DNA of 64,000 nt. Origin: Parcubacteria group bacterium (GTDB taxonomy: Bacteria > Patescibacteriota > Minisyncoccia > JACPHC01). The stretch covers positions 344 through 64,343 of the forward strand of contig JACPHC010000003.1 of assembly GCA_016188775.1 (NCBI GenBank). The letters are read 5' to 3'. Every line of letters begins with the position of its first letter. Positions within the stretch are counted from its first letter, which is position 1. The translations under genes and the position numbers were made by a program. Shown here piece after piece: positions 1-64,000 of this stretch. The notes beneath the pieces were generated by a model that saw nothing but the letters and a program-made list of their open reading frames with translations, made no database searches and had not been told where the DNA came from.

Positions 1-252
1 TATTTGAATCCGGCCAAAGATGATTTTGACTGGGCCGGAACCGTTATTGTCAATAATCAGCCACAAGTTTTAAGAATCCACACCCATAGTTTGAGCGGGG
101 TGGCGGCTCAATTCTCAATAACGCGCGACCAAAGATATAATAACGTCGCCATGCAAATAAATCTCGACGGCCAAAATTTGATAAATTATTCCGCTATTGG
201 CGCGACCACTCAAGGCTCGGCCCCGGGAGTCATCGCTCCGGAACCGCAATAA
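1..252 (+). CDS. hypothetical protein, C-terminal fragment; the ORF probably enters from upstream of the window
   Basis: Open frame from position 1 with no upstream stop; ends at TAA 250-252. No recognisable motif. Confidence 0.3.
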   Translation, partial: YLNPAKDDFDWAGTVIVNNQPQVLRIHTHSLSGVAAQFSITRDQRYNNVAMQINLDGQNLINYSAIGATTQGSAPGVIAPEPQ

Positions 253-261
253 TCCGTTGAC

Positions 262-301
262 TTCCAATATACCAATATATTAATATACTGATATATTGGA
301 A
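262..301. promoter_or_regulatory. Palindromic operator-like site (TTCCAATATAC ... GTATATTGGAA arms) upstream of the TrpR-like gene
   Basis: Inverted repeat read directly. The same arms recur at 748-779. Confidence 0.5.
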
Positions 302-308
302 AAATAAA

Positions 309-740
309 ATGTCTCGCGTATCGCAAAATCTTTTAAGTCCCAACTACCTCGAAGAAATCCAGTCATCTTTTGACTGGGCGATTTCTAAACTTTCCAAAGA
401 AGAAGAAATTAAAAATTTTTTTGATGAATTTCTTACTCGCAGTGAACGGATAATGCTGGCTAAACGCTTAATTCTGATTTTTTTAATTTCCAAAGAGTTT
501 GACGCAATATCCATCTATTCTATTTTAAAAGTTAGTCCCACCACTGTTGTTTATTTTAAGGAAAAATTTCAAAAACGACCTGAAAATTTTCAGCCAGTTC
601 TAGATCAGCTGGCCAGACGAGAATCTCTTAAAAATTTATTCAAAAAAATTGAAAAATTTATTGAACCGGTAGCCGCTTTTATGCCTCCAGCAACGAAGTC
701 CGAAGTTTTAAAAAAATTACGCAGAATTTCTCGCAGTTAA
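309..740 (+). CDS. TrpR-like YerC/YecD family DNA-binding protein
   Basis: The segment FFDEFLTRSERIMLAKRLILIFLISKEFDAISIYSILKVSPTTV matches the YerC/TrpR-type helix-turn-helix pattern. The gene is bracketed by two palindromes sharing half-sites. Confidence 0.6.
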   Translation: MSRVSQNLLSPNYLEEIQSSFDWAISKLSKEEEIKNFFDEFLTRSERIMLAKRLILIFLISKEFDAISIYSILKVSPTTVVYFKEKFQKRPENFQPVLDQLARRESLKNLFKKIEKFIEPVAAFMPPATKSEVLKKLRRISRS

Positions 741-747
741 ATTTTTA

Positions 748-779
748 TTCCAATATACTGGTATATCAGTATATTGGAA
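748..779. promoter_or_regulatory. Perfect palindrome TTCCAATATACTG-GTATAT-CAGTATATTGGAA immediately upstream of the first pseudopilin gene
   Basis: 13-bp inverted arms with a 6-nt spacer. Same half-site as 262-301. Confidence 0.55.
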
Positions 780-788
780 TAATTAAAA

Positions 789-1277
789 ATGAATAAGGAT
801 CAAAATAGCGAACTAAAAAACGGTTTCGGTCTCGTAGAAATTATTGTGGCTGTCGGTCTTTTAGCCGGCGCGATTTTTGCCATTACCGAATTGACGTTTT
901 TTTTAAATCGAACCGCTAAAGAAAGGACGGTCTCGGAACGAGCCGTTTTTTTAACCAAAGAGGGTCTGGAATTGACTCGGACAATTCGAGACCGAGGCTG
1001 GACTAATTACATCGCTAATCAAACAATCGGAATTGATTTGCATCCGGTATTAGGAGGAACGCCGGCCGGCTGGAGTTTTGCCTCGGGAACGGAAACGATT
1101 GATAATATTTTTGTCAGAAAAATAGTTTTATCCAACGTCAATCGGGACAGTCAAGATAATATTGTTTTAACCGGCGGCGTTTTAGACCCGGGAACAAAAA
1201 AAGTCATCGCCACTGTTTCTTGGGGCGTTAAAAAAATAGAATTCACTGCCTATATAACGAATTTTTTGAATAATTGA
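789..1277 (+). CDS. Type IV pilin-like protein (pseudopilin) with prepilin N-terminal motif
   Basis: N-terminus NGFGLVEIIVAVGLLAG (G-F-x-L-x-E followed by a hydrophobic helix). Confidence 0.7.
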   Translation: MNKDQNSELKNGFGLVEIIVAVGLLAGAIFAITELTFFLNRTAKERTVSERAVFLTKEGLELTRTIRDRGWTNYIANQTIGIDLHPVLGGTPAGWSFASGTETIDNIFVRKIVLSNVNRDSQDNIVLTGGVLDPGTKKVIATVSWGVKKIEFTAYITNFLNN

Positions 1278-1281
1278 TAAT

Positions 1282-1302
1282 TTACGAGGCTTAGCCTCGT
1301 AA
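1282..1302. repeat. REP-like palindrome TTACGAGGCTTAGCCTCGTAA (copy 1)
   Basis: Palindrome with 9-10 bp arms; six near-identical copies in the window. Confidence 0.8.
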
Positions 1303-1309
1303 GACTAAA

Positions 1310-1864
1310 ATGATTAATAAAAATAAAAACGGATTTACCTTAATCGAAACGATTGTTTATTTCGGCATTTTCATCATTGCCGCTTCAATAATGGTGATTC
1401 TAACCGTCAATTTAACCCGAAATTACACCAGAATAAGAATCAAATCGCAGGTTTTGGTTGAGGCGGAAAAAGTTTTAAATGTTATGCTCAATGAAATCGC
1501 CACAGCCAAAGGAATTTACGCGCCGACTTCCTGCTTTGGAACATCTGACGCGAAAACAATTTGTCAGACAGGAAAAAGACAATTAAGTTTTGAGACAACT
1601 CTTAATCCGCCGACCGGCGAAAACTCCGCTTATGTTGATTTTTATCTGGATAATCAAAAAATTTATGTTAAAAGGGAATCTCAAACGGCTCAAACTCTCA
1701 CTTCGGATCGAATTCAAATCTCCAATCTGACATTTGACTACTATAATCCTTCGACTAATTCCGCCTCGATTAAAATCCGTTTAACCGCCGGCTTTAACGC
1801 TTCGGATCCGCAAAAAATTTTCCAAGTCAATCTCGATTCTTCAGCGGCCATTAGGGCATATTAG
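1310..1864 (+). CDS. Type IV pilin-like protein (pseudopilin)
   Basis: N-terminus KNGFTLIETIVYFGIFIIAAS, a prepilin cleavage/methylation motif. Confidence 0.7.
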   Translation: MINKNKNGFTLIETIVYFGIFIIAASIMVILTVNLTRNYTRIRIKSQVLVEAEKVLNVMLNEIATAKGIYAPTSCFGTSDAKTICQTGKRQLSFETTLNPPTGENSAYVDFYLDNQKIYVKRESQTAQTLTSDRIQISNLTFDYYNPSTNSASIKIRLTAGFNASDPQKIFQVNLDSSAAIRAY

Positions 1865-1865
1865 T

Positions 1866-1888
1866 CTTATGAGGCTAAGCCTCGTAAG
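1866..1888. repeat. REP-like palindrome (copy 2, TTATGAGGCTAAGCCTCGTAA)
   Basis: Same palindrome family, 2 nt after the pseudopilin stop. Confidence 0.8.
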
Positions 1889-1894
1889 ACTATA

Positions 1895-2010
1895 AGATTG
1901 CTTCGCTTTCAGCTCGCAATGACAACCAGTTCAGCTCGCAATAATATAAAAATATTTAACTGTCATTGCGAGGCGATGGAATCGCCGAAGCAATCTCTCT
2001 TAATATATTC
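1895..2010. mobile_element. Rearranged fragments of MITE-like element B (GTCATTGCGAG terminal inverted repeats): two left-end copies and one right end
   Basis: GCTCGCAATGACA occurs twice, followed by TGTCATTGCGAGGCGATGGAATCGCCGAAGCAATC. These match the reverse complement of element ends at 62517-62611 and 63060-63199. Confidence 0.6.
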
Positions 2011-2031
2011 AACAATCTTACAAGCAAAACA

Positions 2032-4932
2032 ATGTTCAATAAACACAAAAACGCCGGTTTCGCGACCTTGCTGACAATAGTAATTATTTTAGGCCTTAGC
2101 CTGATTATCGTCAGCGGTTTTTCCGTTGCCAGTCTGTCTAATATCCGTGAATCCAAACGCGCTATTAACTCTTCTAAAACTCAATACGTCGCCGAGGCTG
2201 GGATCGAAGACAGTCTTTATCGGATTATAGCCGGGAAACAATACACGGCGACTAATAATTTAGCGGTTGGCGAAGGAACCGCCATCACTAACATTACCGA
2301 TGTTTCCGGCAATAAAATTATCACTTCTCTGGGCAACCGAGAAAATATTTTTAGAAAACTGGAAACAAAATTATCCGTTTCCACTCAAAGCGTTCAATTT
2401 TTCTACGGCGCTCAAATCGGCGAAGGGGGCGCCACTCTTAATAATGGCGCCGAAATCAATGGCAATGTCTATTCCAACGGCAATATTGTAATGACTGCCA
2501 ACGCTAAAATTAGCGGCGGCGCTATTGTGGCCGGCGGCATCGCCCCAACGCCCGATCAGCAATGGACCATTGGAAATTCCGATTTTCCTTTTGGACTGAC
2601 CACTGGCACAACCGCCATCACCGTTGATGAGCCGGGCGATATCGGCGACTATAACGCATTAACTTTGGGTTCTGACGGACTAGCCCGGATCAGCTATTAC
2701 GACGCGTCCAATAATGATCTTAAATACGTCCGTTGTACTTCAGCCGACTGTGTTTCAAAAAATATTACTACAATTGATTCTAGCGGCGATGTCGGATTTC
2801 GTTATACTTCCATTGCCATTGCCCTGGATGGATTGGCCCGAATCAGTTATTACAATAATACTAACGGCGACCTAAAATACGTTCAATGCGCCAATGACGA
2901 CTGCACGACAAAAAATATCGCCACTATTGATTCCAGTGGCGATGTCGGCCAATTCAACTCTCTGGCTTTAGGCACTGACGGATTGGCCCGAATCAGCTAT
3001 TACGCCGTCTCGGGCGGCAATCTTAAATTCCTTCACTGTTTGAACGATAACTGTTCATTGCGAAACACTTACACTGTTGACTCAATTGGCGATGTGGGCA
3101 AATACACTTCAATAGTCTTGGATCAAAACAACATCGCGATGATCAGTTATCTTGACGAAACCAATGATGATTTAAAATTTACCCAATGTTTAAATGTTGA
3201 TTGCTCCGCGGTCAATAATTACATCGTTGACTCAACCGGCGATGTCGGCCAATTCAAAACTTCCATCGCTCTTGGGTCTGACGAACTGGCCCGAATCAGT
3301 TATTATGACGACACGGGTAAGGATCTTAAATACGCTCAATGTTTAAACATCAGTTGCACGCTTAAAAATATAACTATTGTGGACTCGGCAGATCAAGTTG
3401 GAAAATACAGCTCGCTTCGACTTAATCCGGCTGACGGATTGGCCCGAATTTCTTATTATGACGCGACCAACGGCGCTGCTAAATTCGCCCGATGCTTAAA
3501 CGATTCTTGCTCCCAAAAAAATATTTCCACTCCGGATACCACCGGCAATGTCGGGCTTTACACTTCTTTGGCGATGGCTCAAGACGGCTTTGGCCAAATC
3601 AGTTATCGCGATGACACGAATCAGGATTTAAAATTTCTCAAATGCGCTGATCCGGATTGTAATCCGGGACAAACCACCGGCGACGCGGCTCAAAGTTTTA
3701 TTCCGTCAGCCACTAATCTTTTGCGTAAAATCAGCCTCAATATCAAAAAAATCGGCAGTCCGGGTGATGCCACCGTCAGGATAATGGCCAATAAATCTCC
3801 ACAAAATGTTCCGGATAAAGATAATACATTAACCACTGGCACGCTTTATTCTTCGATGGTCACTGGCAGTTATGGCTGGGTGGACGCGGCTTTTGTCACT
3901 AATCCGACTTTAAATATCGGACAAACTTATTGGATTGTTATTGACGCGGTTAATGATTCCAATAATTATTGGGTTTGGGCTAAAGATAATACCGACGCTT
4001 ATGTTTCCGGCACTGGTAAATTCGCTTTAAATTGGGATATTTCGCCCAATAACTGGTCAAGCGCGGGCGGCGATCTTGATTTTAAAACTTGGATGGCCGG
4101 AACTGTGACGAAAATAGATGGTGGCGTTGTTTCCGACGCGGCTCAAGCCAATACTTTAATCAACACCAAAATCTGCGGGGACGCTTATTTTCAAGCCATT
4201 GACGCTTTTTCGCTCAATTTCGTCAATAATCCGACCAATCCCGATTGCGCTAATCCTTTAACTCCGGGCATGTCTTTTCCCGGTTCCTCCGACCCTTCTC
4301 CGCTGGCTATGCCTATTTCCGACGGCCAAATTGACGCGTGGAAAACCGACGCCCAAGCCGGCGGCGTTATTGCCGGAGATTACAACGTGACTTCTGATGT
4401 CAGTCTTGGTCCGAAAAAAATCACCGGCAATCTTAATATGACCAGTAACAATAGAACTCTGACCGTCACCGGAACAATTTATATCGCGGGCAATATAGAT
4501 ATTGCCAACAATTCAAGAATCCGCTGCGACGCTTCTTACGGGATAAATTCATGCGTTGTTGTGGCGGACGGTTGGATTCATATTTCCAATAACGGACAAT
4601 TCGCCGGATCGGGTCAGGCCGGCAGTTATATTATGCTGCTGACGACCGCTCCCTGCAAAGGAACCGGTTTTTCCAATCCGCCAACGCCTTGCGCCTCCGC
4701 CCACCATGAAGCCAGCGTTGACCTTCATAACAGCGCCACCGGAATAATTTTTTACGCCAAAAACGGACTGATTAATCTTCATAACACAGTTAATGTCACG
4801 GAATTGTCGTCTTTTAAACTGGCGCTGGATAACAACGCCGTGATAAATTACGAACAAGGACTGCAAAACGCTCAGTTCACTTCCGGCCCAAGCGCGGGCT
4901 ATAAAATCGAATACTGGAAAGAAGTGCCTTAA
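2032..4932 (+). CDS. Large pilus-associated protein: pilin-like N-terminal helix, eight tandem ~44-aa Cys-containing repeats (propeller-like) and a C-terminal beta-helix-like region; putative tip adhesin
   Basis: MFNKHKNAGFATLLTIVIILGL is a pilin-like N-terminus. The repeat unit is GDVGxYTS(I/L)AL..DGLARISYYDxTNxDLKYxxCxNxxC..KNI..IDS, eight copies. The ORF-track start at 1966 (TTG) lies inside a MITE fragment, so the ATG at 2032 is preferred. Confidence 0.6.
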   Translation: MFNKHKNAGFATLLTIVIILGLSLIIVSGFSVASLSNIRESKRAINSSKTQYVAEAGIEDSLYRIIAGKQYTATNNLAVGEGTAITNITDVSGNKIITSLGNRENIFRKLETKLSVSTQSVQFFYGAQIGEGGATLNNGAEINGNVYSNGNIVMTANAKISGGAIVAGGIAPTPDQQWTIGNSDFPFGLTTGTTAITVDEPGDIGDYNALTLGSDGLARISYYDASNNDLKYVRCTSADCVSKNITTIDSSGDVGFRYTSIAIALDGLARISYYNNTNGDLKYVQCANDDCTTKNIATIDSSGDVGQFNSLALGTDGLARISYYAVSGGNLKFLHCLNDNCSLRNTYTVDSIGDVGKYTSIVLDQNNIAMISYLDETNDDLKFTQCLNVDCSAVNNYIVDSTGDVGQFKTSIALGSDELARISYYDDTGKDLKYAQCLNISCTLKNITIVDSADQVGKYSSLRLNPADGLARISYYDATNGAAKFARCLNDSCSQKNISTPDTTGNVGLYTSLAMAQDGFGQISYRDDTNQDLKFLKCADPDCNPGQTTGDAAQSFIPSATNLLRKISLNIKKIGSPGDATVRIMANKSPQNVPDKDNTLTTGTLYSSMVTGSYGWVDAAFVTNPTLNIGQTYWIVIDAVNDSNNYWVWAKDNTDAYVSGTGKFALNWDISPNNWSSAGGDLDFKTWMAGTVTKIDGGVVSDAAQANTLINTKICGDAYFQAIDAFSLNFVNNPTNPDCANPLTPGMSFPGSSDPSPLAMPISDGQIDAWKTDAQAGGVIAGDYNVTSDVSLGPKKITGNLNMTSNNRTLTVTGTIYIAGNIDIANNSRIRCDASYGINSCVVVADGWIHISNNGQFAGSGQAGSYIMLLTTAPCKGTGFSNPPTPCASAHHEASVDLHNSATGIIFYAKNGLINLHNTVNVTELSSFKLALDNNAVINYEQGLQNAQFTSGPSAGYKIEYWKEVP
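2631..3670 (+). repeat. Eight tandem 132-nt coding repeats inside the large pilus-associated gene
   Basis: Recurring GACGGATTGGCCCGAATCAG(C/T)TATTAC at 132-nt spacing (around 2679, 2830, 2983, 3284, 3436). Confidence 0.75.
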
Positions 4933-4950
4933 ACTTTACGAGGCTTAAAC

Positions 4951-4973
4951 TTTACGAGGCTAAGCCTCGTAAA
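4951..4973. repeat. REP-like palindrome (copy 3; a half copy also at 4934-4946) overlapping the RAYT stop codon
   Basis: TTTACGAGGCTAAGCCTCGTAAA; encodes the last residues ...LRGLAS* of the RAYT on the minus strand. Confidence 0.8.
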
Positions 4974-5596
4974 TTTATTAAAGTGCTTTTTTTATACTGA
5001 ATCGGCCCGCCAAAAAATTTCATTAAAAATTTCCGTTGCGTGACTGAAGGGAAATTTTTTTTCCCAATATAATCACGAAAACTGCTCCATCGATAATTTT
5101 CCAAAAATTTCATCGCTTCTTTATAATTTTTAATTTCTTTATTTTTCCACTCTGGAGATTTCAAATCTAAAGGATTTAAATGGATATAATCAGGAATATG
5201 AAGAAATTGAGCGTCCTTTTCAACTAAAACTGCCTTAAAAGTTCCTTGAAATAAAGAACCGGTTCGTTCGTATTTTTGATTAAAATACATTGTATAACCT
5301 CCTCCTAATTTATGCATAAAATTTGCAATTCCGTTGTCCTGTCGCTGTCTTAAAAGTAAATGAAAATGATTTGGCATTAATGTAAAAACTAAAATTTCGA
5401 CTAATAATTTTCTTTTTTCAATTTTACGAGGCTTAGCCTCGTAATAAGAATTAAGCGCGGGCTTTTCGTCGTTAAATTCAAACAAGTCATGAATAAATCG
5501 AAAATAATCTTTATCATCTAAAAAAATATCGCGCTTTTCCACGCCACGATTATAAATATGATAAATTTTTCCTTCCGTGAATTTTATTTTTCTCAT
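4952..5596 (-). CDS. REP-associated tyrosine transposase (RAYT; IS200/IS605-like Y1 transposase)
   Basis: IYHIYNRGVEKRDIF ... LMPNHFHLLL (HuH motif) ... YTMYFNQKY (catalytic Tyr region). Flanked by REP palindromes. Confidence 0.75.
   Translation of the reverse strand: MRKIKFTEGKIYHIYNRGVEKRDIFLDDKDYFRFIHDLFEFNDEKPALNSYYEAKPRKIEKRKLLVEILVFTLMPNHFHLLLRQRQDNGIANFMHKLGGGYTMYFNQKYERTGSLFQGTFKAVLVEKDAQFLHIPDYIHLNPLDLKSPEWKNKEIKNYKEAMKFLENYRWSSFRDYIGKKNFPSVTQRKFLMKFFGGPIQYKKSTLINLRGLAS
5424..5444. repeat. REP-like palindrome (copy 4) located inside the RAYT CDS, in frame (encodes YYEAKPRK)
   Basis: TTACGAGGCTTAGCCTCGTAA within 4952..5596. Confidence 0.75.
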
Positions 5597-5605
5597 AAAA
5601 TAATT

Positions 5606-5626
5606 TTATGAGGCTTAGCCTCGTAA
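5606..5626. repeat. REP-like palindrome (copy 5), 10 nt upstream of the RAYT start
   Basis: TTATGAGGCTTAGCCTCGTAA. Confidence 0.8.
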
Positions 5627-5670
5627 AGTCAAGTTTTACATCTAAATAATTTATATGATAAAATATAACT

Positions 5671-6753
5671 ATGTCATTTTTTTCTTTCAAAGAAACCGCT
5701 ATCGGCCTTGATATTTCCGATTATTCGATTAAAGCCGTTTATTTAAAAAATACGCGCCAAGGTAAAATTATTAAAAATCTTTTTGAACTAGCCATACCGC
5801 CGGGCTTAATTAATCAAGGAGAAATTCAAAATCAGGATAAACTTTTTGAAATTTTTAAAGAATTTTTAAAAAAAATTAAGGCCAGCCGAATTAAAACGCC
5901 CTATATCGTCTCTTCTTTGCCGGAAGAAAAATCATTTATCTCGGTTATTCAGCTCCCCAAAATGGAAGAGAAAGAAATAGGATCGGCTCTTGGTTTTGAA
6001 ATTGAGGCTAATGTTCCTTACGCCTTTCAAGAAGTTTATTTTGACTGGAAAAGCCTGCCTTCGGCCAGCCTCGATCATCTGGATATTCTGGTCGCGGCTT
6101 CGCCTAAAAAAATAGTTGATTCTTATTTTTCTCTTCTCAAGCGCCTAAAACTTATATCGGTCGCTTTTGAAATTGAATCGCAAGCCATTGCCAGAGCTTT
6201 AATCAAAAATGAAATCCAAGAAAAACCGATATTGCTTATTGATTTAGGCGCGACCCGCACCAGTTTCATTATTTTTTCCGGCGGCTCTATTCGTTTTACT
6301 TCTTCCATCCCCGTCTCGTCCAAAGATTTAACTTCAGCTATCGCTGACGTCCTAAAAATTCCGGAAAATGAAGCCGAAATTTTAAAAATCAAACACGGGC
6401 TTGATAAAAAAGGGACGGAAGGAATTAAAATATTTGACGCGATTCTGCCGCGCCTAACCGCTCTCATTGAAAAAATTCAAAATCTCATTATTTTTTACCA
6501 AAGCCACGCCAAACACGAACACGGCCGGATTTTGGAATTCGAAAATATTCTTCTTTCCGGCGGAGGCGCCAATCTGGCCGGCCTTTCTCAATATTTAAAA
6601 GAGGAATTAAAACGAAAAATTGGATTAGGCAACCCTTTCGTTAATCTGGCAAAATCGCCAACAAAATTTTTATCTGATCTGGCGCCTGATAAGGCCGTCG
6701 CCTTCACCACCGCCATTGGCCTGGCTTTAAGAAACATTGAAACGGAAATTTAA
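5671..6753 (+). CDS. pilM: Type IV pilus assembly protein PilM (actin-like ATPase)
   Basis: N-terminus AIGLDISDYSIKAVYL, a typical PilM start, plus an actin-fold sugar-kinase-like pattern. Confidence 0.8.
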   Translation: MSFFSFKETAIGLDISDYSIKAVYLKNTRQGKIIKNLFELAIPPGLINQGEIQNQDKLFEIFKEFLKKIKASRIKTPYIVSSLPEEKSFISVIQLPKMEEKEIGSALGFEIEANVPYAFQEVYFDWKSLPSASLDHLDILVAASPKKIVDSYFSLLKRLKLISVAFEIESQAIARALIKNEIQEKPILLIDLGATRTSFIIFSGGSIRFTSSIPVSSKDLTSAIADVLKIPENEAEILKIKHGLDKKGTEGIKIFDAILPRLTALIEKIQNLIIFYQSHAKHEHGRILEFENILLSGGGANLAGLSQYLKEELKRKIGLGNPFVNLAKSPTKFLSDLAPDKAVAFTTAIGLALRNIETEI

Positions 6754-6757
6754 GTAT

Positions 6758-6921
6758 AGACCTTTTACAAAATAATTTTTCCTACTCTAATTCTCAAATT
6801 TCGGCTGTAAATTATTCAGAGCTCCTCAACGTATTTTAATCAAATACGCTTCGTCGCTCTTCATAATTTTCGCTCGAAATTTGCGAATTTCGTTACGAAA
6901 AAATTATTTCGCAAAAAGTCT
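6758..6921 (+). mobile_element. MITE-like element A, copy 1 (terminal inverted repeats AGACCTTTTACAAAATAAT / ATTATTTCGCAAAAAGTCT); the right end abuts the pilN ATG
   Basis: About 165 nt, bounded by ~19-bp imperfect inverted repeats. Homologous to 7460-7612 and to the reverse complement of 36810-37005. Lacks the 34-nt internal hairpin present in the other copies. Confidence 0.7.
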
Positions 6922-7456
6922 TATGCCAATTAATCTTTTGCCTCCGGACCAAAAAGAGGCGTTAAAATGGACGAGAATTTTTCATATCGTCAACTATTAT
7001 AGTTTCGGACTTGGAGCTCTTTTTATTATTTTGGCCGCTGTTTTTTATCTGATAAATTTTTACGGCAATTTTGAATTAAAACTGCTGGAAAAACTACTGG
7101 AAGCGGAAAAAGGCGGATCGAAATGGGCAAAAATCGTTCAACAAGAAAAAGAGATCGAGAAAGGGCGAACTCTTTTGAGCGCCTATGAAAAAAATCAAAA
7201 AGAAATTAAATCAATTCTTCCCTTCCTCGATAAAATTTCAGCGATTACGCCTCAAGGAGTATTTCTGACTTCGCTTTCTCTGGACGTGGGCGGACAGGCG
7301 AGTATTGCTGGCTACTCGCCCGACCGAAGCCGGGTCAAAGACATAGAAAACGCCCTCAAAAACGACCCGACGTTTCAAAATATCAGTTCTCCGGCCTCAA
7401 ACTTTTTAAAACCCATTGATATCAATTTTAAATTTTCTTTTACGATAAAAAAATAG
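6922..7456 (+). CDS. pilN: Type IV pilus assembly protein PilN
   Basis: MPINLLPP (the INLLP hallmark of PilN) followed by a single transmembrane segment. The track start at 6881 (TTG) falls inside the MITE; ATG 6922 is preferred. Confidence 0.7.
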
Positions 7457-7459
7457 CAT

Positions 7460-7612
7460 AGACCTCTTGCAAAATAATCTTTTCTACTCCAATTCTCAAA
7501 TTTCGGGTGTCAACCCTACGGGTGATCTCCCGTAGGGAGACAAATTATTCAGAGCTTCTCAACGTATTTTGATTAAAATACGCTTCGTCGCTCTTCATAA
7601 TTTTCGCAAAAA
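7460..7612 (+). mobile_element. MITE-like element A, copy 2 (right end internally deleted); contains the CCCTACGGG-TGATCT-CCCGTAGGG hairpin
   Basis: Left inverted repeat AGACCTCTTGCAAAATAAT at 7460. The 9-bp stem hairpin sits at 7514-7537. The right end is truncated after ...TTTTCGCAAAAA. Confidence 0.65.
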
Positions 7613-7758
7613 TTTTAATCTCCGGCCTATCCGCTCTATTCGTTGTAATAATTTTATTTTTTCTGGCGATTTTTCCTTTATCCAAAAAAATCAAGGAAAC
7701 GTCAAATAAAATATCCGAAACGAGATATGAAATTTTAAAAATCGCCAAGAAAAAACAA

Positions 7759-8145
7759 ATGAGCCGAAAAATAGAAGATCAATTCGAAAAAACTCAAAAA
7801 GATCTGCCGGAAATTAAAAACGCCTTATTCGATCCGGAAAAATTAGTGGATCTGGTGGTGACCTTGGAAGACATAGCGGCCGAAACATCAACCCAGCTTA
7901 ATATCGGCGAATCAAACACGCAGCAAAAATTCATCAATTTCTCCGTCAATCTCTGGGGAAATTTTACTAATTTTTACCGTTTTATAAAAAAAATAGAAAA
8001 TCTGCCGTATCTCGATCAAATTGACACTATCGCGATTAAAAAACTGGAACCGCAGGAAATTGCCGTTCGCAATCAAAACGGAGGCCCGATTCTCGGATCG
8101 GGCGATATTGGAGCGGTTATGAAATTTAAAATATTTACTCAATGA
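7759..8145 (+). CDS. pilO: PilO-like pilus assembly protein (periplasmic domain). The N-terminal transmembrane segment is encoded in frame upstream, from 7573, without a canonical start codon.
   Basis: Position in the pilM-pilN-pilO order. The upstream in-frame translation gives ...ILISGLSALFVVIILFFLAIFPL (a TM helix) with no ATG, GTG or TTG between the stop at 7570 and 7759. Confidence 0.5.
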   Translation: MSRKIEDQFEKTQKDLPEIKNALFDPEKLVDLVVTLEDIAAETSTQLNIGESNTQQKFINFSVNLWGNFTNFYRFIKKIENLPYLDQIDTIAIKKLEPQEIAVRNQNGGPILGSGDIGAVMKFKIFTQ

Positions 8146-8456
8146 TAAAAATCAATCTCCAATCAATTTCTAAAAAAATAAGAGAGGCTCAAAAAACGGC
8201 GCCGGAATTTTTTGAACGCCGCGGTCTTTTTATTCTCACTCTTATTTTTATTTTAATTATTTTCTGGCCGGCTTATATATTTTATTTTAAAATCTGGTTA
8301 ACCTTGAACGAACCTATTTTTATTGAAGAAAAAATAACGGAACTGCCGAAGACTTCTCTTGAATCAGCTCTGCGAAATATTGAAAACAGAGCCCAAATTT
8401 TTAAAAGCAACGAACAAACTGAAATAATTTCAGCGAATAAAAATCCCTTTCGTTGA
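8142..8456 (+). CDS. Small membrane protein in the pil operon (possible PilP analogue)
   Basis: A 4-nt overlap with pilO (ATGA) and one transmembrane helix, LFILTLIFILIIFWPAYIF. Confidence 0.4.
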   Translation: MIKINLQSISKKIREAQKTAPEFFERRGLFILTLIFILIIFWPAYIFYFKIWLTLNEPIFIEEKITELPKTSLESALRNIENRAQIFKSNEQTEIISANKNPFR

Positions 8457-8563
8457 TTTTTTCGCGTTTTTACACTAATATTTTCGTAGCTCAATGGATA
8501 GCCTTCGGCCCTATAGGTCGTAGGCCCGGAGGAAGCGGTTCGAATAATTTCTATAATGTCATT

Positions 8564-8635
8564 CTCCCCGTAGTTCAACGGATAGAACGAAGGACTTCTA
8601 ATCCTTAGATCGAGGTTCGATTCCTCGCGGGGAGA
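8564..8635 (+). tRNA. tRNA-Arg (anticodon TCT)
   Basis: Cloverleaf folded by hand. Acceptor CTCCCCG/CGGGGAG, D stem GTTC/GAAC, anticodon stem AAGGA/TCCTT with loop CTTCTAA, T stem CGAGG/CCTCG with loop TTCGATT. Confidence 0.8.
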
Positions 8636-8643
8636 CTTGCCTT

Positions 8644-8716
8644 GGAGACTATGGTGTAGTAGCAGCACAGCAGTTTGTGGCACTGCTAGCACGGGTGCAA
8701 ATCCCGTTAGTCTCCC
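8644..8716 (+). tRNA. tRNA-His (anticodon GTG) with the extra G-1:C73 base pair
   Basis: An 8-bp acceptor stem GGAGACTA/TAGTCTCC, anticodon stem GCAGT/ACTGC with loop TTGTGGC, T stem ACGGG/CCCGT. Confidence 0.8.
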
Positions 8717-8721
8717 AAATA

Positions 8722-8753
8722 AAAAGCATGAATTTTTTTATCCATGCTTTTTG
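8722..8753. terminator. Bidirectional hairpin terminator between tRNA-His (+) and the aldehyde dehydrogenase gene (-)
   Basis: AAAGCATG ... CATGCTTT stem flanked by A and T runs. Confidence 0.5.
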
Positions 8754-8757
8754 AATT

Positions 8758-10284
8758 TTATTTTTTAACTTCCGATGACAAGCCTTGAGCTAAGTTTATT
8801 TCTTTTCCGTAATTTACGGTAAAGGCTGTTTTATAACACATATAATCGAAAAGTCCGGCCGCAGAAGGCATGCCGGTTCCGGATCTTCTTATTCCGCCGA
8901 AAGGCAACTGAACTTCCGCGCCGATCGTCGGCAGATTAATATATTTTAAACCGGCTTTAGCCAGCGTTTTAAATTCCCGCATCTTCCGCCAATCTTCGGT
9001 AATCAAACTCATACTTAATCCATAGGGCGTGCTATTCGCAGTTTTCAGGGCTTCTTCAAAATCCCGGACAATAATAATCGCTATATTCGGAGTAAAAGCC
9101 TCTTCTTTAAAAACATGGGAATCGAAATCAAAACCATCTCGATAATGAAGGCGAAAAACATTTGGTTTAACAAAATTTGTGAAATTGTCATCGCGCAAAT
9201 CGCCTCTTAATAATTCAATTCCTTCCTCGATAACTTTTTTCCTGTAGAAATGGTGATTGATCACAGCTGTTTCATTAATTAAAGGCCCGGCAAACACTTT
9301 AGAATCAAACGGATCGCCAAACACCATCCTGTCGGTCAAATCAAGAAACTTTTTTGTAAATTCTTTTTCTATTTTTTCTTCCACGATGATTAAATCCGCC
9401 GACACGCATCTTTGATGGGTGGTTTTATAAGCGGACAAAATCGCGGCATTGAGGGCCAGATTTAGATTCGCGTCTTTTAAAACAATCAAAGAATTTTTCC
9501 CGCCCATTTCGCAAATGGCGAATTTTTCATCACTTTCTGCCGCGATTTTTTTGATTTTTTTTCCAACCGCGTAAGAGCCGGTAAACAGCAAGCCGACTAC
9601 CCGAGGATGACAAACTAGATGTTTTCCGATTTCTCCGTTGCCGTGAATTAAATTTAAAATACCCGGCGGCGCGTTATGTTTTTTCGCCGCTTTGTCAAAC
9701 AGCCGAATCAGATATTCTCCGGAAAAAGGCGTTTCTTCCGAAGGTTTAAAAATCACGGTATTGCCGGAAACCAATGATGGACCAATTAACCAAGTTGGAA
9801 TGGCAAAAGGAAAATTCCAGGGAGTGATAACAACAAAGACGCCTTTGGACTGAAGAAAAATCTCGGATTCTTTTTCCGAGAATTCCGAAGGGATTTTTTC
9901 GCCAATCGCTTGCCGGCCCCGTCCAACGCAATACTGAAGCATGTGAATGCCTTCGGTGACGTCAGCCCGGGCTTCGTTGATATGCTTTCCGGATTCCTGC
10001 GTGATTAAAACAGCTATTTCTTCAAAATGCGCTTTAACGAGTTGGACTAGATCATCAATTACCTCGGCTCTTTTAACCCAAGACCATTTTGACCATTTTG
10101 TAAAAGCCTCCTCGGCCGCGCCTACGGCTTCATTAATTTCATATTCGCCGGCGCAAGGCGCCAATCCTATTTGTTTGCGGTTTGCCGGGTTATAAACCCT
10201 AAAACCTCCCATACAATCCCGCGCGTCCCATTTTTCGGCGATATAATGCTCGCCGAACATCATATCATTAACTTTTAGAATCAT
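8758..10284 (-). CDS. NAD(P)-dependent aldehyde dehydrogenase (ALDH superfamily)
   Basis: ITPWNFPFAIP, catalytic FAICEMGGKN and the Cys in THQRCVSAD; length 508 aa. Confidence 0.85.
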   Translation of the reverse strand: MILKVNDMMFGEHYIAEKWDARDCMGGFRVYNPANRKQIGLAPCAGEYEINEAVGAAEEAFTKWSKWSWVKRAEVIDDLVQLVKAHFEEIAVLITQESGKHINEARADVTEGIHMLQYCVGRGRQAIGEKIPSEFSEKESEIFLQSKGVFVVITPWNFPFAIPTWLIGPSLVSGNTVIFKPSEETPFSGEYLIRLFDKAAKKHNAPPGILNLIHGNGEIGKHLVCHPRVVGLLFTGSYAVGKKIKKIAAESDEKFAICEMGGKNSLIVLKDANLNLALNAAILSAYKTTHQRCVSADLIIVEEKIEKEFTKKFLDLTDRMVFGDPFDSKVFAGPLINETAVINHHFYRKKVIEEGIELLRGDLRDDNFTNFVKPNVFRLHYRDGFDFDSHVFKEEAFTPNIAIIIVRDFEEALKTANSTPYGLSMSLITEDWRKMREFKTLAKAGLKYINLPTIGAEVQLPFGGIRRSGTGMPSAAGLFDYMCYKTAFTVNYGKEINLAQGLSSEVKK

Positions 10285-10547
10285 TTTATTCCTCCGTGAA
10301 ATAAATTTTCAAAGACCAATAGGTCATTACTTGTAGAGTGACAAATTTTTTAATAAAATGCAAAAAAATAATAAAATAAACTTATCAACCAAATTACAAA
10401 AAATGGCATAATGCCAAAAAATTGACAAAAGTCGCAATTTTGATAAACTATAATCAATCACTTTAATTTAGTTTTTTTTGACTTCATTAAAAGCGATTAT
10501 CAAAAGTCAATTTATGTTTATTATTTTATCTAATCTAAATATTTTTT

Positions 10548-12074
10548 ATGAACACCATCCTGCTTGTCTCGAGCGGGGCGACATTGGTTTTGGGTTTAGC
10601 TTTCGGATATTTTCTAAGAAAATCAATCGCGCAAAAACAAGCTCAATCAATCGAAGCCCAAATCGAGCATAAATTAAACGCAGCGAGCACAGAGGCCAAA
10701 GAGATTTTAATCGAGGCCAAAACGAATGCCGTTAAAATTTTAGAAGAAGCCAAACGCGAAGAAAAAGAAACTCAAGTTCGGTTTTTAAAAACCGAGGAAA
10801 GACTGTCAAGACGCGAAGAACAAATTGCCTCGCAACTGGCGGATTTTAAAAAACGCGAAGATGATTTGGGGCAAAAAATAGAAAACGTCAAGCAAATAAG
10901 GGTTAAGCTCGAAACCCTTGAAAAAGAACAAAGCGAATCCTTGGAACGAACGGCTCAACTGACTCAAGCTCAAGCCAAAGATGAGCTTTTTAAGATTGTG
11001 GAAAAAAATCATTCCGATGATCTGTTTAAAAAAATTCAGAAGCTGGAATTTTCAGGAAAAGAAGATCTGGAAAAAAAAGCCCGCGACATATTAGCGGCAG
11101 CCATTCAACGTTATGCCGGCTCTCACGCGGCCGAACTGACCACTACGACTTTGACTTTGCCATCCGATGATTTGAAAGGCAAAATTATCGGAAAGGAAGG
11201 ACGCAATATCCGAACTTTGGAACGGCTGACCGGCGTTGAAATTATTATTGACGAGACGCCGGAAACGTTGATGATTTCCGGTTTTGATCCGGTCCGGCGC
11301 CAAATCGCGAAAATAGCTCTGGAAAAATTGATGGTTGACGGACGCATCCAGCCGGCTCGAATTGAAGAAACGGTTGAAAAAGCCAAAGAGGAAATTACAA
11401 CGAAAATCAAAGAAGCCGGAGATCAGGCTTGCTACGAATGCGCTGTGACGGGTATTGATCCTCGGCTATCCTATCTTTTGGGAAGACTTAAATACCGAAC
11501 CAGTTACGGACAGAATGTTCTTTTGCATTCCGTGGAAATGGCTCATATAGCCGGCATTATGGCCAAAGAATTGGGAGCCGATGTTGGAGCGGCAAAAATG
11601 GGAGCTTTATTCCATGATATTGGCAAAGCCGTTGATCATGAAGTCAGCGGCACCCATGTTGAAATCGGCCGGAATATTTTAAAGAAATTTAACGTCAAAG
11701 AAGAAGTGATTGAGGCGATGCAGTCGCATCACGAAGAATATCCCTACGCGACCTTGGAGTCTCGGATAGTTCAGGCCGCTGACGCGATTTCCGGCGGCCG
11801 ACCCGGAGCGCGCCGAGACACGGCCGAATTATTCTTAAAGCGATTGGAAGATTTGGAAAAAATCGCCAATTCGTTTCCAGGAGTTGAAAAATCTTACGCT
11901 ATTGCCGCCGGCCGCGATCTTAGGGTTTTTGTCAAGTCAACGGAAATTGACGATCTGGGCGCTAAAAGAATGGCCCGCGATATCGCTTTGCGAATTGAAC
12001 AAGAAATGCAGTATCCGGGAGAAATAAAAATCAATGTTATTCGTGAAACAAGAATAATTGAATACGCCAGGTAG
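10548..12074 (+). CDS. rny: Ribonuclease Y
   Basis: N-terminal TM helix, coiled coil, KH domain (GKIIGKEGRNIRTLERLTGVEIIID) and HD domain (HSVEMAHIAGIMA ... FHDIGK). Confidence 0.9.
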   Translation: MNTILLVSSGATLVLGLAFGYFLRKSIAQKQAQSIEAQIEHKLNAASTEAKEILIEAKTNAVKILEEAKREEKETQVRFLKTEERLSRREEQIASQLADFKKREDDLGQKIENVKQIRVKLETLEKEQSESLERTAQLTQAQAKDELFKIVEKNHSDDLFKKIQKLEFSGKEDLEKKARDILAAAIQRYAGSHAAELTTTTLTLPSDDLKGKIIGKEGRNIRTLERLTGVEIIIDETPETLMISGFDPVRRQIAKIALEKLMVDGRIQPARIEETVEKAKEEITTKIKEAGDQACYECAVTGIDPRLSYLLGRLKYRTSYGQNVLLHSVEMAHIAGIMAKELGADVGAAKMGALFHDIGKAVDHEVSGTHVEIGRNILKKFNVKEEVIEAMQSHHEEYPYATLESRIVQAADAISGGRPGARRDTAELFLKRLEDLEKIANSFPGVEKSYAIAAGRDLRVFVKSTEIDDLGAKRMARDIALRIEQEMQYPGEIKINVIRETRIIEYAR

Positions 12075-12154
12075 TGAAATTTGGCTTTATTTCTGGTTTT
12101 TGTTATACTTTAATATAATAAAAAGGTCGCTAAAATAAATATTAATTTATCAAA

Positions 12155-12427
12155 ATGAATAAAGAAGGTTTAATTGAAGCGGTAATGGGAAAAATCGGCG
12201 GCACTAAAAGCGGAGCCGAAGACGCGATTAACGCCGTTTTTGACGCGATTACTTCCGCTATGGGCAAAGGCGACGATGTGGCTATTTCCGGTTTTGGCAC
12301 TTTTAAAGTCACTAAAAGAGCAGCTCGACAAGGCGTTAATCCTCGAACCGGCGCTAAAATTTCCATTCCGGCGATGAATGTTCCGAAATTCAAAGCTGGC
12401 AAAGGCTTGAAAGAAGCTGTGAAATAA
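12155..12427 (+). CDS. hup: DNA-binding protein HU
   Basis: A 90-aa HU/IHF fold: GFGTFKVTKRAARQGVNPRTGAKISIPA. Confidence 0.9.
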   Translation: MNKEGLIEAVMGKIGGTKSGAEDAINAVFDAITSAMGKGDDVAISGFGTFKVTKRAARQGVNPRTGAKISIPAMNVPKFKAGKGLKEAVK

Positions 12428-12450
12428 ATAAAATCTCTAGAGATTTAAAA

Positions 12451-12479
12451 ACAATCCGCCAGCCGGCGGATTGTTTTTA
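12451..12479 (+). terminator. Rho-independent terminator after hup
   Basis: ACAATCCGCC-AGCC-GGCGGATTGT followed by TTTTTAA. Confidence 0.7.
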
Positions 12480-12569
12480 ATTGAAACGGAGAAATGTTAT
12501 TCAAAATAAACTGTACTTTTTAGCGCGATAGCGTGAATAAGTACAGTTTATGAAATAAACGATAAATTT

Positions 12570-13094
12570 TTAAAACAAATCCGGATGGATAAATTTCACT
12601 AAAGCCGCGATAACCCCGTCTTGATAGGCCTTGGTTCTAGTGAGAGCGTTTTTAGTCATCAAACCAAAATGACCTTCGATTTGTTTTGAGTTTTTTCTTT
12701 TAAAAACCGCGTCGTTAATTTCTCCAAGCTCCATCCCTTTTTTCATCATAGCAACCATTTTCAATGGAATAAGCATTTTAATTGTCGAACCAATACTTTC
12801 GTTATTATTTTTATCTAAAATAACAATCCAGCCGCATTCAAAATAATCCTTGTTTATTTTTTGCGTTCCGCCCTCAAGGCCGACTCCAAAGTCGGCTTTT
12901 AATGCTCTAACAGCCAATTTCGCCCTGTTTCTGGCGCCTAAAATAGCTTCCTTATCGCTCATTGGCTGCTTAGAAACTCCGGATTCCACGGCTAAACCGT
13001 GAATCTTGAATTTTTTATCCGGCCATACTTTTTGAAACGCCGCTCTGGCCGCTTCAATTTTTACCGGATTTTTAGACCCAACCGCGATTTTCAT
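12570..13094 (-). CDS. YjjX-like non-canonical purine NTP phosphatase (inosine/xanthosine triphosphatase family)
   Basis: AVESGVS, GARNRA and a C-terminal pattern similar to E. coli YjjX. Confidence 0.65.
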   Translation of the reverse strand: MKIAVGSKNPVKIEAARAAFQKVWPDKKFKIHGLAVESGVSKQPMSDKEAILGARNRAKLAVRALKADFGVGLEGGTQKINKDYFECGWIVILDKNNNESIGSTIKMLIPLKMVAMMKKGMELGEINDAVFKRKNSKQIEGHFGLMTKNALTRTKAYQDGVIAALVKFIHPDLF

Positions 13095-13152
13095 AAAAAA
13101 CTGGAGTCTCTATTGTACTCCGCTAGAACCTAATTTATCAAAAATTCTAATT

Positions 13153-13226
13153 CTGGAGCGAGTGACGGGAATCGAACCCGTGTATCCTGCTTGGAAGGCA
13201 AGCGTACTGCCACTGTACTACACTCG
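13153..13226 (-). tRNA. tRNA-Gly (anticodon TCC), CCA encoded
   Basis: Reverse complement gives GCGAGTG ... anticodon loop CTTCCAA ... GGGTTCGATTCCCGT ... CACTCGC-T-CCA. Confidence 0.8.
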
Positions 13227-13286
13227 CGTAAACGCATTGGATGATTGCCTCTATACTAATCCCGCTTTTTGTGTAAATAATAATAT

Positions 13287-13835
13287 ATGCAAATCAAAAG
13301 ACTTGCAAGAAATTTTTATACAAAGCCGACTTTAGGGGTGGCTAAAAATCTTTTGGGTAAATATATTGTCAGGAAATGGCGAGGCAAAAAATTAAAAGGA
13401 ATGATTGTTGAGACAGAGGCGTATATTGGGCCGCAAGATCGCGCTTCGCACGCTTATCGCTGGAAAATCACGAACAGAAATAAGGTTGAATATTTAGCCG
13501 GCGGCCGCGTTTACATTTATTTAGTTTACGGCATGTATTGGCAGTTAAATATTGTTACGAATCGCAAGGGGCATCCGGAATGCGTTTTAATTAGAGCTAT
13601 TATTCCAGATGATTTAGAATTTAAAAGTTTAGTTAACGGTCCGGGCAAACTTTGCCGTTATTTAAAACTTGATAAATCTTTTTACGCGGAAAATCTAATA
13701 AAAAGCAAAAGAATCTGGCTTGAAGACAGAGGAATAAAAATTAAACCAAAAGATATTTTAGCAACTCCCAGAATCGGAATTGATTACGCCGGGCCATATT
13801 GGGCAAAAAGAAAATGGCGGTTTTTAATCAAATAA
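13287..13835 (+). CDS. mpg: DNA-3-methyladenine glycosylase (Mpg/AAG family)
   Basis: ETEAYIGPQDRASHA ... GGRVYIYLVYGMYWQLNIV ... VLIRA, the Pfam 3-methyladenine glycosylase pattern. Confidence 0.8.
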   Translation: MQIKRLARNFYTKPTLGVAKNLLGKYIVRKWRGKKLKGMIVETEAYIGPQDRASHAYRWKITNRNKVEYLAGGRVYIYLVYGMYWQLNIVTNRKGHPECVLIRAIIPDDLEFKSLVNGPGKLCRYLKLDKSFYAENLIKSKRIWLEDRGIKIKPKDILATPRIGIDYAGPYWAKRKWRFLIK

Positions 13836-13878
13836 ATGGTCTATGTGTATTTTTTTTCATTAACATGTATTTTAAAAT

Positions 13879-13920
13879 AAGCATTTTCTTTCATACTACG
13901 TAGTATGAAAGAAAATGCTT
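13879..13920. terminator. Perfect 19-bp-stem palindrome between convergent genes (bidirectional terminator candidate)
   Basis: AAGCATTTTCTTTCATACT-ACGT-AGTATGAAAGAAAATGCTT. Confidence 0.6.
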
Positions 13921-13998
13921 AAATGACACTCCCTGCCTGCATTCTTATCATTCGTAGAATAATGGAAGTAATCCGCGAATACATAAGAAAAAGGCGCG

Positions 13999-15150
13999 TT
14001 AGTGATGCGCCTTTTTGAGATTCGATTTTTTTGAAATAAGAGCGACAATCTTTCGGCTTATTTCAACTTCCCCGTTTTCATCAATTTTTAAAATTATTAC
14101 TTTTAAATCTTCATCCAGCGGCGATTCAAATATGGCCTTTTTTAAATCGTAGCCATCAGTAATTTTCTTGCCGTTAAATTCAACAATCAAGTCGCCTTTT
14201 TCAATATTGGCGTCTTCGGCCGGGCTTTCTTTTTCCACTAATTCAACAAGCGCCGCGCCGGAATTTTCTAAGATTTTCACCATCTCCGTCAGCATTAAAG
14301 TGTTGTCGATATCCAATAATTCATACAAAATTTTTAAATCTTCAAAAGTGTCGCTGAAAATAAATTTTTCCAAAGAACTTTTTACGCCTAACCAGCCCAT
14401 TTCAATATCGCCTTTTTTGAGTTTTTCCAATTCATTAATCGCGAAATTAATCGGAACGGCGAACCCGAGATTATTGGCATTATCTATAATAGCGGCGTTT
14501 ATACCGATCACTTCCTCATTTTCATTAATAAGCGGTCCGCCGGAATTTCCGTAATTTATTGCCGCGTCTGTTTGAATAAAATCTTCAATTTGGCCGGGGA
14601 AAAAATTTTTCCGATGAAGCGCGCTGATTCTTCCGGCTGTTAAAGTGTTTTTCAGTCCATACGGATTGCCAAAAGCGATTACTTTTTGGCCAACTTGAAT
14701 ATTGTCTGAATTTCCTAATTTAGCGGGAATAACGCCTCCTGGAACGACATCAATTTTTAAAAGCGCTAAATCCTGATACTTATCTCCGCCCAAAAGTTTC
14801 GCTCGGTACTTTTTACCTTCAAAAGTTACCCAATAAGTGTAACATTTTTCTTTAAGTTTTTGATGCTGGTCTTCTGATTCGTCGTTTTCAATTTTCGTAT
14901 CTTCTTCGTCTTTTACTATGTGATTATTCGTTAAAATTCTTCCTTCTAAGTCTATAAAAAATCCCGATCCTTCAAAAACGTCCTTATCGCCGTTTTGATA
15001 TTTAACTGTTGTTTCAATTCCAACCGCTGTTTTTTTGTATAAATTAGCTATTTTTACAACATAATCTTCGTTTTCGGAAAAAACATTGCCAGCTGAAAGT
15101 AAGAATAGCCAAGCTATAAACAAAATCATTGTTCTTTTTTTCCAAATCAT
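13999..15150 (-). CDS. HtrA/DegP-family trypsin-like serine protease with PDZ domain
   Basis: TNNHIV (His), GNSGGPL (catalytic Ser), a C-terminal PDZ-like region and an N-terminal signal/TM segment. Confidence 0.8.
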   Translation of the reverse strand: MIWKKRTMILFIAWLFLLSAGNVFSENEDYVVKIANLYKKTAVGIETTVKYQNGDKDVFEGSGFFIDLEGRILTNNHIVKDEEDTKIENDESEDQHQKLKEKCYTYWVTFEGKKYRAKLLGGDKYQDLALLKIDVVPGGVIPAKLGNSDNIQVGQKVIAFGNPYGLKNTLTAGRISALHRKNFFPGQIEDFIQTDAAINYGNSGGPLINENEEVIGINAAIIDNANNLGFAVPINFAINELEKLKKGDIEMGWLGVKSSLEKFIFSDTFEDLKILYELLDIDNTLMLTEMVKILENSGAALVELVEKESPAEDANIEKGDLIVEFNGKKITDGYDLKKAIFESPLDEDLKVIILKIDENGEVEISRKIVALISKKSNLKKAHH

Positions 15151-15245
15151 TTTTCACCTCTCTTTATTTTTAAAGTTCTTAATTAGAGATTAATTAATTA
15201 AAAATTTTATGTCAAATATTTGTCGGAAAGCCGAGACACTTCCAG

Positions 15246-15316
15246 TCGGAGAGCCGAGAATCGAACTCGGGCTTCATGCTCCCAAAGCATGTATACTACC
15301 ACTATACTACTCTCCG
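15246..15316 (-). tRNA. tRNA-Pro (anticodon TGG)
   Basis: Reverse complement gives CGGAGAG ... anticodon stem CATGC/GCATG with loop TTTGGGA ... GAGTTCGATTCTC ... CTCTCCG-A. Confidence 0.8.
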
Positions 15317-15389
15317 AATTAATTAGCACTCAATCATGGAGAGTGCTAATTTTAGCGCTCTCGCGTCGCGAGTGCTAATTTAATTTTTT

Positions 15390-15845
15390 TTAATTTTTAA
15401 TAATTTTTGAAAATTTTTTTAAAGCGTTGATTTGCCTTTTATTTAAATGAATCACAGGTCGTTTTTCTTGAAGTAAAGAAATCGCTTTTTCAATAGTATA
15501 GCCTTGAGTTAGAAGATGAGCCGCGACTAAAGTCGGCGCTCGGCCGTGGCCTTTTTCGCAATGCACAAAAACTTTATTTTTTTGTTTAATAATTTGATTA
15601 ATCGCGGCTACGCCTGCTAAAAATTGGTTTTTTGTCGGCGCGTACGCGTTTTGGACCGGCAGCCACAAATACAGCCAAACGCCGTAAGGCGCGTCCAGTC
15701 TTTCTCCTTCAACCGATATATCCGCGCCAATACCGATTTCTCTTAATCTTTCGTCAAAATGAAGCTGGCAGCAAGTGTTAGTGCCAATATAAATATATTT
15801 GGTAATTTGATTAAAATCCAGCTTATAATGAGGATGCTTTGGCAT
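15390..15845 (-). CDS. Dual-specificity protein phosphatase (CX5R P-loop)
   Basis: VHCEKGHGRAPT active-site motif. Confidence 0.7.
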   Translation of the reverse strand: MPKHPHYKLDFNQITKYIYIGTNTCCQLHFDERLREIGIGADISVEGERLDAPYGVWLYLWLPVQNAYAPTKNQFLAGVAAINQIIKQKNKVFVHCEKGHGRAPTLVAAHLLTQGYTIEKAISLLQEKRPVIHLNKRQINALKKFSKIIKN

Positions 15846-15848
15846 TTT

Positions 15849-16220
15849 TTAATAAAAAATCGCTTGTTCTAAGTGTCTAATTTCCGATTTTTTTGATTGC
15901 CGATCAACATCAATGCTAATAATATCAATTTGCCACTCTTGATTTTGCGGGTATTTATTTTTAATAAGGTATAATTCCGCTAACCTAATTAATTTTTTTT
16001 GTTTTTTAAAATTCACATTATCTTCCGGAGAAGCGAAATCGTTTTTTATTCTTGTTTTCACTTCACAGAATACCACAGTTTTACCTTTTTGAGCAACAAT
16101 ATCAAGCTCGCCGAATTTTAAACGATAATTCCTATCTAAAATTTTATAATTATGATTTTCTAAATATTGAACGGAAAAATCTTCGCCAAATTTTCCTAAT
16201 TCACTTTTTTGATTTTGCAT
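15849..16220 (-). CDS. YraN-family (UPF0102) predicted endonuclease
   Basis: GELDIVAQKGKTVVFCEVKTR pattern. Confidence 0.7.
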   Translation of the reverse strand: MQNQKSELGKFGEDFSVQYLENHNYKILDRNYRLKFGELDIVAQKGKTVVFCEVKTRIKNDFASPEDNVNFKKQKKLIRLAELYLIKNKYPQNQEWQIDIISIDVDRQSKKSEIRHLEQAIFY

Positions 16221-16302
16221 ATATTATTGAACATATTTCTTGACAACTTTGTCAAGTTTATTTTCTAATTACGAACTAATTTGACAAAATTGGCAAATGA
16301 TT

Positions 16303-17010
16303 TCACAGTTTTAACATTTTTCGTCCACGCTCTAATCTAATCTCTGTTCCCAAATCACTCCAATAACCATTATGAATAAAAGCTATTAAATGGCCATTTT
16401 TTGCTAAATTAGGAAAAATCTCGCGTTCAATAGAGAATGTTTCACGTGAAACATTTTTAAAAATATCCGGATGAAGAATATAATATCCAGTATTTATATA
16501 ACCAATGCATTCTTTTTGAGGTTTTTCCAAAAAATTCAAAATTTTTTTCTTTTCCGGATGAAAATTAATTAAACCAAAATCTTTCGCTTTTTGGCAATGC
16601 CAAACAGCGATTGAGCCCCTATTTTTAGTTTCACGTGAAACATTTTGGTAATTTTCTGTAAAAGATTTTAAGTTAATATCGCTAATTACGTCCCCATTTA
16701 GCGCTAAAAACGGCTTATCTATATCTTTTGAAGCGAATTTTATAGCGCCACCCGTGCCTAATGGTTCTTTTTCTATAACATAATCATACTGAAAAGGCAG
16801 CTTTTTACTTAATTGATTAATAAAATCAATAATTTGATCAGCAAAACGACCCAAGCTAATTCTAATATCGTTAAAGCCGTGTTTACTAAGCAATTCTATT
16901 TGATGTTGAAGAATTGCTTTATTTCCGATTTCAACTAAGGCCTTTGGTTTATTCTTGGCAGAAATCGGAAGACGAGTTGCTTTTCCGCCCGCTAAAATAA
17001 TAGTTTTCAT
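16303..17010 (-). CDS. Sugar-phosphate nucleotidyltransferase (NTP_transferase family)
   Basis: MKTIILAGGKATRL ... EPLGTGGAI. The CDS contains two in-frame copies of a 20-bp palindrome encoding NVSRET. Confidence 0.75.
   Translation of the reverse strand: MKTIILAGGKATRLPISAKNKPKALVEIGNKAILQHQIELLSKHGFNDIRISLGRFADQIIDFINQLSKKLPFQYDYVIEKEPLGTGGAIKFASKDIDKPFLALNGDVISDINLKSFTENYQNVSRETKNRGSIAVWHCQKAKDFGLINFHPEKKKILNFLEKPQKECIGYINTGYYILHPDIFKNVSRETFSIEREIFPNLAKNGHLIAFIHNGYWSDLGTEIRLERGRKMLKL
16436..16455. repeat. 20-bp palindrome AATGTTTCACGTGAAACATT (copy 1, inside a CDS)
   Basis: Perfect palindrome with a CACGTG core. Confidence 0.8.
16627..16644. repeat. Palindrome AGTTTCACGTGAAACATT (copy 2, inside a CDS)
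   Basis: 16 of 20 positions identical to copy 1. Confidence 0.75.
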
Positions 17011-17242
17011 TTTAAATTGTAAGATTTCATAGCGTTTTTATGCTTTTAAATAGCTATCGTCTTTAACAATTCACTCGAAAACACGCTATTAATTTCCCCA
17101 GCGGGAAATTGCGCTCCATCTCAGCCTCGCTCTTCGCCTTCGGCGAAACCATGCCCGCTTGGCCCGCGAAGAGTTTTCTTAGCGAATTGTCAAAAGCGAT
17201 ATTATGATGTAAATAACGCTCGGGATTCTTACATTAGTATTC

Positions 17243-17262
17243 AATGTTTCACGTGAAACATT
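17243..17262. repeat. 20-bp palindrome AATGTTTCACGTGAAACATT (copy 3, intergenic)
   Basis: Identical to copy 1. Confidence 0.8.
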
Positions 17263-17314
17263 TTCTATATTTATATTAAAATTTTAATGTTTAAATTTTG
17301 GCTTTATTAAGCTA

Positions 17315-17370
17315 AATGTCCGATAAATTGTCCAATAGAATGTCCTGTATTTTGTCCAATAATGTCCAAT
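17315..17370. promoter_or_regulatory. Five direct repeats of (A)TGTCC(A/G)ATA upstream of the nucleotidyltransferase gene
   Basis: ATGTCCGATAAAT, TGTCCAATAGA, ATGTCCTGTAT, TGTCCAATAA, TGTCCAATAAA. Confidence 0.4.
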
Positions 17371-17376
17371 AAAAAA

Positions 17377-18066
17377 TTATTTACCCAAACTTCTTCTTCT
17401 TTTTTTGTATTCTTCTATTGTCAGCTGAAAATCTTCAGGAGAGAATTCCGGCCATAGTTTCTCGCTAAAATAAAGCTGGGAATCACTAATTAACCACATC
17501 ATAAATCCGGAACTTAAATGAGGCTCTTTTCCGGTTCTTATTAAAAGATCCACTTCAGGCAAAAAACCGGTCGCCAGACTACTTTTTATATTTTCAAGAG
17601 TTATTTTTTCTTTTTCGGATTTTATTATTTTCTCCATTCCTTGTTTCATTTCTTCTTTGCCGTCATAAGCTATTAAAAAAGTTAAAAAACGTTTATTGTA
17701 ATTTTTGGTTTTTTCAATAATTTTTTCAAATAATTCGACGAGATTTTTCGGCAATAGATTTTTCCATTCTCCGATAATGTTAATTTGAATTTTGTTTTGA
17801 TTTATTTTTTTACTATTTAAAAACTTTTTAAAATAAAGAGAATAAAGACGAAAAAGGAAATTTATTTCCGTTTTATCTCTTTTGACAATATTGTCTTTTG
17901 AAGAGGCCCAAAATGTTAGATATTTTATATCGAATTTTAAAGCTTGGTCGATAATTTTTTCCAAATTTTTGGCGCCGACTCTGTGGCCAAACCACGGCTT
18001 TAACCCTCGTTTTTGAGCCCACCGGCGATTGCCGTCGGGAATTATAGCGATATGATTCGGCTGCAT
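17377..18066 (-). CDS. uppS: Undecaprenyl diphosphate synthase (isoprenyl transferase)
   Basis: HIAIIPDGNRRWA motif near the N-terminus. Confidence 0.9.
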   Translation of the reverse strand: MQPNHIAIIPDGNRRWAQKRGLKPWFGHRVGAKNLEKIIDQALKFDIKYLTFWASSKDNIVKRDKTEINFLFRLYSLYFKKFLNSKKINQNKIQINIIGEWKNLLPKNLVELFEKIIEKTKNYNKRFLTFLIAYDGKEEMKQGMEKIIKSEKEKITLENIKSSLATGFLPEVDLLIRTGKEPHLSSGFMMWLISDSQLYFSEKLWPEFSPEDFQLTIEEYKKRRRSLGK

Positions 18067-18307
18067 TTATTCAAAGTAACAAAAAGTTTTGAAAAATAAA
18101 AGCGTTTTTAGTTTTTTGCGATTTTGTTAAATCTAATTTTGTGTTTTAAAATAAGTAAATTTTTATTAAAGAAATTTGGTGGACTTCGTATGCGTGATTT
18201 GAAACCAGATTATAAGCGAAATGCTTAGCTGGCAACCTCTTGCACGACAATTTAAAGCTTTGTAGTATAGACATAGAATAAATTACGACAGACGCGAAAG
18301 GAGGTGA

Positions 18308-18517
18308 ATGGTTATGAATATGGACGAGATTCGTAAGGTGTTTAAGGAAAACGATCTTCGTCATTACGAAGTTCTTTCAAAAAAAAGAAAAATCGTGTTC
18401 ACATTTGATAATGACCATACACTAACAATTGAAGTTGATGGTCATCCAGGAATTCATTATGAATGGGACGAGAGCGTTATTGTTAAGATTGATGGAAAGC
18501 GAATAGCGAGCATATAA
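18308..18517 (+). CDS. Small hypothetical protein (69 aa)
   Basis: Strong Shine-Dalgarno AAAGGAGGTG 8 nt upstream, and an intrinsic terminator immediately downstream. Confidence 0.5.
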   Translation: MVMNMDEIRKVFKENDLRHYEVLSKKRKIVFTFDNDHTLTIEVDGHPGIHYEWDESVIVKIDGKRIASI

Positions 18518-19211
18518 TTTTTCCCTCCCCCTCCTCCGAGGGGGTTTTTATTACATACATACGTAGACACAAAAAGATTAATAATACGGCGGTGGACCTA
18601 GGGAGAATCGAACTCCCGCCTCCACAATGCGAATGTGGCGTCATGCCACTAGACCATAGGCCCATTCTTGATTCCACTCTAAAATAAAAAAGCCAATCTC
18701 GCAAGATTGGCTTTTTAAAAATTAAAGGAAAGTTTAACGGTATTCCTTTTTGTTTTCTTTCCAGTAATTTCTTTTCTTCATCATTTATTGAATCTTGAAT
18801 TTTAAGCAACTCTTTTTCTACCTGATTCATAGTCTGTTCCGCGTCTTTAGTCCACGCAATAATTACTTTTTCGTTATTTTTCCGCTGTTTATTAAGCATT
18901 TGTTTTATTTCTGGCGCCGGGCCATTAATTCGGTTGAGTTCTATCAGCATGGCTTCTAAACTGTTAAGCCATTCATTCAATTTTGGCCGTAATTTTGAAT
19001 TGGGCGGCACCAATATTCGAAGATGCATTACGGGCCCGGCTGTTGCTCTGAATTGTTCCATAATCGCGTCTAATCTTTGTAGAGCTTGATCGCCCTTAAT
19101 AAAAATTTCGCGATCCATTAGCTTATTATTTTCGTAGATAAAAATACCCCAAATTGTGATTATGAAACCAATAATGATCGAAATTCTCAAAAACAAGATT
19201 CCCTTTTGCAT
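18483..19211 (-). CDS. LemA-like membrane protein. The real product is probably shorter; the reported frame reads through tRNA-Ala without a stop.
   Basis: N-terminal TM helix, ALQRLDAIMEQF and a ...NFPLIFKKP C-terminal pattern resembling the LemA family. The portion overlapping the tRNA at 18593-18663 is unlikely to be coding. Confidence 0.4.
   Translation of the reverse strand: MQKGILFLRISIIIGFIITIWGIFIYENNKLMDREIFIKGDQALQRLDAIMEQFRATAGPVMHLRILVPPNSKLRPKLNEWLNSLEAMLIELNRINGPAPEIKQMLNKQRKNNEKVIIAWTKDAEQTMNQVEKELLKIQDSINDEEKKLLERKQKGIPLNFPLIFKKPILRDWLFYFRVESRMGLWSSGMTPHSHCGGGSSILPRSTAVLLIFLCLRMYVIKTPSEEGEGKIICSLFAFHQS
18528..18550 (+). terminator. Rho-independent terminator
   Basis: CCCCCTC-CTCC-GAGGGGG followed by TTTTT. 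Confidence 0.7.
18593..18663 (-). tRNA. tRNA-Ala (anticodon CGC) with the G3:U70 identity pair
   Basis: Reverse complement gives GGGCCTA ... anticodon stem CCACA/TGTGG with loop TTCGCAT ... GAGTTCGATTCTC ... TAGGTCC-A. Confidence 0.75.
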
Positions 19212-19293
19212 TTTTTCTCCTTATCCGCCATGCTGGCTTTTAGAAGTTATTATTTTTAAATAACTTTTTTTATGGTATCAGTTATTTAAATTA

Positions 19294-19325
19294 AGTCAAA
19301 AAAACAATCCCGCCATGGCGGGATT
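19294..19325 (-). terminator. Hairpin terminator for the ClpP-like gene (overlaps its stop codon)
   Basis: AATCCCGCC-AT-GGCGGGATT, followed on the minus strand by a T-run. Confidence 0.6.
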
Positions 19326-19854
19326 AAATAATCTCATCGATTATTCCTAGTTTTAAGGCTTCTTCGGCATTGAGACATTTTTTAAGTAAACATAATTCAC
19401 GTATTTCGTTTGTTGATCTTCCACTTCTATTGGCAATTATTTCATAATATCTATTTTGATATTTTTCTAATCTGTCATAATTTTCTTTAAGATATTTTTC
19501 AATCTCATTCCATTCTTTATCTATATCTAACTTAATGTTGTGGAAATAGAAACTTGCGTTGGCCATCGCTTTTCTTACTCGACAAGCTTGAAGCACGATT
19601 ATTGCCATTGAATTAGCTCTTCTATAAACAATACCTGTGATTGGCGCTTCGGAGAGGCGGATAATATCATGCATATCAAATCCCGCGTCTATGCCACCGC
19701 CATCACTGTCTATTATTACTTTTATTTCATCATAATTTTTTGCGTTTAAACGAGTAATTATTTTACCTATTTCATCCGCTATTAAATTATCCATACTTTC
19801 TAAATAAATAACCCGTTTTTTTAGAAGATCTCTTTTAAATTTGCGTTCTCTCAC
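19324..19854 (-). CDS. ClpP-family (S14) serine peptidase paralogue, 176 aa
   Basis: IDSDGGGIDAGFDMHDII ... RRANSMAIIV (Ser) ... FYFHN (His) aligns with the ClpP core motifs. Distinct from the canonical clpP at 26484..27074. Confidence 0.55.
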   Translation of the reverse strand: MRERKFKRDLLKKRVIYLESMDNLIADEIGKIITRLNAKNYDEIKVIIDSDGGGIDAGFDMHDIIRLSEAPITGIVYRRANSMAIIVLQACRVRKAMANASFYFHNIKLDIDKEWNEIEKYLKENYDRLEKYQNRYYEIIANRSGRSTNEIRELCLLKKCLNAEEALKLGIIDEII

Positions 19855-19990
19855 TCGTTATTTCACCTCCTTTCCGTTTTTATGTTAAAATTAAAGAACT
19901 GCTTATTAATTTAATGATGTCATATATTAATATATTTGTCAAATAAAATAAAAGGTCTGCAAGTTTATAATATTAAATTTTAATCAATAT

Positions 19991-20152
19991 ATGCGAGAAA
20001 AATTTGGACAACCGCAAAATCACGAAGAATTAAAAAAAAGAAAAGAAATTGAAATTGATACGGAAACGGGTCTGATGATGACAGAAGAAGAAAAAGAAGA
20101 AAAGAAAAAAGCGGGACGAGAAGGAACAGAAATTTGGCGGGAGCAAAAGTAG
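19991..20152 (+). CDS. Small Glu/Lys-rich ORF (53 aa); not in the ORF track because it is under 60 aa
   Basis: ATG to TAG frame, followed by a perfect palindromic terminator at 20161-20186. Confidence 0.25.
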   Translation: MREKFGQPQNHEELKKRKEIEIDTETGLMMTEEEKEEKKKAGREGTEIWREQK

Positions 20153-20160
20153 AAATAAAT

Positions 20161-20186
20161 CAAGGGCTATCATATGATAGCCCTTG
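20161..20186. terminator. Perfect palindromic bidirectional terminator
   Basis: CAAGGGCTATC-ATAT-GATAGCCCTTG, then TCTTTAGATTTTTT. Confidence 0.65.
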
Positions 20187-20190
20187 CTCT

Positions 20191-20622
20191 TTAGATTTTT
20201 TGACATTTCGCGCAAATAAGGAGATGCTCTTTTACTTCGTTTATTTCTTTTTCGGCTTGATTTTTTTCCTCCTCGGAAAAATCAATCAGGTCAAGCCGTC
20301 TTGGATTTTTTATAAAATCCAAGTTTTTTTTCACTTTCTGTCGCATCGGACAAGGTTCCTCCCACATCTCTTGCATTTCTTTATCTTGCCGGGCCATTAT
20401 TCCTCGGCAGGTATTACAACTGTTAATATGGTTTTTCTGCTCCTCAATTTCTCGGAGCAGTTCCTCCTTTTCTTTAGAAGAAAGGGATAACATTTGAATT
20501 TTTATGGGGTTGGAAATAAATGGTCCCAACCTATCTAATTTTTTTGCTTCCGGGCAAACCTGATACTTATCGAACATTTTTTCCTCCAATTGGAAATTTA
20601 AAATTGTTAAAATATCAATCAT
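20191..20622 (-). CDS. Hypothetical protein with two CxxC pairs (zinc-ribbon-like)
   Basis: CNTC ... and CAKC motifs. Confidence 0.45.
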   Translation of the reverse strand: MIDILTILNFQLEEKMFDKYQVCPEAKKLDRLGPFISNPIKIQMLSLSSKEKEELLREIEEQKNHINSCNTCRGIMARQDKEMQEMWEEPCPMRQKVKKNLDFIKNPRRLDLIDFSEEEKNQAEKEINEVKEHLLICAKCQKI

Positions 20623-20748
20623 TATCTTAAAATCAAGAATAGCATAGAAATTTTACTCTGTCAATCTTTTGAGCTTGACATTTTTATAAATAATGCTATA
20701 CTTATTTTAGTTAGGCAAATTTCTTTAACAATAAAAAAAGGAGATAAA

Positions 20749-20982
20749 ATGTTATCAGTCAGAATTTTAAGAGGAATGAGTAATTTATGTATTTTTTTGG
20801 CCGGTTTGATGACGGGAATATTCATTTCTGTTTATCAAATCGGAATTTTGACTAGAGGCGGAGAACTGTATGATCTGAATGCTATATATCTACTGCCCTG
20901 GTTTTATTATATCATTGCGGTTGTTGTTGCAATCGCTTTAACCGGTCTATTGCGTATGGCAGCGCGGGAAATGGAATCTTAA
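20749..20982 (+). CDS. Small membrane protein (two transmembrane helices)
   Basis: RBS AAAAAGGAGAT and a hydrophobic profile. Confidence 0.45.
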   Translation: MLSVRILRGMSNLCIFLAGLMTGIFISVYQIGILTRGGELYDLNAIYLLPWFYYIIAVVVAIALTGLLRMAAREMES

Positions 20983-21031
20983 TTTAAATAAAAAAAGAGT
21001 GGACAAAAATGTCTGCTCTTTTTTAAACCTT

Positions 21032-22621
21032 TTAAATTTTAATTCCAAACAATTTAATCAAACTTTTGCCGGTCATTTCTTTCGGTACCCCAAGCCCTAA
21101 AAGATCCAAAATAGTCGGGCCGATATCTGAAAGAAAACCAAGCGTCTGGCTTTTTTCCAACTCTATTTCCGTTACGGTTTTTACGGCTTTATACGGCGGG
21201 ACAATTAAATAAAAAGGAATGGGATTCATAGTGTGTTCGGTGCTGATTTCGCCGGTTTTTTCGTTAATTTTCATCTCGGCGTTGCCATGATCCGCGCTGA
21301 TAAGAAGAGCCGATTTTTCCATTGATAAAATTTTTTTTAATATTTTTCCCAAGACCATATCTACCGCTTCCAGTGCTTTAACGGTGGCTTGATAATTGCC
21401 CGTGTGGCCAATCATATCGGCGTTGGCAAAATTGGCTAAAATAAAGTCGTATTTTTTATCAATCGCTTCCAGTATTTTGTCGCCGATTTCCAGGGCGCGC
21501 ATTTCCGGTTTGTCTTCAAAATGTTCAATCGGCTGGGAAGGAATTAAAACGCGATCTTCGCCGGGAAAAGATTTTTCTTCAAAAGCGTTGAAAAAATAAG
21601 TGACATGAGCGTATTTTTCCGTCTCGGCGATTCTGATTTGCTTGAGTCCGGCGCCGGAGATAACTTTTCCAACCGGATTTTTTATCTCAATCGGCTCAAA
21701 AGCAATTTTGACCGGCAAACTCTCTTCGTATTTTGTCATAGTCGCGAAATATAAATCTTTAATCAATTCGCGATCAAACCCTTTAAATTCCGGCAAAACA
21801 AAAGCTTTGGTGAACTGGCGAACACTGTCTTCGCGAAAATTGAAAAAAATCACCGCGTCGTTGTTTTTAATTTTACCGACCGGCTCGGAGTTTTCCAAAA
21901 CAATGGCCGGTTTAATTGATTCGTCGTAGATGCCGTTATCATAGGAATGCTGAATATATTCCAAAGGGTTTTCAATAAAAGTTCCTTCCTGGCCGGTTAA
22001 AGCAAAATAAGCGGCTTTTGTCCGATCCCAATTTTGATCCCGATCCATAGCCCAAAATCTACCCATAATAGTGGCGATTTTCCCTTGTTTTAAAATATTG
22101 ATCCGTTCAGTGAAATTTTTGACCAGAGTTAGGCCTAATTTAGGCGAGGAATCTTTGCCATCGGTAAAAATATGAATTTTGACGCGATGGGAAATATTGT
22201 TTTGAGCCGCCATCTCCAGCAAAGCGTAAAGATGGTCAATATAACTATGGACTGAACCGGAGGAAAAAAGCCCCATCAAATGAAGATCGGATTTTTTTTC
22301 TTTAACATGGTTAATAGCTCCCAGCAACGCTTCATTTTTAAAAAACGAGCCGTCGCGGATGGAAAAAATAATCCGCGGCATGTATTGGTAAATGATTCGG
22401 CCCGAACCCATTGACGAGTGACCGACTTCGGAATTGCCGGGTTCGGACCAAGGCAAACCAACCGCCAATCCGGAAGCTTGAAGGGTGGTCAGCAGCCAGT
22501 TTTTTTCTATTTCGGCAATAGTCGGCAGATTGGCTTCATTAAATGGATTGCCTTTTTGAGGCGAGCCGATTCCCCAGCCGTCAAGAAATAAGTGCCCCCG
22601 AGAGGATTTGAACCTCTAACA
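21032..22621 (-). CDS. gpmI: 2,3-bisphosphoglycerate-independent phosphoglycerate mutase
   Basis: GNSEVGHSSMGSGRIIYQ and related iPGM motifs. The conserved N-terminal LFLDGWG lies upstream of the track start at 22468, in the same frame; the only in-frame TTG is at 22621. Confidence 0.8.
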
Positions 22622-22664
22622 ACAGGTCCGAAGCCTGTCGTGATATCCGTTTCACCACAGGGGC
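22593..22664 (-). tRNA. tRNA-Arg (anticodon TCG)
   Basis: Reverse complement gives GCCCCTG-TG-GTGA ... TCAC, anticodon stem ACAGG/CCTGT with loop CTTCGGA, T stem AGAGG/CCTCT, acceptor CGGGGGC-A. Confidence 0.75.
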
Positions 22665-23042
22665 AAAAGTTTATTGCGTGATATTTTTCAATCATTTTAT
22701 CTTAAATTTTTAAATTTTGCCAGTAATTTTCACAAGAATTTTTGATAAACATCGATAAACTAAAAATTTAGCACTTACTTGCTATCGCTTTTAAATACTT
22801 ATTATGTTATTTTACAAACAAAAAAAATAAATCCATTTTCATGTCCGTTTCCATCTCGTAACATCGCTAATGAATCGATTCATTGGTAAAAGTATTTAAA
22901 TTAAATTGCAAAAAAGCTTTCAGTCTTGATAAAATAAAGCATCCGCGCCGCAAGCGGCGCGGCATGGTGATAATGCTTTGTTATGAAAAGTTCTCGCTCG
23001 GCTCGACCGACTCGCCTCGCTCGATTCAAACTCGCTTCGCTC

Positions 23043-23083
23043 GCCGCCTTCATCCTCGTAGCAAAGCTACGAGGATGAAGGCG
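23043..23083 (+). promoter_or_regulatory. GC-rich perfect 19-bp-stem hairpin 14 nt upstream of the cca start
   Basis: CCGCCTTCATCCTCGTAGC-AAA-GCTACGAGGATGAAGGCGG. Confidence 0.45.
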
Positions 23084-23096
23084 GACACATAATAAT

Positions 23097-24551
23097 ATGG
23101 CAATGAAAATCCCTCAAGGAGTGGAAAATATAATTAAAATATTAGAAAAAGCCGAATTTGAGGCCTATCTTGTCGGCGGCTGCGTTCGGGATATTTTGAA
23201 CGGCATAGAGCCAAAAGACTGGGATATTGCTACTTCAGCCAAACCCGATCAAGTACAAAAATTATTTCCTGATAACGTTTACGAAAATCAATTTGGCACG
23301 GTTGGCGTAAAAACCGATTCGGAAAATTTAAATTTGCGGCTGATCGAAGTGACGACTTTTCGAGTTGAAGGAAAATACAGCGATAAACGTCATCCGGACG
23401 AAATTAAATTCGCTAAAACGATTGAAGAAGATTTGGCTCGGCGGGATTTTACGATTAACGCCATTGCCGCCTCCTCGAACTTAAAATTAATTGATCCTTT
23501 TTCCGGCCAAGCAGATTTAAAAAATAAAATTATCAAGGCGGTTGGCGACCCGAAAGAAAGATTTAACGAAGACGCGCTCCGAATGATGCGGGCGGTTCGT
23601 TTCGCCGCCGTTCTTAATTTTAAAATAGAAGAAAAAACGCGGGAAGCGATTAAAAAAAATTCCAATTTGCTTCAGATTATCGCCAAAGAAAGAATCCGCG
23701 ATGAACTGATTAAAATTATTGAATCGGCGAGAGCGAAAGAGGGATTAGAACTTTTATCCGATCTGCGTTTGCTGAAATTTGTTTTGCCTGAATTGGAAGA
23801 AGGAATTAATGTCGGCCAAAATAAGCACCATGTTTATACCGTTTGGGAGCATAATTTAAGAGCTTTGGATTACGCGGCGAAACAAAATTACGGGCTTGAG
23901 ACGCGATTCGCTTCTTTGCTGCACGATGTTGGAAAACCGCAATCCAAAAGAGGCGAAGGTCCGGATTCCACTTTTTACGGCCATGAGATGATCGGCGCTA
24001 AAATGGCGACTCGGATTTTGGAGCGGCTTAAATTTTCCAAAAAGCAAATTGAAAAAATATCGCTTTTGATTCGCTATCACCTTTTTTATTATAATGTGGA
24101 CGAAGTGACCGAAGCTTCAGTCAGACGACTTTTAGGAAAAGTCGGACCAGAAAACGTGGAGGATTTGATAAACGTGCGTAAAGCGGATCGAATCGGCTCC
24201 GGCGTGCCCAAAGCCGAACCTTTTAAGCTGCGCCATTTGCGCTATGTCATTGAAAAAGTTTCTCGAGATCCGTTATCCGTCAAAATGCTTTTGGTTAAAG
24301 GCGAAGATGTGATGAAAACATTAAACATCGGGCCCGGGCCAATAATCGGTTTTATTCTTAATATCTTATTGGGCGAGGCCCTTGACGATCCGGCTTTAAA
24401 CAGGCAGGATTATTTGACGCATCGCATTGAAGAATTAGGCGGAAAGTCTGACGCCGAATTAAAGAAAATGGCGAAAGAGGCGGAAAAAGAACGAGAGGAA
24501 GTTCAATTTAAAATAGAAGAGACGAGCAAACAGAGATATTGGGTGACGTAA
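23097..24551 (+). CDS. cca: CCA-adding tRNA nucleotidyltransferase with HD domain
   Basis: LVGGCVRDILNG ... DWDIAT (polymerase beta-type nucleotidyltransferase head) and HD motif LLHDVGKP. Confidence 0.85.
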   Translation: MAMKIPQGVENIIKILEKAEFEAYLVGGCVRDILNGIEPKDWDIATSAKPDQVQKLFPDNVYENQFGTVGVKTDSENLNLRLIEVTTFRVEGKYSDKRHPDEIKFAKTIEEDLARRDFTINAIAASSNLKLIDPFSGQADLKNKIIKAVGDPKERFNEDALRMMRAVRFAAVLNFKIEEKTREAIKKNSNLLQIIAKERIRDELIKIIESARAKEGLELLSDLRLLKFVLPELEEGINVGQNKHHVYTVWEHNLRALDYAAKQNYGLETRFASLLHDVGKPQSKRGEGPDSTFYGHEMIGAKMATRILERLKFSKKQIEKISLLIRYHLFYYNVDEVTEASVRRLLGKVGPENVEDLINVRKADRIGSGVPKAEPFKLRHLRYVIEKVSRDPLSVKMLLVKGEDVMKTLNIGPGPIIGFILNILLGEALDDPALNRQDYLTHRIEELGGKSDAELKKMAKEAEKEREEVQFKIEETSKQRYWVT

Positions 24552-24558
24552 TTTTTTA

Positions 24559-24591
24559 CGGGGTGTAGTATATCGGCAGTACGCACGCTTC
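24559..24591 (+). pseudogene. 5' half of a tRNA-Pro-like gene (acceptor, D arm, start of the anticodon arm)
   Basis: CGGGGTG-TA-GTAT-ATCGGCA-GTAC-G-CACGC-TTCG parallels the intact tRNA-Pro at 24655. Confidence 0.5.
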
Positions 24592-24654
24592 GCTGAAGCG
24601 CGAGCGAGGTGAGCAGTACGCGCGCTTCGGGCTTGCCCCATTAGAAATAAACAT

Positions 24655-24724
24655 CGGGCTGGAGTATGACGGCAGTACGCACGCTTCGGGTGCGTGTAGA
24701 CTGGGTTCGACTCCCAGCAGCCCG
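24655..24724 (+). tRNA. tRNA-Pro (anticodon CGG)
   Basis: CGGGCTG-GA-GTAT ... GTAC, anticodon stem CACGC/GCGTG with loop TTCGGGT, T stem CTGGG/CCCAG with loop TTCGACT, acceptor CAGCCCG-A. Confidence 0.75.
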
Positions 24725-24736
24725 AAAAATTTCTAA

Positions 24737-24781
24737 CGGGGCGAACATGAAGACTGAGTTCAATTCCCAGCACCCCGACCA
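24737..24781 (+). pseudogene. 3' half of a tRNA-Pro-like gene (variable loop, T arm, acceptor, CCA); it pairs with the 5' fragment at 24559
   Basis: ...CTGAG-TTCAATT-CCCAG-CACCCCG-A-CCA. CACCCCG is the exact complement of CGGGGTG at 24559. Confidence 0.5.
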
Positions 24782-24844
24782 TTTAAGACAAAAAAATTTA
24801 ATCTCTAAATCAGAACAATAGAACCTTGAAATTGAAGGAGGAAC

Positions 24845-25495
24845 ATGGACAATAACTGTGTTTTTTGCGACAGAACCAAGATTGGTAATCGCCTTATCGC
24901 TGAAAATAGCAGATGGTATGTGGCCGCTACGCTTGGCCAAATAATTGGTGGATATACTCTTGTAATTCCGAAAGTGCACATCTCGTGCATGGGAGCGCTT
25001 ACATCTCACCGACCTGGCAGCCAGACGGAAGCGATGCTTAAAATCGCGAAAGAAACGTGCCGCGCACTTTCGCTGGAATACCGGCACAGCAATTCGGCAA
25101 CTCCTTGTCCCGTTACAGCGTTTGAACATGGAATTATCGGACAAACAATCAAACACGCTCATCTCCATCTTTTGCCGACAGCGATTGACTTAACACAAAA
25201 GATACGCGCGGACTTTCCCGAATCCGAGTTTGAAGAGCTTCAGTATGCGGCGCGCTTGCAAGAACTTTACAGCAAGCGCCCGGAGCCATATCTTTTCTGG
25301 ACGACCCCTAACGGTAAATCGATGGTGTGTTGGAATCCGCCAGCGCCATCTCAATATCTGCGTATTATTATAGCTGAAATACTTGGTTATCCAGAACGCG
25401 GGAACTGGCGCAATATGGATCCTGAATTGGACAAAAAACTTTGGCAGGAAACAGTTAATCGTCTTAGGCCTTATTTTAAAAGGAGGGAAATTTAA
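24845..25495 (+). CDS. HIT-family (histidine triad) protein
   Basis: KHAHLHLLP histidine-triad motif. Local GC is higher than in neighbouring genes. Confidence 0.65.
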   Translation: MDNNCVFCDRTKIGNRLIAENSRWYVAATLGQIIGGYTLVIPKVHISCMGALTSHRPGSQTEAMLKIAKETCRALSLEYRHSNSATPCPVTAFEHGIIGQTIKHAHLHLLPTAIDLTQKIRADFPESEFEELQYAARLQELYSKRPEPYLFWTTPNGKSMVCWNPPAPSQYLRIIIAEILGYPERGNWRNMDPELDKKLWQETVNRLRPYFKRREI

Positions 25496-25721
25496 TGAAA
25501 ATTCTTGAAAGACCAATTGCTATTAACGGCGCAATGACCGCCTACGAAATCTATAAACGATTAGTAAGCGGTTAGTTCTGCAGAGACGAGAAAATTCTCG
25601 TCTCTTTTCTTTTTCGAAAAACTAAAAAATTTGACAAAATTTAAAATAATAGCTAATATATTTTAAATGGTTTTAGCTCTTTGATTTAAATTATAAATTA
25701 AAAAATAAAGGGGGGGGTAAA

Positions 25722-25910
25722 ATGAAGTTAGTGTATCGATGCGGCCAGGATGTTATGGATCACGAAACTTATATTCAAAGACTCGAGGATAATCTCAAGT
25801 ACGCGCTTTATCTAATAGACAAATATTACGTTCCTGAATACGAATCAAGACAAATTCGAGAAATGGTAAAATGTATTCATAATTCTCGTTATGAAAATCA
25901 TGAAAGATAA
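25722..25910 (+). CDS. Hypothetical small protein
   Basis: Strong RBS AAGGGGGGGGT upstream. Confidence 0.4.
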   Translation: MKLVYRCGQDVMDHETYIQRLEDNLKYALYLIDKYYVPEYESRQIREMVKCIHNSRYENHER

Positions 25911-25935
25911 TAACCAAAAAAGGAGGAAATGAATT

Positions 25936-26394
25936 ATGCTAAGAAGGGGGAGAAATGGATTATATCGGACGTATGAAAAACTAGCTAAAGCTGTACCGCA
26001 GCCATTTGTTATTGATGATATTATAATAGAAGTTAAAGAGTATAATTCGGATTTAGCCGATACCCATCCAAATTTAGCTAATAATATTCAAAGCTGGATT
26101 TCGAGTCAGGTAAGAATCGGAAAAATATTTAAACTGCCACAAAATGGAGGCCGATGCAAAAAATACTCATTCGATCCGGCGGATGCTGCTGCGATAACAA
26201 AAAATAAAACAAATGAAATGGAGGCGAAAAAAGAAATGCCTCCAGAAAAAGAAAATCCACCTCTCGAGAAATCATCGTTACGCGATCTCGTAAGATTTGA
26301 GGTCATTATACCCGCTAACGCCCGGCGTATGACCGTCGACGTGGGCGGAGTTGAATATGACATCGTAAAGCGTCAAGAAAATGACGAATTATAA
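25936..26394 (+). CDS. Hypothetical protein
   Basis: RBS AAAAAGGAGGAAAT, with a terminator downstream. Confidence 0.45.
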   Translation: MLRRGRNGLYRTYEKLAKAVPQPFVIDDIIIEVKEYNSDLADTHPNLANNIQSWISSQVRIGKIFKLPQNGGRCKKYSFDPADAAAITKNKTNEMEAKKEMPPEKENPPLEKSSLRDLVRFEVIIPANARRMTVDVGGVEYDIVKRQENDEL

Positions 26395-26414
26395 ATCTTG
26401 AATGCTTTATATTC

Positions 26415-26449
26415 GCAACAGGTTTAACCGGTTGCGTTTTTTTATACTT
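26415..26449 (+). terminator. Rho-independent terminator
   Basis: GCAACAGGTTTAACCGGTTGC followed by GTTTTTTT. Confidence 0.6.
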
Positions 26450-26483
26450 GTAATATCTTAAAATAAGATTGAAATGAAAAAAA

Positions 26484-27074
26484 TTATACCCTTTTTCCTT
26501 TTATAATTTCATCAACCACGCCGTAGGTCTTGGCTTCCTCGGCGGACATAAAAAAATCCCGGTCCGTGTCTTTTTGAATTTTAGCCAAACTTTGACCGGT
26601 GTGTTTGGCTAAAATTTGATTAAGTTTGTCGCGGATTTTCAGAATGTGTTTGGCAGAAATTTCTATTTCCACGGCTTGACCTTCGACTCCGCCCATTACT
26701 TGATGGAGTAAAATTTCCGAATTGGGCAAAGCGAATCTTTTGCCTTTTTGGCCGGCGGCCAGCAACACCGCCCCCATGGAAGCGGCATAACCGACGCAAA
26801 AAGTGGAAATTTCCGGTTTAACTAGCTGCATTGTGTCATAAATGGCCAGTCCGGCCGTCACCGAGCCGCCAGGGGAATTGATGTAGAGATGGATATCTTT
26901 TTTTGGATCCTCGTGCTCTAAAAATAAAAGCTGAGCAATAACGATGCTGGCCACGGCATCGGTAATCGGACCGCCTAAAAAGACGATTCGATCTTGAAGA
27001 AGGCGGGAATAAATGTCATAGGCTCGTTCTCCGAATTGCGATTTTTCGATAACGGTTGGGATTAAGTAAGTCAT
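26484..27074 (-). CDS. clpP: ATP-dependent Clp protease proteolytic subunit
   Basis: IVFLGGPI ... [20 protein letters not shown] ... [11 protein letters not shown] ... LHQVMGG. Confidence 0.95.
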
Positions 27075-27087
27075 AATTAATAGGTCA

Positions 27088-27220
27088 TAATTAATTAAGC
27101 GAAGGAAATGGATTTTAAAAATCGCAGACGGGGTCGGCCAAAATTTGAATTGCCCGCAGGGCGAAGCAAATTTTGGGGTGAAGGTGATTTTAAAAATCCA
27201 TTTCCGTAGCTTAATTTAAT
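27088..27220. mobile_element. MITE-like or structured element C between tig and clpP, with ~33-bp terminal inverted repeats
   Basis: ATAATTAATTAAGCGAAGGAAATGGATTTTAAAAATC ... GATTTTAAAAATCCATTTCCGTAGCTTAATTTAAT. Confidence 0.5.
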
Positions 27221-28505
27221 CAACTAATTTTTCCAGCAATTGAAAAACTTTTTCGTTTCTTAATACGCCCATAGTATACTCCCGCAAATCTTGAGGGTCA
27301 ATTTTCTTCTGAGCTTGTTGGGGCGAAGAAAAATTTTTTAAGTATTCGTGCATTCTTTCTTCGATTTCTTTTTCTTCCGGCTGAATATTTTTTACTTGTC
27401 CGATTTCTCTTAAAATTAAAGCGATTTTGACCCTTTTTTCCGCTTCTTTTTTCCAATCTTTTTTAATTTCTTCTTTAGTTTTGCCAAGACCAGCCAGATA
27501 ATCTTCTAAATTCAGTCCCATATTGGAAAGGCTGGTTTGAAATTCCGCCATCATTTTTTCGATTTCGTTTTCAATTAAAGTTTCGGGAATTTCAAAATCG
27601 GTTTTATCGGCGACAGCGTTGATTATTTCAAGTCGGATCCGGTCTTTTTCTTTTTGTTCTTTTTCTTGCTTAATTCCTTCCTCAACGCTTTTTTTAAGAC
27701 TAGCGATATCTGAAAATTTACCCAAGTTTTTAACAAATTCATCATTTAGTTCGGGCAAAATTATTTCTTCAACAGCGTTGATTTTCACTTTAAAATCCAC
27801 TATTTTTCCGGCTAATTTTTTTTGATGATAATCTTTCGGAAAAGTAATGGAAAATTCTTTTTCTTCTCCGGTTTTTAAACCAATGAGATTTTTTTCAAAT
27901 TCCGGCAAAAATTTTCCGTCCCCGAGAACAACGGGATGATTTTTTGAAACGCCGTTTTCAATCAGAATTTTATCTATTCGTCCTTCAAAATCAATTTCCA
28001 CCAGATCGCCTTTGATGGCCGGCCGGTCAACTTTTTGGTGTTGAGCTCGGGATTTTTGAAGCCAATGTAAAGTTTTTTCTATCTCTTCGGATTTGACCGT
28101 TATATTTTCCGGCTGTTTTTTAATGGATTTCGCGATGGAATTCCAATCCGGCAAAGAAATTTTTGGCAAGATCGCGGTTTTAGCACGAAAAACTAAAGGA
28201 TTATCCGGCGCGATTTTTAAAATTTCGATCTGCGGGCGGCCAATAGCCGGAATATTTTTTTCCAAAATCGCTTCCGGATAATATTTATGAATAGCCAGTT
28301 CGGCCGCTTTTTCCTCGATTTCAATCGGCTGAATTTTTGTTTTGGCGATTTCCGCCGGAACTTGACCGGGACGAAAACCGTCAATTTTTAAAAGTTTAGC
28401 GAGTTCTGCAAGCGCTTTTTGCCGAAAAGACGCCATCTCTTCGGAATTGAGCTCAAAATTAATTTCAATTTCCGATTGTGGAAGATTTTTAATGTCTATT
28501 TTCAT
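27216..28505 (-). CDS. tig: Trigger factor
   Basis: MKIDIKNLPQSEIEINFEL... with an FKBP-type PPIase region. The track start at 28574 is in a poor context; the internal ATG at 28505 is preferred. Confidence 0.85.
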   Translation of the reverse strand: MKIDIKNLPQSEIEINFELNSEEMASFRQKALAELAKLLKIDGFRPGQVPAEIAKTKIQPIEIEEKAAELAIHKYYPEAILEKNIPAIGRPQIEILKIAPDNPLVFRAKTAILPKISLPDWNSIAKSIKKQPENITVKSEEIEKTLHWLQKSRAQHQKVDRPAIKGDLVEIDFEGRIDKILIENGVSKNHPVVLGDGKFLPEFEKNLIGLKTGEEKEFSITFPKDYHQKKLAGKIVDFKVKINAVEEIILPELNDEFVKNLGKFSDIASLKKSVEEGIKQEKEQKEKDRIRLEIINAVADKTDFEIPETLIENEIEKMMAEFQTSLSNMGLNLEDYLAGLGKTKEEIKKDWKKEAEKRVKIALILREIGQVKNIQPEEKEIEERMHEYLKNFSSPQQAQKKIDPQDLREYTMGVLRNEKVFQLLEKLVD

Positions 28506-28634
28506 GTCAATGTGATTAAAATTTACGAGCCTCAATGCGAAATAAACTTTACTATCACATTGAGCACCCAGCACATAATTTTATATAAGGCTATACTGAA
28601 TTCTCTCTTTCAGTCTTCTTTTTGTTTGACCATG

Positions 28635-28850
28635 CTATTTCAATATCATCTCACGCGCACAAGCGTCTTTTTTGGCTTTATACGCCTCATAATATATTAA
28701 TTCAGGATTCTTAGTTTTATGCTCTTTTAATCTGCGCTGTAAATCATTGGTGTATCCAATATAGATTTCACCTTTGGTTTTATTTTTTAAGATGTATACA
28801 TAGTGCATAAATTTATGTGCTGGGTAAAGGTTTGGTTGCAAAATTTTCAT
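28635..28850 (-). CDS. GIY-YIG domain nuclease (UPF0213-like), 71 aa
   Basis: HYVYILKNKTKGEIYIGYTNDLQRRLKEH. Confidence 0.7.
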   Translation of the reverse strand: MKILQPNLYPAHKFMHYVYILKNKTKGEIYIGYTNDLQRRLKEHKTKNPELIYYEAYKAKKDACAREMILK

Positions 28851-28884
28851 CGCGTTTAGCGCTTGAAAATTTTGACCAAGCCCT

Positions 28885-30834
28885 TTAAAGCAGAGGCGCG
28901 ATAATCACGGCGATAATGGACATTAATTTAATTAAAATATTAAGAGACGGGCCAGCCGTGTCTTTAAAAGGGTCGCCGACCGTATCGCCAATAACCGCGG
29001 CTTTGTGAGGATCGGAACCTTTGCCGCCCAGTTGACCCGACTCAATATATTTTTTGGCGTTATCCCAGGCCCCGCCGGCATTCGCCATCATAATGGCTAA
29101 CAAAAATCCCGAAACCAAAGATCCGATTAAAAAACCTCCCAAAGTTGCTTTGCCAAGCCAGAATCCGATAATAATCGGCGCAATAATGGCCAGCGAACTC
29201 GGGACGACCATTTCTTTTAAAGCCGCGTTGGTGGAAATTGAAACCGTTTTGCCATAGTCCGGTTTTGTTTTCCCTTCAAGAAGGCCGGAAATTTCCCTAA
29301 ATTGTCTTCTTACTTCTTCAACCATTTTCATCGCGGCTTTTCCGACCGCTGACATAGCGAAAGACGAGAAAAGAAAAGGCATTGCCCCGCCGATAAATAA
29401 TCCGATGATCACTTTCGGATCCAAAAGATTAAATATTTTAATTTCAGCCGCTTGGGCAAAACTCGCTATTAAAACTAAAGCGGTTAAAGCAGCCGATCCG
29501 ATGGCAAAACCTTTGCCCACGGCCGCCGTAGTATTGCCGACCGCGTCTAGAGATTCCGCTCGTTCTCTGACTTCGCTGCCCATTCCGGCCATTTCAGCGA
29601 TGCCGGCGGCGTTGTCCGCCACCGGGCCGTAACTATCCGTGGCTAAAGTAATGCCAAGAGTTGAAAGCATGCCTAAAGAGGCGATGGACACGCCGTAAAG
29701 GCCGCCAAAATAATAAGAGCTGTAGATCGCGCCGCAGACAAAAATAACCGGCCAGAGAACGCTTTTCATCCCCAGAGCCAAGCCGGCGATAATATTGGTG
29801 GCCGGGCCGGTTTTGGAAGAAGCGCTTAAATTTCGAGTGGGTTGATATGAAGCCGAAGTGTAATATTGAGTAATAAATCCGATCATAACTCCGGCAAAAA
29901 GTCCGGCGGAAAAAGCCCAAAATAAATCCAAAGATTCGGTGATTCGCTTAATTAAAAAATAAGAAAAAATTGTCGTTAATGCGGTAGCCCAAAATACTCC
30001 CCGATTTAACTGTCTGTCCGGAGATTTTTTGCCGATTTTAACAAAAAGATTGCCCAAAAGGCTGGCGATAATACCCAAAGCGGCCAGTCCCAGCGGCAGA
30101 CTCAAGCCGATTTTTGGACCCAAATAAAAAGTAGAACCTAAAACTATAGCCGCGATAAGAGAATCGGCGTAGGATTCAAATAAATCAGCTCCCATGCCGG
30201 CCACATCGCCGACATTGTCGCCGACATTGTCGGCGATCACCGCCGGATTTCTCGGATCGTCTTCGGGAATGCCAACCTCCACTTTGCCGACAATATCGGC
30301 TCCGATGTCAGCCGCTTTGGTGTAAATACCGCCGCCGACTCGGGCAAAAAGAGCCACCGCCGAAGCGCCAAAACCGAAGCCGAAAATGATATTCGGGTCT
30401 TTAAACAGCCAAAAAAGCGCGATAATTCCTAAAACGCTTAAACTGACAACTGAAAAAGCCATAATCGAACCGGAAGAAAAAGCGATCCAAAGCCCCTTTT
30501 TAATATTTTTTTTGAGCGCTTCGGCGGTTCTGGCGTTGGCCAAAGTCGCCGCTCTCATTCCGATATTCCCGCTGGCTACTGATAATAAGGAACCCAGCGC
30601 GAAAGCAAGAGCTATTTTAAAATCAATGATAAAACCCAAAAAGAGAAAAACAATTAATCCAAAAATTGCCAGTATTCGATATTCTTTTTTCAAAAAAGCC
30701 AAAGCGCCTTCCCGAATGGCCAGGGATATTTCCTCGACTTTTTTTGATTCAATCTTTTGTTTTTTTAATTTCCAAGCCGAAAAAAAGGCAAAGGCCAGAG
30801 AGACTAATGATACGATAAAAGCGAATATAATCAT
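28885..30834 (-). CDS. hppA: Membrane-bound proton (or Na+)-translocating pyrophosphatase
   Basis: [19 protein letters not shown] ... [21 protein letters not shown]; 649 aa and polytopic. Confidence 0.9.
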
Positions 30835-30964
30835 AATTGATTTTTAAGCCAAAGCTAATTTTTTCTCTCGCCCTATCTTATTGTCGTTCCGACTTAATCG
30901 AACCCACTGACAACCCGACTAGAAAAAATTAGCTCCCGCTCTTTTATTGTTTATTTTCGATCTT

Positions 30965-32215
30965 TTAATTTTTTTCTTCCGATATTTCTTTTTCACCCGC
31001 CTCGGCTTCTTCTTTCAATCCCTCAATGGCTTCTCCGGTTGATTTAATTCCGACAACATCGATTTTCCAGCCGACAAGACGCGCGGCCAGCCGGACATTT
31101 TGCCCGCCTTTGCCGATTGCCAGAGAAAACTGATCTTCCAAAACTTCGGCTTTGGCATAATGAGTTTTCTCGTCTATTTTGACGTCGAAAATTTTGGCCG
31201 GTGAAAGAGCGTTAGCAATAAATTTGGCTTGGTCTTCGTTCCATTCGATAATATCAATTTTTTCGCCGCCCAGTTCGGATATGACCGTGCCGACTCGGGT
31301 GCCTTTCTGCCCTACCAAGGAGCCGACCGGATCAACGCGTTCTTGGGTTGAAGCAACGGCGATTTTTGTCCGGGAACCGGCTTCCCGAGCAATGGATTTG
31401 ATCACGACCGAGCCAACGGATATTTCTGGCACTTCCAGCTCAAAAAGCCTGGAAACTAACATCGGATGAGTTCGGGAAAGAATAACCCCCGGCCCTTTAA
31501 GGCTTTTTTCCACTCTTAAAATAAAAAATTTGTTGCGCGAACCGATATGATATCTTTCCCCGAAAATTTGTTCTTCCGGAAAAAGAATAGCCTGGGTTTT
31601 GCCGATTAAAACGAAAACTCGCCGGCCTTCGATTCGTTGCACTATGCCGCTGGCCGCTTGTCCTTCTTTATCTTTAAATTCATTATAGATTGTATCGCGT
31701 TCCACTTCGCGAATGCGCTGGATGATGACTTGTTTGGCGGTTTGAGCCGCGATCCGCCCATAGTCGTCTCTCGATTCAAGAGGAAACTCCAGTTCATCTC
31801 CCGGCTTCGCATCTTGTTTGATTTTTTTAGCTTCATCAATCATCATATGCCGTTCCAGGTTAAAGCGAACTCTTTTTTCAGTTATTTCCTCATTTTTTTC
31901 AGATCCAGCTTCAGCCGCCGCTTCTTTAATTTCTTCTTTTTCGCTTTGAACGGCTCTATTTTCAGAAATTTCTTGTTCGATTTCCTCTTCTTTTTTAATC
32001 ATGCTTTCGTCAAGAACGATTTTAATTTGAGAAAATTTGACTTTCCCGGTCTCCGGATCGAGCTTGGCCCGAATGATTTGCTGTTTTTCGCCGTATTCTT
32101 TTTTGTAAGCCGCGGCAATAGCCAGCTCAATGGTGGCAATAACTTGTTCGGATTTAATGCCTTTTTCTTCGGCGATTTGAGCAATGGCTGATAAAAATTG
32201 TTTTTGGTCAATCAT
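30965..32215 (-). CDS. nusA: Transcription termination/antitermination factor NusA
   Basis: N-terminal domain, S1 and two KH regions (VDPVGSLVGQKGTRV...). Confidence 0.9.
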   Translation of the reverse strand: MIDQKQFLSAIAQIAEEKGIKSEQVIATIELAIAAAYKKEYGEKQQIIRAKLDPETGKVKFSQIKIVLDESMIKKEEEIEQEISENRAVQSEKEEIKEAAAEAGSEKNEEITEKRVRFNLERHMMIDEAKKIKQDAKPGDELEFPLESRDDYGRIAAQTAKQVIIQRIREVERDTIYNEFKDKEGQAASGIVQRIEGRRVFVLIGKTQAILFPEEQIFGERYHIGSRNKFFILRVEKSLKGPGVILSRTHPMLVSRLFELEVPEISVGSVVIKSIAREAGSRTKIAVASTQERVDPVGSLVGQKGTRVGTVISELGGEKIDIIEWNEDQAKFIANALSPAKIFDVKIDEKTHYAKAEVLEDQFSLAIGKGGQNVRLAARLVGWKIDVVGIKSTGEAIEGLKEEAEAGEKEISEEKN

Positions 32216-32433
32216 CTCGTCAGAAGCAGACCGCGATCAAAAGATGCAATCTGCTTGTATTATTTTATAATTTCGAATTTGGGTAATATCCGCGTCTATC
32301 CCTAAAAGAAGCGATCGCGGCTTCTATCGGGATCATAATATTAAAAATTAAAGAGCCGTATTTCACGACTCTTTAATTAGGATATATCGCAATTTTTAAA
32401 TTGTCAACTATTTTGCATTATGCACTATTTGTA

Positions 32434-32473
32434 TTTTACATATTTTCAAACGATCGTTTAAAAATATGTAAAA
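32434..32473. repeat. 40-bp palindrome with CGATCG core (TTTTACATATTTTCAAACGATCGTTTAAAAATATGTAAAA)
   Basis: Near-identical to the copy at 44299-44338. Confidence 0.75.
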
Positions 32474-32506
32474 ATAGTTTCGTCAAATTTTGTCGGCGTC
32501 AAATTT

Positions 32507-34141
32507 TTACGGCGCCACTTCTTTAATTATCGGCAAAGGAGATTTGATATTGATAGTTTGAACGCGAGAACAACTGGTAGTTGGCGTTCCGTTATCAACC
32601 GCGTTTAATGAAACAATTTTACTTCCCTTGCTGATAAATTTTCCTCTGGGGTTTTGAGAATTAGCGTTAAAACCGGCGTCAAAAGCAAAGTCGGGGATTA
32701 TCCAGGTCCAAGCCGTGATAGCCGTGGCTCCGCCATTGGGAAAAGTTGTCGCGTCTTGGAAGGTGACGGTTTCGTTGGATGAAGGACTACCGGGCGTGAA
32801 AGTAAAGTCAGTGGCGTGTTTGGGAGTGGTAAAAGTTTCTCCCGCGGCCCAGCCGGAAATATTGTTATTGCTGTCCCAAACCCGAACTTGCCAATAATAA
32901 GTGGAGTTATATTGAAGAGAAGAAGTAAGATTAACTAAAACAATTTCGTTGCTGGCTGCCGTTAAAGTTGTCTGACCGGTATCTATCGCCGGAGTCGTGA
33001 AATTGTTAACAGTATTTAATTGAATTTGATAAGAGGACATCGCGTCCCCGTCAGAATCGGAATAAGTCCAAGAAAAAGTCGGCCTGATCATATTAAGACA
33101 AACATCTCCCGGATTATCGTCAGCGGTTGGGCCGACAGAAGGAGTGGTGACTCCGGTTTCACCGCCGGAGCCGGGCGGATTAGGCGGCTGGTTTTGATTA
33201 GTGGGAGGCAAAACTACTTCTCCGCTGGCAGTAGACGTATTAAGGTCAATCCAGCCCAATCCGGTAAAATCAGTATCCGAAGAACTGCCGGCCCAAGCGT
33301 AATGATTCGAGCTCCCGGCCGCGCCGATTGTGCCGTCGGAATTGATATGAACGCAGTAATTGGCGCAGTTGGAATTAAAATGGACCCAAGAAATAACGCT
33401 TGTATCAGCCACAATTGGCGCCCAGCCGACAATATTGCCAGAAGCGGAATCATATTTGGCTGGAAAATTATCGGCGGCCATACCGGGCGTTAAAATTGAA
33501 TCAAAATCCAGCCAGGCAAATCCGAGAGTATCGTCGCCAATCCAAGCTTTACCCGTGATAGTATTATTGGCAGCCGCGGCGTAATCAACATTAACTCCAT
33601 AATTCACGACTCCGCAATTTCCAGTATTAGAGCAGTTAAAACTGATCCAACCGAGCGGGTTAGTTTGACTGGCGCAACTCAAAATTCCATCGCAATTATC
33701 CGCTCCGATCCAGCCATAACCGGTGACATTGGCATTAGCAACTATAATAAGATCAACAGTGACTATTTGAGGATTATTAGTTGCCGCCGGATCGGATATC
33801 GTGATAGTCGCGGTGTAAGAACCTGGGGCGAGAGTTGTCGTAGAATAAGCCAGTGTTATGCTTTCGGAAGAACTGGAAGGAAGAGAGCCGGAAAGCGGAA
33901 AAAGGTCAAGCCAAGTCGCGTCATCAGAAGCGGTCCAATTAAGAACAGAGCCGTCAGTGGCTGAATTAGTGACAGTTAAAGCTTGATTTGGCGAATTGGT
34001 CCCTTGAGTGGCCGAGGCGGAAAATACCGTGGGAGAAAGGGAAATAGTAGCCGCCGCCATTGCTATTTTCGTTTGAAAAATTAAAATAAACGCAACCGAT
34101 AAAACGATTTGAAAAATTATTATTTTATATTTTTTATTCAT
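32507..34141 (-). CDS. Secreted or surface hypothetical protein (signal peptide; Thr/Ser/Asn-rich)
   Basis: N-terminal signal sequence followed by a low-complexity extracellular-type composition. Confidence 0.45.
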   Translation of the reverse strand: MNKKYKIIIFQIVLSVAFILIFQTKIAMAAATISLSPTVFSASATQGTNSPNQALTVTNSATDGSVLNWTASDDATWLDLFPLSGSLPSSSSESITLAYSTTTLAPGSYTATITISDPAATNNPQIVTVDLIIVANANVTGYGWIGADNCDGILSCASQTNPLGWISFNCSNTGNCGVVNYGVNVDYAAAANNTITGKAWIGDDTLGFAWLDFDSILTPGMAADNFPAKYDSASGNIVGWAPIVADTSVISWVHFNSNCANYCVHINSDGTIGAAGSSNHYAWAGSSSDTDFTGLGWIDLNTSTASGEVVLPPTNQNQPPNPPGSGGETGVTTPSVGPTADDNPGDVCLNMIRPTFSWTYSDSDGDAMSSYQIQLNTVNNFTTPAIDTGQTTLTAASNEIVLVNLTSSLQYNSTYYWQVRVWDSNNNISGWAAGETFTTPKHATDFTFTPGSPSSNETVTFQDATTFPNGGATAITAWTWIIPDFAFDAGFNANSQNPRGKFISKGSKIVSLNAVDNGTPTTSCSRVQTINIKSPLPIIKEVAP

Positions 34142-34145
34142 TTAT

Positions 34146-34559
34146 TTATTCCGCTATTATTTTGCCTTTGGCCTTGGAAATTTTATCTTGAAAATTATAA
34201 GTTTTAATTTCGCGAAAAGAACAGCCGATCGAATCGCCCGGTTTTAATTTAGCATTGCAGCCGACCAATCCTTCCACGAAAAGATTAATTTCTTTTTCGG
34301 ATTTATTGAAAAAATTTACTTGCGAGCCCGCTTTAATTTTTATTTCCAAAGGGAAAAACGCGCCATTTATAAATTCAACGCTATTTAATTGCGGCGGAAT
34401 AAATCTATCTTTGGTTGGCGCCACTTCTTTGGCTGATGGAGTTGATACTGGCGTTGTTATTTTTTCTTTAAAAACAAGCAAATAAACGAGAAAACCGCCG
34501 AGGATAATAATAGCTACAAGGCCGCCTGTTAAAATGGTTTTTTTTGATTCGGAAGACAT
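34146..34559 (-). CDS. Membrane-anchored hypothetical protein
   Basis: Single N-terminal TM helix, LVAIIILGGFLVYLLVF. Confidence 0.4.
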   Translation of the reverse strand: MSSESKKTILTGGLVAIIILGGFLVYLLVFKEKITTPVSTPSAKEVAPTKDRFIPPQLNSVEFINGAFFPLEIKIKAGSQVNFFNKSEKEINLFVEGLVGCNAKLKPGDSIGCSFREIKTYNFQDKISKAKGKIIAE

Positions 34560-34791
34560 TGGAAAGAAAAAATCTTCTCTATTGCTTAGATTTTTTTGCG
34601 TTATTATGGTTTCAACTAATAGATTTCACGCGTTAATATAGCTTCCTGCGTATTGCCTCCGGGAATGTCTATGCGAGCGCCTGCGTTAAAAAATACGAAG
34701 AAATTTTTTTATTAGCTATTGAATTTATAAATTCATTGCGTTAATATCATTATAAATTTTTTGTAATTGGGATGTCAAATTCGGCCTCGTT

Positions 34792-34815
34792 AGCTTCAGC
34801 CCAAGGCTAATCCGC
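34792..34815 (+). pseudogene. Duplicated 5' fragment of tRNA-Lys
   Basis: GCCTCGTTAGCTTCAGCC, compared with the tRNA-Lys 5' end GCCTCGTTAGCTCAATCGGCAG. Confidence 0.4.
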
Positions 34816-34862
34816 CTCGGGCGGACAATTGGCAGCTTCCAATCCTACGAAAAAAATTATTC

Positions 34863-34938
34863 AATCGCCTCGTTAGCTCAATCGGCAGAGCAGCTCCCTC
34901 TTAAGGAGAAGGTTGGAGGTTCGATTCCTCCACGAGGC
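34863..34938 (+). tRNA. tRNA-Lys (anticodon CTT), CCA encoded
   Basis: GCCTCGT-TA-GCTC ... GAGC, anticodon loop CTCTTAA, T arm GGAGG-TTCGATT-CCTCC, acceptor ACGAGGC-A-CCA. Confidence 0.75.
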
Positions 34939-35273
34939 ACCAAAAATAAAAAATACTCATAAAAACTGCCGACTCGCAATAACTTCGTTAATTTAATAAA
35001 AACAATAAATAAATTTTACCCACTTTTACGCTATCGCTGAAATATAGGTAAATTTACAAAAAAACTTGACAAAATTTTTTATAGTAATATAATAAAAATA
35101 TATAAAAAAGTTAATAAGATTTAGGCCTGCGAAAAGCGGGAACCTAAAAAGGAAAGGGCAAAGCTCAAACAAGAGCTCCAGTCTATCCCTAAAGGGCGAC
35201 GGAGTTATTGTTTGAGCTTTTTTGTATAATTAGACCTTTAAAAACAAAGAAACAACTAGAAAGGAGGAGGCAA

Positions 35274-35675
35274 ATGTTTAAAAGAATAATCATAACAGTT
35301 TTGATTATTCTCTTTACTGCAAATATGGCAATTGCCTGGGCTTGCGATAAATCAAACCACGAACTTCCGCCCGCTCCCGACGCCGTGCATCTAATTAATG
35401 AAGGCCATGATATGTGGTTCTACTACAAACTCTATTATGATGACAACGGCCATTATATGACCGCCCATGTCCTCAAACCCGAAACAGGCATTTTACCTGA
35501 TGAAAATGGAGATGTTGAATACTTTGAATTTCCTATTTTCTATTATTGGGATAAAAATGGAAACGGTAAATTCGAGGAAAGTCTAAACGAAATCTGGATT
35601 GATCCGGAGTGGCAAGAAGCGGATGCTGGAAATTGCAAAAACATCAAAATCTATAATGTGTTCCAAGATGAGTAA
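35274..35675 (+). CDS. Small secreted hypothetical protein
   Basis: RBS GAAAGGAGGAGG and the signal peptide MFKRIIITVLIILFTANMAIAWA. The track start at 35208 is upstream of the RBS. Confidence 0.5.
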   Translation: MFKRIIITVLIILFTANMAIAWACDKSNHELPPAPDAVHLINEGHDMWFYYKLYYDDNGHYMTAHVLKPETGILPDENGDVEYFEFPIFYYWDKNGNGKFEESLNEIWIDPEWQEADAGNCKNIKIYNVFQDE

Positions 35676-35688
35676 AAACAACTGAATA

Positions 35689-35716
35689 AAGTCCCGATTA
35701 ATTCAAGTCGGGACTT
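35689..35716 (+). terminator. Rho-independent terminator
   Basis: AAGTCCCGA-TTAATTCAAG-TCGGGACTT, followed by TTAAAATTGTCATTTTT. Confidence 0.6.
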
Positions 35717-35757
35717 TAAAATTGTCATTTTTATTTTTATTTATTGTATTGAAAATT

Positions 35758-35801
35758 AAATTTACACCTTTACGGACGATCGTCCGTAAAGGTGTAAATT
35801 T
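35758..35801. repeat. 44-bp perfect palindrome with CGATCG core (AAATTTACACCTTTACGGACGATCGTCCGTAAAGGTGTAAATTT)
   Basis: Shares the central ACGATCGT with the 32434 and 44299 palindromes; the arms differ. Confidence 0.7.
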
Positions 35802-35845
35802 CAAAAAAATCTAATTAAAAACTATCTAATTAAAAACTAACTTTT

Positions 35846-35960
35846 GCTAATTTTATCCAATCTGACAAGCTTAAATTCTCCGGCCTTAATTTTGGATCAA
35901 GGCCGGATTTTTTCAGCCAAATCTCGACTTTTTCTTTATCAAGGCCGAGGTTTTTAAATC
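35846..35960 (-). pseudogene. Diverged duplicate of the ksgA 3' end (encodes ...GLDPKLRPENLSLSDWIKLAKVSF*) immediately downstream of the functional gene
   Basis: About 115 nt, roughly 80% identical to 35990-36075. Confidence 0.55.
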
Positions 35961-35982
35961 TTACGATGCTAAGCCTCGTAAG
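35960..35982. repeat. REP-like palindrome (copy 6, one mismatch) forming the last codons and stop of ksgA
   Basis: CTTACGATGCTAAGCCTCGTAAG; the minus-strand reading gives ...VLRGLAS*. Confidence 0.75.
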
Positions 35983-36809
35983 ACTACTAATTTTATCCAA
36001 TCTTTTAAGCTTAAATTCTCCGGTCTTAATTTTGGATTAAGACCGGCTTTTTTTATCCAAATTTCAGTCTTTGCTTTATCCATACTTAAATTTTTTGAAA
36101 GCGTGTTTAAAATAGTTTTTCGTTTTCCTTGAAAAGCCGGCCGAGCGATTTTAAAAATTTTTTTTGTTTCCTTTTTTAAAGGTTTTTTAGTTTTAGGAAT
36201 AATTTTTAAAATCGCCGAATCCACTTTTGGCTGGGGCCAAAAAGAGCCTTTTTTCACATAATCCGCGATTTGGGCGTTAGCAAAAATTTGAACGCTCAAG
36301 GCTAATAAATTCATATCCGGCGGCCGAGCCAATATTCTTTGCCCCACTTCTTTTTGAACCATAATAATCATTTTTTGAGGCTGAAATTCGGAATCTAAAA
36401 ATTTTTGAATCACTCGTGAAGCGATATTGTAAGGCAAATTAGCCACCAGCGCGTAATTTTTCGCCAAATTAAGGCTTTGAATATCCAATTTCAAAATATC
36501 GGCCTGGATCAGCCGGATATTTTGAAGATTTTCTGATTCAAAAATGCCAGCGGCGATTTGAGCCAGTTGTTTATCTTTTTCAATCGCGACAACTTTTTTC
36601 GCTTTTCTCGCCAAAGCCACGGTCAAAGTTCCAAGACCGGCGCCTATTTCCAAAACTTCATCTTCCTTTTTTAAATCCGCGGCTTGAATAATTTTTTCTA
36701 AAACTCCGGGGTTAATTAAAAAATTCTGGCCTAAAGATTTCTTGGGATAAATATGATGTTGGGCTAAAATTTTTTTAATACTGACAGCCGAAAAAAAATT
36801 ATCACTCAT
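35961..36809 (-). CDS. ksgA: 16S rRNA (adenine1518/1519-N6)-dimethyltransferase
   Basis: SLGQNFL ... EIGAGLG ... NLPYNI motifs. Confidence 0.9.
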   Translation of the reverse strand: MSDNFFSAVSIKKILAQHHIYPKKSLGQNFLINPGVLEKIIQAADLKKEDEVLEIGAGLGTLTVALARKAKKVVAIEKDKQLAQIAAGIFESENLQNIRLIQADILKLDIQSLNLAKNYALVANLPYNIASRVIQKFLDSEFQPQKMIIMVQKEVGQRILARPPDMNLLALSVQIFANAQIADYVKKGSFWPQPKVDSAILKIIPKTKKPLKKETKKIFKIARPAFQGKRKTILNTLSKNLSMDKAKTEIWIKKAGLNPKLRPENLSLKDWIKLVVLRGLAS

Positions 36810-37005
36810 AAGACCTTTTGCGAAATAATTTTTCGTAACGAAATTCGCAAATTTCGAGCGAAAATTATGAAGAGCGACGAAGCGTATTTTAATTAAAATA
36901 CGTTGAGGAGCTCTGAATAATTTGTCTCCCTACGGGAGATCACCCGTAGGGTTGACACCCGAAATTTGAGAATTGGAGTAGAAAAGATTATTTTGCAAGA
37001 GGTCT
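36810..37005 (-). mobile_element. MITE-like element A, copy 3 (full length, with the internal hairpin). Its right end abuts the ksgA ATG; its left inverted repeat contributes the uvrD/pcrA stop codon.
   Basis: The reverse complement matches 7460-7612 and 6758-6921. Terminal inverted repeats are AGACCTCTTGCAAAATAAT / ATTATTTCGCAAAAGGTCT. Confidence 0.7.
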
Positions 37006-38938
37006 AAAAGATTATGATTTCTTCATTTTGTCCTACTCCTTCCGCTTCGTTAAATTCCACCAGATGTTCGGGAATATCGGCCAAAAACCTGGAAGGAGAA
37101 TTGATTGAATTTAGGCCGTAAAGAGTCCTGGAGCGGGTAAAAATCAAATGAAGCCTTTCTTTAGCCCGGGTCATTCCGACATAGCAAAGCCGTCTTTCTT
37201 CTTCAAGCTCGGCTGGATTCGTCAAACTGTCCCGCCAGGGAAGCAACCCTTCTTCGCAGCCGATAATAAAAACCGCCGGGAATTCCAGTCCTTTAGCCGC
37301 GTGGATGGTCATTAAACTGACCGCGTTTTTCTCGTCCATTTCGTCTCCGGAGCTAAAAAGCGAAACATGCGTTAAAAACTCCGGCAAAGTTTTTTGAGCC
37401 GGCTCATTGCCCCAATTTTTCGCCGCGCCCAAAAGTTCTTGAATATTTTCCCGGCGATCGTTATGACTCAACTCGGCCTCATTTTTTAAATAATCAAAAT
37501 AGCCGGTTTTCTCCATTATTAATTTGATCAAAGAATTGAGGCTTAAAGCCTCGCTTTCTTTTTTTAATTCTTCCATAAGAGAGAAAAAGCTTTTGACGTT
37601 TGAATTTAAATTCGCGGCTTCAATGAGCCCCTTTTGGAAAATCAGCTCTTGAGTTTTTTTGCCAATGCCCCTGGGAGGCGTATTGATAATTCTCAAAAGA
37701 GAAATTCTATCCGCTTCATTTTGAATGATTTTTAAATAAGACAAAGCGTCTTTAATTTCTTTTCGCGACCAAAATTTCACTCCGCCGATAATCCGATAAG
37801 GAATTTTTTCAGCTAAAAACGCTTCTTCCTGGGCCCGGGATTGAGCGTTAGTCCGGTAAAGCACGGCAAAATCTTTCGGTTTTAATTTATTTTCCCGCAT
37901 TAGATATTTTATTTCTTCCACCACCAGCCGAGCTTCGGATTTTTCCGTGGCCGCGCTGGAAATCAAAATCGGCTGGCCGGATTGATTGGAAGTCCAAAGA
38001 TTTTTGGGTTTTTGAAAAACATTTTTGGCAATAACGCCGGAAGCGGCCTCTAAAATATTTTGGGTCGACCGGTAATTCTCGTCCAAAAAAATCACTTTGG
38101 CATCCGGATAGTCGATTTCAAAATTTAAAATATTCCGGAAATCCGCGCCTCGAAAAGAATAAATTGCTTGAGCGTCGTCGCCGACAACGCAAACATTATT
38201 ATGATTTTGGCTCAGCAGCCGGATTAAAGCGTATTGGATAGAATTAGTATCTTGATACTCGTCGATTAAAATATAGCGAAATTGTTTTTGATATTGCGCT
38301 AACGTGGCGGGAAAATTTTGAAAAAGACTGACGGTTTTAACCAAAAGATCGTCAAAATCCAAAGCGTTATTTTCTTTCAGCTTTTCCTCGTAACGTTTAA
38401 AAATAAGCCCTAAAATTTTTTGAAAAACACTGGTTTGATTTTCCAGTTCGGAAAAAAATTTTTCTCCCCGAAGTTCGTTTTTAATGGAAGAAATTTTAGC
38501 CAAAACCGCGCCGGGGTTCCATGTTTTCGGATCGAGGTTTAATTCCTCAATCGTTTTTTTGATCAGGGCTTTGGAGTCATCGTCGTCATAAATAACAAAA
38601 TCTTGATTAAAACCGAGTTTGGATATTTCTCGACGAAGAATTTTGACGCCGAAAGCGTGAAAAGTGCCTAAATACGGCAAATGAAAATTTTGAAAACCGG
38701 AGTCGGTTTTCAATAAAAGATCGCGGATCCGATTTTTCATTTCTCCGGCCGCTTTATTGGTAAAAGTTAAAGCTAAAATATTTTCCGGTTTGGTTCCCTT
38801 TTTTAAAATATAGGCCAGACGATGGGTCAAGGTTTTGGTTTTGCCAGATCCAGCTCCGGCAATAATCAAAACCGGCCCTTGAGTGGCCAGAACCGCTTCT
38901 TTTTGCCTCGAATTTAATGATTCTAAAATAAAATCCAT
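37004..38938 (-). CDS. pcrA: ATP-dependent DNA helicase, UvrD/PcrA family
   Basis: Walker A GAGSGKTKTL plus UvrD-family helicase motifs throughout. Confidence 0.9.
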   Translation of the reverse strand: MDFILESLNSRQKEAVLATQGPVLIIAGAGSGKTKTLTHRLAYILKKGTKPENILALTFTNKAAGEMKNRIRDLLLKTDSGFQNFHLPYLGTFHAFGVKILRREISKLGFNQDFVIYDDDDSKALIKKTIEELNLDPKTWNPGAVLAKISSIKNELRGEKFFSELENQTSVFQKILGLIFKRYEEKLKENNALDFDDLLVKTVSLFQNFPATLAQYQKQFRYILIDEYQDTNSIQYALIRLLSQNHNNVCVVGDDAQAIYSFRGADFRNILNFEIDYPDAKVIFLDENYRSTQNILEAASGVIAKNVFQKPKNLWTSNQSGQPILISSAATEKSEARLVVEEIKYLMRENKLKPKDFAVLYRTNAQSRAQEEAFLAEKIPYRIIGGVKFWSRKEIKDALSYLKIIQNEADRISLLRIINTPPRGIGKKTQELIFQKGLIEAANLNSNVKSFFSLMEELKKESEALSLNSLIKLIMEKTGYFDYLKNEAELSHNDRRENIQELLGAAKNWGNEPAQKTLPEFLTHVSLFSSGDEMDEKNAVSLMTIHAAKGLEFPAVFIIGCEEGLLPWRDSLTNPAELEEERRLCYVGMTRAKERLHLIFTRSRTLYGLNSINSPSRFLADIPEHLVEFNEAEGVGQNEEIIIF

Positions 38939-38945
38939 GTTATTT

Positions 38946-40502
38946 TTAAGGCATCGCCAATTCTAGTATAAATTTAGTCCCTTTATCTATTCCTTCGGAC
39001 TCAAAAGAAAGACGGCCACTATGATGGTCAATGATAGTTTTGGCAAGAAAAAGACCGATGCCTGAACCTCTGGTATGCATCAAGGCAGCTCTTTGAGACC
39101 GAAAAAATTTTTGGAAAATATTAGGAATTTCGTCTTTGGCAATTCCAATGCCAAAGTCTTGAATAGAAATTATAAGTTTTTTAGTTTTATTATTGAAAAT
39201 AGCTGAAATTATGATCTTGCCGCCTTTATGACTGTAAAAAATAGCGTTATTCAGCAATACCTGGATAACGGTTTTGAGTCGCGTGAAATCGCCTCGAATT
39301 TCAGGAAGAACATCGAAAACATTTAAACTTAAATCAATTTTTTTCTCCTGGATAAAAGGCGCCGCATCAAGTAAAACATCTGTGATGATTTTTTTCATAT
39401 CAACAGGGCTCATTACGTATTCATATCCTTTTTCTTCCGCCAAAACAATTTCAAAAAGCACGTCGGTTAGTTGCGCCAATTCGTTATTTGAATTATTTAA
39501 AATAAAGATATTATTCATATCTTTATCTGTTAAGGCGCGGCCAACGCTAAAAGTATCAATCAACTCAGCAAGCATCCATTTCATCTCCGTGATTGGCGTT
39601 CTAAACCTATGAGATATTAAGGCTAAAAATTCACGTTTGGCTCGCTCGGTTTCCGTGGCTTTGCGATAGAAAAACCATCCAATCAAGAAAGCGAACATGC
39701 TGATTACCATTGGAGTGATCCAAGAATAAATGCCAATGCCCGCGAGCCAATTGTTTAAAAAGCCGAGACTTCCAATTATGAGACTGAGAATACCAATCGC
39801 GACGCCGGAAAAAAATGTTTTTTTGATCACGACTTTCACCTCCATCAATTGATGGGTAATAATAGCGTAAGTCATAATTATCGGATAAAATGGAATAGCA
39901 AAAGTACCCCACGGATAGACATCAAATCCAAATATGGGAAGGTAAGCAAGCGTTCCTCCGGAAAAACCGACAGCCGTGGCAAGAAAAAAATATTTAATTT
40001 GGTTTTGTTGAAAAGGAGACGTTTGGACGTAAGCTCGAATTAAAAGATAATGGCCATAAAAAACAAGAAACAACCACCATAAAAAATAAAAGTGATACAA
40101 AGGAAAATTGGCAGTTAAATAATAAAAAGAATTGAAAACGAAGCGGACAGGGTCAAAAAAATATTCAGTAAAAATAAGCGGAATGAAAAGCAGGGCAATT
40201 CCGTAATTTAAAAAAAGGAATAAAGTATTCTTCAGCCCTAAAAATACAAAAACAAATCGATAAAAAAGAGGCGCGATCCAAAGAACGCCGAAAATATAGG
40301 TAATTTGCCAGGCGAATAGAGCTGCTTCTGGCGAACTCGTATTCGTAGACCAGGCAACGCCAAATCCGTATATCGCAACGGAAATAGAAAAATAAAACCA
40401 AGCTCGATTTAATTTTTTTCTCGGGTTTTTGAAAAAAACAAAAAATCCGAGAGAAAAACAAGTAATTCCAGTCAGTAATCCCGCGATAGCGTAAGGATTC
40501 AT
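38946..40502 (-). CDS. Sensor histidine kinase with polytopic N-terminal membrane domain
   Basis: About eight TM helices, an H-box ISHRFRTP and an HATPase region ...RGSGIGLFLAKTII.... No response regulator is adjacent. Confidence 0.8.
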   Translation of the reverse strand: MNPYAIAGLLTGITCFSLGFFVFFKNPRKKLNRAWFYFSISVAIYGFGVAWSTNTSSPEAALFAWQITYIFGVLWIAPLFYRFVFVFLGLKNTLFLFLNYGIALLFIPLIFTEYFFDPVRFVFNSFYYLTANFPLYHFYFLWWLFLVFYGHYLLIRAYVQTSPFQQNQIKYFFLATAVGFSGGTLAYLPIFGFDVYPWGTFAIPFYPIIMTYAIITHQLMEVKVVIKKTFFSGVAIGILSLIIGSLGFLNNWLAGIGIYSWITPMVISMFAFLIGWFFYRKATETERAKREFLALISHRFRTPITEMKWMLAELIDTFSVGRALTDKDMNNIFILNNSNNELAQLTDVLFEIVLAEEKGYEYVMSPVDMKKIITDVLLDAAPFIQEKKIDLSLNVFDVLPEIRGDFTRLKTVIQVLLNNAIFYSHKGGKIIISAIFNNKTKKLIISIQDFGIGIAKDEIPNIFQKFFRSQRAALMHTRGSGIGLFLAKTIIDHHSGRLSFESEGIDKGTKFILELAMP

Positions 40503-40620
40503 GGTTTAACTTTTTATTAATTCTTTAATAATTATAATTATTTTAGCCGCTAAAATCTATGTTAAAAGATTACTACATTTTTAAAAAAATAACCAAATAA
40601 TACAAATACATAATAAAATA

Positions 40621-40690
40621 AAGAAATGGGGTATATTTTGCCACCTCACTGCTTCGCATGAGGATTCCGTCAAAATATACCCCATTTCTT
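40621..40690. repeat. Inverted repeat with 20-bp arms (AAGAAATGGGGTATATTTTG ... CAAAATATACCCCATTTCTT). Its right half is repeated at 41916-41957, flanking the M23 peptidase gene.
   Basis: Read directly from the sequence; the core CACTGCTTCGCATGAGGATTCCGTCAAAATATACCCCATTTCT is shared. Confidence 0.65.
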
Positions 40691-40715
40691 TATTTTATAA
40701 CTATTAGCTATTTTT

Positions 40716-41681
40716 TTATCTCACAAAAGGATTTCGGCCGCCCCGGACTTCAAAATGGACATGACAGCCGGTGGAATGGCCGGTAGAACCCATGTAAGCG
40801 ATAAGTTGGCCTTTCGTCACTTCGTCTTCTTCGTCAACCAATATTTTTTTATTATGGGCGTAAAGAGTCACCAGGCCGTTCGGGTGCTCTATTTTAATGT
40901 ATCGGCCATAGCCGCCATTCCAGCCTTTGGTAAAAGCGGCTAAAACCATACCGTCAGCCGCGGCGTAAATCGGAATATTTTCTTCATAGCAAGCGGAGTT
41001 GGAAATATCAACGGCGTTATAGCGATGCCATTGGCCCTGATTATAACTTGAACGAGTAGTGGGAAAAATAAAATACCCCCTAGTGTCCGTTAAAGGAGCT
41101 GAAACTGGCGTTTTTGGCCTGGGAGGCATATTTTGACTTAAAACGCTCGCTTTAACGCCATCCGGGACAATTAAAATATCGTCAATCTGAAGATTTTCCG
41201 GTTCAGTTAAAGCGTTAAAAGCGATAATAACTTCAATATTGGCTTTATATTTAGCCGCGATTTTTTCCACAGTGTCGCCAGCCGCGACAACATGCCGCAC
41301 CCCGGAAACCGGCAAAATAACCAGTTCGTCCCCAGGCTTAATAACCGCTGATTTTAAATTATTAGCCCAAATAATCGTGTTAACCGAGATATTAAACTCT
41401 TTAGCTATGCCGGAAAGAGTGTCTCCCGCCTTAACTTCATAAACAATTTCATCTTTTGGCAAAGGGCCGGGAGAAAGAACAGACAGTAAACTTGACCCAT
41501 TAGTGATTAAAAGATTTTCATTACTTAAAAAATCAGTTGTTTCATCGTTAAAAGCTAATAATTGAGGATTTAAAAATGACTGCCGACTGGAAAGCAGTTG
41601 TTCATTGCTATCTGGCCCGCCTAAAGAAGATAAAACTATAGCTTGAGCTAAGAATGGAAAAAGTTGGCTTAACAAAGCCAA
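40716..41681 (-). CDS. LysM-domain M23-family peptidoglycan metalloendopeptidase
   Basis: Two LysM repeats (DTLSGIAKEFNISVNTIIWANNL; DTVEKIAAKYKANIEVIIAFN) and the M23 motif GSTGHSTGCHVHFEV. Confidence 0.85.
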   Translation of the reverse strand: MALLSQLFPFLAQAIVLSSLGGPDSNEQLLSSRQSFLNPQLLAFNDETTDFLSNENLLITNGSSLLSVLSPGPLPKDEIVYEVKAGDTLSGIAKEFNISVNTIIWANNLKSAVIKPGDELVILPVSGVRHVVAAGDTVEKIAAKYKANIEVIIAFNALTEPENLQIDDILIVPDGVKASVLSQNMPPRPKTPVSAPLTDTRGYFIFPTTRSSYNQGQWHRYNAVDISNSACYEENIPIYAAADGMVLAAFTKGWNGGYGRYIKIEHPNGLVTLYAHNKKILVDEEDEVTKGQLIAYMGSTGHSTGCHVHFEVRGGRNPFVR

Positions 41682-41915
41682 TAATACCCCAACAAAAATT
41701 AAGGGCTTCCTAAGAAGCTGTTTTATTGGGCTGATTTTAATTGTTTTAATCGCTCTTTTAAGCTTTTTTGAGCCAAAAAAGCGGGCTAAACGCGTATTAA
41801 TAGATTTAAAAATGGCTTTAATAAGCCATTAATACACTGAATACTCTATTCGACTCTGTTAATGCCAGTTTAGCATCCTGATATTCACTGTCAAGTAATT
41901 TATCCACGCCTACTC

Positions 41916-41957
41916 ACTGCTCCGCATGAGAATTCCGTCAAAATATACCCCACTTCT
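41916..41957. repeat. Partial direct copy of the 40621-40690 repeat (CACTGCTCCGCATGAGAATTCCGTCAAAATATACCCCACTTCT)
   Basis: About 90% identical to the right half of the downstream repeat. Confidence 0.65.
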
Positions 41958-41974
41958 CTGTTGTTTTATTTAAC

Positions 41975-43975
41975 TCACCACAAAATTATTCTTAATTTTA
42001 CGCCAATGTTCTGAATTTTTTGCGGCTCAGCGTCTTTATATTTTTCTTCGCCGACGCCGCCAAAAATATTGATTTCTCCAATCGGCCTCTGCTTAATTTT
42101 ACTCAAAGCAAATTGATAACCCAGCGACCCTTCAATCAGTTCTTTGGACGGCTTGACTGTTTCAAGCGCGGAAAGTTCCTTCAGCCAGCTAATTTCGGAT
42201 TTAATCGGCCATTCAGTCAAACCGGCTTTGATTAAATAATTGCGTCCGTAATCAAGTTGCGCCAAAGCAGTTTCCAGATTTATCAACGTTCCTTCCCTGA
42301 CTTTATATTCTCCTCCGACGGCGATTTTTCTGAGGATTTCCTGAACCACGAAATCCTGATTTTGAAAATCATCAATCGTTCCGCGAAAAGCGTCTTGAGC
42401 TTCAACAAAGAATTTACCGGTTTCAGCCGGGCTAAGATAAATCAGCCGCGTCCCAAGTCCCGCCTCGCCTTTACCGCTGATTTTGGAAGCCGACATCCCT
42501 TGTTCCAAGAAATAGGCAATCCCGCTTTCCAAGGTCGCGCCGAAATTTAAAACGAATTTCCCATGTTCGCCTTTTGTCAATTTCTTTGACTCAATGTAAT
42601 TGGCCGCCAGGCGAGCCGCGATCGCGTCACGGGGAAAAAGTTTCGTTCCCATATCCTTGATATCAAAATGCATTATCGTTAAATCGGTTTCCGCGCCCAA
42701 TTTTTTATCTCCAAGCCGTAAACTGCCTCTAGCCGCGTTTAAATCTTCCAGAGAATTATAAACATTGCCCGAGTTTTGATAATTAACATAATAAAATCCG
42801 AGATGGTCGCGGCTGAATTCAATCTCTTTTGTTTCCGGGCTTAATTTGATTTCCAATTTCCTTTCCTTTTCTATTTTTCCAGCCTCCAATCTTTTCGATA
42901 ACTCTTTGCCTATTTCTTTAAATCCGGCCGCTTTTTCCATTATTTCCTGGGCGTAGCTTTTTACCGGAAACAAAACTTCCTTCGTGTCGCCGACAAAAGA
43001 ATTAAACAAAGCAATTTCTTTATTTCTCCTTTCTATTACTCCCAATGCTTCCTTGTAATTTAAAGTCCCGGTTGGAATTAAATTGCCATAGTCAATAAAG
43101 GCAATTTCTTTTTTATCTTCGCGTTCGACTATCGCGCCCATCCAGACATGTCCCGTTTGAGATGTAAAACCGCTTTGAAGCCAGGCCTCAATGCCCAAAT
43201 TCTCGGCGGCCTTGACCATAAAAGTATGAATATTGCCGCAGATGCCAGAAGGAGAGCCGTTCTTAATCGCGTTAAACATTTTTTCGTCCGAGACGACAAC
43301 ATGCTCATTATCTTGAAACATTTCGTAATTATACGTACTTCTCAAATCATTGCCGAGTCGCTGGAGAAAATATATCTTTTGTTCAGCGTTTAATTCGCCT
43401 GATTTTTCTTTCAGTTTTTCAAAAAAAGATTGGGACGATAGAGAATTTTGAACGCTTTCAACGTAAAATTTTGATGTTTTGTCTTTTTCTTGGACGGAAA
43501 AATCTCCGTAAAATTCGGTTTGATTTAAATCGGCGGCAACGGGTATTTCTTCCGCTTCAAATGTTTTTTTAGGAATATATGGCGTTTCATACGAAACATT
43601 GATTTCATTGACGATTTTTTTCCAATCAAATTCCGGTTCAAGTCGCGGCTGTTTTTTAAGAGCGAATTCCGCCGTTGGCTCGGCCGGAACTTCTTTAGGC
43701 GCGTATTTTTGATCCTCCTGCGCCCAAGCCATCTCCGCAAAAAGCGTTGAGGCTTGCAAGAGCAAACTAAAAGCCGCTATTGCCTTAGCTTTACGGCTCT
43801 TTTCGAGAACTTGGCCCGACAGATTTTCCAAAACTCGCGCTGCTTTCGCGAGAATCGAGAACTCTCCTTGCTTTAAAGATTCTATCGAATTTTCAACCAT
43901 GGCTTCTTTTTGTTCCGGTTGAGCTGAGCTCGACTCTTGTCGTTCAAATTTATAATGTTTTAATTCAGGATTCAT
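41975..43975 (-). CDS. Large hypothetical protein with a transglutaminase-like Cys/His core
   Basis: GICGNIHTFMVKAA ... GHVWMGAIV resembles the transglutaminase-like Cys/His arrangement; weak call. Confidence 0.4.
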   Translation of the reverse strand: MNPELKHYKFERQESSSAQPEQKEAMVENSIESLKQGEFSILAKAARVLENLSGQVLEKSRKAKAIAAFSLLLQASTLFAEMAWAQEDQKYAPKEVPAEPTAEFALKKQPRLEPEFDWKKIVNEINVSYETPYIPKKTFEAEEIPVAADLNQTEFYGDFSVQEKDKTSKFYVESVQNSLSSQSFFEKLKEKSGELNAEQKIYFLQRLGNDLRSTYNYEMFQDNEHVVVSDEKMFNAIKNGSPSGICGNIHTFMVKAAENLGIEAWLQSGFTSQTGHVWMGAIVEREDKKEIAFIDYGNLIPTGTLNYKEALGVIERRNKEIALFNSFVGDTKEVLFPVKSYAQEIMEKAAGFKEIGKELSKRLEAGKIEKERKLEIKLSPETKEIEFSRDHLGFYYVNYQNSGNVYNSLEDLNAARGSLRLGDKKLGAETDLTIMHFDIKDMGTKLFPRDAIAARLAANYIESKKLTKGEHGKFVLNFGATLESGIAYFLEQGMSASKISGKGEAGLGTRLIYLSPAETGKFFVEAQDAFRGTIDDFQNQDFVVQEILRKIAVGGEYKVREGTLINLETALAQLDYGRNYLIKAGLTEWPIKSEISWLKELSALETVKPSKELIEGSLGYQFALSKIKQRPIGEINIFGGVGEEKYKDAEPQKIQNIGVKLRIILW

Positions 43976-43981
43976 AATTCT

Positions 43982-44257
43982 TTATTTTTGATTCAAATCG
44001 GCTATTGTTTTTGTCAGTATTTTTTCTTCTTCATTTAAAATATCCGCGAGCTTCACGTGGCTTGACTGTTTAATGAAGTCTAATTTCGCGGCAAGAATCT
44101 CTTTAAAAACCGGCAAATATTCTGGAAATCCTTTCAAAATCAAAAAAAACGTTTGCCGTTCCGACGGAGCAAGTCGCGCTAAAAAAGAAAAAAGCTGCTT
44201 AATTTCTTCAGCCGAAAAACCCCGCTCCCCGCAAATTTTTTGCAGTTCTTTCCGCAT
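43982..44257 (-). CDS. Hypothetical protein (91 aa)
   Basis: ORF with consistent codon usage, directly upstream of the 41975 gene. Confidence 0.4.
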   Translation of the reverse strand: MRKELQKICGERGFSAEEIKQLFSFLARLAPSERQTFFLILKGFPEYLPVFKEILAAKLDFIKQSSHVKLADILNEEEKILTKTIADLNQK

Positions 44258-44298
44258 AAATTTATTTTACAATAATATAATAAAAAATGACAAACTAT

Positions 44299-44338
44299 TT
44301 CTACATATTTTCAAACGATCGTTTGAAAATATGTAGAA
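44299..44338. repeat. 40-bp perfect palindrome with CGATCG core (TTCTACATATTTTCAAACGATCGTTTGAAAATATGTAGAA)
   Basis: Second copy of the 32434 element. Confidence 0.75.
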
Positions 44339-44385
44339 GTTAAAATTTAAAACCCGAGTCCTTTATTCTCATCTATGTCTCTATA

Positions 44386-45921
44386 TCAAATTTTTTTTGG
44401 CCGATACTGGAAAGCTTCGGCTAAATGAGCGGCTGAAATCGCGTTCTGGCCGGCTAAATCGGCAATAGTTCTGGCTAGTCTCAAAATTCTGTGATAAGCC
44501 CGGCCGGAAAGCTGATAACGCTCAACCCCTTGACGCATAATTTTTTCGCCGGCTTCGTCTAGAACGCAATATTTTCTAATCATCGCTAAATTCATTTCGC
44601 TATTTAAACGAATGGGCTTTTTTTCATTTAAAAGCCGCTCTTTTTGAATCGTTCTGGCTTTTTCAATCCTTTTTCTAATTACCAAAGACGGCTCGGCAAC
44701 GGCTTTTTTCGCTAAAATATCATAAGGCAAACGAGGAACTGTTATGTGAAGATCAATTCGGTCTAAAAGCGGGCCGGAAATTCTTTTTTGATATCGGGAA
44801 ATTTCCCGAGGCGAGCATTTGCATTCCGTCCCGCCGTCATTCAAATTGCCGCAAGGACAGGGATTCATCGCTCCGACTAAAATAAACTTGGCTGGGAAAT
44901 TTATCGAACCCTGGGCTCTAGCCACGGTTATATTGCCTTCTTCCAAGGGCTGACGCAAACTTTCCAAAACATTTCTGGAAAATTCCGGAAATTCGTCCAG
45001 AAACAAAACGCCTCGATGGGCCAAAGTAATTTCGCCTGGCCTGGGATAACTGCCGCCGCCGACTAAAGCCGGCCCGGAAGCGCTGTGATGAGGCGAACGA
45101 AAAGGCGGAATGACCACCCTATTTCGATTTCCCAATAATCCGGCCACGCTGAAAATTTTAGTTGTTTCAATCATCTCTTGACTGACAAGTTTTGGCAAAA
45201 TCGAAGGCAAGGATTTGGCTAGCAGAGTTTTGCCGGATCCGGGCGGCCCGGTCATTAAAAGATTATGTCCGCCGGCCGCCGCGATTTCCAAAGCCCGTTT
45301 AGCTTGTTCTTGGCCGCTAATATAGGCCATATCCTGAACATTTTCATCTTCGTTTTCATCTCCCGTTTCAAAAAACGATTCATTTTTAACCGACGCTAAA
45401 TTCAACCGTCCCTCTAGCCAATCAATCAATTCAATTAAATTTTCAACCCCAAAAACATCAATCCCTTCAACTAAGGACGCTTCTCGGGCGTTTTCTTTGG
45501 GCAATATTAATTGTTTAATCCCGATTTTTTTAGCCAGCTCGGCCGCGGACAGCGCGCCGTAAATCGGCCGGATTTTTCCGTCCAGAGCCAGCTCGCCCAA
45601 AAACATCCGGCCTTGATGGTCAAATTTCGCCTGTTCCGAAGCTAAAAGATAACCTAAAGCGATGGGCAAATCATAAGCCGGGCCTTCTTTTCTAATGTCG
45701 GCCGGCGCCAAATTGACAATCACTCTTTGATTATTTTTATGCGGCGGCTTGGCGCCGATATGTTTAATGGCCGAAGCGATTCTTTCCCGAGATTCTTCAA
45801 TCGCTTTATCCGGCAGGCCGACAATATGAAAAACATGAAGCCCGGGAGTAATGTCAATCTCCACTTCGACCAGCTCGGCGTCTAAACCGACAATGGCGCT
45901 GGAAAAAATTTTTGCTAACAT
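44386..45921 (-). CDS. comM: Mg-chelatase-like AAA+ ATPase YifB/ComM
   Basis: N-terminal Lon-like domain, Walker A GPPGSGKT and a C-terminal ChlI-like domain; 511 aa. Confidence 0.9.
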   Translation of the reverse strand: MLAKIFSSAIVGLDAELVEVEIDITPGLHVFHIVGLPDKAIEESRERIASAIKHIGAKPPHKNNQRVIVNLAPADIRKEGPAYDLPIALGYLLASEQAKFDHQGRMFLGELALDGKIRPIYGALSAAELAKKIGIKQLILPKENAREASLVEGIDVFGVENLIELIDWLEGRLNLASVKNESFFETGDENEDENVQDMAYISGQEQAKRALEIAAAGGHNLLMTGPPGSGKTLLAKSLPSILPKLVSQEMIETTKIFSVAGLLGNRNRVVIPPFRSPHHSASGPALVGGGSYPRPGEITLAHRGVLFLDEFPEFSRNVLESLRQPLEEGNITVARAQGSINFPAKFILVGAMNPCPCGNLNDGGTECKCSPREISRYQKRISGPLLDRIDLHITVPRLPYDILAKKAVAEPSLVIRKRIEKARTIQKERLLNEKKPIRLNSEMNLAMIRKYCVLDEAGEKIMRQGVERYQLSGRAYHRILRLARTIADLAGQNAISAAHLAEAFQYRPKKI

Positions 45922-46240
45922 TGAAATTCAAATTAACAAAAATAAAAAATAAAGCAAGATTTTTTATTTTAAAAGAGTACTTTTTCACGCTATCGCTGAA
46001 ATAAGTATCGTTTGAATATTTACCAAATGTTTACCAATGGATCAATTCATTGGTAAAAAACAAATTGAATTGGCAAAACTTCATTTTATAAAATAAAATT
46101 TATTGTATAATAAGCAAAGTTTTTTATGGATACGCGGCTATATTTATTATTTGTCGGCGCGCTGGCGTCTCGGCGAACTTGAGAAAACATTGCATTAGTG
46201 TTTTGCATAAAATATATTATAATGCTATAATAATCAAAAT

Positions 46241-47014
46241 ATGAAAAATATAAAAACGTTTGTATCCTCTCTTTTTTTAACATTTATTTTTACTCATATT
46301 GCTTTTGCCGGCACTGCAACGCTTTCTTGGAACGCAAATACGGAAACTGATTTAGCGGGTTATAAAATATATTACGGGACATTGCCCAGAACCAATTCTT
46401 GTCCATTAGGCGGCTATCCAAACAATATCAACGCAGGCAATGTCACGTCTTATGTTTTTAGCAATTTAACTGACGGTCAAACATATTATTTCTCTATTAC
46501 GGCTTACGATGCTTCAAGCAATGAAAGTTGTTTTTCAAGCGAAGTCAGTAAATATATTCCAGTGCCAAATATATATATTTCAAATGTTAAATTTATTCCC
46601 GTTATTGAGAGCGCGACAAGTATTTCTGGTAAAAATTTCACAATAACAATTTTTAATGCCGGAACAACAACCCAAGTCGCTCAATTTACGACTCAACTCG
46701 ATCAATCAGGAAATTTAGTAATGCCTGCGAGCATAAATATAGAAAGCGGCGTTTACGATATCCTTACTTACTCGCCGACATATCTTAAAAAGAAAAAAAA
46801 TAATACTGTTTTGTCATCCAATTCAATCACTTCTTTGCCAACATTGCCGGCTGGCGACTTAAATAATGACAATACCATAAACTCGCTTGATTGGTCATTG
46901 ATGAGTCCTAAATGGTTTAGCCAGGACGCAATAGCGGATATTAACGGAGATAATATAATCAATGCTATTGATTATAGTTTTTTAAACAAAAATTGGTGGT
47001 TGGCGGGGGATTAA
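46241..47014 (+). CDS. Secreted protein with an FN3-like domain and C-terminal dockerin-like repeats
   Basis: Signal peptide; DLNNDNTINSLD and DINGDNIINAIDYSFL resemble dockerin Ca-binding repeats. Confidence 0.55.
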   Translation: MKNIKTFVSSLFLTFIFTHIAFAGTATLSWNANTETDLAGYKIYYGTLPRTNSCPLGGYPNNINAGNVTSYVFSNLTDGQTYYFSITAYDASSNESCFSSEVSKYIPVPNIYISNVKFIPVIESATSISGKNFTITIFNAGTTTQVAQFTTQLDQSGNLVMPASINIESGVYDILTYSPTYLKKKKNNTVLSSNSITSLPTLPAGDLNNDNTINSLDWSLMSPKWFSQDAIADINGDNIINAIDYSFLNKNWWLAGD

Positions 47015-47029
47015 AACAAAATAATTTTT

Positions 47030-47662
47030 ATGAATCAATTCATTAATATAACAAAAGGCAAAACAAGATGGTTTTTTATTGTGGTCGTATTTTTGACGGG
47101 TGTTGGTTTTACTAGTCTTATTTATATTTCTTTACTCTCGACTTCTTTATATATAGAAGGCTTAAATGAATATATTTATAAAAAACAGCCCTTAGTGGCG
47201 CTTTCGCTTATCACTCCAAAAGTTGAAAACTATAAAATTGGCGATCTTGTTGAGGTCGGCATTTTATTAGAAAATGGACAAAAAAAGACGACCGGAGTTG
47301 ATATAGTCTTAACTTATGATCCTCAAATAGTGGAACTTCAAGGCAAAAATTCGCAGATTAAACAAAACGGCAAAACGGAGCCGAAAAATTTTCTTGATGT
47401 TGAATTTTCTTCTTTTGATTTTTTCCCTTATTTTAATTTAAATACTAAAAATGGAAAAATATATTTTTCTGCTTTAGCTAGGCCTTTAAGAGAAGTAGTG
47501 GGAAAAGGAGTAATAGCCACATTAACTTTTAAGGTTATTAAAACAGGAGAAACGAGTATTAATTTAGTTTTTGAAAAGGGCCTTTCTTCGGATTCTAACG
47601 TGGCTTACGCCGGCCGAGATATTTTAAAGCAGGTGCGCAATCTTAATCTTGTTATTAAATGA
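47030..47662 (+). CDS. Membrane-anchored cohesin-like domain protein
   Basis: N-terminal TM segment and a beta-sandwich cohesin-like pattern (VEVGILLENGQKKTTGVDIVLTYDPQIVEL ... VIATLTFKVIKTGETSINL). Confidence 0.45.
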   Translation: MNQFINITKGKTRWFFIVVVFLTGVGFTSLIYISLLSTSLYIEGLNEYIYKKQPLVALSLITPKVENYKIGDLVEVGILLENGQKKTTGVDIVLTYDPQIVELQGKNSQIKQNGKTEPKNFLDVEFSSFDFFPYFNLNTKNGKIYFSALARPLREVVGKGVIATLTFKVIKTGETSINLVFEKGLSSDSNVAYAGRDILKQVRNLNLVIK

Positions 47663-49233
47663 ATTATTTGTTGGGTTTTAAAAATAAAAACCGCCTTTTT
47701 TATTGTCTTATTTTTTTATTTTTTCTACCCGGCATAACGGCAAAAGCGGCTACTTTGTCTTTATCGCCAGCTTCCAGTTCTCAGACAATTGGAGACATTT
47801 TCTCAGTCAATATTTTATTGGACACTCAAGCCGCGGGGATTGATGGCGCGGATATCCTTTATTTAAATTTTAACCCGGTTTTGCTGGAAGTTCAGGATGA
47901 TAATATTGGGGTTACCGGTGTTCAAATTGCCCCGGGCGTTTTAATGATGAATACTTTGGCGAATTCCGCGGATAATGCTACCGGCAGAATCAGTTTTTCT
48001 CAAATTCCGGATTTTGGAAACGCTTTTACCGGAAATGGCGCGTTGGCCACTGTTCGTTTTAAGGCTCTTGCCGCTGGAACTGCGACGGTAACTTTTAATT
48101 TTACCCCTGGCGCGACTAACGACACCAACGCAGCTTCCGGTGGAACTGATATTTTAACCAGCGCTACTAATGGAAATTATACTTTAATCGTTAATCCGCC
48201 ACCATCAGGAGGTGGTGGAGGTGGAGGTGGAGGTGGTGGAGGTGGGGGAGGATCGGATACTACGCCTCCTTCCGCCGTCGCTAATTTAACTGCTTCAAAT
48301 CCCACTGAAACTTCCGTAATTCTTAAATGGATTGCTCCCGGAGATGATGGGGCAAATGGAACAGCTTCAAGTTACGATATACGATATTCGTCAACTTCAA
48401 TCATTACCGATGCTAATTGGATTTCCGCTGTTCAGGCGACAGGCGAACCTATTCCTCAAACGGCCGGCGCTTCCCAATCTTATACTTTAGTCGGACTTAC
48501 GCCATCTAAAACTTATTTCGCCGCAATAAAAACGACTGATGAGCAGTCAAATACCTCCGCTCTTTCCAATATTGCGACATTTCAAACAAATAGTCCGCCT
48601 CCTCCGCCAGATGGAGGCGGCAGTGGTGAAGGTTATGTATCTCCCGCCTCTGACACTTCGCCTCCTGCAAATGTAAAAAATCTTATTTTAACCCCTGGCG
48701 TTAAACGGATTAAGCTTGCGTGGTTAAATCCCAAAAGCGATCCTGATTGGGTAAGAACGATGATTGTAAGAAAAATCGGTTCCGCTCCTATAAGCACTTT
48801 AGACGGCGTTAAAATTTATGAAGGAACAGAAGGAACATTTATTGATTTAAATTTGGAAAAGAATAAGGAATATTTTTATTCCGTTTTTACCCTTGACCTC
48901 GTGCCGAATTATTCCAAAGGAGTAATGGCAAAGGGAATTGCTTTAACTAATCCTTCTTTTTCTTTTACTAAAAACCTTCTTCGTGGTTCAGTCAGCGAAG
49001 AAGTTAAAAATCTTCAAATTCTTCTTAACAATCTTGGTTTTCAGGTAGCGCGATCAGGCAGAGGTTCTTCGGGTAATGAAGTAAACTATTTCGGCAACTT
49101 AACCAAGCAAGCTGTTATTAAATTCCAGAATCATTATCGCGCTGAAATTTTAACTCCTGCCGGATTAACCAAAGGCACGGGTTATGTTGGACCGCTAACA
49201 AGAGCTAAATTGAATATTTTAGCTGAAAAATAA
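47659..49233 (+). CDS. Cell-surface protein: signal peptide, cohesin-like domain, poly-Gly linker, FN3 domains and a C-terminal peptidoglycan-binding domain
   Basis: SVNILLDTQAAGIDGADILYLNFNPVLLEV (cohesin-like); 13 consecutive Gly; TPPSAVANLTAS (FN3 start); C-terminal LQILLNNLGF ... LTKQAVIKFQ (PG_binding_1-like). Confidence 0.6.
   Translation: MNYLLGFKNKNRLFYCLIFLFFLPGITAKAATLSLSPASSSQTIGDIFSVNILLDTQAAGIDGADILYLNFNPVLLEVQDDNIGVTGVQIAPGVLMMNTLANSADNATGRISFSQIPDFGNAFTGNGALATVRFKALAAGTATVTFNFTPGATNDTNAASGGTDILTSATNGNYTLIVNPPPSGGGGGGGGGGGGGGGSDTTPPSAVANLTASNPTETSVILKWIAPGDDGANGTASSYDIRYSSTSIITDANWISAVQATGEPIPQTAGASQSYTLVGLTPSKTYFAAIKTTDEQSNTSALSNIATFQTNSPPPPPDGGGSGEGYVSPASDTSPPANVKNLILTPGVKRIKLAWLNPKSDPDWVRTMIVRKIGSAPISTLDGVKIYEGTEGTFIDLNLEKNKEYFYSVFTLDLVPNYSKGVMAKGIALTNPSFSFTKNLLRGSVSEEVKNLQILLNNLGFQVARSGRGSSGNEVNYFGNLTKQAVIKFQNHYRAEILTPAGLTKGTGYVGPLTRAKLNILAEK
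48205..48251 (+). repeat. GGA/GGT simple sequence repeat encoding a poly-Gly linker
   Basis: GGAGGTGGTGGAGGTGGAGGTGGAGGTGGTGGAGGTGGGGGAGGA. Confidence 0.8.
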
Positions 49234-49266
49234 TCTGCAAATAATACTGCTAATTCTTATATTTTA

Positions 49267-50394
49267 CTATAAAACTACTAATCCCGTCGGCGCGGAAGGC
49301 GGCGTGGTGTCGGAAGTGGTCAAGAGATACCCATTTGCATTTACATTGCCATTCTCATCAATCACATATAAGTAAGTGCTAATAAAATCACTAAAAGAAC
49401 CCTGATTCAAAGTTATGATAATAGATGTATTTGACCAAGCAGACGGGATTTGGATTTCGCACTTATTACGAATGGTAGAAGTTGCACCAGCACAAACTTC
49501 AACTCTTGCCCAAGAGTTATCAATATATAAATCATCCCAATAAGTACTAACAGCTTGTCCCGTGGGGACATTAACTAATCCATATCCAAAATGAGGAGTT
49601 GATAAATATGTACCTGTTTGGGATATTGTAACACCAGTTTTACTTCTTCTAACGACAGTCCCATCACTATGATAAGCAACCCAATTTGCAACTCCATCTG
49701 AAGAATTTGCATCTGTTGAGTCTCGGAACTCTATTTCAAACCGTACCCACTGTGCAGGTCTTATCCAATCATCCCAAGTAGAAGGAATCCATTCTCCGCC
49801 TGTAGAGCCGGTTCTAAACTCATAATAGTTACCACTTGAGCCTATTGTGCCATCAGCTTCCCACCAAGATTGTAAAGCTAACACCGGTTCATCTGCATGT
49901 GCAGGGCCTGAACCAATATGAATTAATTTAATCTGCCAATCTACTAAACTTTGTAAACTTACCATACTCACATAAAGATACCCAGAAATGTATTTTATCC
50001 CTGTAGTCGTCCAAGCATTTAATTTGTAAAAACCATTATTACCTGGACCAAAACCAGTACCTGGATACACCATCCTATCTACTACTGACAAACTTGAACG
50101 ACTATTTCTTTGATTTTTATTTGTGAATTTTGCATCCGCCTGATCATCCCTATTAGTCCAATAACCAGTTGATTCTACATCATTACCATTTGTACCATTT
50201 TCAAAATTCTCCCATTTCAATGGCGCAGCAGTTGCCTTTGTCCCAAACCCACTCCCCGCAATTGTCACTATCCCGTTATGAACAAATGCGCCGCCTGTAT
50301 TCGTGATCTGCACCGCCGCGCTTGCAAAACCCACTCCCCCAAAAAGCCCGAGGGAAATTATGGCGAAGTAAATTAGGTTTTTTGTTTTGCGCAT
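49267..50394 (-). CDS. Secreted surface protein, paralogue 1 (conserved 5' and 3' boxes, variable core; ends ...TTPPSAPTGLVVL*)
   Basis: Signal peptide MRKTKNLIYFAIISLGLFGGVGFASA. The N-terminal ~55 aa and C-terminal ~45 aa are near-identical to 51414..52481. GC is higher than the local average. Confidence 0.6.
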   Translation of the reverse strand: MRKTKNLIYFAIISLGLFGGVGFASAAVQITNTGGAFVHNGIVTIAGSGFGTKATAAPLKWENFENGTNGNDVESTGYWTNRDDQADAKFTNKNQRNSRSSLSVVDRMVYPGTGFGPGNNGFYKLNAWTTTGIKYISGYLYVSMVSLQSLVDWQIKLIHIGSGPAHADEPVLALQSWWEADGTIGSSGNYYEFRTGSTGGEWIPSTWDDWIRPAQWVRFEIEFRDSTDANSSDGVANWVAYHSDGTVVRRSKTGVTISQTGTYLSTPHFGYGLVNVPTGQAVSTYWDDLYIDNSWARVEVCAGATSTIRNKCEIQIPSAWSNTSIIITLNQGSFSDFISTYLYVIDENGNVNANGYLLTTSDTTPPSAPTGLVVL

Positions 50395-50523
50395 GTTTTT
50401 AGTTTACCACCAATCCCGTCGGCGCCGCGGGCGGGGTGGTGTCGGGCAGTTTTTCGCGCGTTTTAATATATTATTTTGCTATTCCAAATTTTTTCGGATT
50501 TTCTAAAACACCTTTAACTCCTC

Positions 50524-50883
50524 TTAAGAAAACATCAAAATCAACCAATTTATCATTGATGATTTTATAATTCTGTAACCAGCCATCTCTTGTAGCGCGG
50601 TATCGGCAAAGTGTTTGTCAACAATGTGATATTCTCCGATTTTTCTTGCCATCTCTTTGTATTCCGAAGCCTGGGCGCCGGGAATTCTCGATAATATGTG
50701 GGCGCTGATATGGAACACTCCTTCCAATGCTCGATGGAGGTGGAATTGAGCTAATTTAAAACCAACTCCTTTTTCAAATTCTTCAAACGACAATTGCGCG
50801 AGCTTCTCAAGTTCTTTAATTTCTCCTTGAATTCCGTTTATTCTTTTTAGAATAATGTCTCTATCAAGAAAAAGTTTTGTCAT
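50524..50883 (-). CDS. hepT: HepT-like (DUF86) toxin of a HepT/MntA toxin-antitoxin pair
   Basis: Size and a C-terminal RxxxxHxY-like region (ARKIGEYHIV); 4-nt overlap with the upstream MntA gene. Confidence 0.6.
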   Translation of the reverse strand: MTKLFLDRDIILKRINGIQGEIKELEKLAQLSFEEFEKGVGFKLAQFHLHRALEGVFHISAHILSRIPGAQASEYKEMARKIGEYHIVDKHFADTALQEMAGYRIIKSSMINWLILMFS

Positions 50884-51290
50884 ATTCTTTGAAGTATGGC
50901 TTTATGGAACTCTGATCGCAATGGAGCAAAATCGGCATATTCCTCCATTGTCGTTTCCAAGAAATTTGAGATTATTTTCTGATCTCCAAGATAGAGCAAA
51001 ACGCCGTCTTGGGCGATGCGATGCTTAATTTGTAAATCAGCTTGTTCAACAAAGACAATATCAATATTGATTAGGGCGTTAATTTGTTTAGACAGTATTT
51101 CATAAAGCTTATTATAGATTTTTTTTCTTTCCGCGGCGTCTCTTATCATTTTTTTATTTTTAACCAAAACGGCAAAGTCAAAATCGCTGGTTTTATTTGC
51201 CGTTCCCTGGGCTTGTGAACCAAACAAAAAAATGCCGGCAATGCCAAGTTCTTCCATTTTTTCTTTTTGAAATTTAAATTTCATAAACAT
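50880..51290 (-). CDS. mntA: MntA-like minimal nucleotidyltransferase (antitoxin)
   Basis: GS-x9-13-DxD motif: LFGSQAQGTANKTSDFDFAV. Confidence 0.75.
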   Translation of the reverse strand: MFMKFKFQKEKMEELGIAGIFLFGSQAQGTANKTSDFDFAVLVKNKKMIRDAAERKKIYNKLYEILSKQINALINIDIVFVEQADLQIKHRIAQDGVLLYLGDQKIISNFLETTMEEYADFAPLRSEFHKAILQRI

Positions 51291-51317
51291 AATATACCAT
51301 AGTAATTATTACCAGTT

Positions 51318-51413
51318 CAACTTTAATTTACCGCCAATCCCGCCCGCCTTCATTACATTACGGCCCGCTTCGCCTAAGCTCCAGCGAGGCGAGCGAGGCC
51401 AGTCGGCCTTCAA
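51318..51413. repeat. GC-rich stacked scars of the surface-protein 3' module (near-identical to 52515-52600)
   Basis: AATCCCGCCCGCCTTCA ... TTACGGCCCGCTTCGCCTAAGCTCCAGCGAGGCGAGCGAGGCCAGTCGGCCT is shared by both loci. Confidence 0.7.
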
Positions 51414-52481
51414 TTAATTTACGGCGAGGCCCGTCGGCGCGGAAGGCGGGGCGGTGTCGGGAGTGGTCAAGAGATACCCATTTGCATTTACATTGCCATT
51501 CGCATCAAATACGTAGAGGTAGGCATTATTTTGAATTTCTAGATTTCCTTGGTTTATAGTTATTGTAATGGAGGTATCTGACCAGGCTAATGGAATCTGA
51601 ACCTCCCGAATAGTGGAGGCCGCCAAAGTTGGAGCATTCCCAATCTCAGCCCTAGCCCACGTGTTATCTATATATATGTTATCCGCATATGTAATATCAT
51701 CAGGTCTACCCGTAGCACCACCTGCCGCGGCTGCACCTACCCATCCTCCAATATGGGGTTCCTGAATTCCTGGGGCATTTGTGTCGGCAAAACGAAGCCC
51801 AGTTCCGCTTGATATAAGGACATTATCCATATATATATACGCAGAACCATTAGCTCCATATACCCCATTATTATAATCTATATCTAATATAACCTTAAAA
51901 TCGTACCATTTGTCCTTTAACGCAGAAAAATTTCCCCATGAGGTTTCGGGCGACAGATTACCTAAATATATTTTATTAAGCTCATGTCTTGCGTCTAACG
52001 CAAAATTCGGGGGCGCGCCATCCCAATTATCGCCCCACATGAATATTTTTTCGTTTCCAGTGCCTCCGCTTGTGTCAAAAGTAAAATTAGGATCCCATTT
52101 CCATTTAAAAAAGGCTATTGTATGGTTGAGCGTTTGCCCCACAGGTTTTGATGCCCATCTTGTTCCATAGTTTGCGAATGATTCAAATTGCAGGAATCTT
52201 GTTGAGACTGCGCTTATTTGGTTAGGGCCTGTTGCGTAAACATTGTTACCAATAACACTATTATAATTAGCTGCGACCGTGCCTGTTTCAGCATCATCCC
52301 ACCATAGCGGCGCAGCTATTGCCTTTGTCCCAAACCCGCTCCCCGCAATTGTCACTATCCCGTTATGAACAAATGCGCCGCCTGTATTCGTGATCTGCGC
52401 CGCCGCGCTTGCAAAACCCGCTCCCCCGAAAAGCCCGAGGGAAATTATGGCGAGACAAATTATGTTTTTTGATTTGTTCAT
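51414..52481 (-). CDS. Secreted surface protein, paralogue 2 (ends ...DTAPPSAPTGLAVN*)
   Basis: Signal peptide MNKSKNIICLAIISLGLFGGAGFASA. Termini are shared with paralogue 1; the core is divergent. Confidence 0.6.
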   Translation of the reverse strand: MNKSKNIICLAIISLGLFGGAGFASAAAQITNTGGAFVHNGIVTIAGSGFGTKAIAAPLWWDDAETGTVAANYNSVIGNNVYATGPNQISAVSTRFLQFESFANYGTRWASKPVGQTLNHTIAFFKWKWDPNFTFDTSGGTGNEKIFMWGDNWDGAPPNFALDARHELNKIYLGNLSPETSWGNFSALKDKWYDFKVILDIDYNNGVYGANGSAYIYMDNVLISSGTGLRFADTNAPGIQEPHIGGWVGAAAAGGATGRPDDITYADNIYIDNTWARAEIGNAPTLAASTIREVQIPLAWSDTSITITINQGNLEIQNNAYLYVFDANGNVNANGYLLTTPDTAPPSAPTGLAVN

Positions 52482-52514
52482 AAATTTGACCCTAAACTAA
52501 TGACCGCTTTCTAC

Positions 52515-52600
52515 TGTACCGCTAATCCCGCCCGCCTTCAATTAATTTACGGCCCGCTTCGCCTAAGCTCCAGCGAGGCGAGCGAGGCCAGTCGGCCTGC
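52515..52600. repeat. GC-rich 3' module scar (copy of 51318-51413)
   Basis: About 75 nt near-identical to the 51340-51413 copy. Confidence 0.7.
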
Positions 52601-52604
52601 AATC

Positions 52605-52907
52605 TTAATATATATATGGGTTGTATATTTCTACGTCTGATTGAAGGTTTATGATTCCCGAGACACCGAAAATTACTATCCTTGCCTCTGAAGCAGTCAC
52701 GGCCTCTCTGAAACTTCCAGGCCCATTATCATTTAAGTTTGTAACTCTAATAACTTGTCCTCCCCTGCCGCCCACGCTATTTGCTCCAAAACCTTCAGCC
52801 CCTGGAAAAGCAACTAACGCAAATGAACTTTTGGAAATTCCAAAGACGCCAAGCAGGATAATGATATTAATAATTAAAATTTTGCTTTTTAATTTCATAT
52901 TTCCCAC
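52605..52907 (-). pseudogene. N-terminal fragment (100 aa) of a pectate-lyase-like secreted protein
   Basis: Signal peptide plus AFPGAEGFGANSVGGRGGQVIRVTNLNDNGPGSFREAV (the pectate lyase N-terminal motif), then a premature stop followed by the module scar. Confidence 0.5.
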
Positions 52908-54103
52908 GCTTCAATAATATTGTGTCTGCCAACGTTTTTCATTTTAACGGATAAAGAAACAATTTTAAAATTAAAATCTTTATAATTTTCCATAAAAATT
53001 TTATAATTCTTTTCTTTAAATTGCAGCGGCTGGGCTTTAACTTCTATCGCTTCCTTTTCTTTAATAATAAAATCAATTTCATTTTTCTGGACTGTGCGCC
53101 AAAATTTTATATCATTTGAATCATATTTATCAAGAAGCTGGCGGAAAACAGCGTTTTCAAGAAGTATGCCCTTATCTTCCCTTGTGTCATAAGGAGAAAA
53201 ATTATCAACCAAAAAATTTCTTAATCCCAAGTCGTAAAAATAAACCTTGGGCATCTTGGTTAGCTCTTTTCTTACATTTTTATAAAAAGGGTTTATCAAT
53301 TTTATATGAAATGATTTTTGCATTACATATAAATAATGATCTACGGCGGTTTTTGAAACTCCCAAAGTATTAGCTAATTCCGAAGCATTAACGAGACTGC
53401 CAACCTGAACGGCAAAAATCTTGAATAATTTATAAAAAATTTCTTCTTGCCGAATATGGGCCTCAAAAATATCTTTTTTGATATACGAATAAACTATGTC
53501 TCTCAAAATATCTTGCTTTTCCGATAAAGGAGCTAAAACCACCCGCGGATAGCCGCCGTAAATAATATACTCTCTATAATATAGCTCAATTTTTTCTTTT
53601 TCAGACAATGTTAATTTTTCAAAATCTTTTTTGGATAATTCTTCTTCCTCTTTAAAGCGCAGAAATTCCCTGAAAGAAACGGTGAAAACATTGAATATCT
53701 TTTTTCTTCCGGCCAGCGAATCTTTAAATTTTTTATCCAAATAAAACGCGGATGAGCCGGAAGCAATAATTTTAATAGCGCCGGCATACTCGTCATAAAA
53801 ATATTTTAAAAAATTTGAAGGATTTTTGAGATATTGAATTTCATCAATAAAAATAAAGTTTTTCTTTTTTAAATCAACGGGGAAAATTTTAAAAAGATTT
53901 TTAGGCGATTCATTAAGCAGAATCAGATAATCAGGATCTTCTAAATTCAAAAAATAGGTTTTTTTATTCTCTTGTTCAAGAATGCTTTGAAGTTGTTTTA
54001 AAATTGTAGTTTTTCCCGCTTGTCTTGAGCCAATAAAAATAAGGATTTCCGGATCCTCAAGGTATTTTCGGGCTTTTAATGTAATATCTCTGATAATAGT
54101 CAT
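52895..54103 (-). CDS. AAA+ ATPase with C-terminal DUF4143-type domain (COG1373-like)
   Basis: Walker A GSRQAGKTT and Walker B IFIDEIQ; 402 aa. Confidence 0.7.
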   Translation of the reverse strand: MTIIRDITLKARKYLEDPEILIFIGSRQAGKTTILKQLQSILEQENKKTYFLNLEDPDYLILLNESPKNLFKIFPVDLKKKNFIFIDEIQYLKNPSNFLKYFYDEYAGAIKIIASGSSAFYLDKKFKDSLAGRKKIFNVFTVSFREFLRFKEEEELSKKDFEKLTLSEKEKIELYYREYIIYGGYPRVVLAPLSEKQDILRDIVYSYIKKDIFEAHIRQEEIFYKLFKIFAVQVGSLVNASELANTLGVSKTAVDHYLYVMQKSFHIKLINPFYKNVRKELTKMPKVYFYDLGLRNFLVDNFSPYDTREDKGILLENAVFRQLLDKYDSNDIKFWRTVQKNEIDFIIKEKEAIEVKAQPLQFKEKNYKIFMENYKDFNFKIVSLSVKMKNVGRHNIIEAWEI

Positions 54104-54144
54104 AAATACATTTTATCCGTTATTTTGTATTTGTCAAATTATTA

Positions 54145-54195
54145 TTTCTATTGTACCACTAATCCCGCCCGCCTGAGAGACCCTTTCGCCTGCAA
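54145..54195. repeat. GC-rich 3' module scar (variant copy)
   Basis: CTAATCCCGCCCGCCTGAGAGACCCTTTCGCCTGCAATTAATTTACGG. Confidence 0.6.
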
Positions 54196-55962
54196 TTAAT
54201 TTACGGCTAGGCCAGTCGGCGCCGCGGGCGGGGTAGTGTCCTGCTGTGCTCCTGACACATATTCATACGCGCCAATATCCCAAGCCAATCCTTGTGGGCG
54301 AGTTACCTTGTCGAAGTCTACGGCGATAGAGAGGCCGTAAATATTTTGGAAGGTTTGGTAAACCGAGGAAACAAGGCCCGCATTTACAGCGGAACTTCCC
54401 GATTGGAGATGGAAATCATTTGCCGATGAGTTTACAAATAACGGATCGGCATTCAAAGAATTCGCGCCCTTACTGGTTGCCGACTGGAAAGTGGCAAGCG
54501 AGGTATAGGTATTCGCGCCCCAAATCGTCTTAAAACCACCTCCAAAAAGAAAGTTATCAACCGTTGAGTTTGCGGCGTTTATCGATGAAGCAAGAAATAT
54601 ATCGCTTCCCGCTCCCAGTCCCGCGATAATGTTATTAGCCATGAAAAAAGAGCCGCTGTCGGGGGAATTCACGCCAGCGTCCACATCATAAAATGTATTG
54701 TTGATGACATAGCGGTTCCGCCCTCCCCAGGTGGTCATGGCCGCTCCGTTTGAATAAGCGTTATTGGGATCGAAAGCCGGACTGTGAATGCCATGAATCA
54801 CGTTGCCGATAAAATACAAATTCTGACCAAAGCCATCTCCATCCGGCCCGCTTGTGCTGGCGCCGCCGATACCCGTGTGGCAATCATACAAATTGTTATA
54901 GAGAAACCACACCCGTTCCGGACCGTACTGATACCCGGCGCAATTGCCCCCGGACGACGATGGGCTTGGCACAATTCCGTAGGCGGTATTTCGCGAGAAA
55001 ACCACATCGGTTGCCTGCTTCGTCCAAAATCCGGTCTGTTTATGGTGATGAGATGTATTTCCCCCAAAATAAATATGATGAGTTCGCGACGTAACTGAAT
55101 CAGAATCCGCCTTGCTGCCGCCGTTGACTTGAATGCCGTCGCCGCTGCAGCGCGCAAGTTCATTATCGAGCACCCAAACATTGTCAGCATGCCCAATTCC
55201 GACACAATGAACATCTTGGTCGATCGTTGTGGCGATGTCGCCATTGTCATGGATATAATTACTGTACACCAAAATATTCGAAATTCGGTTAGTATCAGAG
55301 CTTGCGATCTCGACTCCGCCGCCCACGAGGTTCCCATGCGCGTCGCTAAAACGAAGCGCGAGGTGATCTGACGGCGATACGATAACGAAACTCCCGGACG
55401 AGCCTCCGGAAAGGTCGCCGTCCGCATCGGCAAATTCAAGATTTTCGAAGATAGCATAAGTTCCCTTGACTTGCATGTTTGCAATAATTTTTGGCTTTTC
55501 TGAATCGCTAACCCCCCGGATAAAGACCGGACTTGTCGAGGTTCCGTTCGCGGTAATGATATTAGGATTGGTATAGCTGCATATCCCTGAGCAATCCCGA
55601 TATATATTTCCATGCATTTCGACAACGGATCCTTCCGGAATGGGTTTAGGCGGACTTTTTCGCGGTAAGGCCGGTGTTCCATAGAGGTTATTTGAATCAG
55701 TAGCGCCGGCGCATGAAGTGCAGACGAAATAAAAGCCGGGGGTGGGCAATGTCCATGGATTCGGGGCTACGGGCGCGGTTTCTGCGATGCCAAACGGCGG
55801 ATTTGGAATGCCGACAGGAGGAATATACGCGTGAACCGTACTTCCCAAAACGATGATGCTTGCCAAGACTAGGAACAACGAAGCGAGCCAAAGCGATATT
55901 TGTTTTATAAGCCAACGGAAAGGAAAATAATTTAAATATGAAATATTTGCTTTTTTAAACAT
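54196..55962 (-). CDS. Secreted right-handed beta-helix (pectate-lyase-fold) protein ending in the shared ...DTTPPAAPTGLAVN* module
   Basis: Signal/TM segment, NxDxxH-rich beta-helix repeats (NGDIATTIDQDVHCVGIGHADNVWVLDNE...) and WDIGAYEY near the C-terminus. High GC. Confidence 0.65.
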   Translation of the reverse strand: MFKKANISYLNYFPFRWLIKQISLWLASLFLVLASIIVLGSTVHAYIPPVGIPNPPFGIAETAPVAPNPWTLPTPGFYFVCTSCAGATDSNNLYGTPALPRKSPPKPIPEGSVVEMHGNIYRDCSGICSYTNPNIITANGTSTSPVFIRGVSDSEKPKIIANMQVKGTYAIFENLEFADADGDLSGGSSGSFVIVSPSDHLALRFSDAHGNLVGGGVEIASSDTNRISNILVYSNYIHDNGDIATTIDQDVHCVGIGHADNVWVLDNELARCSGDGIQVNGGSKADSDSVTSRTHHIYFGGNTSHHHKQTGFWTKQATDVVFSRNTAYGIVPSPSSSGGNCAGYQYGPERVWFLYNNLYDCHTGIGGASTSGPDGDGFGQNLYFIGNVIHGIHSPAFDPNNAYSNGAAMTTWGGRNRYVINNTFYDVDAGVNSPDSGSFFMANNIIAGLGAGSDIFLASSINAANSTVDNFLFGGGFKTIWGANTYTSLATFQSATSKGANSLNADPLFVNSSANDFHLQSGSSAVNAGLVSSVYQTFQNIYGLSIAVDFDKVTRPQGLAWDIGAYEYVSGAQQDTTPPAAPTGLAVN

Positions 55963-55984
55963 TAGTAATTTTTTATATTAGTTT

Positions 55985-56040
55985 CAAATTTTAATTTACC
56001 GCCAATCCAGTCGGCGTGGCGGGCGGAGTGGTGTCAGGGG
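55985..56040. repeat. 3' module scar upstream of the beta-helix protein gene
   Basis: TTAATTTACCGCCAATCCAGTCGGCGTGGCGGGCGGAGTGGTGTCAGG. Confidence 0.6.
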
Positions 56041-56081
56041 TGAGAAAAATAGGCGCGCCTCCTCCAAGTCGGGCTTTTTTA

Positions 56082-56450
56082 TTATTCCACGTGCTTTAAA
56101 CAAGTTTTGGCGGCCGGGTTGGCTTCCAATCGCTCCAATTCAATTTTTTCTTGGCCGATTTCGCAAAAACCGTATTGGCCGGCTTTCATTTTAACAAGCG
56201 CGGCGTCAACTTCTTTTAATCTCAATTCCAAAACATGTTCTTCGCCCACTAAATTATCGTATTCCTCAACTTCATCTTGCGCCTCATCGCGATAAATTCC
56301 GATTTCCTGGCCAAATTGAGGATAACGAGTGTCCCAGTCGCCTTTTAATTTCGGGTCCCTTTTGGCAAAACGAGAAAGAGTGTTTTCCAAATCTTTTTTT
56401 TCTTTAATCAGAGCCGATTCTAATTTTTCTAAAAATTTTTGATCTAACAT
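56082..56450 (-). CDS. DksA/TraR-family C4 zinc-finger protein
   Basis: GQYGFCEIGQEKIELERLEANPAAKTCLKH, a DksA-type zinc finger. Confidence 0.75.
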   Translation of the reverse strand: MLDQKFLEKLESALIKEKKDLENTLSRFAKRDPKLKGDWDTRYPQFGQEIGIYRDEAQDEVEEYDNLVGEEHVLELRLKEVDAALVKMKAGQYGFCEIGQEKIELERLEANPAAKTCLKHVE

Positions 56451-56486
56451 ATTTATTAAATAGAATAAATTAAAAATTAAATAAGG

Positions 56487-56750
56487 TTACAAGTGTTTAT
56501 AAATATCTTTACGGTGATCAATATCAAAAAAGATCACTGTTGTCATGTCTTGAAAATAAAATAAAACTCTATATTGACGAGTAATTCTAAATGAAAAAGC
56601 ATATTCAAGAGAATAAACTTTTTTGATATGTAATCGTGAATCACGCCAGTTATTAACAAAACGCTCCTTTTGGATTTCAAAAAAGCGTTGGATATTTTTT
56701 GGTAATTTAGAAAAATTATGATCAAAATCTTCAGAACAGATTATCCGCAT
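56487..56750 (-). CDS. RelE/ParE-family toxin
   Basis: An 87-aa product with YRVLFYFQDMTTVIFFDIDHRKDIY, the RelE/ParE C-terminal signature. Confidence 0.6.
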   Translation of the reverse strand: MRIICSEDFDHNFSKLPKNIQRFFEIQKERFVNNWRDSRLHIKKVYSLEYAFSFRITRQYRVLFYFQDMTTVIFFDIDHRKDIYKHL

Positions 56751-56950
56751 AATAATCTTGGAGGATATTTTTTTAAGGCTTTCTGATATGAATTTTTAAT
56801 CCGTTCCGGATGCGCGTATTCTTTAATATTTTCTCGTGGAAGAATTAATGTGATTTCCTGACGCAAAAAACGCACTTCTTGCAAAAGAGAATTTAGTGTT
56901 TTATTGATGTTTAATTTATCTTTTTGAATTTTAACAGTCGTTGTATTCAT
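56741..56950 (-). CDS. Putative cognate antitoxin (69 aa)
   Basis: Directly upstream of the toxin with a 10-nt overlap; a palindromic operator lies upstream. Confidence 0.45.
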   Translation of the reverse strand: MNTTTVKIQKDKLNINKTLNSLLQEVRFLRQEITLILPRENIKEYAHPERIKNSYQKALKKYPPRLLCG

Positions 56951-56972
56951 AATCCCAGTATATCAATAATAA

Positions 56973-56996
56973 AACGCAAGTCAATTTCCTTGCGTT
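56973..56996. promoter_or_regulatory. Palindromic operator candidate AACGCAAG-TCAATTTC-CTTGCGTT between the toxin-antitoxin operon and rpsO
   Basis: 8-bp inverted arms 23 nt upstream of the antitoxin start. Confidence 0.4.
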
Positions 56997-57025
56997 AATT
57001 AAAAAAATATAGTAAAGTGTTTGTA

Positions 57026-57292
57026 ATGTTAAACGTTAAAGAAAAAACTAAAATCATTGAATCATACAAACTTCACGAAAGAGACACCGGCTCGACCGAA
57101 GTGCAAATCGCCATTATGACCGAGGAAATTGACCGGCTGGCCGAACATCTCAAAAAACACGCCAAAGACAACCACTCGCGAAGAGGGCTTTTGAAAATGG
57201 TGGCGAAAAGAAAAAAATTCCTCGATTTGCTTAAAAACGAAAACGAAAAGCGGTATAATACTTTAATTAAAAAATTGGGATTAAAAAAATAA
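57026..57292 (+). CDS. rpsO: 30S ribosomal protein S15
   Basis: [29 protein letters not shown] ... an S15 signature; 88 aa. Confidence 0.95.
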
Positions 57293-57819
57293 TGTCCGTT
57301 ATCAAACATAAAGATCAGCGAGTGGCGGTTTTGATTGACGTGCAAAATATGTACCACTCGGCCAGAAATCTCTACAACGCCCGGGTGAATTTTAACGAGA
57401 TTGTCCGTCAGGCCGTTGGCGGCCGGCGATTGGTTCGGGCTTTGGCTTACGTGGTTCGCACCAAAACCGGCGAAGAAAAACCCTTTATCGAAGCTTTGAG
57501 CAAACTCGGCATTGAAATCCGGGAAAAAGATCTCCAGGAATTTTTCGGCGGCGCCAAAAAAGCCGACTGGGACGTGGGCATTACCATTGACGCGGTCAGA
57601 CTTTCGGAAATCGTGGACGCGGTGGTTCTGGCTTCCGGCGATGGCGATTTTATTCCGGTCTTGGAATATCTGAAAGGCCGAGGCCGGCAAGCCGAAGTAA
57701 TCGCTTTTGGCCGCACCGCTTCCAGCCGCCTTAGAGAATCAGCCGATGACTTCATTGATTTGGGAGAAAATAAAGAAAAATTTTTAATTAAAACCAGTCG
57801 AAAAAAAATAATTAAATGA
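57292..57819 (+). CDS. NYN-domain (LabA-like, PIN-like) protein
   Basis: VAVLIDVQNMYHS ... DVGITIDAV ... LASGDGDFIPVLE is the NYN pattern. Its start overlaps the rpsO stop (TAATG). Confidence 0.75.
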   Translation: MSVIKHKDQRVAVLIDVQNMYHSARNLYNARVNFNEIVRQAVGGRRLVRALAYVVRTKTGEEKPFIEALSKLGIEIREKDLQEFFGGAKKADWDVGITIDAVRLSEIVDAVVLASGDGDFIPVLEYLKGRGRQAEVIAFGRTASSRLRESADDFIDLGENKEKFLIKTSRKKIIK

Positions 57820-57890
57820 ATAAAACCATTCTGGCCAAAGGGAAGAGTTTATAAAAAAACTTCCCTCTGTTCAGAATGGCTGATTAAATC

Positions 57891-59981
57891 GTGAAAACGA
57901 AAAAACATGTTTTTGAAAAAGAATTCGCGGGTCAAACCCTGCGTTACGAAATAGGGGAATTAGCCGAACAAGCCAACGCGGCCGTTTTTGCCCATTACGG
58001 CGAAACCAGCGTTTTGGTAACGGTCGTGATGTCAAAAAATGTTCGCGAGAGCATTGATTATATGCCGCTGACCGTGGATTATGAAGAGCGTTTTTACGCC
58101 GCGGGGAAAATTTTGGGCAGCCGATTCTTGCGCCGCGAAGGTCGGGCCTCAACTGAAGCGATGTTGAACGGCCGACTGATTGATCGAGCTCTGCGGCCTC
58201 TTTTTAATCCGTGGATGAGAAACGATGTCCAAATTATCGCCACGGTCCTTTCTTTTGACGGAAAAAACGATCCGGCCGTGCTGGGTTTAAACGCCGCTTC
58301 TTTGGCGCTTCTCATTTCCGATATTCCCTGGTCAGGCCCCATCGGCGCTTTAAGAGTAGGTCAAGCCAATAATGAATTTGTCGTTGGAATGGCCTTCTCC
58401 GAAAACTCTTCTCTGGACGCGGTTTTGGCCGGCAGTCAAGAAAAAATTATTATGATCGAAGCCGGAGCCGATCAAATTTCGGAATCGGACTTTCTCGATT
58501 CTATCCAATTCAGCCAAAAATATTTAGGCGAACTGGTTGATTTCCAAAACGAAATAGCCCAAAAAATCGGCCAAACGAAAAAAGCCATCGTCATTGAAGA
58601 GCCGGACAAAGAACTGATGGATTTAATCGAAAAAATTGTCGGCCAAAAACTCGATGAAGCTTTGTACCGGCCCGGAAAAATAGAGCGGATGGAAGAGTTG
58701 GGAATTTTAAAAGAAGAATGGCGAAACGCGGTCAAAGAAAAATGGCCGGATGATTTTCTGAAATTAAAACTGGGGGAAAACGCTTTTGAAGAAAAAATAA
58801 ACGCCATCGTCCATCGAAATATTATTGAAAAAAATAAAAGGCCGGATGGCCGCCAACTGGACGAAGTCAGGCCTCTTTCCGTTTCTGTTCCGTTTTTGAA
58901 ACGGGCCCACGGCTCGGCTCTTTTTGTCCGGGGGCAAACCCAATCCCTTTCAATTTTAACTTTAGGAGCTCCCGGAGACGAACTTTTAATTGAAGGAATG
59001 GAAATCCGGGAGAAAAAAAGATTTATCCATCACTATAATTTTCCGCCTTTTTCCAGCGGCGAAATCAAACCCCTAAGAGGCCCGGGCCGAAGAGAAATCG
59101 GCCACGGCGCTTTGGCGGAAAAAGCCCTGTTGCCGATCATACCGAATCAAGAAAAATTTCCTTACACAATCCGAATCGTCTCGGAAATCCTGTCTTCCAA
59201 CGGATCAACTTCCATGGCCTCGGCCACCAGCTCCACTTTGGCTTTAATGGACGCGGGCGTACCCATCAAAGAAATGGTCACCGGTATTGCCATGGGACTG
59301 ATGAGCGATGAAAAAGGCAATTTTAAAATTTTAACCGATATTCAAGGTCCGGAAGATCATCACGGCGATATGGATTTGAAAGTCGCCGGCACCAAAAATG
59401 GCATCACCGCGATTCAAATGGACGTCAAAGTCCACGGCGTTAGCGAAAAAATACTGGCGGCCGGAATAAAGCAAGCCAAAGAAGCCAGAGAGCATATATT
59501 AAAAACAGTAAGAGAAGCGATCAGCGAGCCGAGACCGGAACTTTCGCCTTACGCCCCTCGAGTGTTGACAATTCAAATCAATCCGGAAAAAATCGGCGAA
59601 GTCATTGGTCCGGGCGGAAAAATGATCAATAAAATTATCGCCGAGACCGGCGCGGAAATTGATATTGAAGACAGTGGCGTCGTTTTTATCACAGCCGAAA
59701 ATCCGGAAGCCGCGAACAAGGCTTTGGCTTGGGTCAAAAACATTGTCCGAGAAGCCAAGCCCGGAGAAATCTTTGAAGGCAAGGTTGTCAGAATTATGGA
59801 TTTTGGCGCTTTCGTGGAAATCCTTCCCGGGCAAGACGGCTTGGTTCACATCTCGGAAATTTCTCCAAAACGAATTGAAAAAGTGACTGATGTTTTGAAA
59901 ATCGGCGATATAGTCACGGTTAAAGTCAAAAACATTGATGAACTGGGCAGGATAAACCTGACAATCAAAGGGGCAAAATAA
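57891..59981 (+). CDS. pnp: Polyribonucleotide nucleotidyltransferase (PNPase)
   Basis: GTG start; two RNase PH domains, a KH domain (GPGGKMINKIIAETGAEIDIED) and an S1 domain (GKVVRIMDFGAFVEIL). Confidence 0.95.
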   Translation: MKTKKHVFEKEFAGQTLRYEIGELAEQANAAVFAHYGETSVLVTVVMSKNVRESIDYMPLTVDYEERFYAAGKILGSRFLRREGRASTEAMLNGRLIDRALRPLFNPWMRNDVQIIATVLSFDGKNDPAVLGLNAASLALLISDIPWSGPIGALRVGQANNEFVVGMAFSENSSLDAVLAGSQEKIIMIEAGADQISESDFLDSIQFSQKYLGELVDFQNEIAQKIGQTKKAIVIEEPDKELMDLIEKIVGQKLDEALYRPGKIERMEELGILKEEWRNAVKEKWPDDFLKLKLGENAFEEKINAIVHRNIIEKNKRPDGRQLDEVRPLSVSVPFLKRAHGSALFVRGQTQSLSILTLGAPGDELLIEGMEIREKKRFIHHYNFPPFSSGEIKPLRGPGRREIGHGALAEKALLPIIPNQEKFPYTIRIVSEILSSNGSTSMASATSSTLALMDAGVPIKEMVTGIAMGLMSDEKGNFKILTDIQGPEDHHGDMDLKVAGTKNGITAIQMDVKVHGVSEKILAAGIKQAKEAREHILKTVREAISEPRPELSPYAPRVLTIQINPEKIGEVIGPGGKMINKIIAETGAEIDIEDSGVVFITAENPEAANKALAWVKNIVREAKPGEIFEGKVVRIMDFGAFVEILPGQDGLVHISEISPKRIEKVTDVLKIGDIVTVKVKNIDELGRINLTIKGAK

Positions 59982-60001
59982 AATTTCAATCTGCCAAAGA
60001 A

Positions 60002-60093
60002 TGTCATTGCGAACGACCGAAGGAAGCAAAGCAATCTCAAAAGCTCGTATAAACACGAGATTGCCACGGCGTCTTCGACGCCTCGCGATGACA
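60002..60093. mobile_element. MITE-like element B, copy 3 (TGTCATTGCGA ... CCTCGCGATGACA inverted repeats)
   Basis: Terminal inverted repeats, 20 nt after the pnp stop. Confidence 0.55.
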
Positions 60094-60158
60094 AGAATAG
60101 TTTAAAATTAAATTAGTTTTCCACAATGAAATACTAAGATAATTTATGGTATAATTAA

Positions 60159-61265
60159 TTGATGGAAACTAATAACAAAAGAATTCCTTTACGGACGATG
60201 AAAGCGGATATTGAAGCCGCTAAAAAATTGGGAGCTAAACCCTCTTTGCAATCAAAACCGGCTCCATCCGCGCCAACTCCTTTGCCGACCGGCAGTCCAT
60301 CGTCCGCTCCGCCGCCCGCTCCCGCGCCGCTCTCTTCTAAACTGCCTCAACCACAACCCTTGCCTCAATCTGAACCAAAACCAATAGAACCTCAAATTCC
60401 GGTTTATCGTCCGAGCGAGCCGAAAATTAAATTTGAAACGCCAATGGAAGAAATGGATGAAAAAATCAACATACCGGAAATAGAAAAAGAGCGGGAAGAA
60501 GTTTCAGCGATCAAAGCCCGCCTTGAGCGGGAAAGAGCCGCTATGCTGGAAAAAGAAGTGGCGGACCTGGAATCCAAAATCGAAGAAATGGAAAAAGAAG
60601 AATGGATTCATGTCCGGCAGGAAGAAGAAATTAAAAAACTCAAAGAACAGCTGGAATTTTTAAGAAAAGAAAGGGAACTGGCCATTAAAAAAACCGTAAC
60701 GGAAAAAGAAAAAGAGTTTGAACCGCTCAAAGAACAGCTGAAGCTGTTAGAAGAAGAGCGTTTGATATTGGCCCAGCGGTCCATCAAGGCCGAATCCAAA
60801 ATCAACGAGCTGACTTTAAAAACCAGAGAGCTGGAAGCCTTGACCGCCATGGGTCTGCGCAAAGAAAAGATTATTGAAGCCGCTAAAACCAAATTGGTCA
60901 AATTAGAAGAGAAAATCGCTGAAGCCGAAAAGAAAAAAGCTTTGGTTCGCGCCAAAGAAATGGCCCGGGAATCGGAAAAAGAAGAAAAAATAAGAGAATT
61001 AAAGAAACAAATTGACGCCTTGGAAACTGAAAAAACATTGATTAAGGGAGAGGAAGAAAGAGAAATTAAAATCATTGAATCGGGAATTGAAGACGTTAAA
61101 AGCGAAGAAAAAAATATCCTTTCTGAAGAAATGAGAGCCCTGGAAGAAGAACGCCTCAAAGCCAAAGAAGAACAAGAAAAAGTCAGCTCGATGATTGAAG
61201 AATTAAAAAGCCGAATTAGCGCTAAAACCGAATCGGAAGAATTAGGCTCAAAGCTTGAATTATAA
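60159..61265 (+). CDS. Hypothetical protein: Pro-rich N-terminal region followed by a long Glu/Lys-rich coiled coil
   Basis: Composition and heptad-like EK repeats. The antisense ORF 60608..61558 is a low-complexity artefact. Confidence 0.5.
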   Translation: MMETNNKRIPLRTMKADIEAAKKLGAKPSLQSKPAPSAPTPLPTGSPSSAPPPAPAPLSSKLPQPQPLPQSEPKPIEPQIPVYRPSEPKIKFETPMEEMDEKINIPEIEKEREEVSAIKARLERERAAMLEKEVADLESKIEEMEKEEWIHVRQEEEIKKLKEQLEFLRKERELAIKKTVTEKEKEFEPLKEQLKLLEEERLILAQRSIKAESKINELTLKTRELEALTAMGLRKEKIIEAAKTKLVKLEEKIAEAEKKKALVRAKEMARESEKEEKIRELKKQIDALETEKTLIKGEEEREIKIIESGIEDVKSEEKNILSEEMRALEEERLKAKEEQEKVSSMIEELKSRISAKTESEELGSKLEL

Positions 61266-61268
61266 AAA

Positions 61269-62513
61269 ATGACTCCAACTAATTTCGATGAAGAAAAAGA
61301 GGATCTTTTGCATCGAATTGTCCAAGCAAGGCGTAAACTTGAAGAACTGCGCGCTTCAGGTCCTAAACCCGCCCCGGAAATCAAAATAGAAACGGAAATT
61401 AAAAAACCGGAGTTTAAAATTGAAGAATCCGAAAGGTTAAAATTGGAAGCCGAAGAAGAAATACGAAAAATCATTGAAAAAAAACCGGAAATTCCCGAAG
61501 CGGAAATTATAAAACCCCTGCCGATTTTGCCGGAAGAAAAACCGGAAATCTTGTTCAAGCCAAAACTTGAACCGATTATTCGGACTATGCATCAAGATAT
61601 CGCCGAACTCAAACCTAAAACAACTGAACCGTTAAAACCAATAACTCCGCCCATCGCGGTCCCGCTTCCTCAAAGATTTTCTCCGGCCAAAACTCCTCAG
61701 GTTCTGCCTAAAAATTTTTTCAAAATAATTTTCGCCGGTCTCATCGCCGTTTTGTTCCTCGCGTTGATTGGAGGAAGCGTTGGTTGGTATTTTAAATATC
61801 AGCCGGCCCTACCTCGAATTAAAAAGTTGGAAGCCCCGGAAAGTTTTATTCGCTCTGAAAAAAATACTGTCATTGAACTGGCAACGCTCAACGAAAAAAC
61901 AATCAGACAGGCCGTCCAAAACGAAACGGTTTCTCTTGAAAAAAATACTTTCAAAGAAATTTATTTTAAAAAGTCTTTTGCCGAACAATTTTGCCGATTT
62001 GGCAAATGCGTCAACGTCAGCCGAGAAAAATTTATTGCTTCAAAAGATTTTTTTCAAGCTTTGGAAATTCGAGCGCCGGAATCGTTTTTTGAATCGCTGG
62101 AACCTGAATTCAATATTTTAATATTCAATCAAAATGATCAACCCAGGCGCGGTTTAATTTTCCAAAGCCGAGATTTGGAAAAAACCCGTTTTGCCCTGGA
62201 AACTTGGCCCGACATTATTAACGATTTAGCTTTTTTATTTGAAGGCATTCCGATTGGCATTGAAGCTAAGGCTCAACCGTTTAAAGACGGATTGTATCAA
62301 AATATCTCGTTTCGAAGCATCGATTTGGGCGGTTTTAACTCTTCGTTTGATTATTTTTTCTTCCCGGCTAAAAATATTGTGATTTTAAGTTCTTCCGGCG
62401 ATTTAACTCGAGAATTAATTAACCGATTATTAGGCCAGCCCGAAATTATTCCGTCGATTATTGAAATAATTCCCGAACAAACCATTCCTTCTCCGAAACC
62501 TATTTTTCCGTAG
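61269..62513 (+). CDS. Hypothetical membrane-anchored protein
   Basis: Internal TM helix FKIIFAGLIAVLFLALIGGSVGWYF; placed 4 nt after the previous gene. Confidence 0.5.
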   Translation: MTPTNFDEEKEDLLHRIVQARRKLEELRASGPKPAPEIKIETEIKKPEFKIEESERLKLEAEEEIRKIIEKKPEIPEAEIIKPLPILPEEKPEILFKPKLEPIIRTMHQDIAELKPKTTEPLKPITPPIAVPLPQRFSPAKTPQVLPKNFFKIIFAGLIAVLFLALIGGSVGWYFKYQPALPRIKKLEAPESFIRSEKNTVIELATLNEKTIRQAVQNETVSLEKNTFKEIYFKKSFAEQFCRFGKCVNVSREKFIASKDFFQALEIRAPESFFESLEPEFNILIFNQNDQPRRGLIFQSRDLEKTRFALETWPDIINDLAFLFEGIPIGIEAKAQPFKDGLYQNISFRSIDLGGFNSSFDYFFFPAKNIVILSSSGDLTRELINRLLGQPEIIPSIIEIIPEQTIPSPKPIFP

Positions 62514-62516
62514 TTT

Positions 62517-62650
62517 GTCATTGCGAGCAAAGCGAAGCAATCTTAAAAAGAATCGCGTAAATTTTTAAATTAAGAGATCGCTTCGGCCATTCCATCGCCT
62601 CGCAATGACGGTTAAAAGATTGTTTTTAACGATTCCATCGCCTCGCGCTG
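62517..62650. mobile_element. MITE-like element B, copy 1 (inverted repeats GTCATTGCGAG / CTCGCAATGAC) plus an extra partial right end
   Basis: TGTCATTGCGAGCAAAGCGAAGCAATC ... GATCGCTTCGGCCATTCCATCGCCTCGCAATGACGG, then GATTCCATCGCCTCGCGCTG. Confidence 0.65.
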
Positions 62651-63059
62651 TATGCTTTATTGAATAATAAATCTTACCTGTGGATAAATTGGGGAAATGA
62701 TAAAGAATTACAAATGTAAATTTATTAAACTATCTTTAAAAATCCGCTCAACCAAGCGGATTTTTAAAGATTAAACATTTGACAAATATCTTAAAAAGTT
62801 ATCAACTGAATAACCTATTGACTTCTTTCGCGCGTAGACTAAAATATAAATAGATCTTTGCGAGTTTGAAAAAATTTCCCGAATTCAACGGGAAAACAGT
62901 TCTTTTTTCAATTTTGTTCTTTGCTCAAAGTCCAATTCGGACAAACTGGCAGAGATTTGCAAATTTCTGTCTTGTTTCGAAGACAGAACCAAAGGCGCTT
63001 TAGCCCAATTTATACAAAATATATTTTAAGGGCTTATAAAGCGCCTTTTTTATTTATTT

Positions 63060-63199
63060 TGTCATTGCGAGCTGAAAGCGAAGCAATTTCAAAAAAAATC
63101 GCGTAAATTTTTAAATTAAGAGATCGCTTCGGCCATTCCATCTCCTCGCAATGACGGTTAAAAGATTGTTTTAGCGATTCCATCGCCCCGCAATGACGA
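63060..63199. mobile_element. MITE-like element B, copy 2 (about 90% identical to copy 1, with a duplicated right end)
   Basis: TGTCATTGCGAGCTGAAAGCGAAGCAAT ... CTCCTCGCAATGACGG ... GATTCCATCGCCCCGCAATGACGAG. Confidence 0.65.
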
Positions 63200-63263
63200 G
63201 CTGAAAAATTATTTTGATGATTTCATTTGATATCTGATTTTACAAATAGTAAAATAAAAGCAA

Positions 63264-64000
63264 GATGCTGAAAATCGCTTATCGACTCGGAAAAATTTTA
63301 AATATTTATACTTTAGGACTATTTAATCTGGCGATAATTTTATTCGCTGAATTTTTCGGCAATGGAGTATTTTTCTATAAATCAAATTTAATTCACTTAA
63401 TCGGCATTATCTTTCCCGTATTCATTCTAATTTTTTTATTCAGTCAATATCTGATTTTCGACGCGACTCTGCGCAAAGCTCTTAGCTTTTTTCTGGGAGC
63501 TTTTGTATTATCCGGCCTGATCCATACGATTATCCATATTTTAGAAATCGTGAAAAATCTTCTCGCCCCGGAATCCATTAGAATAAGCATGCAGATGATA
63601 TATATTATTAGTTTTCTTTTGATTATCATCGCCGCTGAAATACCTTGGAGCGTTTACACGAAAAAATTCCATATCGGCGTCTTAAATTATATCGCCTTAA
63701 TCGCGATTCTATTTATCTTGACGGTCTTTGCTCTCGTCAATATAAATTTTTCTCTTTTGATAAAAAACAGCCTTGCTTCTAAAGTATTAGTCGCGATGCT
63801 TGTTGGTTTCGGCCTTCTCGCGATTTACGAGATCAGAAAAAAAATAAAATACATTCTGCCTCTTATCTTCGGTAAATTTTCCAATTTTATAATCGCCGGC
63901 ATCGGCGTTAATATAATTTCCGGCCTTTTTGAATTTTTCGCTTTAAAAAATCCTTTGATTTTGGGGTTGATTCAAAATCTCTATATTTCTCATTTTCTGT
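63264..64000 (+). CDS. Polytopic membrane protein, 5' partial; it runs off the window end and is absent from the ORF track
   Basis: ATG at 63264 with an open frame to position 64000; at least six hydrophobic helices. Confidence 0.5.

Follow-up and report, generated by a model that had tools for sequence, protein, structure and literature searches.

The window, the whole 64,000-nt stretch of DNA analysed here, belongs to a groundwater metagenome-assembled genome (MAG) of the Parcubacteria group. Within it a mntA/hepT gene pair occupies the spacer between two paralogous genes, paralogue 1 (49267-50394) and paralogue 2 (51414-52481). This is where a preliminary description had put the pair, and all features it listed are present, exactly or within a few bases. 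Homologous loci from other samples are cited by L numbers.

49267..50394, minus strand: paralogue 1, 375 aa, ending in tail M1 (49267-49311)
50399..50443, minus strand: orphan tail M2, encoding DTTPPAAPTGLVVN followed by a stop (repeat family D2; six-frame motif scan)
50471..50883, minus strand: hepT deletion allele, a pseudogene, delimited by alignment with L001 and L095 and by tblastn of the intact protein
50880..51290, minus strand: mntA, MNT-family adenylyltransferase antitoxin gene, 136 aa, apparently intact
51291..51320, minus strand: promoter-like site directly upstream of mntA (TTGAAC, 18 nt, TG-TATATT; consensus scan)
51324..51351, minus strand: C unit, a degenerate tail 3' half reading RRAGLAVN followed by a stop, with the prefix GAAGGCGGGCGGG; left edge of the shared cassette
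51352..51413, minus strand: B unit, a second tail 3' half split by a GC-rich hairpin of about 30 nt (repeat D6)
51414..52481, minus strand: paralogue 2, 355 aa, with a signal peptide, a predicted jelly-roll polysaccharide-lyase-like core and tail M3 (51414-51458)

The two genes of the pair are adjacent on the same strand, mntA upstream, and the ATGA at 50880-50883 is common to the end of mntA and the start of hepT (50883), giving a 4-nt overlap. Gene tables read for five homologous loci (L007, L008, L013, L014 and L095) show the mntA-then-hepT order as well. Both the NCBI annotation (MBI2450951.1) and the homologues start mntA at 51284, two codons later, for a product of 134 aa; this is likely the true start. 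MntA matches PF18765 (Polbeta, 5.6e-16) and PF01909 (NTP_transf_2, 5.3e-11), passes the NCBIfam equivalog model NF047752 MntA_antitoxin with 77.7 bits (cut-off 60) and carries GSX10DXD as GSQAQGTANKTSDFD at residues 24-38. The HepT-like ORF matches PF01934 at 1.7e-6 and 28.2 bits (cut-off 23.5), covering only profile positions 1-87 of 120. An intact sister allele, P0001, reaches 66.7 bits with the same profile, and against the equivalog model NF047751 HepT_toxin (cut-off 60) it scores 68.7 bits versus 30.3 for the window ORF. A phmmer search of the truncated HepT against PDB sequences returned chance ribosomal-protein matches only, which is uninformative and not evidence against membership. 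Because curated HMMs, motifs, gene order and the 4-nt overlap agree, the HepT/MntA identity proposed earlier holds, and the data support placing the pair in the type VII (class I HEPN/MNT) toxin-antitoxin family. PF08780, previously named as an MntA family, is actually a HEPN-type toxin family (PMC7641770).

Judged from its family, HepT of an intact system would be a HEPN RNase using the RX4H motif, and MntA, through GSX10DXD, would add AMP units to the tyrosine of RX4HXY and so neutralise the toxin. The RNase toxicity and the MntA-dependent AMPylation are carried over here from the family, and the definitions of both motifs and the type VII mechanism follow the same source (PMC7641770). Like the Shewanella oneidensis pair SO_3166/SO_3165 (PMC7641770), the present one consists of two small genes with the MNT antitoxin upstream, combines PF01909/PF18765 with PF01934, has GSX10DXD in MntA and RNRIVHFY in the intact sister allele, and passes both NCBIfam equivalog models, HepT by way of that sister allele. 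Unlike it, the window hepT is frameshifted and has lost the motif, the host is a Parcubacteria (CPR) MAG, and the pair is known from sequence alone. The pair itself adds little: HepT/MntA ranks with the most abundant families of toxin-antitoxin systems, and toxin decay is common.

The cassette that contains the pair has a GC content of 35%, compared with 41-45% for the flanking paralogues. The promoter-like site ahead of mntA contains the palindrome GGTAATAATTACTATGG, and its position is conserved in a block of about 40 nt upstream of the gene that is common to the L007 and L008 cassettes. The count of such sites in the region is not above that in shuffled sequence; 51291..51320 is best regarded as a putative promoter.

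The setting is a chromosomal array of genes for secreted enzymes, jelly-roll lyase-like and beta-helix lyase-like, with a conserved 5' end for a signal peptide and a 3' tail of 45 nt in common. Paralogues 1 and 2 are 87% identical over 203 nt at the 5' end and 90% over 92 nt at the 3' end, and overall reach only about 42% amino-acid identity. The AlphaFold2 model of paralogue 2 has a pLDDT of 72 and a pTM of 0.77, with tail residues 342-355 below 50, and Foldseek aligned it with X122 domains and with PL36, PL14 and PL7 alginate lyases (7e-8 to 5e-4). The label of surface proteins given to the paralogues earlier is unproven; the model suggests signal-peptide proteins with a jelly-roll polysaccharide-lyase-like fold. 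Past paralogue 2 the array continues as follows, trailer E being the composite of C unit and B unit described below.

52512..52603, minus strand: second copy of trailer E, upstream of paralogue 2 (repeats D5 and D6)
52895..54103, minus strand: AAA_14/DUF4143 ATPase, candidate defence gene (Pfam 1.4e-34 and 7e-30; PADLOC PDC-S01 3.5e-99)
54196..55962, minus strand: beta-helix protein, 588 aa, with a choice-of-anchor Q domain (NCBIfam NF041518, 1.8e-8) and tail M4 (54196-54240)
55991-56035, minus strand: orphan tail M5, preceding the 588-aa beta-helix gene

An FN3-dockerin protein is encoded at 46241-47014. A small overlapping ORF pair at 56487-56950 looked RelE-like by eye and was set aside, having no Pfam or NCBIfam support. 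The ATPase gene has a GC content of 30% and follows a C unit at 54149-54176; in L009 a gene of this family also stands between tail-ended genes, and the window copy is without the right-hand tail. More generally, equivalent tail junctions in the window, L009, L010 and L095 house the AAA_14/DUF4143 ATPase, AbiE, IS1595, RhuM or a 110-nt palindromic element, and tail remnants adjoin each of these cargoes. An array that collects defence genes, and whose secreted enzymes are unrelated yet alike in their signal-peptide 5' end and C-terminal tail, is unusual, and the tail module is a more unusual part of the locus than the toxin-antitoxin pair.

The tail encodes DTTPPxAPTGLxVN at the C-terminus and is present in five copies on the minus strand; a search with its 21-nt core gave 2 matches against 0.00 expected. 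Its peptide is a conserved protein C-terminus that occurs across phyla. Two copies, M2 and M5, are orphans that begin at the same codon. M2, the downstream scar previously placed at 50400-50455, lies 27 nt past the original hepT stop and 4 nt ahead of the ATG of paralogue 1. It is of the PPAAP type, as on the 588-aa beta-helix gene, and over 48 nt it matches a beta-helix gene tail from L009 at 91.7% identity. It also retains the native tail-to-ATG junction of paralogue 1, GGTAAACTAAA..ATGC.CAAAAC, which is conserved in L009.

On the other side of the pair, C unit and B unit together form trailer E, a composite of about 90 nt after paralogue 2. The B unit (D6) is 95% identical to 52541-52603, with an exact 39-mer occurring twice. 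The C unit has 4 matches in the window against 0.01 expected, is found in array loci only and always lies 4-55 nt upstream of an ATG. It is not a clean tail half; conservation of the prefix GAAGGCGGGCGGG in L009, from an unrelated aquifer, suggests that the unit may be functional in itself. Tail halves follow one another in an A-B-C series both after paralogue 2 and after the 588-aa gene. The second copy of trailer E is fused to a truncated pectate-lyase fragment (52605-52907; PelZ positions 7-94 of 422), and a third, partial occurrence lies at 54149-54195. We considered trailer E as a known RNA or terminator and dropped the idea: it has no Rfam match, its RNA fold, GC-rich hairpins included, is no better than that of shuffled sequences (z = -1.76), and terminator-like sites are not above chance. 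The earlier proposal that module scars bracket the insertion stands in part. The upstream stretch 51318-51413 is indeed tail-derived; it is not specific to the pair, because the trailer is present three times in the array, near other genes as well.

The limits of the mobile unit became visible by comparison with L095, from a third sample, in which the cassette has different flanks.

50430..51349, minus strand: shared, mobile unit of about 0.9 kb, comprising C unit, promoter-like site, mntA, hepT and the first 14 nt of M2

The L095 cassette, whose hepT is intact, is 99.6% identical to that of the window: blastn aligned L095 48-1010 with window 51349-50430 with 4 mismatches and a 43-nt gap. The cassette thus occurs in two genomic contexts, and the identity stops inside tail-derived sequence at both ends. 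Past the cassette, L095 continues with a tail variant, DTTPPSPPTNLTVN followed by a stop, then another orphan tail, AbiEi/AbiEii and a gene for a pectate lyase whose identity is just 75%. L095 is the sole alternative context, with a left flank visible over 47 nt, and could come from another locus in the same genome, or in a close relative of it, instead of reflecting a transfer between genomes. The window junctions were independently confirmed by L001 and L002. Direct repeats of the gene 3' end flank the cassette in the window; the left copy, GGGATTGGCGGTAAATTAAA, and the right copy, GGGATTGGTGGTAAACTAAA, are identical at 18 of 20 positions.

More distant relatives outline the same unit. L013 has the closest distinct relative, with 82% HepT identity; there a complete gene that ends in DTTPPSAPTGLVVQ and a stop precedes the cassette by 55 nt. 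In L007, L008, L014 and 80 metagenome loci, homologous cassettes sit in unrelated contexts that have no tails, and similarity is confined to a stretch from about 40 nt upstream of mntA through the hepT stop. A general link between HepT/MntA and tail-ended genes was rejected, since none of the 80 metagenome loci (45-75% identity) has a tail-terminated flanking ORF. No relative was found in viral contigs that would indicate carriage by phages. A synteny search with the paralogue alignment yielded only two Desulfobacterota proteins with the C-terminal domain in GTDB genomes and nothing in JGI metagenomes; two relatives of the array that have no toxin-antitoxin pair, L009 and L010, were obtained through protein matches. 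The contig index has no exact entry for the 119-aa HepT or for paralogue 2, though both are in NCBI.

Since identity with L095 breaks inside tail sequence on both sides, arrival of the pair by recombination at the tail module, which the preliminary description had put forward, gains support; the position of the L013 cassette directly after a tail-ended gene points the same way. We consider it likely that the pair is an ordinary mobile HepT/MntA cassette, its toxin inactivated by a deletion, that entered by recombination within the tails. The cassette would have come in, and would be exchanged between genomes, through these short sequences, with the degenerate tail 3' half (C unit) as its left edge and the first bases of a tail as its right edge. 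The direction of recombination and its mechanism, homologous versus site-specific, we infer. No recombinase is encoded within the cassette or beside it. The locus offers sequence-level evidence on cassette movement without a recombinase, through exchange within conserved gene ends of about 14-25 nt.

A different history, possible and in our view unlikely, is that the pair landed inside a third tail-ended gene, for example one for a beta-helix lyase, of which later deletions left only the last 45 nt, M2. L009, where no toxin-antitoxin pair is present, does have a tail-ended beta-helix gene between a jelly-roll paralogue and the next gene; the tail of that gene is the best match of M2, whose PPAAP type is that of the 588-aa gene, and in L010 IS1595 adjoins a truncated paralogue remnant. 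Such a history, however, requires two independent deletions, each ending exactly at a boundary of the cassette or of a tail. It also leaves unexplained why L095 shares the first 14 tail nucleotides together with the cassette and then diverges, and why M2 and M5 both start from the same codon of the tail.

Arrival by tail recombination, the reading we prefer, concerns a pair whose toxin gene is damaged in the window, a loss that had escaped the preliminary description. The parts of hepT are arranged as follows.

50883-50572, minus strand: hepT residues 1-104, before the deletion
50570/50571, minus strand: 43-nt deletion point, from alignment with L001 and L095, which both have 43 extra nt
50569-50474, minus strand: hepT residues 120-151 in a shifted frame, with the original stop at 50471-50473

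The deletion takes out NRIVHFYADITPEEI (residues 105-119) and shifts the frame; the present ORF (50524-50883, 119 aa) is deposited in the MAG as 'hypothetical' (MBI2450950.1). Over about 1.07 kb, L001 (SRR12113422) differs from the window only by 43 extra nucleotides that encode the motif, and L095, L007, L008 and L013 also have the missing stretch. RX4HXY, the RNase active site together with the AMP-accepting tyrosine, is thereby absent from the window HepT, the arginine being kept and the histidine and the tyrosine, Tyr111 of the intact form, gone. The intact motif reads RNRIVHFY in L001 and L095. RNR[IL]VHFY is kept in 17/17 aligned homologues and missing in the window allele, and RX4HXY is retained in 84 of the 85 other loci examined. 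The window pair is thus an intact antitoxin beside what we infer, from loss of the motif, to be a dead toxin. A HepT without its catalytic motif would therefore provide neither addiction nor abortive infection. HepT and M2 share a reading frame, with a single TAA between them; a read-through fusion was considered and is held to be coincidental, because L013 does not have it.

It strikes us as improbable that the organism instead has an intact, working pair that serves as an ordinary module for addiction or defence, the 43-nt gap being a rare variant or an artefact of assembly or consensus calling. In its favour, L001 and L095, from two other samples of the same study, have intact alleles that are otherwise identical to that of the window. 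Against it, the deletion stands in the deposited MAG, where it is annotated within the 119-aa CDS, and the junction has no repeat that could cause a collapse; microhomology is likewise absent there, and the junction cannot slide either way. De Bruijn assemblers, moreover, invent no junction k-mers, so deletion-bearing reads must exist. The assembler could still have fixed a minority variant. As a clean natural inactivation of a toxin by one 43-nt deletion, with intact alleles coexisting in the same aquifer, it would make the decay of toxin-antitoxin pairs in uncultivated CPR bacteria testable at the level of populations.

Two further readings borrow from integrons, and both are very unlikely. 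One takes the tail plus C unit as a dedicated att-like site for a recombinase acting in trans on an integron-like cassette array. The shared unit does have the order 3' site half, cargo, 5' site half that is expected after integration of a circular cassette; several unrelated cargo genes sit at the same junctions, and the C unit is conserved between two aquifers, at junctions only. There is, however, no integrase nearby or among the ORFs scanned, recombinase domains being absent from every ORF between 46.2 and 56.5 kb and from ten further mid-sized ORFs of the window. The tail is primarily a protein C-terminus conserved across phyla, the junctions are heterogeneous (the window AAA ATPase, for example, has no right-hand tail), and short-homology recombination fits the data equally well.

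The other starts from chromosomal integrons, where toxin-antitoxin cassettes stabilise arrays against deletion. By analogy, the pair would be kept because it stabilises the variable locus, as had been proposed earlier; the array is recombination-prone and rich in remnants and the population does contain intact alleles, but the window toxin without its catalytic motif would bring about no post-segregational killing of cells that lose the locus, and the array was truncated several times anyway (the pectate-lyase fragment, the orphan tails).

Arrival through the tails, as favoured here, can be set beside better-known arrangements. Toxin-antitoxin cassettes are found in chromosomal integron arrays such as the Vibrio superintegron. 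Like them, the pair is a small operon with a putative promoter of its own, among tandem same-strand units delimited by short repeats in a recombination-prone region; unlike them, it comes with no integron integrase among the ORFs scanned, no attI and no evident attC-type folded site, the toxin is probably inactive, and the repeat is the coding 3' end of neighbouring genes. CDI and Rhs polymorphic-toxin loci contain displaced "orphan" C-terminal modules. There, too, a short conserved coding motif serves as recombination homology and displaced gene-end remnants lie downstream of a functional stop; here, in contrast, the motif is the extreme C-terminus and not a boundary before a variable toxin tip, and the remnants measure 20-60 nt instead of whole toxin-immunity modules. 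Genomic islands integrate into gene 3' ends and duplicate them, as at att sites of the tRNA/tmRNA type. The inserted DNA likewise lies between direct repeats of a gene's 3' end, but there is no integrase, the element is just 0.9 kb, and the target is the protein-coding tail of a gene family.

A bolder idea, improbable as it stands, is that tail and C unit form the portable recombination site of an integron-like CPR array that has no integrase and, at tail-to-ATG junctions, swaps secreted glycan-active enzymes and selfish or defence modules from genome to genome, and that the tail peptide may be an undescribed sorting or docking tag. A role of the tail as recombination site or sorting tag, if proven, would be of consequence for the surface biology of CPR bacteria and for the plasticity of their genomes. 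The modules concerned would be HepT/MntA, AbiE, the PDC-S01 ATPase, and IS and MITE elements. The tail peptide, conserved across phyla at the extreme C-terminus, resembles an FN3 A-strand.

The toxin–antitoxin pair fills the whole spacer between the secreted-protein paralogues 1 (HYV52_01255) and 2 (HYV52_01270), where the preliminary description had placed it. Both ORFs (MBI2450950.1 for HepT, MBI2450951.1 for MntA) lie on the minus strand and share ATGA at 50880-50883, and MntA carries the GSX10DXD motif as GSQAQGTANKTSDFD, which bears out the 4-nt overlap and the motif reported earlier. Profile searches matched MntA to PF18765/PF01909 (Polbeta, 5.6e-16; NTP_transf_2, 5.3e-11) and to the NCBIfam MntA_antitoxin equivalog (77.7 bits; cut-off 60), and the HepT-like ORF to PF01934, the latter partially and restricted to profile positions 1-87/120. 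The more likely start of mntA is 51284, which agrees with all homologues and with the 134-aa protein annotated by NCBI. The window covers the greater part of a 64.7-kb contig in an NCBI MAG ("Parcubacteria group bacterium"), with chromosomal housekeeping genes in the neighbourhood (NusA, KsgA, UppS, PNPase and rpsO). GC content is 39.4% for the whole window and ranges from 28% to 53% across 49-56 kb.

Features of the locus.
49267-49311, minus: tail M1, end of paralogue 1
50399-50443, minus: orphan tail M2, shortly before the start codon of paralogue 1, a tail-ended gene
50524-50883, minus: hepT ORF as now read, 119 aa (PF01934 HepT-like, 1.7e-6)
50880-51290, minus: mntA, MNT nucleotidyltransferase, upstream ORF of the pair
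51318-51413, minus: trailer E, composite of a B unit followed by a C unit
51414-51458, minus: tail M3, end of paralogue 2
52605-52907, minus: N-terminal pectate-lyase fragment, 100 aa, with signal peptide (PelZ positions 7-94/422)
52895-54103, minus: AAA_14/DUF4143 ATPase (PADLOC candidate PDC-S01, 3.5e-99)
54196-54240, minus: tail M4, end of the 588-aa beta-helix protein
55991-56035, minus: orphan tail M5, shortly before the start codon of another tail-ended gene

The tail is a 45-nt sequence encoding DTTPPxAPTGLxVN-stop, present in five copies on the minus strand. It is primarily a feature of the encoded proteins. Another MAG supplies the nearest homologue of paralogue 2, which is 69% identical and finishes with PRAPTNLRVQ-stop; more remote members of the family, dozens of them and from a range of bacteria, terminate in PxAPT[GN]LxVx-stop. 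Longer relatives run on past the tail point into more Ig/FN3-like domains, and the tail looks like the first strand (A-strand) of FN3. In the AlphaFold2 model of paralogue 2, the disordered tail peptide is the sole low-confidence terminal segment on a jelly-roll core resembling X122 domains and PL36/PL14/PL7 alginate lyases. Tail-bearing secreted types comprise these jelly-roll lyase-like proteins and the 588-aa beta-helix protein, in which a choice-of-anchor Q domain immediately precedes the tail. The extreme C-terminus PxAPT[GN]LxVx-stop is shared by unrelated secreted proteins across phyla (window copies and homologues P0122-P0159); the peptide may act as a tag for sorting, docking or strand complementation.

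Orphan tail M2 is what had been described as the downstream module scar. It meets the ATG of paralogue 1 through the junction GGTAAACTAAAAAC-ATGCGCAAAAC, and this type of junction is kept (GGTAAACTAAAGGT-ATGCACAAAAC) in L009, a related Hainich aquifer array in which no TA was found. Because the tail-to-ATG junction is conserved there, M2 looks like the original end of some gene that once preceded paralogue 1. The order in L009 is a beta-helix gene with tail, an AAA_14/DUF4143 ATPase, a jelly-roll paralogue with tail, a second beta-helix gene with tail and a further beta-helix gene.

Homologues of HepT were numerous (399 matches, the best at 60-82% identity). In three loci (L007, L008 and L014) the homologous pair adjoins ribosomal-protein genes, a DEAD-box helicase gene or pilus genes, and DNA similarity to the window extends only from about 40 nt upstream of mntA to the hepT stop. 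No tail-ended ORF was found near the TA in 80 further metagenome loci (0/80), and the family as a whole has no affinity for tail-gene arrays. A link is seen, however, in two close relatives, L013 and L095. In L013, whose HepT is 82% identical, a complete beta-helix gene ends DTTPPSAPTGLVVQ-stop and mntA starts 55 nt past that stop. A near-identical cassette is present in L095 (SRR12113383), which matches window 51349-50430 at 99.6% identity (4 mismatches) with hepT intact and other flanks. On the left, identity ends immediately before the C unit, the outermost part of the shared cassette on that side; on the right it ends 14 nt inside the tail. Beyond the right edge lie a tail variant DTTPPSPPTNLTVN-stop, an orphan tail PAAPTGLVIQ-stop, AbiEi/AbiEii and the start of a pectate-lyase gene whose identity to the fragment in the window is only 75%. 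Contigs L001 and L002 independently show the junctions seen in the window, which are therefore not a chimeric assembly. Thus, the near-identical cassette occurs in at least two contexts, with tail-derived sequence bounding the exchanged unit on both sides.

Recombination within the tail would be expected to leave a tail-bounded cassette in two contexts, which supports the earlier proposal that the pair arrived by recombination at the module. We consider it likely that recombination within tail sequences brought in a standard type VII cassette and that a deletion in the toxin gene would have disabled HepT afterwards. The exchange could be either homologous, over 14-25 nt of identity, or site-specific; no recombinase was found near the cassette among the ORFs scanned. 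The gene order of L009 might instead suggest that the cassette replaced the main part of a third gene with such a tail, which we regard as less likely since it needs two boundary-precise deletions and leaves L095 unexplained.

The preliminary description took trailer E for an upstream scar bracketing the insertion together with M2. The sequences are present, but E recurs at 52512-52603 (95% identity over 63 nt), where it is joined to the pectate-lyase fragment, and in part at 54149-54195, 3' of the 588-aa gene, so its presence does not in itself mark a TA insertion. Its B unit is the 3' half of the tail with a GC-rich hairpin inside, and its C unit is a degenerate tail end reading RRAGLAVN-stop. 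C units (TGAAGGCGGGCGGGATTRGYGGTA...) lie at 51324-51351, 52512-52539 and 54149-54176 in the window, at 1805-1835 and 3308-3336 in L009 and at 45-73 in L095. They are odd in that two aquifers share their non-tail prefix in conserved form and that, in these arrays, every one found stands 4-55 nt before a start codon. They may serve as recombination sites or regulatory elements, or may be remnants. A dedicated att-like system is a minority possibility. Paralogue 2 itself lies between direct E copies of about 90 nt (51324-51414 and 52512-52603; 83% identity over the 36 nt adjoining the 63-nt match), so paralogue 2 and one E copy may likewise be the product of a recombinational insertion or duplication.

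The toxin gene of the window is damaged. L001 (SRR12113422, another run of the same study) matches the window at every base from the start of paralogue 1 through M2 and hepT to mntA, apart from 43 nt that the window lacks. With the 43 nt, hepT encodes 151 aa including RNRIVHFY, the RX4HXY signature; the window ORF lacks residues 105-119 (NRIVHFYADITPEEI), and residues 120-151 remain at 100% identity in a changed frame. RNR[IL]VHFY is kept in 17/17 aligned HepT homologues (141-154 aa), and the motif in 84 of 85 other HepT loci examined, the single exception being an R-to-C substitution. Against NCBIfam HepT_toxin (cut-off 60), the intact allele passes (68.7 bits) and the window ORF fails (30.3 bits). 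The RX4H residues are the RNase site of the family, and MntA neutralises HepT by poly-AMPylating the tyrosine of RX4HXY (PMC7641770). We therefore read the window copy as an inactivated toxin beside an intact antitoxin. Addiction cannot apply to this allele, and the suggestion that the TA stabilises the variable locus is not borne out here. The earlier observation is confirmed overall and its interpretation supported in part. The TA family is already known and is here in a decayed state; its array setting is moderately interesting.

The deletion is found in the deposited assembly, and simple repeat collapse as its source was ruled out since the junction has no repeated sequence. At 50444-50473 (minus), M2 is in frame with full-length hepT with one TAA between (GIAK-stop-YIKTREKLPDTTPPAAPTGLVVN-stop), probably a coincidence because the arrangement is absent from L013. 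A HepT homologue in L056 (913-1293) has its catalytic arginine replaced (GYCNRIVHFY), which may be a second natural inactivation or a sequencing error.

The array collects selfish and defence genes, with HepT/MntA as one more passenger. The ATPase gene, also found between tail-ended genes in L009, has a GC content of 30% versus 39% for the window and follows a C unit, and its stop overlaps (ATGA) the start of the truncated pectate-lyase gene, which is a gene remnant. Its L009 counterpart has tail remnants at both sides. Three of the tail-to-ATG junctions of L009 contain a palindromic element of about 110 nt; its copies are MITE-like (about 4620-4728, 5890-5996 and 7825-7936; termini CCCGTTAGAAGTTT...AAACTTCTAACGGG), each insertion lying precisely between a tail's stop region and the following ATG. 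In L010, an IS1595 transposase adjoins the truncated end of a paralogue, which bears an orphan tail. AbiE stands behind an orphan tail in L095. There the AbiEi/AbiEii pair (1202-2474) comes next after the near-identical HepT/MntA cassette, with two orphan tails before it and the pectate-lyase gene start just beyond it; two toxin–antitoxin or defence modules therefore stand in tandem at tail junctions.

Small overlapping ORFs at 56487-56750 and 56741-56950 (minus; 69 aa then 87 aa, the latter ending ...VIFFDIDHRKDIYKHL) look by eye like a RelE/ParE-type toxin–antitoxin, with no match in Pfam or NCBIfam. A cellulosome-like set lies at 46241-47014, 47030-47662 and 47659-49233 (all plus) in this Parcubacterium. 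In its first protein an FN3 domain, apparently without the PxAPTGLxV first strand, comes straight after the signal peptide (ATLSWNANTETDLAGYKIYYG) and is followed by a C-terminal dockerin; two cohesin-domain proteins come next, one of them carrying 15 consecutive glycines besides FN3 and a peptidoglycan-binding domain. The FN3 of a small lipoprotein in L005 (3307-3675) and L006 (101-469) likewise starts without the first strand. The lipoprotein directly precedes the closest paralogue 2 homologue (69%; 3701-4732 and 495-1526, respectively), the two genes adjoin a glycosyltransferase cluster, and the homologue is binned as Nitrospirae, which may reflect misbinning or a transferred gene.

Follow-up and report, generated by a model that had tools for sequence, protein, structure and literature searches.

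The window (the whole stretch of Parcubacteria DNA analysed, 64,000 nucleotides) carries an array of genes for secreted proteins, in which a DUF4143 ATPase gene lies between a complete beta-helix gene and the N-terminal fragment of a pectate-lyase gene. This arrangement, pointed out in an earlier note on this DNA, was confirmed at the coordinates given below. All described genes are on the minus strand; the gene of a 524-aa cohesin-Fn3 anchor protein is a neighbour of the array and convergent to it.

55993..56035, minus: orphan simple module without gene body, lying 30 nt ahead of the 588-aa gene's start
54196..55962, minus: complete gene of a secreted right-handed beta-helix protein, 588 aa, ending in DTTPPAAPTGLAVN
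54145..54240, minus: GC-rich element at the 3' end of the 588 gene, the upstream one of the two direct repeats that bracket the ATPase gene and the stump
54110..54137, minus: promoter of the ATPase gene, TTGACA-16-TAAAAT, within the motif TTTGACAAATACAAAATATCNGATAAAATGTATTT
52895..54103, minus: intact AAA_14 + DUF4143 ATPase gene, 402 aa, PADLOC candidate PDC-S01, PD-(D/E)xK-type
52605..52898, minus: PL1-type pectate-lyase stump, 97 codons, signal peptide and first ~70 mature residues
52508..52603, minus: 3' element remnant directly after the stump, downstream copy of the bracketing repeat
51414..52481, minus: 355-aa secreted protein, member of the array family, with an extended 3' element at 51458-51323
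50524..51290, minus: nucleotidyltransferase/HEPN pair of the MntA/HepT toxin-antitoxin type, inserted between array 3' elements
50400..50443, minus: orphan simple module, DTTPPAAPTGLVVN-stop, without gene body, lying 5 nt ahead of the 375-aa gene's start
49267..50394, minus: 375-aa paralog of the 355-aa protein, last gene of the array, with a simple module at its end
46241..47014: doc257, an Fn3-dockerin protein

Homologs of the 588-aa protein, at 53% identity or less, cover 94% of its length and carry the Pfam Beta_helix domain; many of them have the same tail at their end or an extension into Fn3. The nucleotidyltransferase of the inserted pair matched MntA (NCBIfam 5.2e-22, 77.7 bits against a cut-off of 60) and PADLOC PDC-S09. 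Its HepT partner is weak, reaching 30.3 bits with NCBIfam HepT_toxin against a cut-off of 60, and 28.2 bits (1.7e-06) with Pfam HepT-like against a gathering score of 23.5. Pfam scans of 67 ORFs across the 64 kb, comprising all substantial ORFs of at least 110 aa and a few shorter ones near the array, detected neither an integrase nor any other recombinase; the contig measures 64.7 kb, and this negative result concerns the window, a distant integrase being possible. One IS200-like Y1 protein (Y1_Tnp, 4952..5596) is encoded 48 kb from the locus.

An intact ATPase gene with its own promoter

The product of the ATPase gene matches Pfam AAA_14 (7e-30, 104.1 bits against a gathering cut-off of 27) and DUF4143 (1.4e-34, 119.6 bits against 28.1), the latter search, proposed in the earlier note, bearing out its domain assignment. 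The PADLOC PDC-S01 profile PDLC04789 matches the protein over its full length (3.5e-99, residues 1-384 of 402). No NCBIfam model was found for the ATPase, and no solved structure of the PDC-S01 family was detectable by sequence search. In an alignment with 14 homologs, the Walker A (GSRQAGKTT) and Walker B (FIDEIQ) motifs are conserved and the GRK and C-terminal E..D..ExK residues are kept, while the acidic/lysine pattern of DUF4143, E-N...WR...EIDF...EVK, is conserved in all 15 sequences, the ATPase and its homologs. DUF4143 has been placed in the PD-(D/E)xK superfamily (PMC3424549). The protein likely performs NTP-driven nucleic-acid cleavage, for defence or for the gene's own spread.

The promoter of the ATPase gene is the best sigma-70-like match in 52400-54300, with 11 of 12 positions. 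The surrounding motif aligns upstream of at least 10 ATPase homologs and is conserved in other phyla. DNA homology between this locus and other ATPase loci extends to 54137-54158, and beyond the promoter motif the flanks of 16 homologs have nothing in common. An operator-like palindrome, TGTATTTGACAAATACA, is a putative binding site for the ATPase protein. No intrinsic terminators were found in 52400-54300. The gene is compositionally foreign, with a GC content of 0.30 and a GC3 of 0.275, against 0.394 for the window, 0.49 for the adjoining 588 gene and 0.40-0.48 for the housekeeping genes of the window.

A truncated lyase gene and the 3' elements of the array

The lyase stump encodes a signal peptide plus AFPGAEGFGANSVGGRGG. 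The earlier note had read it as a signal peptide and a pectate-lyase N-terminal motif only, and indeed its product matches residues 27-94 of the 458-aa solved pectate lyase 9buj (4.8e-7), as well as VexL and Jun a 1, and stops at NPYIY, where homologs go on with NPY[IL]TIAGQTAPG and ~420 more residues. It is 61% identical to residues 21-94 of a 517-aa homolog, which matches the window at 52832..52611 only, the ~420 further codons being absent elsewhere in it. No Pfam lyase domain was matched, and the parallel beta-helix catalytic core is absent. The stump is thus a pseudogene remnant and not an enzyme. Comparison with the 588-aa product, suggested in the earlier note, revealed no similarity, and the fragment is not a paralog of that protein. 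The length of 100 aa previously given for it corresponds to the ORF extended to GTG 52907; the likely start is ATG 52898, yielding the 97-aa product that is annotated in the NCBI record and also called on a Logan contig. With this start codon, the stump overlaps the TGA stop of the ATPase gene (ATGA), and the overlap is therefore 4 nt rather than the 13 nt first reported.

The truncation is genuine: the start of a gene that has lost four fifths of its length is joined here to a gene-end element. Only ~120 nt separate the stump from the next gene, too little for a frameshift, the explanation that the earlier note had set against its own, to conceal ~420 codons. The ATPase-stump-element junction is identical base for base in an independent Logan assembly of SRR12113422. 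A look-up of the exact 588 protein returned three contigs, all with the same arrangement, and no empty-site allele among them. The Logan contig breaks within the repeat just past the stump. The closest homologs of the stump lie on short, frameshifted contigs, which are uninformative for synteny.

The module directly after the stump lies where the earlier note had placed it (52603..52508), and of its suggestion of an internal deletion, the joining of a gene start to a gene end was supported: the post-stop sequence of the stump is 95-100% identical to that of the 355-aa gene, with 100% identity between 52547-52597 in the stump element and 51358-51408 in the 355 element. The stump element has no A part; it comprises a unit, U2, into which a 28-nt hairpin is inserted, another end with a stop codon, and the B relic GGGATTAGCGGTACAGTAG. 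The U2 hairpin unit (51 nt identical to the 355 element) is absent from the 588 element. The latter, with a GC content of 0.60 against 0.394 for the window, consists of an A part (54240-54215), the true end of the gene including the stop codon (to 54196), a spacer and the B relic GGGATTAGTGGTACAATAG (54166-54148). It can form a hairpin, with a folding z-score of only -1.7; the scores of the array elements range from -0.3 to -2 against shuffled controls, and no known RNA family was matched in Rfam. The two copies that bracket the ATPase gene and the stump share a 30-nt core with 2 mismatches and colinear 21-nt and 12-nt blocks. The upstream copy (54174..54145) sits 41 nt upstream of the ATPase start codon, and both B relics end with GGTACARTAG, whose derived bases are absent from every other copy.

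In the 355/375-aa family, the coding part of the module, DTTPPxAPTGLxVN-stop, forms the native C-terminus. The same PPxAPTGLxVN-stop tail ends many beta-helix proteins of the 588 type, in several phyla; other homologs run on at the exact tail point into a full Fn3 domain, and phyla without the DNA motif also conserve the tail peptide at the end of the protein. The modules are native 3' ends of array genes and not primarily recombination scars; the orphan copies and the extra ends in tandem are the only ones that look like remains of lost genes. The description of the ATPase gene as bounded by module scars thus holds for the presence of copies on both sides, but these are primarily native C-termini. 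The conserved tail matches strand A of an Fn3 domain, and the neighbouring anchored Fn3 proteins lack exactly strand A, which suggests a putative means, by strand donation, for these bacteria with small genomes to tether enzymes to their surface. Shuffling by inversion with the convergent gene of the 524-aa cohesin-Fn3 protein was rejected, as no inverted repeat joins the DTTPPSA region of that gene to the modules, and so was a diversity-generating retroelement, the shared 3' part being only ~45 nt and no reverse transcriptase being found in the Pfam scans.

Relatives of the ATPase and direct repeats around DUF4143 genes

Relatives with 51-83% identity to the ATPase were found across phyla. 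In a set of 80 loci spanning 26-83% identity, about 19 lie at 56-83%, in MAGs whose labels include Patescibacteria, Saccharibacteria, Gammaproteobacteria, Clostridia and Acidobacteriota. Within 6 kb, none of the 80 has a homolog of the 588, lyase stump, 355 or 375 proteins or of the neighbouring 524-aa protein, five queries that represent array or adjacent surface proteins, and no ATPase lies near the closest relatives of the 588 and 355 genes. Reciprocally, among 80 metagenomic 355-family loci (692 kb), one has a DUF4143 gene and the 79 others have none. Universal synteny, which the earlier note had weighed against its own reading, is therefore not what was observed, the single positive locus carrying an ATPase of another clade. 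Similarly, of its proposal that the ATPase gene travels with, or was captured by, the locus, capture fits the data, whereas joint travel does not agree with 0 of 80 loci. The PDC-S01 family occurs on 484 plasmids. Carriage by phages was rejected, since IMG/VR contigs contain no relative and phage records gave only 14 matches, all weak. The best reading is that the ATPase gene arrived by horizontal transfer, as an acquired selfish or defence-candidate gene in a decaying array.

The single positive locus of the 355 family (L082, identical to L128) is a related array that adjoins homologs of doc257 and of the 524-aa anchor protein. Its DUF4143 ATPase gene occupies the equivalent site, directly after the first beta-helix gene of the array, and is bracketed by B-type ends. 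This ATPase is only 34% identical to that of the window, whereas the two loci have doc257 homologs with 49-60% identity, and each ATPase has closer relatives elsewhere (up to 83% for the window's, about 40% for the other). The presence of a different clade at the equivalent site means that some site preference, or a cassette replacement, is possible.

Locus-specific direct repeats of 20-60 nt flank 20 of 75 DUF4143 genes but 2 of 128 control ORFs (27% against 1.6%, p = 4e-8). These repeats often take in the 5' end of a host gene that lies downstream in the same orientation, the duplicated 5' piece being upstream, not downstream, of the ATPase gene. The left ends differ between copies, and neither a transposase or integrase nor terminal inverted repeats were seen. 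Likewise, the bracketed unit of the window contains only the ATPase, without transposase gene or conserved terminal repeats; its repeat pair is also accounted for by the regular repeats of the array. We tentatively propose, as a minority reading, that DUF4143/PDC-S01 genes may be autonomous single-gene mobile units, instead of or besides defence genes. Such a unit would insert promoter-first, either just before a co-oriented host gene or within its 5' end, and duplicate at least 20-60 nt of target, so that the host gene survives. Since the window copy and a copy of a different clade occupy the same spot in related arrays, the GC-rich 3' hairpin element of the array would then be a preferred landing site.

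Probable decay of the array and comparison with known systems

The locus is probably the product of two separate decay events in a tandem array of secreted glycan-acting enzyme genes, an insertion of the ATPase gene and then a deletion in the lyase gene. A self-contained ATPase gene, horizontally transferred with its own conserved promoter/operator, would have landed where a short spacer separated the GC-rich 3' element of the 588 gene from the start codon of a PL1-type lyase gene. A deletion of ~1.25 kb would next have removed the lyase sequence from codon 97 to about the gene's own stop codon, leaving a 97-codon stump fused to its own 3' element. This deletion likely proceeded by microhomology in an AT-rich run, and the order of the two events is one that we infer. 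The orphan modules would mark other lost array genes, one of them next to the inserted MntA/HepT-type pair. Several observations sit less easily with this scheme. The GGTACARTAG ending shared by the B relics would also fit one insertion that duplicated its target and carried the stump along. If insertion were random, an ATPase at the equivalent position in L082/L128 would be unlikely by chance. The contigs with the exact 588 protein include no empty-site allele. Finally, the right end of the deletion coincides exactly with the stop codon and keeps the frame, a precision somewhat surprising in a random deletion.

Some of these points are taken up by a rival scenario, in which the ATPase gene and the stump entered jointly as a 1.55-kb unit, the stump being a passenger from an earlier host locus, ~76 nt of the 588 element being duplicated and a full-length lyase gene never having been present here. 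Indeed, the segment 54144..52604 is bracketed by the colinear repeats, the downstream copy starts 1-2 nt past the stump's stop, both copies share their unique ending, DUF4143 genes elsewhere are enriched in flanking direct repeats, and B-type ends bracket the L082 ATPase. However, the downstream copy contains the U2 unit that the 588 element lacks, and looks like the lyase gene's own 355-type end; moreover, duplicated host-gene pieces lie upstream of the ATPase at other loci, and shared repeats are expected anyway between adjacent array units. We consider this scenario unlikely, though it deserves more weight than those that follow. The ATPase gene could instead have long belonged to the array by vertical inheritance and be linked to it in function, in which case its product might regulate or protect the array. 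The L082/L128 array, with its doc257 and 524-aa homologs and its ATPase after the first beta-helix gene, argues in this direction, but the two ATPases are more divergent than the doc257 homologs and have closer relatives elsewhere, the other 79 loci of the 355 family and the closest 588/355 relatives have no ATPase, and the gene is foreign in composition and has its own promoter, so that we hold vertical inheritance to be improbable.

An integron-like array, with the modules as attC-like sites and the ATPase gene, the MntA/HepT-type pair and the enzyme genes as cassettes, would account for the co-orientation of the genes, for the imperfect palindrome after each and for the interspersed toxin-antitoxin genes, and the foreign genes of the window and of L082 (ATPase, MntA/HepT-type pair, RhuM) are all bounded by B-type ends. 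Yet the 67 scanned ORFs contain no tyrosine or serine recombinase, the presumed site is coding and its peptide persists as a protein terminus in phyla devoid of the DNA motif, no GTTRRRY-type core can be seen by eye, folding is barely better than in shuffled controls and Rfam gave no match, which makes this explanation highly doubtful. As for the stump being a full-length lyase gene that was misassembled or misread, the break in the Logan contig indicates that repeats confuse assemblers here; but two assemblers returned an identical junction, three contigs have the same arrangement and the 120 nt available are too short for a frameshift to hide 420 codons, and we give this possibility hardly any credence.

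On the preferred reading of two decay events, what had appeared to be a recombining cassette system becomes a decaying array of secreted enzymes invaded by selfish or defence-type genes, the PDC-S01 ATPase gene and the MntA/HepT-type pair. The locus is thus mostly a case of ordinary genome decay, and the lead that it provides is that a very common ATPase family may move by itself. If PDC-S01 genes are mobile and generate long target duplications, their abundance and patchy distribution would need no defence function, and PDC-S01 counts in defence censuses would have to be re-read.

The cassette-like appearance of the array has parallels. Like integron cassettes, its genes are co-oriented, separated by GC-rich imperfect palindromes and interspersed with toxin-antitoxin and ATPase genes; unlike them, it comes with no recombinase in the 67 ORFs scanned across the window and no canonical core sites, and its repeat encodes a protein terminus. 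The pdif modules of Acinetobacter, small genes bracketed by short structured recombination sites, are presumably a comparable case. The stump has the AFPGAEGFG..GGRGG..V(T)NL.D.GPGS(L/F)R block of PL1 pectate lyases (9buj, VexL, Jun a 1) but, unlike them, keeps ~70 mature residues without the catalytic beta-helix core. The ATPase resembles PDC-S01 (COG1373) in its full-length profile match, in the combination of an ATPase with a PD-(D/E)xK-superfamily domain and in being a stand-alone single gene; in contrast to a defence-island setting, the copy of the window lies in an enzyme array next to housekeeping genes. PDC-S01 is a single-gene phage-defence candidate, whose anti-phage activity is unvalidated for the family, and is reported to be the fourth most common "defence" gene in prokaryotes, without known mechanism (PMC12988326). 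As with integrative elements and transposons, DUF4143 genes elsewhere are flanked by locus-specific direct repeats of 20-60 nt, which are, however, far longer than classical target-site duplications.

Layout of the array and the truncated lyase gene

The window derives from a 64.7-kb contig of the NCBI MAG "Parcubacteria group bacterium" (locus tags HYV52_012xx). All genes from 49.2 to 56.1 kb lie on the minus strand, and this stretch holds a row of secreted glycan-acting enzyme genes (hereafter the array, its genes named by product length) together with GC-rich gene-end repeats (modules, or 3' elements).

Features of the array region in transcription order
DksA-like gene, minus strand, first in order
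56035-55993, minus strand, orphan 45-nt module between the DksA-like and 588-aa genes
55962-54196, minus strand, 588-aa beta-helix gene
54103-52895, minus strand, ATPase gene, following the 588-aa gene
52898-52605, minus strand, remnant (stump) of a PL1-type pectate-lyase gene, following the ATPase gene
52481-51414, minus strand, 355-aa gene, following the stump
51290-50524, minus strand, nucleotidyltransferase/HEPN pair of the MntA/HepT type, following the 355-aa gene
50443-50400, minus strand, second orphan module, following the MntA/HepT-type pair
50394-49267, minus strand, 375-aa paralog of the 355-aa gene, last in order

The placement of the ATPase gene between a complete beta-helix gene and an N-terminal lyase fragment, proposed in an earlier note, was confirmed with small corrections. 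The ATPase gene and the fragment do overlap, by a 4-nt ATGA and not by 13 nt: the stump starts at ATG 52898 and encodes 97 aa, both in the NCBI record annotation and in the gene call on the Logan contig. Since close ATPase homologs end ATA-TAA, the lyase ATG is built partly from the last codon of the ATPase gene, and the junction lies exactly there. The junction of ATPase, stump and 3' element was reproduced at 100% identity in the Logan assembly of SRR12113422, which breaks inside the repeat, and the same arrangement was found on all contigs carrying the exact ATPase or the exact 588-aa protein.

The stump matches only the N-terminal residues 27-94 of a 458-aa solved pectate lyase, as well as VexL and Jun a 1, and reads NPYIY-stop where database homologs run on NPY[IL]TIAGQTAPG. 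A 517-aa lyase homolog reconstructed from comparison locus L089 has its sole window match at 52832-52611; the 588-aa product, the comparison suggested earlier, is unrelated to the stump. From the stump's stop on, the sequence TAA-GA-TTGCAGG-CCGACTGGCCTCGC-hairpin-GGGCCGTAAATTAA-TTGAAGG-CGGGCGGGATTAGCGGTACAGTAG is colinear with that following the stop of the 355-aa gene and includes 51 identical bases, supporting the proposal of an internal deletion that joined a gene start to a gene end. In the simplest reading, a lyase gene whose 3' end was of the 355 type would have lost all sequence after codon 97 up to the final codon, in an AT-rich run (TATATATATTAA). The stump is a pseudogene.

Pfam scans of 67 window ORFs (every substantial ORF of 110 aa or more and, near the array, a few shorter ones) placed the array among housekeeping genes (PNPase, RpsO, NusA, ClpP, trigger factor, UvrD, KsgA, RNase Y and others) and revealed no integrase or resolvase among these ORFs. 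Elsewhere in the window we noted an IS200-like protein with a Y1 transposase domain, possibly REP-associated (4952-5596, minus strand; Y1_Tnp, 4.2e-9), a separate palindromic repeat family with GTCATTGCGAG...CTCGCAATGAC near the window end (59989-60014, 62503-63226), and a LysM/M23 peptidase gene flanked by two related repeats 1.3 kb apart, one of them a perfect inverted repeat of 28 nt around a 30-nt spacer (40607-40698, 41908-41972). Other selfish-type genes occupy array junctions, in the window as in comparison loci L082 and L083. The MntA/HepT-type pair (50524-51290), whose HepT partner is a weak call, adjoins an orphan module; L083 holds an MNT-HEPN pair and an IS1595 transposase (768-1714), and L082 a RhuM gene followed by a relic of the module's terminal part, or B-type end (804-1799). 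A small gene pair at 56487-56950 is RelE-like by eye, without a family match.

Gene-end modules and the Fn3 tail

Within the window, the module motif is confined to 49267-56035 and to the minus strand. The simple form consists of GACACCACCCCGCCCGCGGCGCCGAC and GGGATTGGTGGTAAACTAA and encodes DTTPPAAPTGLVVN-stop. In the extended form, carried by the 588- and 355-aa genes, the real gene end GGCCTMGCCGTAAATTAA (GLAVN-stop) sits between these two halves, and an extra unit with a 28-nt hairpin insert is present in the 355-aa gene element and after the stump. L082 and L086 show this extended architecture too, which is thus conserved rather than random. The 3' elements have 57-60% GC, versus 39% for the window; they can form hairpins, not convincingly better than shuffled sequence, and had no match in Rfam.

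In many lineages, homologs of the 355-aa protein terminate in ...PPSAPTGLxVx or ...CPxPPTNLxVQ, and many homologs of the 588-aa protein share this tail, others extending from precisely there into a complete Fn3 domain. In 80 metagenomic family loci, such tails are carried by 16 ORFs of 250 aa or longer, and the GC-rich DNA motif by only 2 of the loci. Judging from these homologs, the module-encoded peptide is the native protein terminus, so that a common 3' module is not in itself evidence of recombination. Hence, the earlier description of the modules as scars holds for the orphan copies and extra tandem ends, which are real relics, and fails for the tail itself. The tail's Pro, Ala and Thr codons in the window modules (49267-56035) are GC-rich (CCG, CCC, GCG, ACC) in this 39% GC genome. 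Window and L082 modules share 75-92% DNA identity, against only about 31% protein identity for gene bodies, suggesting nucleic-acid-level constraint or GC-biased conversion at gene ends.

The enzyme tail PPxAPTGLxVN corresponds to positions 1-10 (strand A) of Pfam fn3, at the C-termini of 49267-50394, 51414-52481 and 54196-55962. In neighbouring anchored proteins, Fn3 starts at strand B (A[TK]LSW), right after a signal peptide, TM segment or lipobox (window 46241-47014; L086 2002-2421; L128 11141-11569 and 11582 onward; L093 101-469). The window's strand-B Fn3 protein also bears a dockerin and is followed by two cohesin proteins (47030-47662 and 47659-49233), one of them Fn3-Fn3-PG_binding. 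This pattern suggests that the enzyme tail may be donated as a strand into the incomplete Fn3, and that cohesin-dockerin pairing may add tethering to the wall.

Acquisition of the ATPase gene

The 402-aa ATPase matches Pfam AAA_14 (7e-30) and DUF4143 (1.4e-34), in agreement with its initial assignment, and profiles of the PADLOC phage-defence candidate family PDC-S01 cover its full length (3.5e-99). Alignment with 14 homologs showed that Walker A, Walker B, GSS, GRK, YGGYP and, at the C-terminus, E..D..ExK have all been kept, and by this conservation the gene looks functional. Its composition is distinct (GC 0.30, GC3 0.275). A conserved promoter/operator-like motif, (GGATAAAATGTA)TTTGACAAATACAAAATATCNGATAAAATGTATTT, lies upstream and gives the region's best promoter match. 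A palindrome, TGTATTTG.CAAATACA, spanning the -35 box, together with a repeated GATAAAATGTATTT, is found at 54104-54147 and also precedes ATPase homologs of different phyla (L002-L019), which hints at autoregulation of these genes.

The ATPase had been proposed to travel with, or to have been captured by, the array. Its relatives, collected from 80 GTDB-species loci (26-83% identity), include about 19 at 56-83% identity in MAGs labelled Patescibacteria, Saccharibacteria, Gammaproteobacteria, Clostridia and Acidobacteriota, among others, and some at ~50% in MAGs labelled Elusimicrobia, Omnitrophota and Spirochaetales. None of the 80 loci has homologs of the 588-aa, lyase-stump, 355-aa, 375-aa or 524-aa proteins within 6 kb. 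DNA similarity to other ATPase loci covers the gene and 35-55 nt upstream, and nothing downstream. The family is present on 484 of 72,556 plasmids and is rare in phage records, with no close relative on viral contigs. Conversely, the closest relatives of the 588-aa gene, at 53% and 51% identity, and the closest of the 355-aa gene, at 69%, lie in glycosyltransferase loci without an ATPase, and a DUF4143 gene occurs in one of 80 metagenomic 355-family loci (692 kb). Of the two proposals, capture by the locus fits these data and joint travel does not.

The single exception, L128, which is 99.98% identical to L082 and of the same population, holds a clearly related array, with signal peptides and tails as in the window, adjoining homologs of the window genes 46241-47014 (an Fn3-dockerin protein, doc257) and 47659-49233. 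After the first beta-helix gene and its extended 3' element comes a DUF4143 ATPase gene that has a promoter of its own, TTGACA-N17-TATACT, and is bracketed in L128/L082 by B-type ends (3319-3337 and 4596-4614). The call of a 917-aa "Pel9A-like beta-helix + AAA_14 + DUF4143" fusion at L082 1840-4593 (L128 3614-6373) was rejected as an artefact: a frameshift just before the beta-helix C-terminal module leads the frame into the separately promoted ATPase gene. Vertical synteny of the two ATPases was likewise rejected, as they share 34% identity, against 49-60% for the doc257 homologs, and the L128 copy is slightly closer (about 40%) to paralogs elsewhere. From these identities, we read them as probable independent arrivals at equivalent sites of related arrays, or as one replaced by the other.

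Direct repeats around DUF4143 genes

For the 80 ATPase loci, the upstream and downstream 500-nt flanks of each ORF were compared for direct repeats of at least 20 nt, with other ORFs of at least 250 aa (n = 128) as controls. Repeats flanked 20 of 75 DUF4143 ORFs (27%) versus 2 of 128 controls (1.6%; Fisher p = 4e-8); four of six apparent control matches in a first pass were further DUF4143 genes. Leaving out two tandem-ATPase loci gives 14 cases. The repeats, noted in L005, L006, L010, L012, L027, L030, L039, L040, L052, L060, L064 and L067, are 20-60 nt long, locus-specific and 88-100% identical, and the downstream copy usually begins 0-76 nt past the gene stop. In 8 of the 14, a co-oriented host ORF begins in or just after that copy, for example with a PyrG-like or RecG-like N-terminus. 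The DUF4143 gene flanks showed neither conserved element ends nor inverted repeats, nor a transposase.

The window ATPase is itself repeat-flanked, which the array's own periodic repeats adequately explain. Family-wide, the flanking repeats offer a lead towards possible single-gene mobility. We consider this lead and the Fn3-strand observation of higher interest than the locus itself, whose ATPase belongs to a family already known, if functionally uncharacterised.

What the first reader, a model, noticed from the sequence alone, without database searches (positions are those of the whole stretch)
57292..57890. NYN-domain (PIN-like) protein inserted between rpsO and pnp, with a hairpin in the pnp leader
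rpsO and pnp normally form a two-gene operon with a regulated leader. Here a 175-aa NYN/LabA-like predicted RNase starts on the rpsO stop codon (TAATG) and precedes a GGGAAG...CTTCCC hairpin (57845-57867) in front of the GTG start of pnp. A dedicated nuclease co-transcribed with PNPase suggests an unusual RNA-processing arrangement.
Basis: partly seen in the sequence, partly recalled or inferred. Interest (0 to 1): 0.55.

Follow-up and report, generated by a model that had tools for sequence, protein, structure and literature searches.

The report
Conserved NYN nuclease in rpsO–pnp operon
A small predicted RNA-cutting enzyme (NYN domain) sits between the ribosomal protein S15 gene and the PNPase gene, followed by a long RNA hairpin in front of PNPase; this is not a quirk of this genome but the standard layout across Parcubacteria-type ultra-small bacteria, and it points to an RNA-processing job for a protein family with no known function.

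Summary
rpsO (57017/57026-57292), a 175-aa ORF (57292-57819) starting on the rpsO stop (TAATG), and pnp (57891-59981) lie head to tail. The ORF is a full-length NYN domain (PF01936, E 1.3e-33). Its acidic active-site residues are invariant, and its fold matches 2QIP and the MARF1 endonuclease. The hairpin is real but larger than reported (57826-57879, z -5.1).

The layout is not unusual for the lineage. In 80 related Patescibacteria/Parcubacteria genomes, S15 lies directly upstream of the NYN gene in 77 and PNPase downstream in about 70. The trio persists down to about 52% NYN identity.

A long stable stem-loop just before pnp is also the rule. In 27 loci it is a covarying motif with an AGG/AA internal loop, found only in front of pnp and absent from Rfam. 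The window's hairpin is a positional analogue, not a member.

Best reading (inferred): a housekeeping endoribonuclease co-expressed with S15 and PNPase, plus an E. coli-like RNase III-type pnp leader hairpin. I found no literature linking NYN/COG1432 to rpsO-pnp.

Verdict: a new variant of a known operon, moderately interesting. The nuclease activity, its substrates and the hairpin's role are all untested.

The parts
56924..56953 (+). Candidate sigma-70-like promoter of the operon (TTGAAT-18-CATAAT), about 70 nt upstream of rpsO
   Evidence: Consensus scan only, 9 of 12 matches. Weak evidence.
56974..57079 (+). Possible S15 autoregulatory leader-like structure spanning the rpsO start (includes hairpin AACGCAAG...CTTGCGTT, 56973-56996)
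   Evidence: Sub-threshold Rfam RF00114 hit, 18.6 bits against a gathering score of 39.5, E 0.16. A similar sub-threshold hit lies at the same relative place in L019 (23.6 bits). Not established.
57017..57292 (+). rpsO, ribosomal protein S15 (ORF from GTG 57017; likelier start ATG 57026, giving 88 aa)
   Evidence: PF00312 E 1.1e-31 and TIGR00952 116 bits. The 267-nt length is typical of relatives. L091 begins MLNVKEK.
57290..57294 (+). TAATG junction: rpsO stop and NYN start share one base (translational coupling signature)
   Evidence: Sequence read directly. The S15-NYN gap is 15 nt or less in 26 of 78 related loci.
57292..57819 (+). NYN-domain (LabA-like, COG1432-type) predicted metal-dependent endoribonuclease, 175 aa, with a short basic C-terminal tail
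   Evidence: PF01936 E 1.3e-33. 2QIP E 5e-26. AF2 pLDDT 88; TM 0.82/0.88 to 2QIP and about 0.65/0.75 to MARF1 NYN. D16, N19, D92, D94, D100, D117 and D119 are invariant in 80 orthologues.
57826..57879 (+). pnp leader hairpin: outer stem CCAUUCUGG/UCAGAAUGG, two 1x1 mismatches, inner stem AGGGAAG/CUUCCCU, 14-nt A/U-rich loop. It ends 11 nt before the pnp start and has no U-tract after it.
   Evidence: MFE -27.5 kcal/mol, z -5.1. Not terminator-like. Long stems sit at the same place in relatives. It does not match the AGG/AA motif model R1 (0.5 bits) or any Rfam family.
57891..59981 (+). pnp, polynucleotide phosphorylase (GTG start), 696 aa with 2x RNase PH, KH and S1 domains
   Evidence: NF008805 900 bits and TIGR03591 891 bits. 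Pfam domains. The N-terminus aligns with L081.

Best explanation
The region is a three-gene rpsO-NYN-pnp operon, the standard layout in Parcubacteria-type Patescibacteria. In the window the three genes are most likely transcribed together. The NYN gene is translationally coupled to rpsO through the TAATG overlap.

The NYN protein is a stand-alone LabA/COG1432-type NYN nuclease with an intact acidic metal-binding site. I infer that it is a housekeeping endoribonuclease that cuts single-stranded RNA. In this model it supplies internal cuts and new 3' ends for the 3'-5' exonuclease PNPase, a role that RNase E plays for rpsO mRNA in E. coli. These reduced genomes are reported to keep only RNase J, RNase III and PNPase as core RNases.

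The 54-nt hairpin 11 nt upstream of pnp corresponds in position to the E. coli pnp leader stem-loop. It is about two helical turns of duplex, which suits RNase III. Cleavage there would uncouple pnp expression from rpsO-NYN and allow PNPase-dependent feedback on its own mRNA.

Shown: gene identities, overlap, fold, conserved catalytic residues, conserved synteny, and a conserved structured pnp leader. Inferred: nuclease activity, its substrates, cooperation with PNPase, and RNase III cleavage or autoregulation.
For: - **NYN identity and active site:**. MARF1, the nearest characterised fold match, is an experimentally shown endoribonuclease (title and abstract of PMC6294520).
- **Synteny:** S15 lies upstream in 77 of 80 loci and PNPase downstream in about 70 of 80. 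The order is still S15-NYN-PNPase at 52% identity (L090). NYN and PNPase overlap even where S15 is absent (L083).
- **Tight junctions:** the S15-NYN gap is 15 nt or less in 26 of 78 loci, and the NYN-pnp gap in 18 of 71.
- **Strong constraint:** median NYN identity is 65%, against 52% for PNPase and 57% for S15 in the same 65 loci.
- **Co-transcription in the window:** no terminator-like or promoter-like site lies in the two junctions.
- **Structured leader:** 41 of 43 NYN-pnp spacers have z < -2, with a median of -6.2, against -2.6 for control spacers. The motif model R1 hits 27 loci, always 13-41 nt upstream of pnp and nowhere else in 761 kb. All 17 pairs show compensatory changes, with a covariation score of 0.78 against 0.22 or less for slid controls. 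The motif stays with pnp when 0.6-1.3 kb is inserted after the NYN gene (L056, L057, L062, L072).
- **E. coli precedent:** RNase III cleaves a long stem-loop in the pnp leader and triggers PNPase autoregulation (PMC5029454).
- **CPR RNase repertoire:** rnc, rnj and pnp are retained in at least 90% of CPR genomes (PMC12641178).
- **Basic tails:** many orthologues carry long K/R-rich disordered C-terminal tails, which fit RNA binding.
Against: - No biochemical data exist for any bacterial COG1432-type NYN protein. The 2017 PIN-superfamily review lists the cluster as 'function unknown' (PMC5499597).
- LabA, the family's namesake, is known only as a clock-output regulator.
- Gene order shows co-inheritance, not physical or functional partnership. 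In about half of the loci with an S15-NYN spacer over 25 nt (24 of 51), and in 14 of 47 NYN-pnp spacers, terminator-like hairpins separate the genes. The trio is therefore not always one tight transcription unit.
- rpsO-NYN persists without pnp downstream in at least 6 loci (L013, L033, L048, L074, L076, L089).
- The window's hairpin does not match the conserved motif, and its sequence is not conserved even in the 85%-identical relative L081.
- RNase III was not found in the 64-kb window, although that is uninformative for the whole genome.
- The identity comparison is biased, because the loci were chosen by NYN similarity.
Confidence: 0.5

Rival explanations
1. The NYN protein is a ribosome-linked nuclease whose real partner is S15 and the 30S subunit. 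It would mature or quality-control 16S rRNA, as a functional analogue of the PIN-domain Nob1 or of YbeY, or cut mRNA on the ribosome as the NYN protein Rae1/YacP does. PNPase would be only a downstream neighbour that also acts on rRNA.
For: The coupling to rpsO is the tightest and most persistent link: TAATG in the window, S15 upstream in 77 of 80 loci, and rpsO-NYN kept where pnp is not downstream (L013, L033, L048, L074, L076, L089). CPR have about half the usual ribosome-biogenesis factors (abstract of PMC12641178), which leaves room for a lineage-specific factor. Earlier context analyses implicated bacterial NYN domains in tRNA/rRNA processing (PMC5499597). The basic tails resemble rRNA-binding extensions.
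Against: NYN-pnp overlap occurs without S15 in L083. Terminator-like hairpins follow rpsO in 24 of 51 spacers, so co-expression with S15 is not obligatory. There is no similarity to YacP/Rae1 (no PF05991 hit). No rRNA genes are nearby. No direct evidence of ribosome association exists.
Confidence: 0.25
2. The NYN protein is an operon-specific regulator. It recognises and cuts the pnp leader hairpin, for example at the conserved AGG/AA internal loop in relatives. It would thereby replace or supplement RNase III in setting the PNPase:S15 ratio.
For: The structured leader lies directly downstream of the NYN gene. A conserved asymmetric internal loop of unpaired purines in 27 loci is the sort of feature a single-strand-specific nuclease or a binding protein could read. 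Some PIN-like RNases recognise stem-loops (Regnase-1; own knowledge, not tested here).
Against: A protein more conserved than PNPase across hundreds of species is hard to explain by a single cis target whose sequence is not conserved (window vs L081 vs L004). Many loci have no spacer at all between NYN and pnp (gap 15 nt or less in 18 of 71) yet keep the NYN gene. The motif travels with pnp, not with NYN, when the two are separated. NYN is kept where pnp is not adjacent.
Confidence: 0.1
3. The protein is a non-catalytic or regulatory LabA-like factor, an RNA- or protein-binding adaptor, and the hairpin is merely a stabilising or terminator-type structure. Neither would have a special link to RNA decay.
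For: The only genetically studied family member, LabA, is known as a circadian output regulator with no demonstrated nuclease activity (PMC5499597). Stable hairpins are common in intergenic regions of these genomes (58% of control spacers have z < -2).
Against: All predicted metal-binding acidic residues are invariant in 80 orthologues and shared with 2QIP. That is unexpected for a non-enzyme. The window hairpin lacks a U-tract. The hairpin position is fixed relative to the pnp start (0-20 nt) and is enriched over controls (74% against 38% with z < -4), with covariation in 27 loci.
Confidence: 0.1
4. The NYN gene is a mobile, toxin-like or anti-phage defence nuclease that happened to insert between rpsO and pnp.
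For: A partial match to the PADLOC 'LabA-like NYN' model (54 bits over profile positions 193-301 of 310). An unannotated small two-gene cassette of toxin-antitoxin-like layout lies just upstream (56487-56950, minus strand).
Against: Stable synteny holds across at least 70 species with 60-74% identity. There are no flanking repeats or integrase dependence, only one copy in the window, and no partner defence genes. The PADLOC match covers only the shared domain.
Confidence: 0.02

Closest known systems
E. coli / Streptomyces rpsO-pnp operon with the RNase III-cleaved pnp leader stem-loop (PNPase autoregulation)
   Same: Same gene order and strand (rpsO then pnp). A long stable stem-loop sits immediately upstream of the pnp start. 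Many relatives also have a terminator-like hairpin after the upstream gene(s), like E. coli t1.
   Different: A third, highly conserved gene (NYN nuclease) sits between rpsO and pnp. In the window there is no rpsO terminator and no detectable internal pnp promoter. The hairpin has no sequence similarity to the enterobacterial one. RNase III cleavage and autoregulation are untested.
NYN.COG1432 / LabA-like NYN proteins (PDB 2QIP, Vibrio VPA0982; Synechococcus LabA)
   Same: Same Pfam family and fold. About 32-40% identity to 2QIP over the whole domain, with the same D..N, DWD and GDGD motifs. Single-domain architecture.
   Different: Embedded in a conserved ribosomal-protein/RNase operon, a context not reported for this cluster (PMC5499597 lists SpoU, RNase T and Udg4 neighbours only). 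Many orthologues carry long basic disordered C-terminal tails. No link to clock genes.
MARF1 / DNE1 NYN endoribonucleases (eukaryotic mRNA decay)
   Same: Same NYN fold (TM about 0.65-0.75) and acidic active site. They work within mRNA-decay machinery together with exonucleolytic or decapping factors.
   Different: Only about 17-19% identity. The eukaryotic proteins carry RRM/LOTUS domains for targeting. The protein here is a bare domain.
Rae1/YacP (NYN_YacP, PF05991), ribosome-dependent endoribonuclease of B. subtilis
   Same: A small bacterial NYN-class nuclease encoded in a translation/RNA-processing operon.
   Different: A different Pfam family: no PF05991 hit, and IDVQNMY in place of the D-GYN motif described for YacP (PMC5499597). 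It also lies in a different operon (gltX-cysS-mrnC-yacO-yacP).
Phage T7 RNase III processing signals with an asymmetric internal loop (own knowledge, not tested here)
   Same: The conserved motif in relatives is a two-stem hairpin interrupted by a small asymmetric internal loop (3x2, AGG/AA).
   Different: No sequence relationship. It lies in a cellular 5' leader. The window's own hairpin has two 1x1 mismatches instead.

Membership tests
Pfam NYN domain (PF01936) | Profile HMM match above the gathering score over the full domain | tested here: met
   117 bits against a cutoff of 24.2, E 1.3e-33, profile positions 1-144 of 145.
Pfam NYN domain (PF01936) | Conserved acidic residues predicted to bind the catalytic metal (Asp after strand 1, central Asp(s), GDGD-type motif) | tested here: met
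   D16, N19, D92, D94, D100, D117 and D119 are invariant in 80 orthologues and aligned with 2QIP.
Pfam NYN domain (PF01936) | PIN-like alpha/beta fold of the NYN type | tested here: met
   AF2 model pLDDT 88, pTM 0.84. Foldseek: 2QIP E 2.9e-16, TM 0.82/0.88; MARF1 NYN TM about 0.65/0.75.
Pfam NYN domain (PF01936) | Metal-dependent ribonuclease activity | not testable with these tools
   Requires enzyme assays. No bacterial COG1432 member has been characterised in the literature I searched.
NYN.COG1432 / LabA-like cluster (Matelska 2017) | Closest sequence relationship to 2QIP/LabA-type proteins, as opposed to the NYN.1, NYN.2, NYN.3 or YacP clusters | tested here: met
   2QIP is the only PDB sequence hit, at E 5.1e-26. 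JGI names for homologues read 'LabA/DUF88 family'.
TIGR00288 NYN family (NCBIfam hypothetical equivalog) | Score above the curated cutoff | tested here: not met
   31.1 bits against a cutoff of 178.45, C-terminal half only.
NYN_YacP / Rae1 (PF05991) | PF05991 profile match and a GYN motif after the first Asp | tested here: not met
   No PF05991 hit at E <= 0.01. The sequence reads IDVQNMY. The motif definition is from PMC5499597.
Enterobacterial-type rpsO-pnp operon with autoregulatory leader | rpsO immediately followed by pnp on the same strand | tested here: not met
   Same strand and order, but a 528-nt NYN gene intervenes.
Enterobacterial-type rpsO-pnp operon with autoregulatory leader | Long stem-loop in the pnp 5' leader | tested here: met
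   Hairpin 57826-57879, z -5.1. The same holds in 41 of 43 related spacers.
Enterobacterial-type rpsO-pnp operon with autoregulatory leader | RNase III cleavage of that stem and PNPase-dependent feedback | not testable with these tools
   Needs end mapping or enzymology. rnc is reported to be retained in at least 90% of CPR genomes (PMC12641178), but none is encoded in this window.
Enterobacterial-type rpsO-pnp operon with autoregulatory leader | rpsO terminator (t1) and a second promoter (P2) between rpsO and pnp | tested here: not met
   No terminator-like or promoter-like site lies in 57290-57890 apart from a weak promoter-like match inside rpsO. Terminator-like hairpins do occur after rpsO in 24 of 51 related spacers.
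Parcubacterial pnp-leader hairpin motif (defined here, model R1: P1 10 bp / 3x2 AGG-AA loop / P2 >= 7 bp) | Significant covariance-model match just upstream of pnp | tested here: not met
   The window hairpin scores 0.5 bits, E 8.4, with filters off. 27 related loci score 21-54 bits.
Rfam S15 leader (RF00114) | Score above the gathering threshold upstream of rpsO | tested here: not met
   18.6 bits against 39.5. L019 scores 23.6 bits.
Rho-independent terminator | GC-rich stem followed by a U-tract | tested here: not met
   The tail after the hairpin is CTGATTAAATCG. It is not listed by the terminator scan.
PADLOC defence-associated LabA-like NYN | Full-length model match plus defence-system neighbours | tested here: not met
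   Partial match only (54 bits, profile positions 193-301 of 310). The neighbours are rpsO and pnp in at least 70 species.

The most novel reading that the evidence does not exclude
The NYN protein is the missing general endoribonuclease of Parcubacteria. It would be a minimal, S15-coupled partner of PNPase, in effect a two-enzyme degradosome, possibly organised by the basic disordered tails seen in orthologues. It might also double as a 16S rRNA 3'-end maturase. It would compensate for the loss of RNase E/G/Y-type enzymes in these reduced genomes. That would give the first molecular function to the large bacterial LabA/COG1432 NYN family. The covarying AGG/AA pnp-leader hairpin would be a new cis-regulatory RNA class read by this machinery.
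Probability: 0.3. Interest if true: 0.7.

Novelty: new variant of a known kind. Interest (0 to 1): 0.5.

Why it matters
Bacterial LabA-type NYN proteins form a very large family. A 2017 survey counted more than 8,700 sequences. Here I counted 3,972 clusters at 50% identity. Their molecular function is still listed as unknown.

A conserved, often translationally coupled position between S15 and PNPase, across hundreds of Parcubacteria species, is a strong guilt-by-association clue. It makes a specific hypothesis directly testable: an endonuclease partner of PNPase, or a 30S-linked RNase.

CPR bacteria have a pared-down set of RNases and ribosome-biogenesis factors. Identifying a lineage-specific core nuclease would therefore fill a real gap in how these organisms turn over and process RNA.

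The structured pnp leader suggests that post-transcriptional control of PNPase through a leader stem-loop is ancient and widespread. This includes a covarying motif that is absent from Rfam.

Tried and rejected
1. **Rfam.** I searched the window region at a permissive threshold, 12 motif-bearing loci at gathering threshold and 7 further loci at E <= 1. No family covers the pnp leader hairpin. Only tRNAs, sub-threshold S15-leader hits and spurious miRNA/rliD hits appeared. The rliD hits lie antisense to the pnp 5' coding region and probably reflect coding-sequence similarity.
2. **Terminator reading of the hairpin.** Rejected, because there is no U-tract.
3. **Membership of the window hairpin in the conserved AGG/AA motif.** Rejected, at 0.5 bits.
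4. **Covariation for the window's own hairpin.** I looked in the closest relatives. L081 (85% NYN identity) has a different 23-bp stem. The L091 contig ends too early. L001, L002 and L004 have unrelated long structures. No covariation test was therefore possible for this exact hairpin.
5. **Domain fusions as a Rosetta-stone clue.** Ten long homologues carry only the NYN domain plus low-complexity tails or coiled coil.
6. **Defence or mobile-element reading.** Rejected on synteny.
7. **Literature.** No paper in the library combines NYN domain with rpsO/pnp or with CPR terms.
8. **First fold-statistics script.** My dinucleotide shuffler hung. I reran with mononucleotide shuffles, so those z-scores are somewhat optimistic. 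The window value uses dinucleotide shuffles.
9. **Shine-Dalgarno sequestration by the hairpin.** Inspected by eye. There is no consistent SD in the 3' arm, so I did not pursue it.
10. **Phyletic range beyond Parcubacteria.** 37 of 80 loci carry the NCBI label 'uncultured Candidatus Saccharibacteria bacterium'. These are bulk third-party assemblies that interleave with Parcubacteria in identity, so I do not trust the label.
Full report
**1. The observation**

The ORF map and the sequence show three co-directional genes on the + strand.
- **rpsO.** The ORF runs 57017-57292. It is S15 by PF00312 (E 1.1e-31) and TIGR00952 (116 bits).
- **NYN ORF.** It runs 57292-57819 (175 aa), and its ATG shares one base with the rpsO stop codon (TAATG at 57290-57294).
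- **pnp.** It runs 57891-59981 from a GTG start (NF008805 900 bits).

The middle ORF is a full-length NYN domain: PF01936 at E 1.3e-33, 117 bits against a cutoff of 24.2, over profile positions 1-144 of 145.

It is the inner stem of a larger 54-nt hairpin, 57826-57879. Its MFE is -27.5 kcal/mol, its z-score is -5.1, and none of 200 dinucleotide shuffles folds as well. The hairpin ends 11 nt before the pnp start and has no U-tract after it. No terminator-like or promoter-like site lies in either junction. The true rpsO start is probably ATG 57026, which gives the 267-nt gene length seen in most relatives.

**2. The protein**

The only solved structure with sequence similarity is 2QIP (Vibrio VPA0982, unknown function), at E 5e-26. 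An AlphaFold model built from 37 homologues is confident (pLDDT 88). It superposes on 2QIP (TM 0.82/0.88) and next on the NYN domain of MARF1 (TM about 0.65/0.75), an experimentally established endoribonuclease.

In an alignment of 80 orthologues, the predicted metal-binding residues are invariant and are shared with 2QIP: D16, N19, D92, D94, D100, D117 and D119. The protein is not a YacP/Rae1-type NYN (no PF05991 hit). It does not reach the TIGR00288 cutoff (31 against 178 bits). It belongs to the LabA-like NYN.COG1432 cluster, which the 2017 classification of the PIN-like superfamily lists as 'function unknown' (PMC5499597).

**3. How common the arrangement is**

The exact protein is in NCBI as a 'Parcubacteria group bacterium' NYN-domain protein (P0001). 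A scan of one genome per species found at least 563 species with a relative. The 80 best loci (60-74% identity) are all Patescibacteria/Parcubacteria-type MAGs: Sungbacteria, Ryanbacteria, Kaiserbacteria, Yonathbacteria, Nealsonbacteria, Portnoybacteria, Niyogibacteria, Giovannonibacteria, Staskawiczbacteria, Tagabacteria and others.

tblastn with the window's S15, NYN and PNPase proteins gives these results:
- S15 lies immediately upstream of the NYN gene in 77 of 80 loci, with a median gap of 81 nt. The gap is 15 nt or less in 26 of 78.
- PNPase lies downstream in about 70 of 80 loci, with a median gap of 127 nt. The gap is 15 nt or less, or the genes overlap, in 18 of 71.

More distant members confirm the range and its limits:

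| Homologue | NYN identity | Context |
|---|---|---|
| L090 | 52% | XerC-S15-NYN-PNPase |
| L083 | 51% | HD-NYN-PNPase, NYN and pnp overlapping, no S15 |
| L089 (also L013, L076) | 58% | S15-NYN-unknown-ComM-like, no pnp downstream |
| L082, L084, L086 | 42-43% | Unrelated contexts |
| P0171 (labelled Woesearchaeota) | 50% | Next to thioredoxin and Zip genes |

The arrangement is a lineage-wide conserved variant of the rpsO-pnp operon and not a local oddity. Across 65 loci with all three genes, NYN is more conserved (median 65% identity) than PNPase (52%) in all 65, and more than S15 (57%) in 60. This comparison is biased, because the loci were selected by NYN similarity.

**4. The hairpin in context**

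I folded the NYN-pnp spacers of 43 loci with gaps of 40-450 nt. Of these, 41 have z < -2, and the median is -6.2 (mononucleotide shuffles). Sixty other co-directional spacers from the same loci have a median of -2.6. The fraction with z < -4 is 74% against 38%.

Two elements recur.
- **A terminator-like hairpin.** It follows the NYN stop in 14 of 47 spacers. A similar one follows rpsO in 24 of 51 spacers longer than 25 nt. This echoes the E. coli rpsO terminator t1.
- **A long hairpin ending 0-20 nt before the pnp start**.
  - In 30 of the 69 loci folded, a scan of the predicted structures found a stem with a 3x2 internal loop (about 27 after setting aside loose matches such as L002, L004 and L060). 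The loop is mostly 5'-AGG-3'/5'-AA-3'.
  - Twenty-one compact examples align cleanly (A1). In that alignment 93.8% of cells are paired, and all 17 pairs show compensatory changes. The covariation score is 0.78, against 0.22 or less for slid partners. The expanded alignment gives similar numbers. The seeds were picked from predicted folds, which inflates the pairing figure but not the diversity of pair types.
  - A covariance model (R1) finds the motif in 27 of 80 loci. Every hit lies 13-41 nt upstream of pnp, and there are no hits elsewhere in 761 kb.
  - The motif stays with pnp when 0.6-1.3 kb separates pnp from the NYN gene (L056, L057, L062, L072). It is therefore a pnp leader element.
  - Rfam 15 has no matching family.

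The window's hairpin does not match R1 (0.5 bits). The closest relative, L081 (85% NYN identity), has a different, perfect 23-bp stem at the same place, and L090 has yet another stem of about 23 bp. What is conserved throughout is a stem of roughly two helical turns immediately before pnp.

**5. Mechanism**

In E. coli, RNase III cleaves a long stem-loop in the pnp leader of both the rpsO-pnp and the pnp transcripts, and this triggers PNPase-dependent autoregulation (PMC5029454). CPR genomes are reported to retain rnc, rnj and pnp in at least 90% of genomes, while having about half the usual ribosome-biogenesis factors (PMC12641178).

The most economical reading is that the hairpin is the Parcubacterial counterpart of that leader. 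In the window it would process a tricistronic transcript and allow feedback on pnp.

For the NYN protein I commit to a housekeeping, metal-dependent endoribonuclease that is co-expressed with S15 and PNPase. It would generate entry sites for PNPase, and possibly remove protective 3' hairpins. Confidence is about 0.5 for the whole package.

Three points are shown:
- the fold and the active-site conservation;
- the synteny and the coupling signatures;
- the structured leader.

Three points are inferred:
- the nuclease activity;
- its substrates;
- the partnership with PNPase.

The main rival (0.25) is a 30S/16S-rRNA-linked role. It is favoured by the tighter and more persistent rpsO-NYN link. 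Lesser rivals are an operon-specific regulator that cuts the leader (0.1), a non-catalytic LabA-like factor (0.1) and a mobile or defence nuclease (0.02, contradicted by synteny). Many orthologues carry long K/R/S/N-rich disordered C-terminal tails with no Pfam domain. These tails fit nonspecific RNA binding under either of the first two models.

**6. Comparison with the known, and novelty**

The parts are known kinds: the S15 gene, the PNPase gene, a LabA-type NYN domain and a pnp leader stem-loop. I found three things that are not described in the searchable literature:
- the conserved placement of a COG1432-type NYN nuclease inside the rpsO-pnp operon across Parcubacteria;
- its unusually high conservation;
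- a covarying AGG/AA pnp-leader motif that is absent from Rfam.

I rate this a new variant of a known kind, with interest 0.5. It is not surprising enough to overturn anything. It does give a concrete, testable functional hypothesis for a very large uncharacterised nuclease family, and for RNA metabolism in CPR bacteria.

**7. Limits**

- No experiment supports nuclease activity, RNase III cleavage or co-transcription.
- The phyletic range outside Parcubacteria-type lineages was not resolved.
- The z-scores use mononucleotide shuffles.
- The covariation counts are not phylogeny-corrected.
- The window's own hairpin could not be tested for covariation, because close relatives carry different stems.

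Noticed in passing
Related loci, e.g. L067 1204-1248, L072 6755-6803, L018 4842-4889, L006 5573-5623 (27 loci in all): A conserved, covarying hairpin motif lies 13-41 nt upstream of pnp: P1 of about 10 bp, a 3x2 internal loop (mostly AGG/AA), then P2 of at least 7 bp. It is found nowhere else in 761 kb and is absent from Rfam 15. It is a candidate new cis-regulatory RNA of Parcubacteria. The window itself lacks it.
   Followed up: yes
L029 about 5660-5840, L044 about 990-1215, L014 about 2640-2790: In some loci the same AGG/AA (or UCC/AC) leader hairpin carries a 60-120-nt structured insertion in its apical loop. The compact covariance model therefore misses them, and the true motif frequency is higher than 27 of 80.
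   Followed up: no
window 56974-57079 (+); L019 4691-4788: Sub-threshold matches to the Rfam S15 leader (RF00114; 18.6 and 23.6 bits against 39.5) span the rpsO start in two independent genomes. This hints at an S15 autoregulatory structure. A hairpin AACGCAAG...CTTGCGTT sits at 56973-56996.
   Followed up: partly
window 57017-57030: The mechanical rpsO ORF starts at GTG 57017. ATG 57026 (MLNVKEK...) gives the 88-aa, 267-nt length typical of relatives and is the likelier start.
   Followed up: partly
window 56487-56750 and 56741-56950 (minus strand): Two small overlapping ORFs (87 and 69 aa) with a toxin-antitoxin-like layout lie between the DksA-like gene and rpsO. They have no hit in Pfam, NCBIfam or PADLOC.
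   Followed up: partly
window 56082-56450 (minus strand) vs loci L002-L073: A DksA/TraR-type zinc-finger gene (yteA-like, sub-threshold) lies upstream of rpsO on the opposite strand in the window. In about 50 of the 80 related loci its homologue lies on the same strand about 1-2 kb downstream of pnp. This suggests a local rearrangement in this genome, and a wider conserved neighbourhood rpsO-NYN-pnp-X-dksA-like.
   Followed up: partly
P0137, P0165, P0129, P0122 (orthologues at 48-61% identity): Many NYN orthologues carry 50-250-residue Lys/Arg/Ser/Asn-rich, apparently disordered C-terminal tails with no Pfam domain. The window protein has only a short basic tail (residues 160-175).
   Followed up: partly
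L087 4105-4653 / L088 (protein P0171): A 50%-identical NYN homologue is labelled 'Candidatus Woesearchaeota archaeon' in NCBI. It sits next to thioredoxin, Zip and DsbA-like genes, not rpsO or pnp. This is either CPR-DPANN gene sharing or a binning error.
   Followed up: no
L013 5001-8479, L076 4968-8951, L089 3656-7081: A sub-lineage (Yonathbacteria-like) keeps rpsO-NYN, but these are followed by an unknown gene of about 260-330 aa and a ComM/Mg-chelatase-like gene instead of pnp. Whether pnp was moved or lost is unknown.
   Followed up: partly
window 60159-61265 and 61269-62513 (+): Directly downstream of pnp are two ORFs (368 and 414 aa). The first is an extremely Glu/Lys-rich coiled-coil-like protein with a Pro-rich N-terminus. 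Neither has an NCBIfam hit.
   Followed up: no
record titles (37 of 80 loci): Many bulk third-party MAGs are labelled 'uncultured Candidatus Saccharibacteria bacterium', yet their S15, NYN and PNPase proteins interleave in identity with named Parcubacteria. The NCBI label is probably a generic Patescibacteria placeholder and should not be read as evidence for Saccharimonadia.
   Followed up: no
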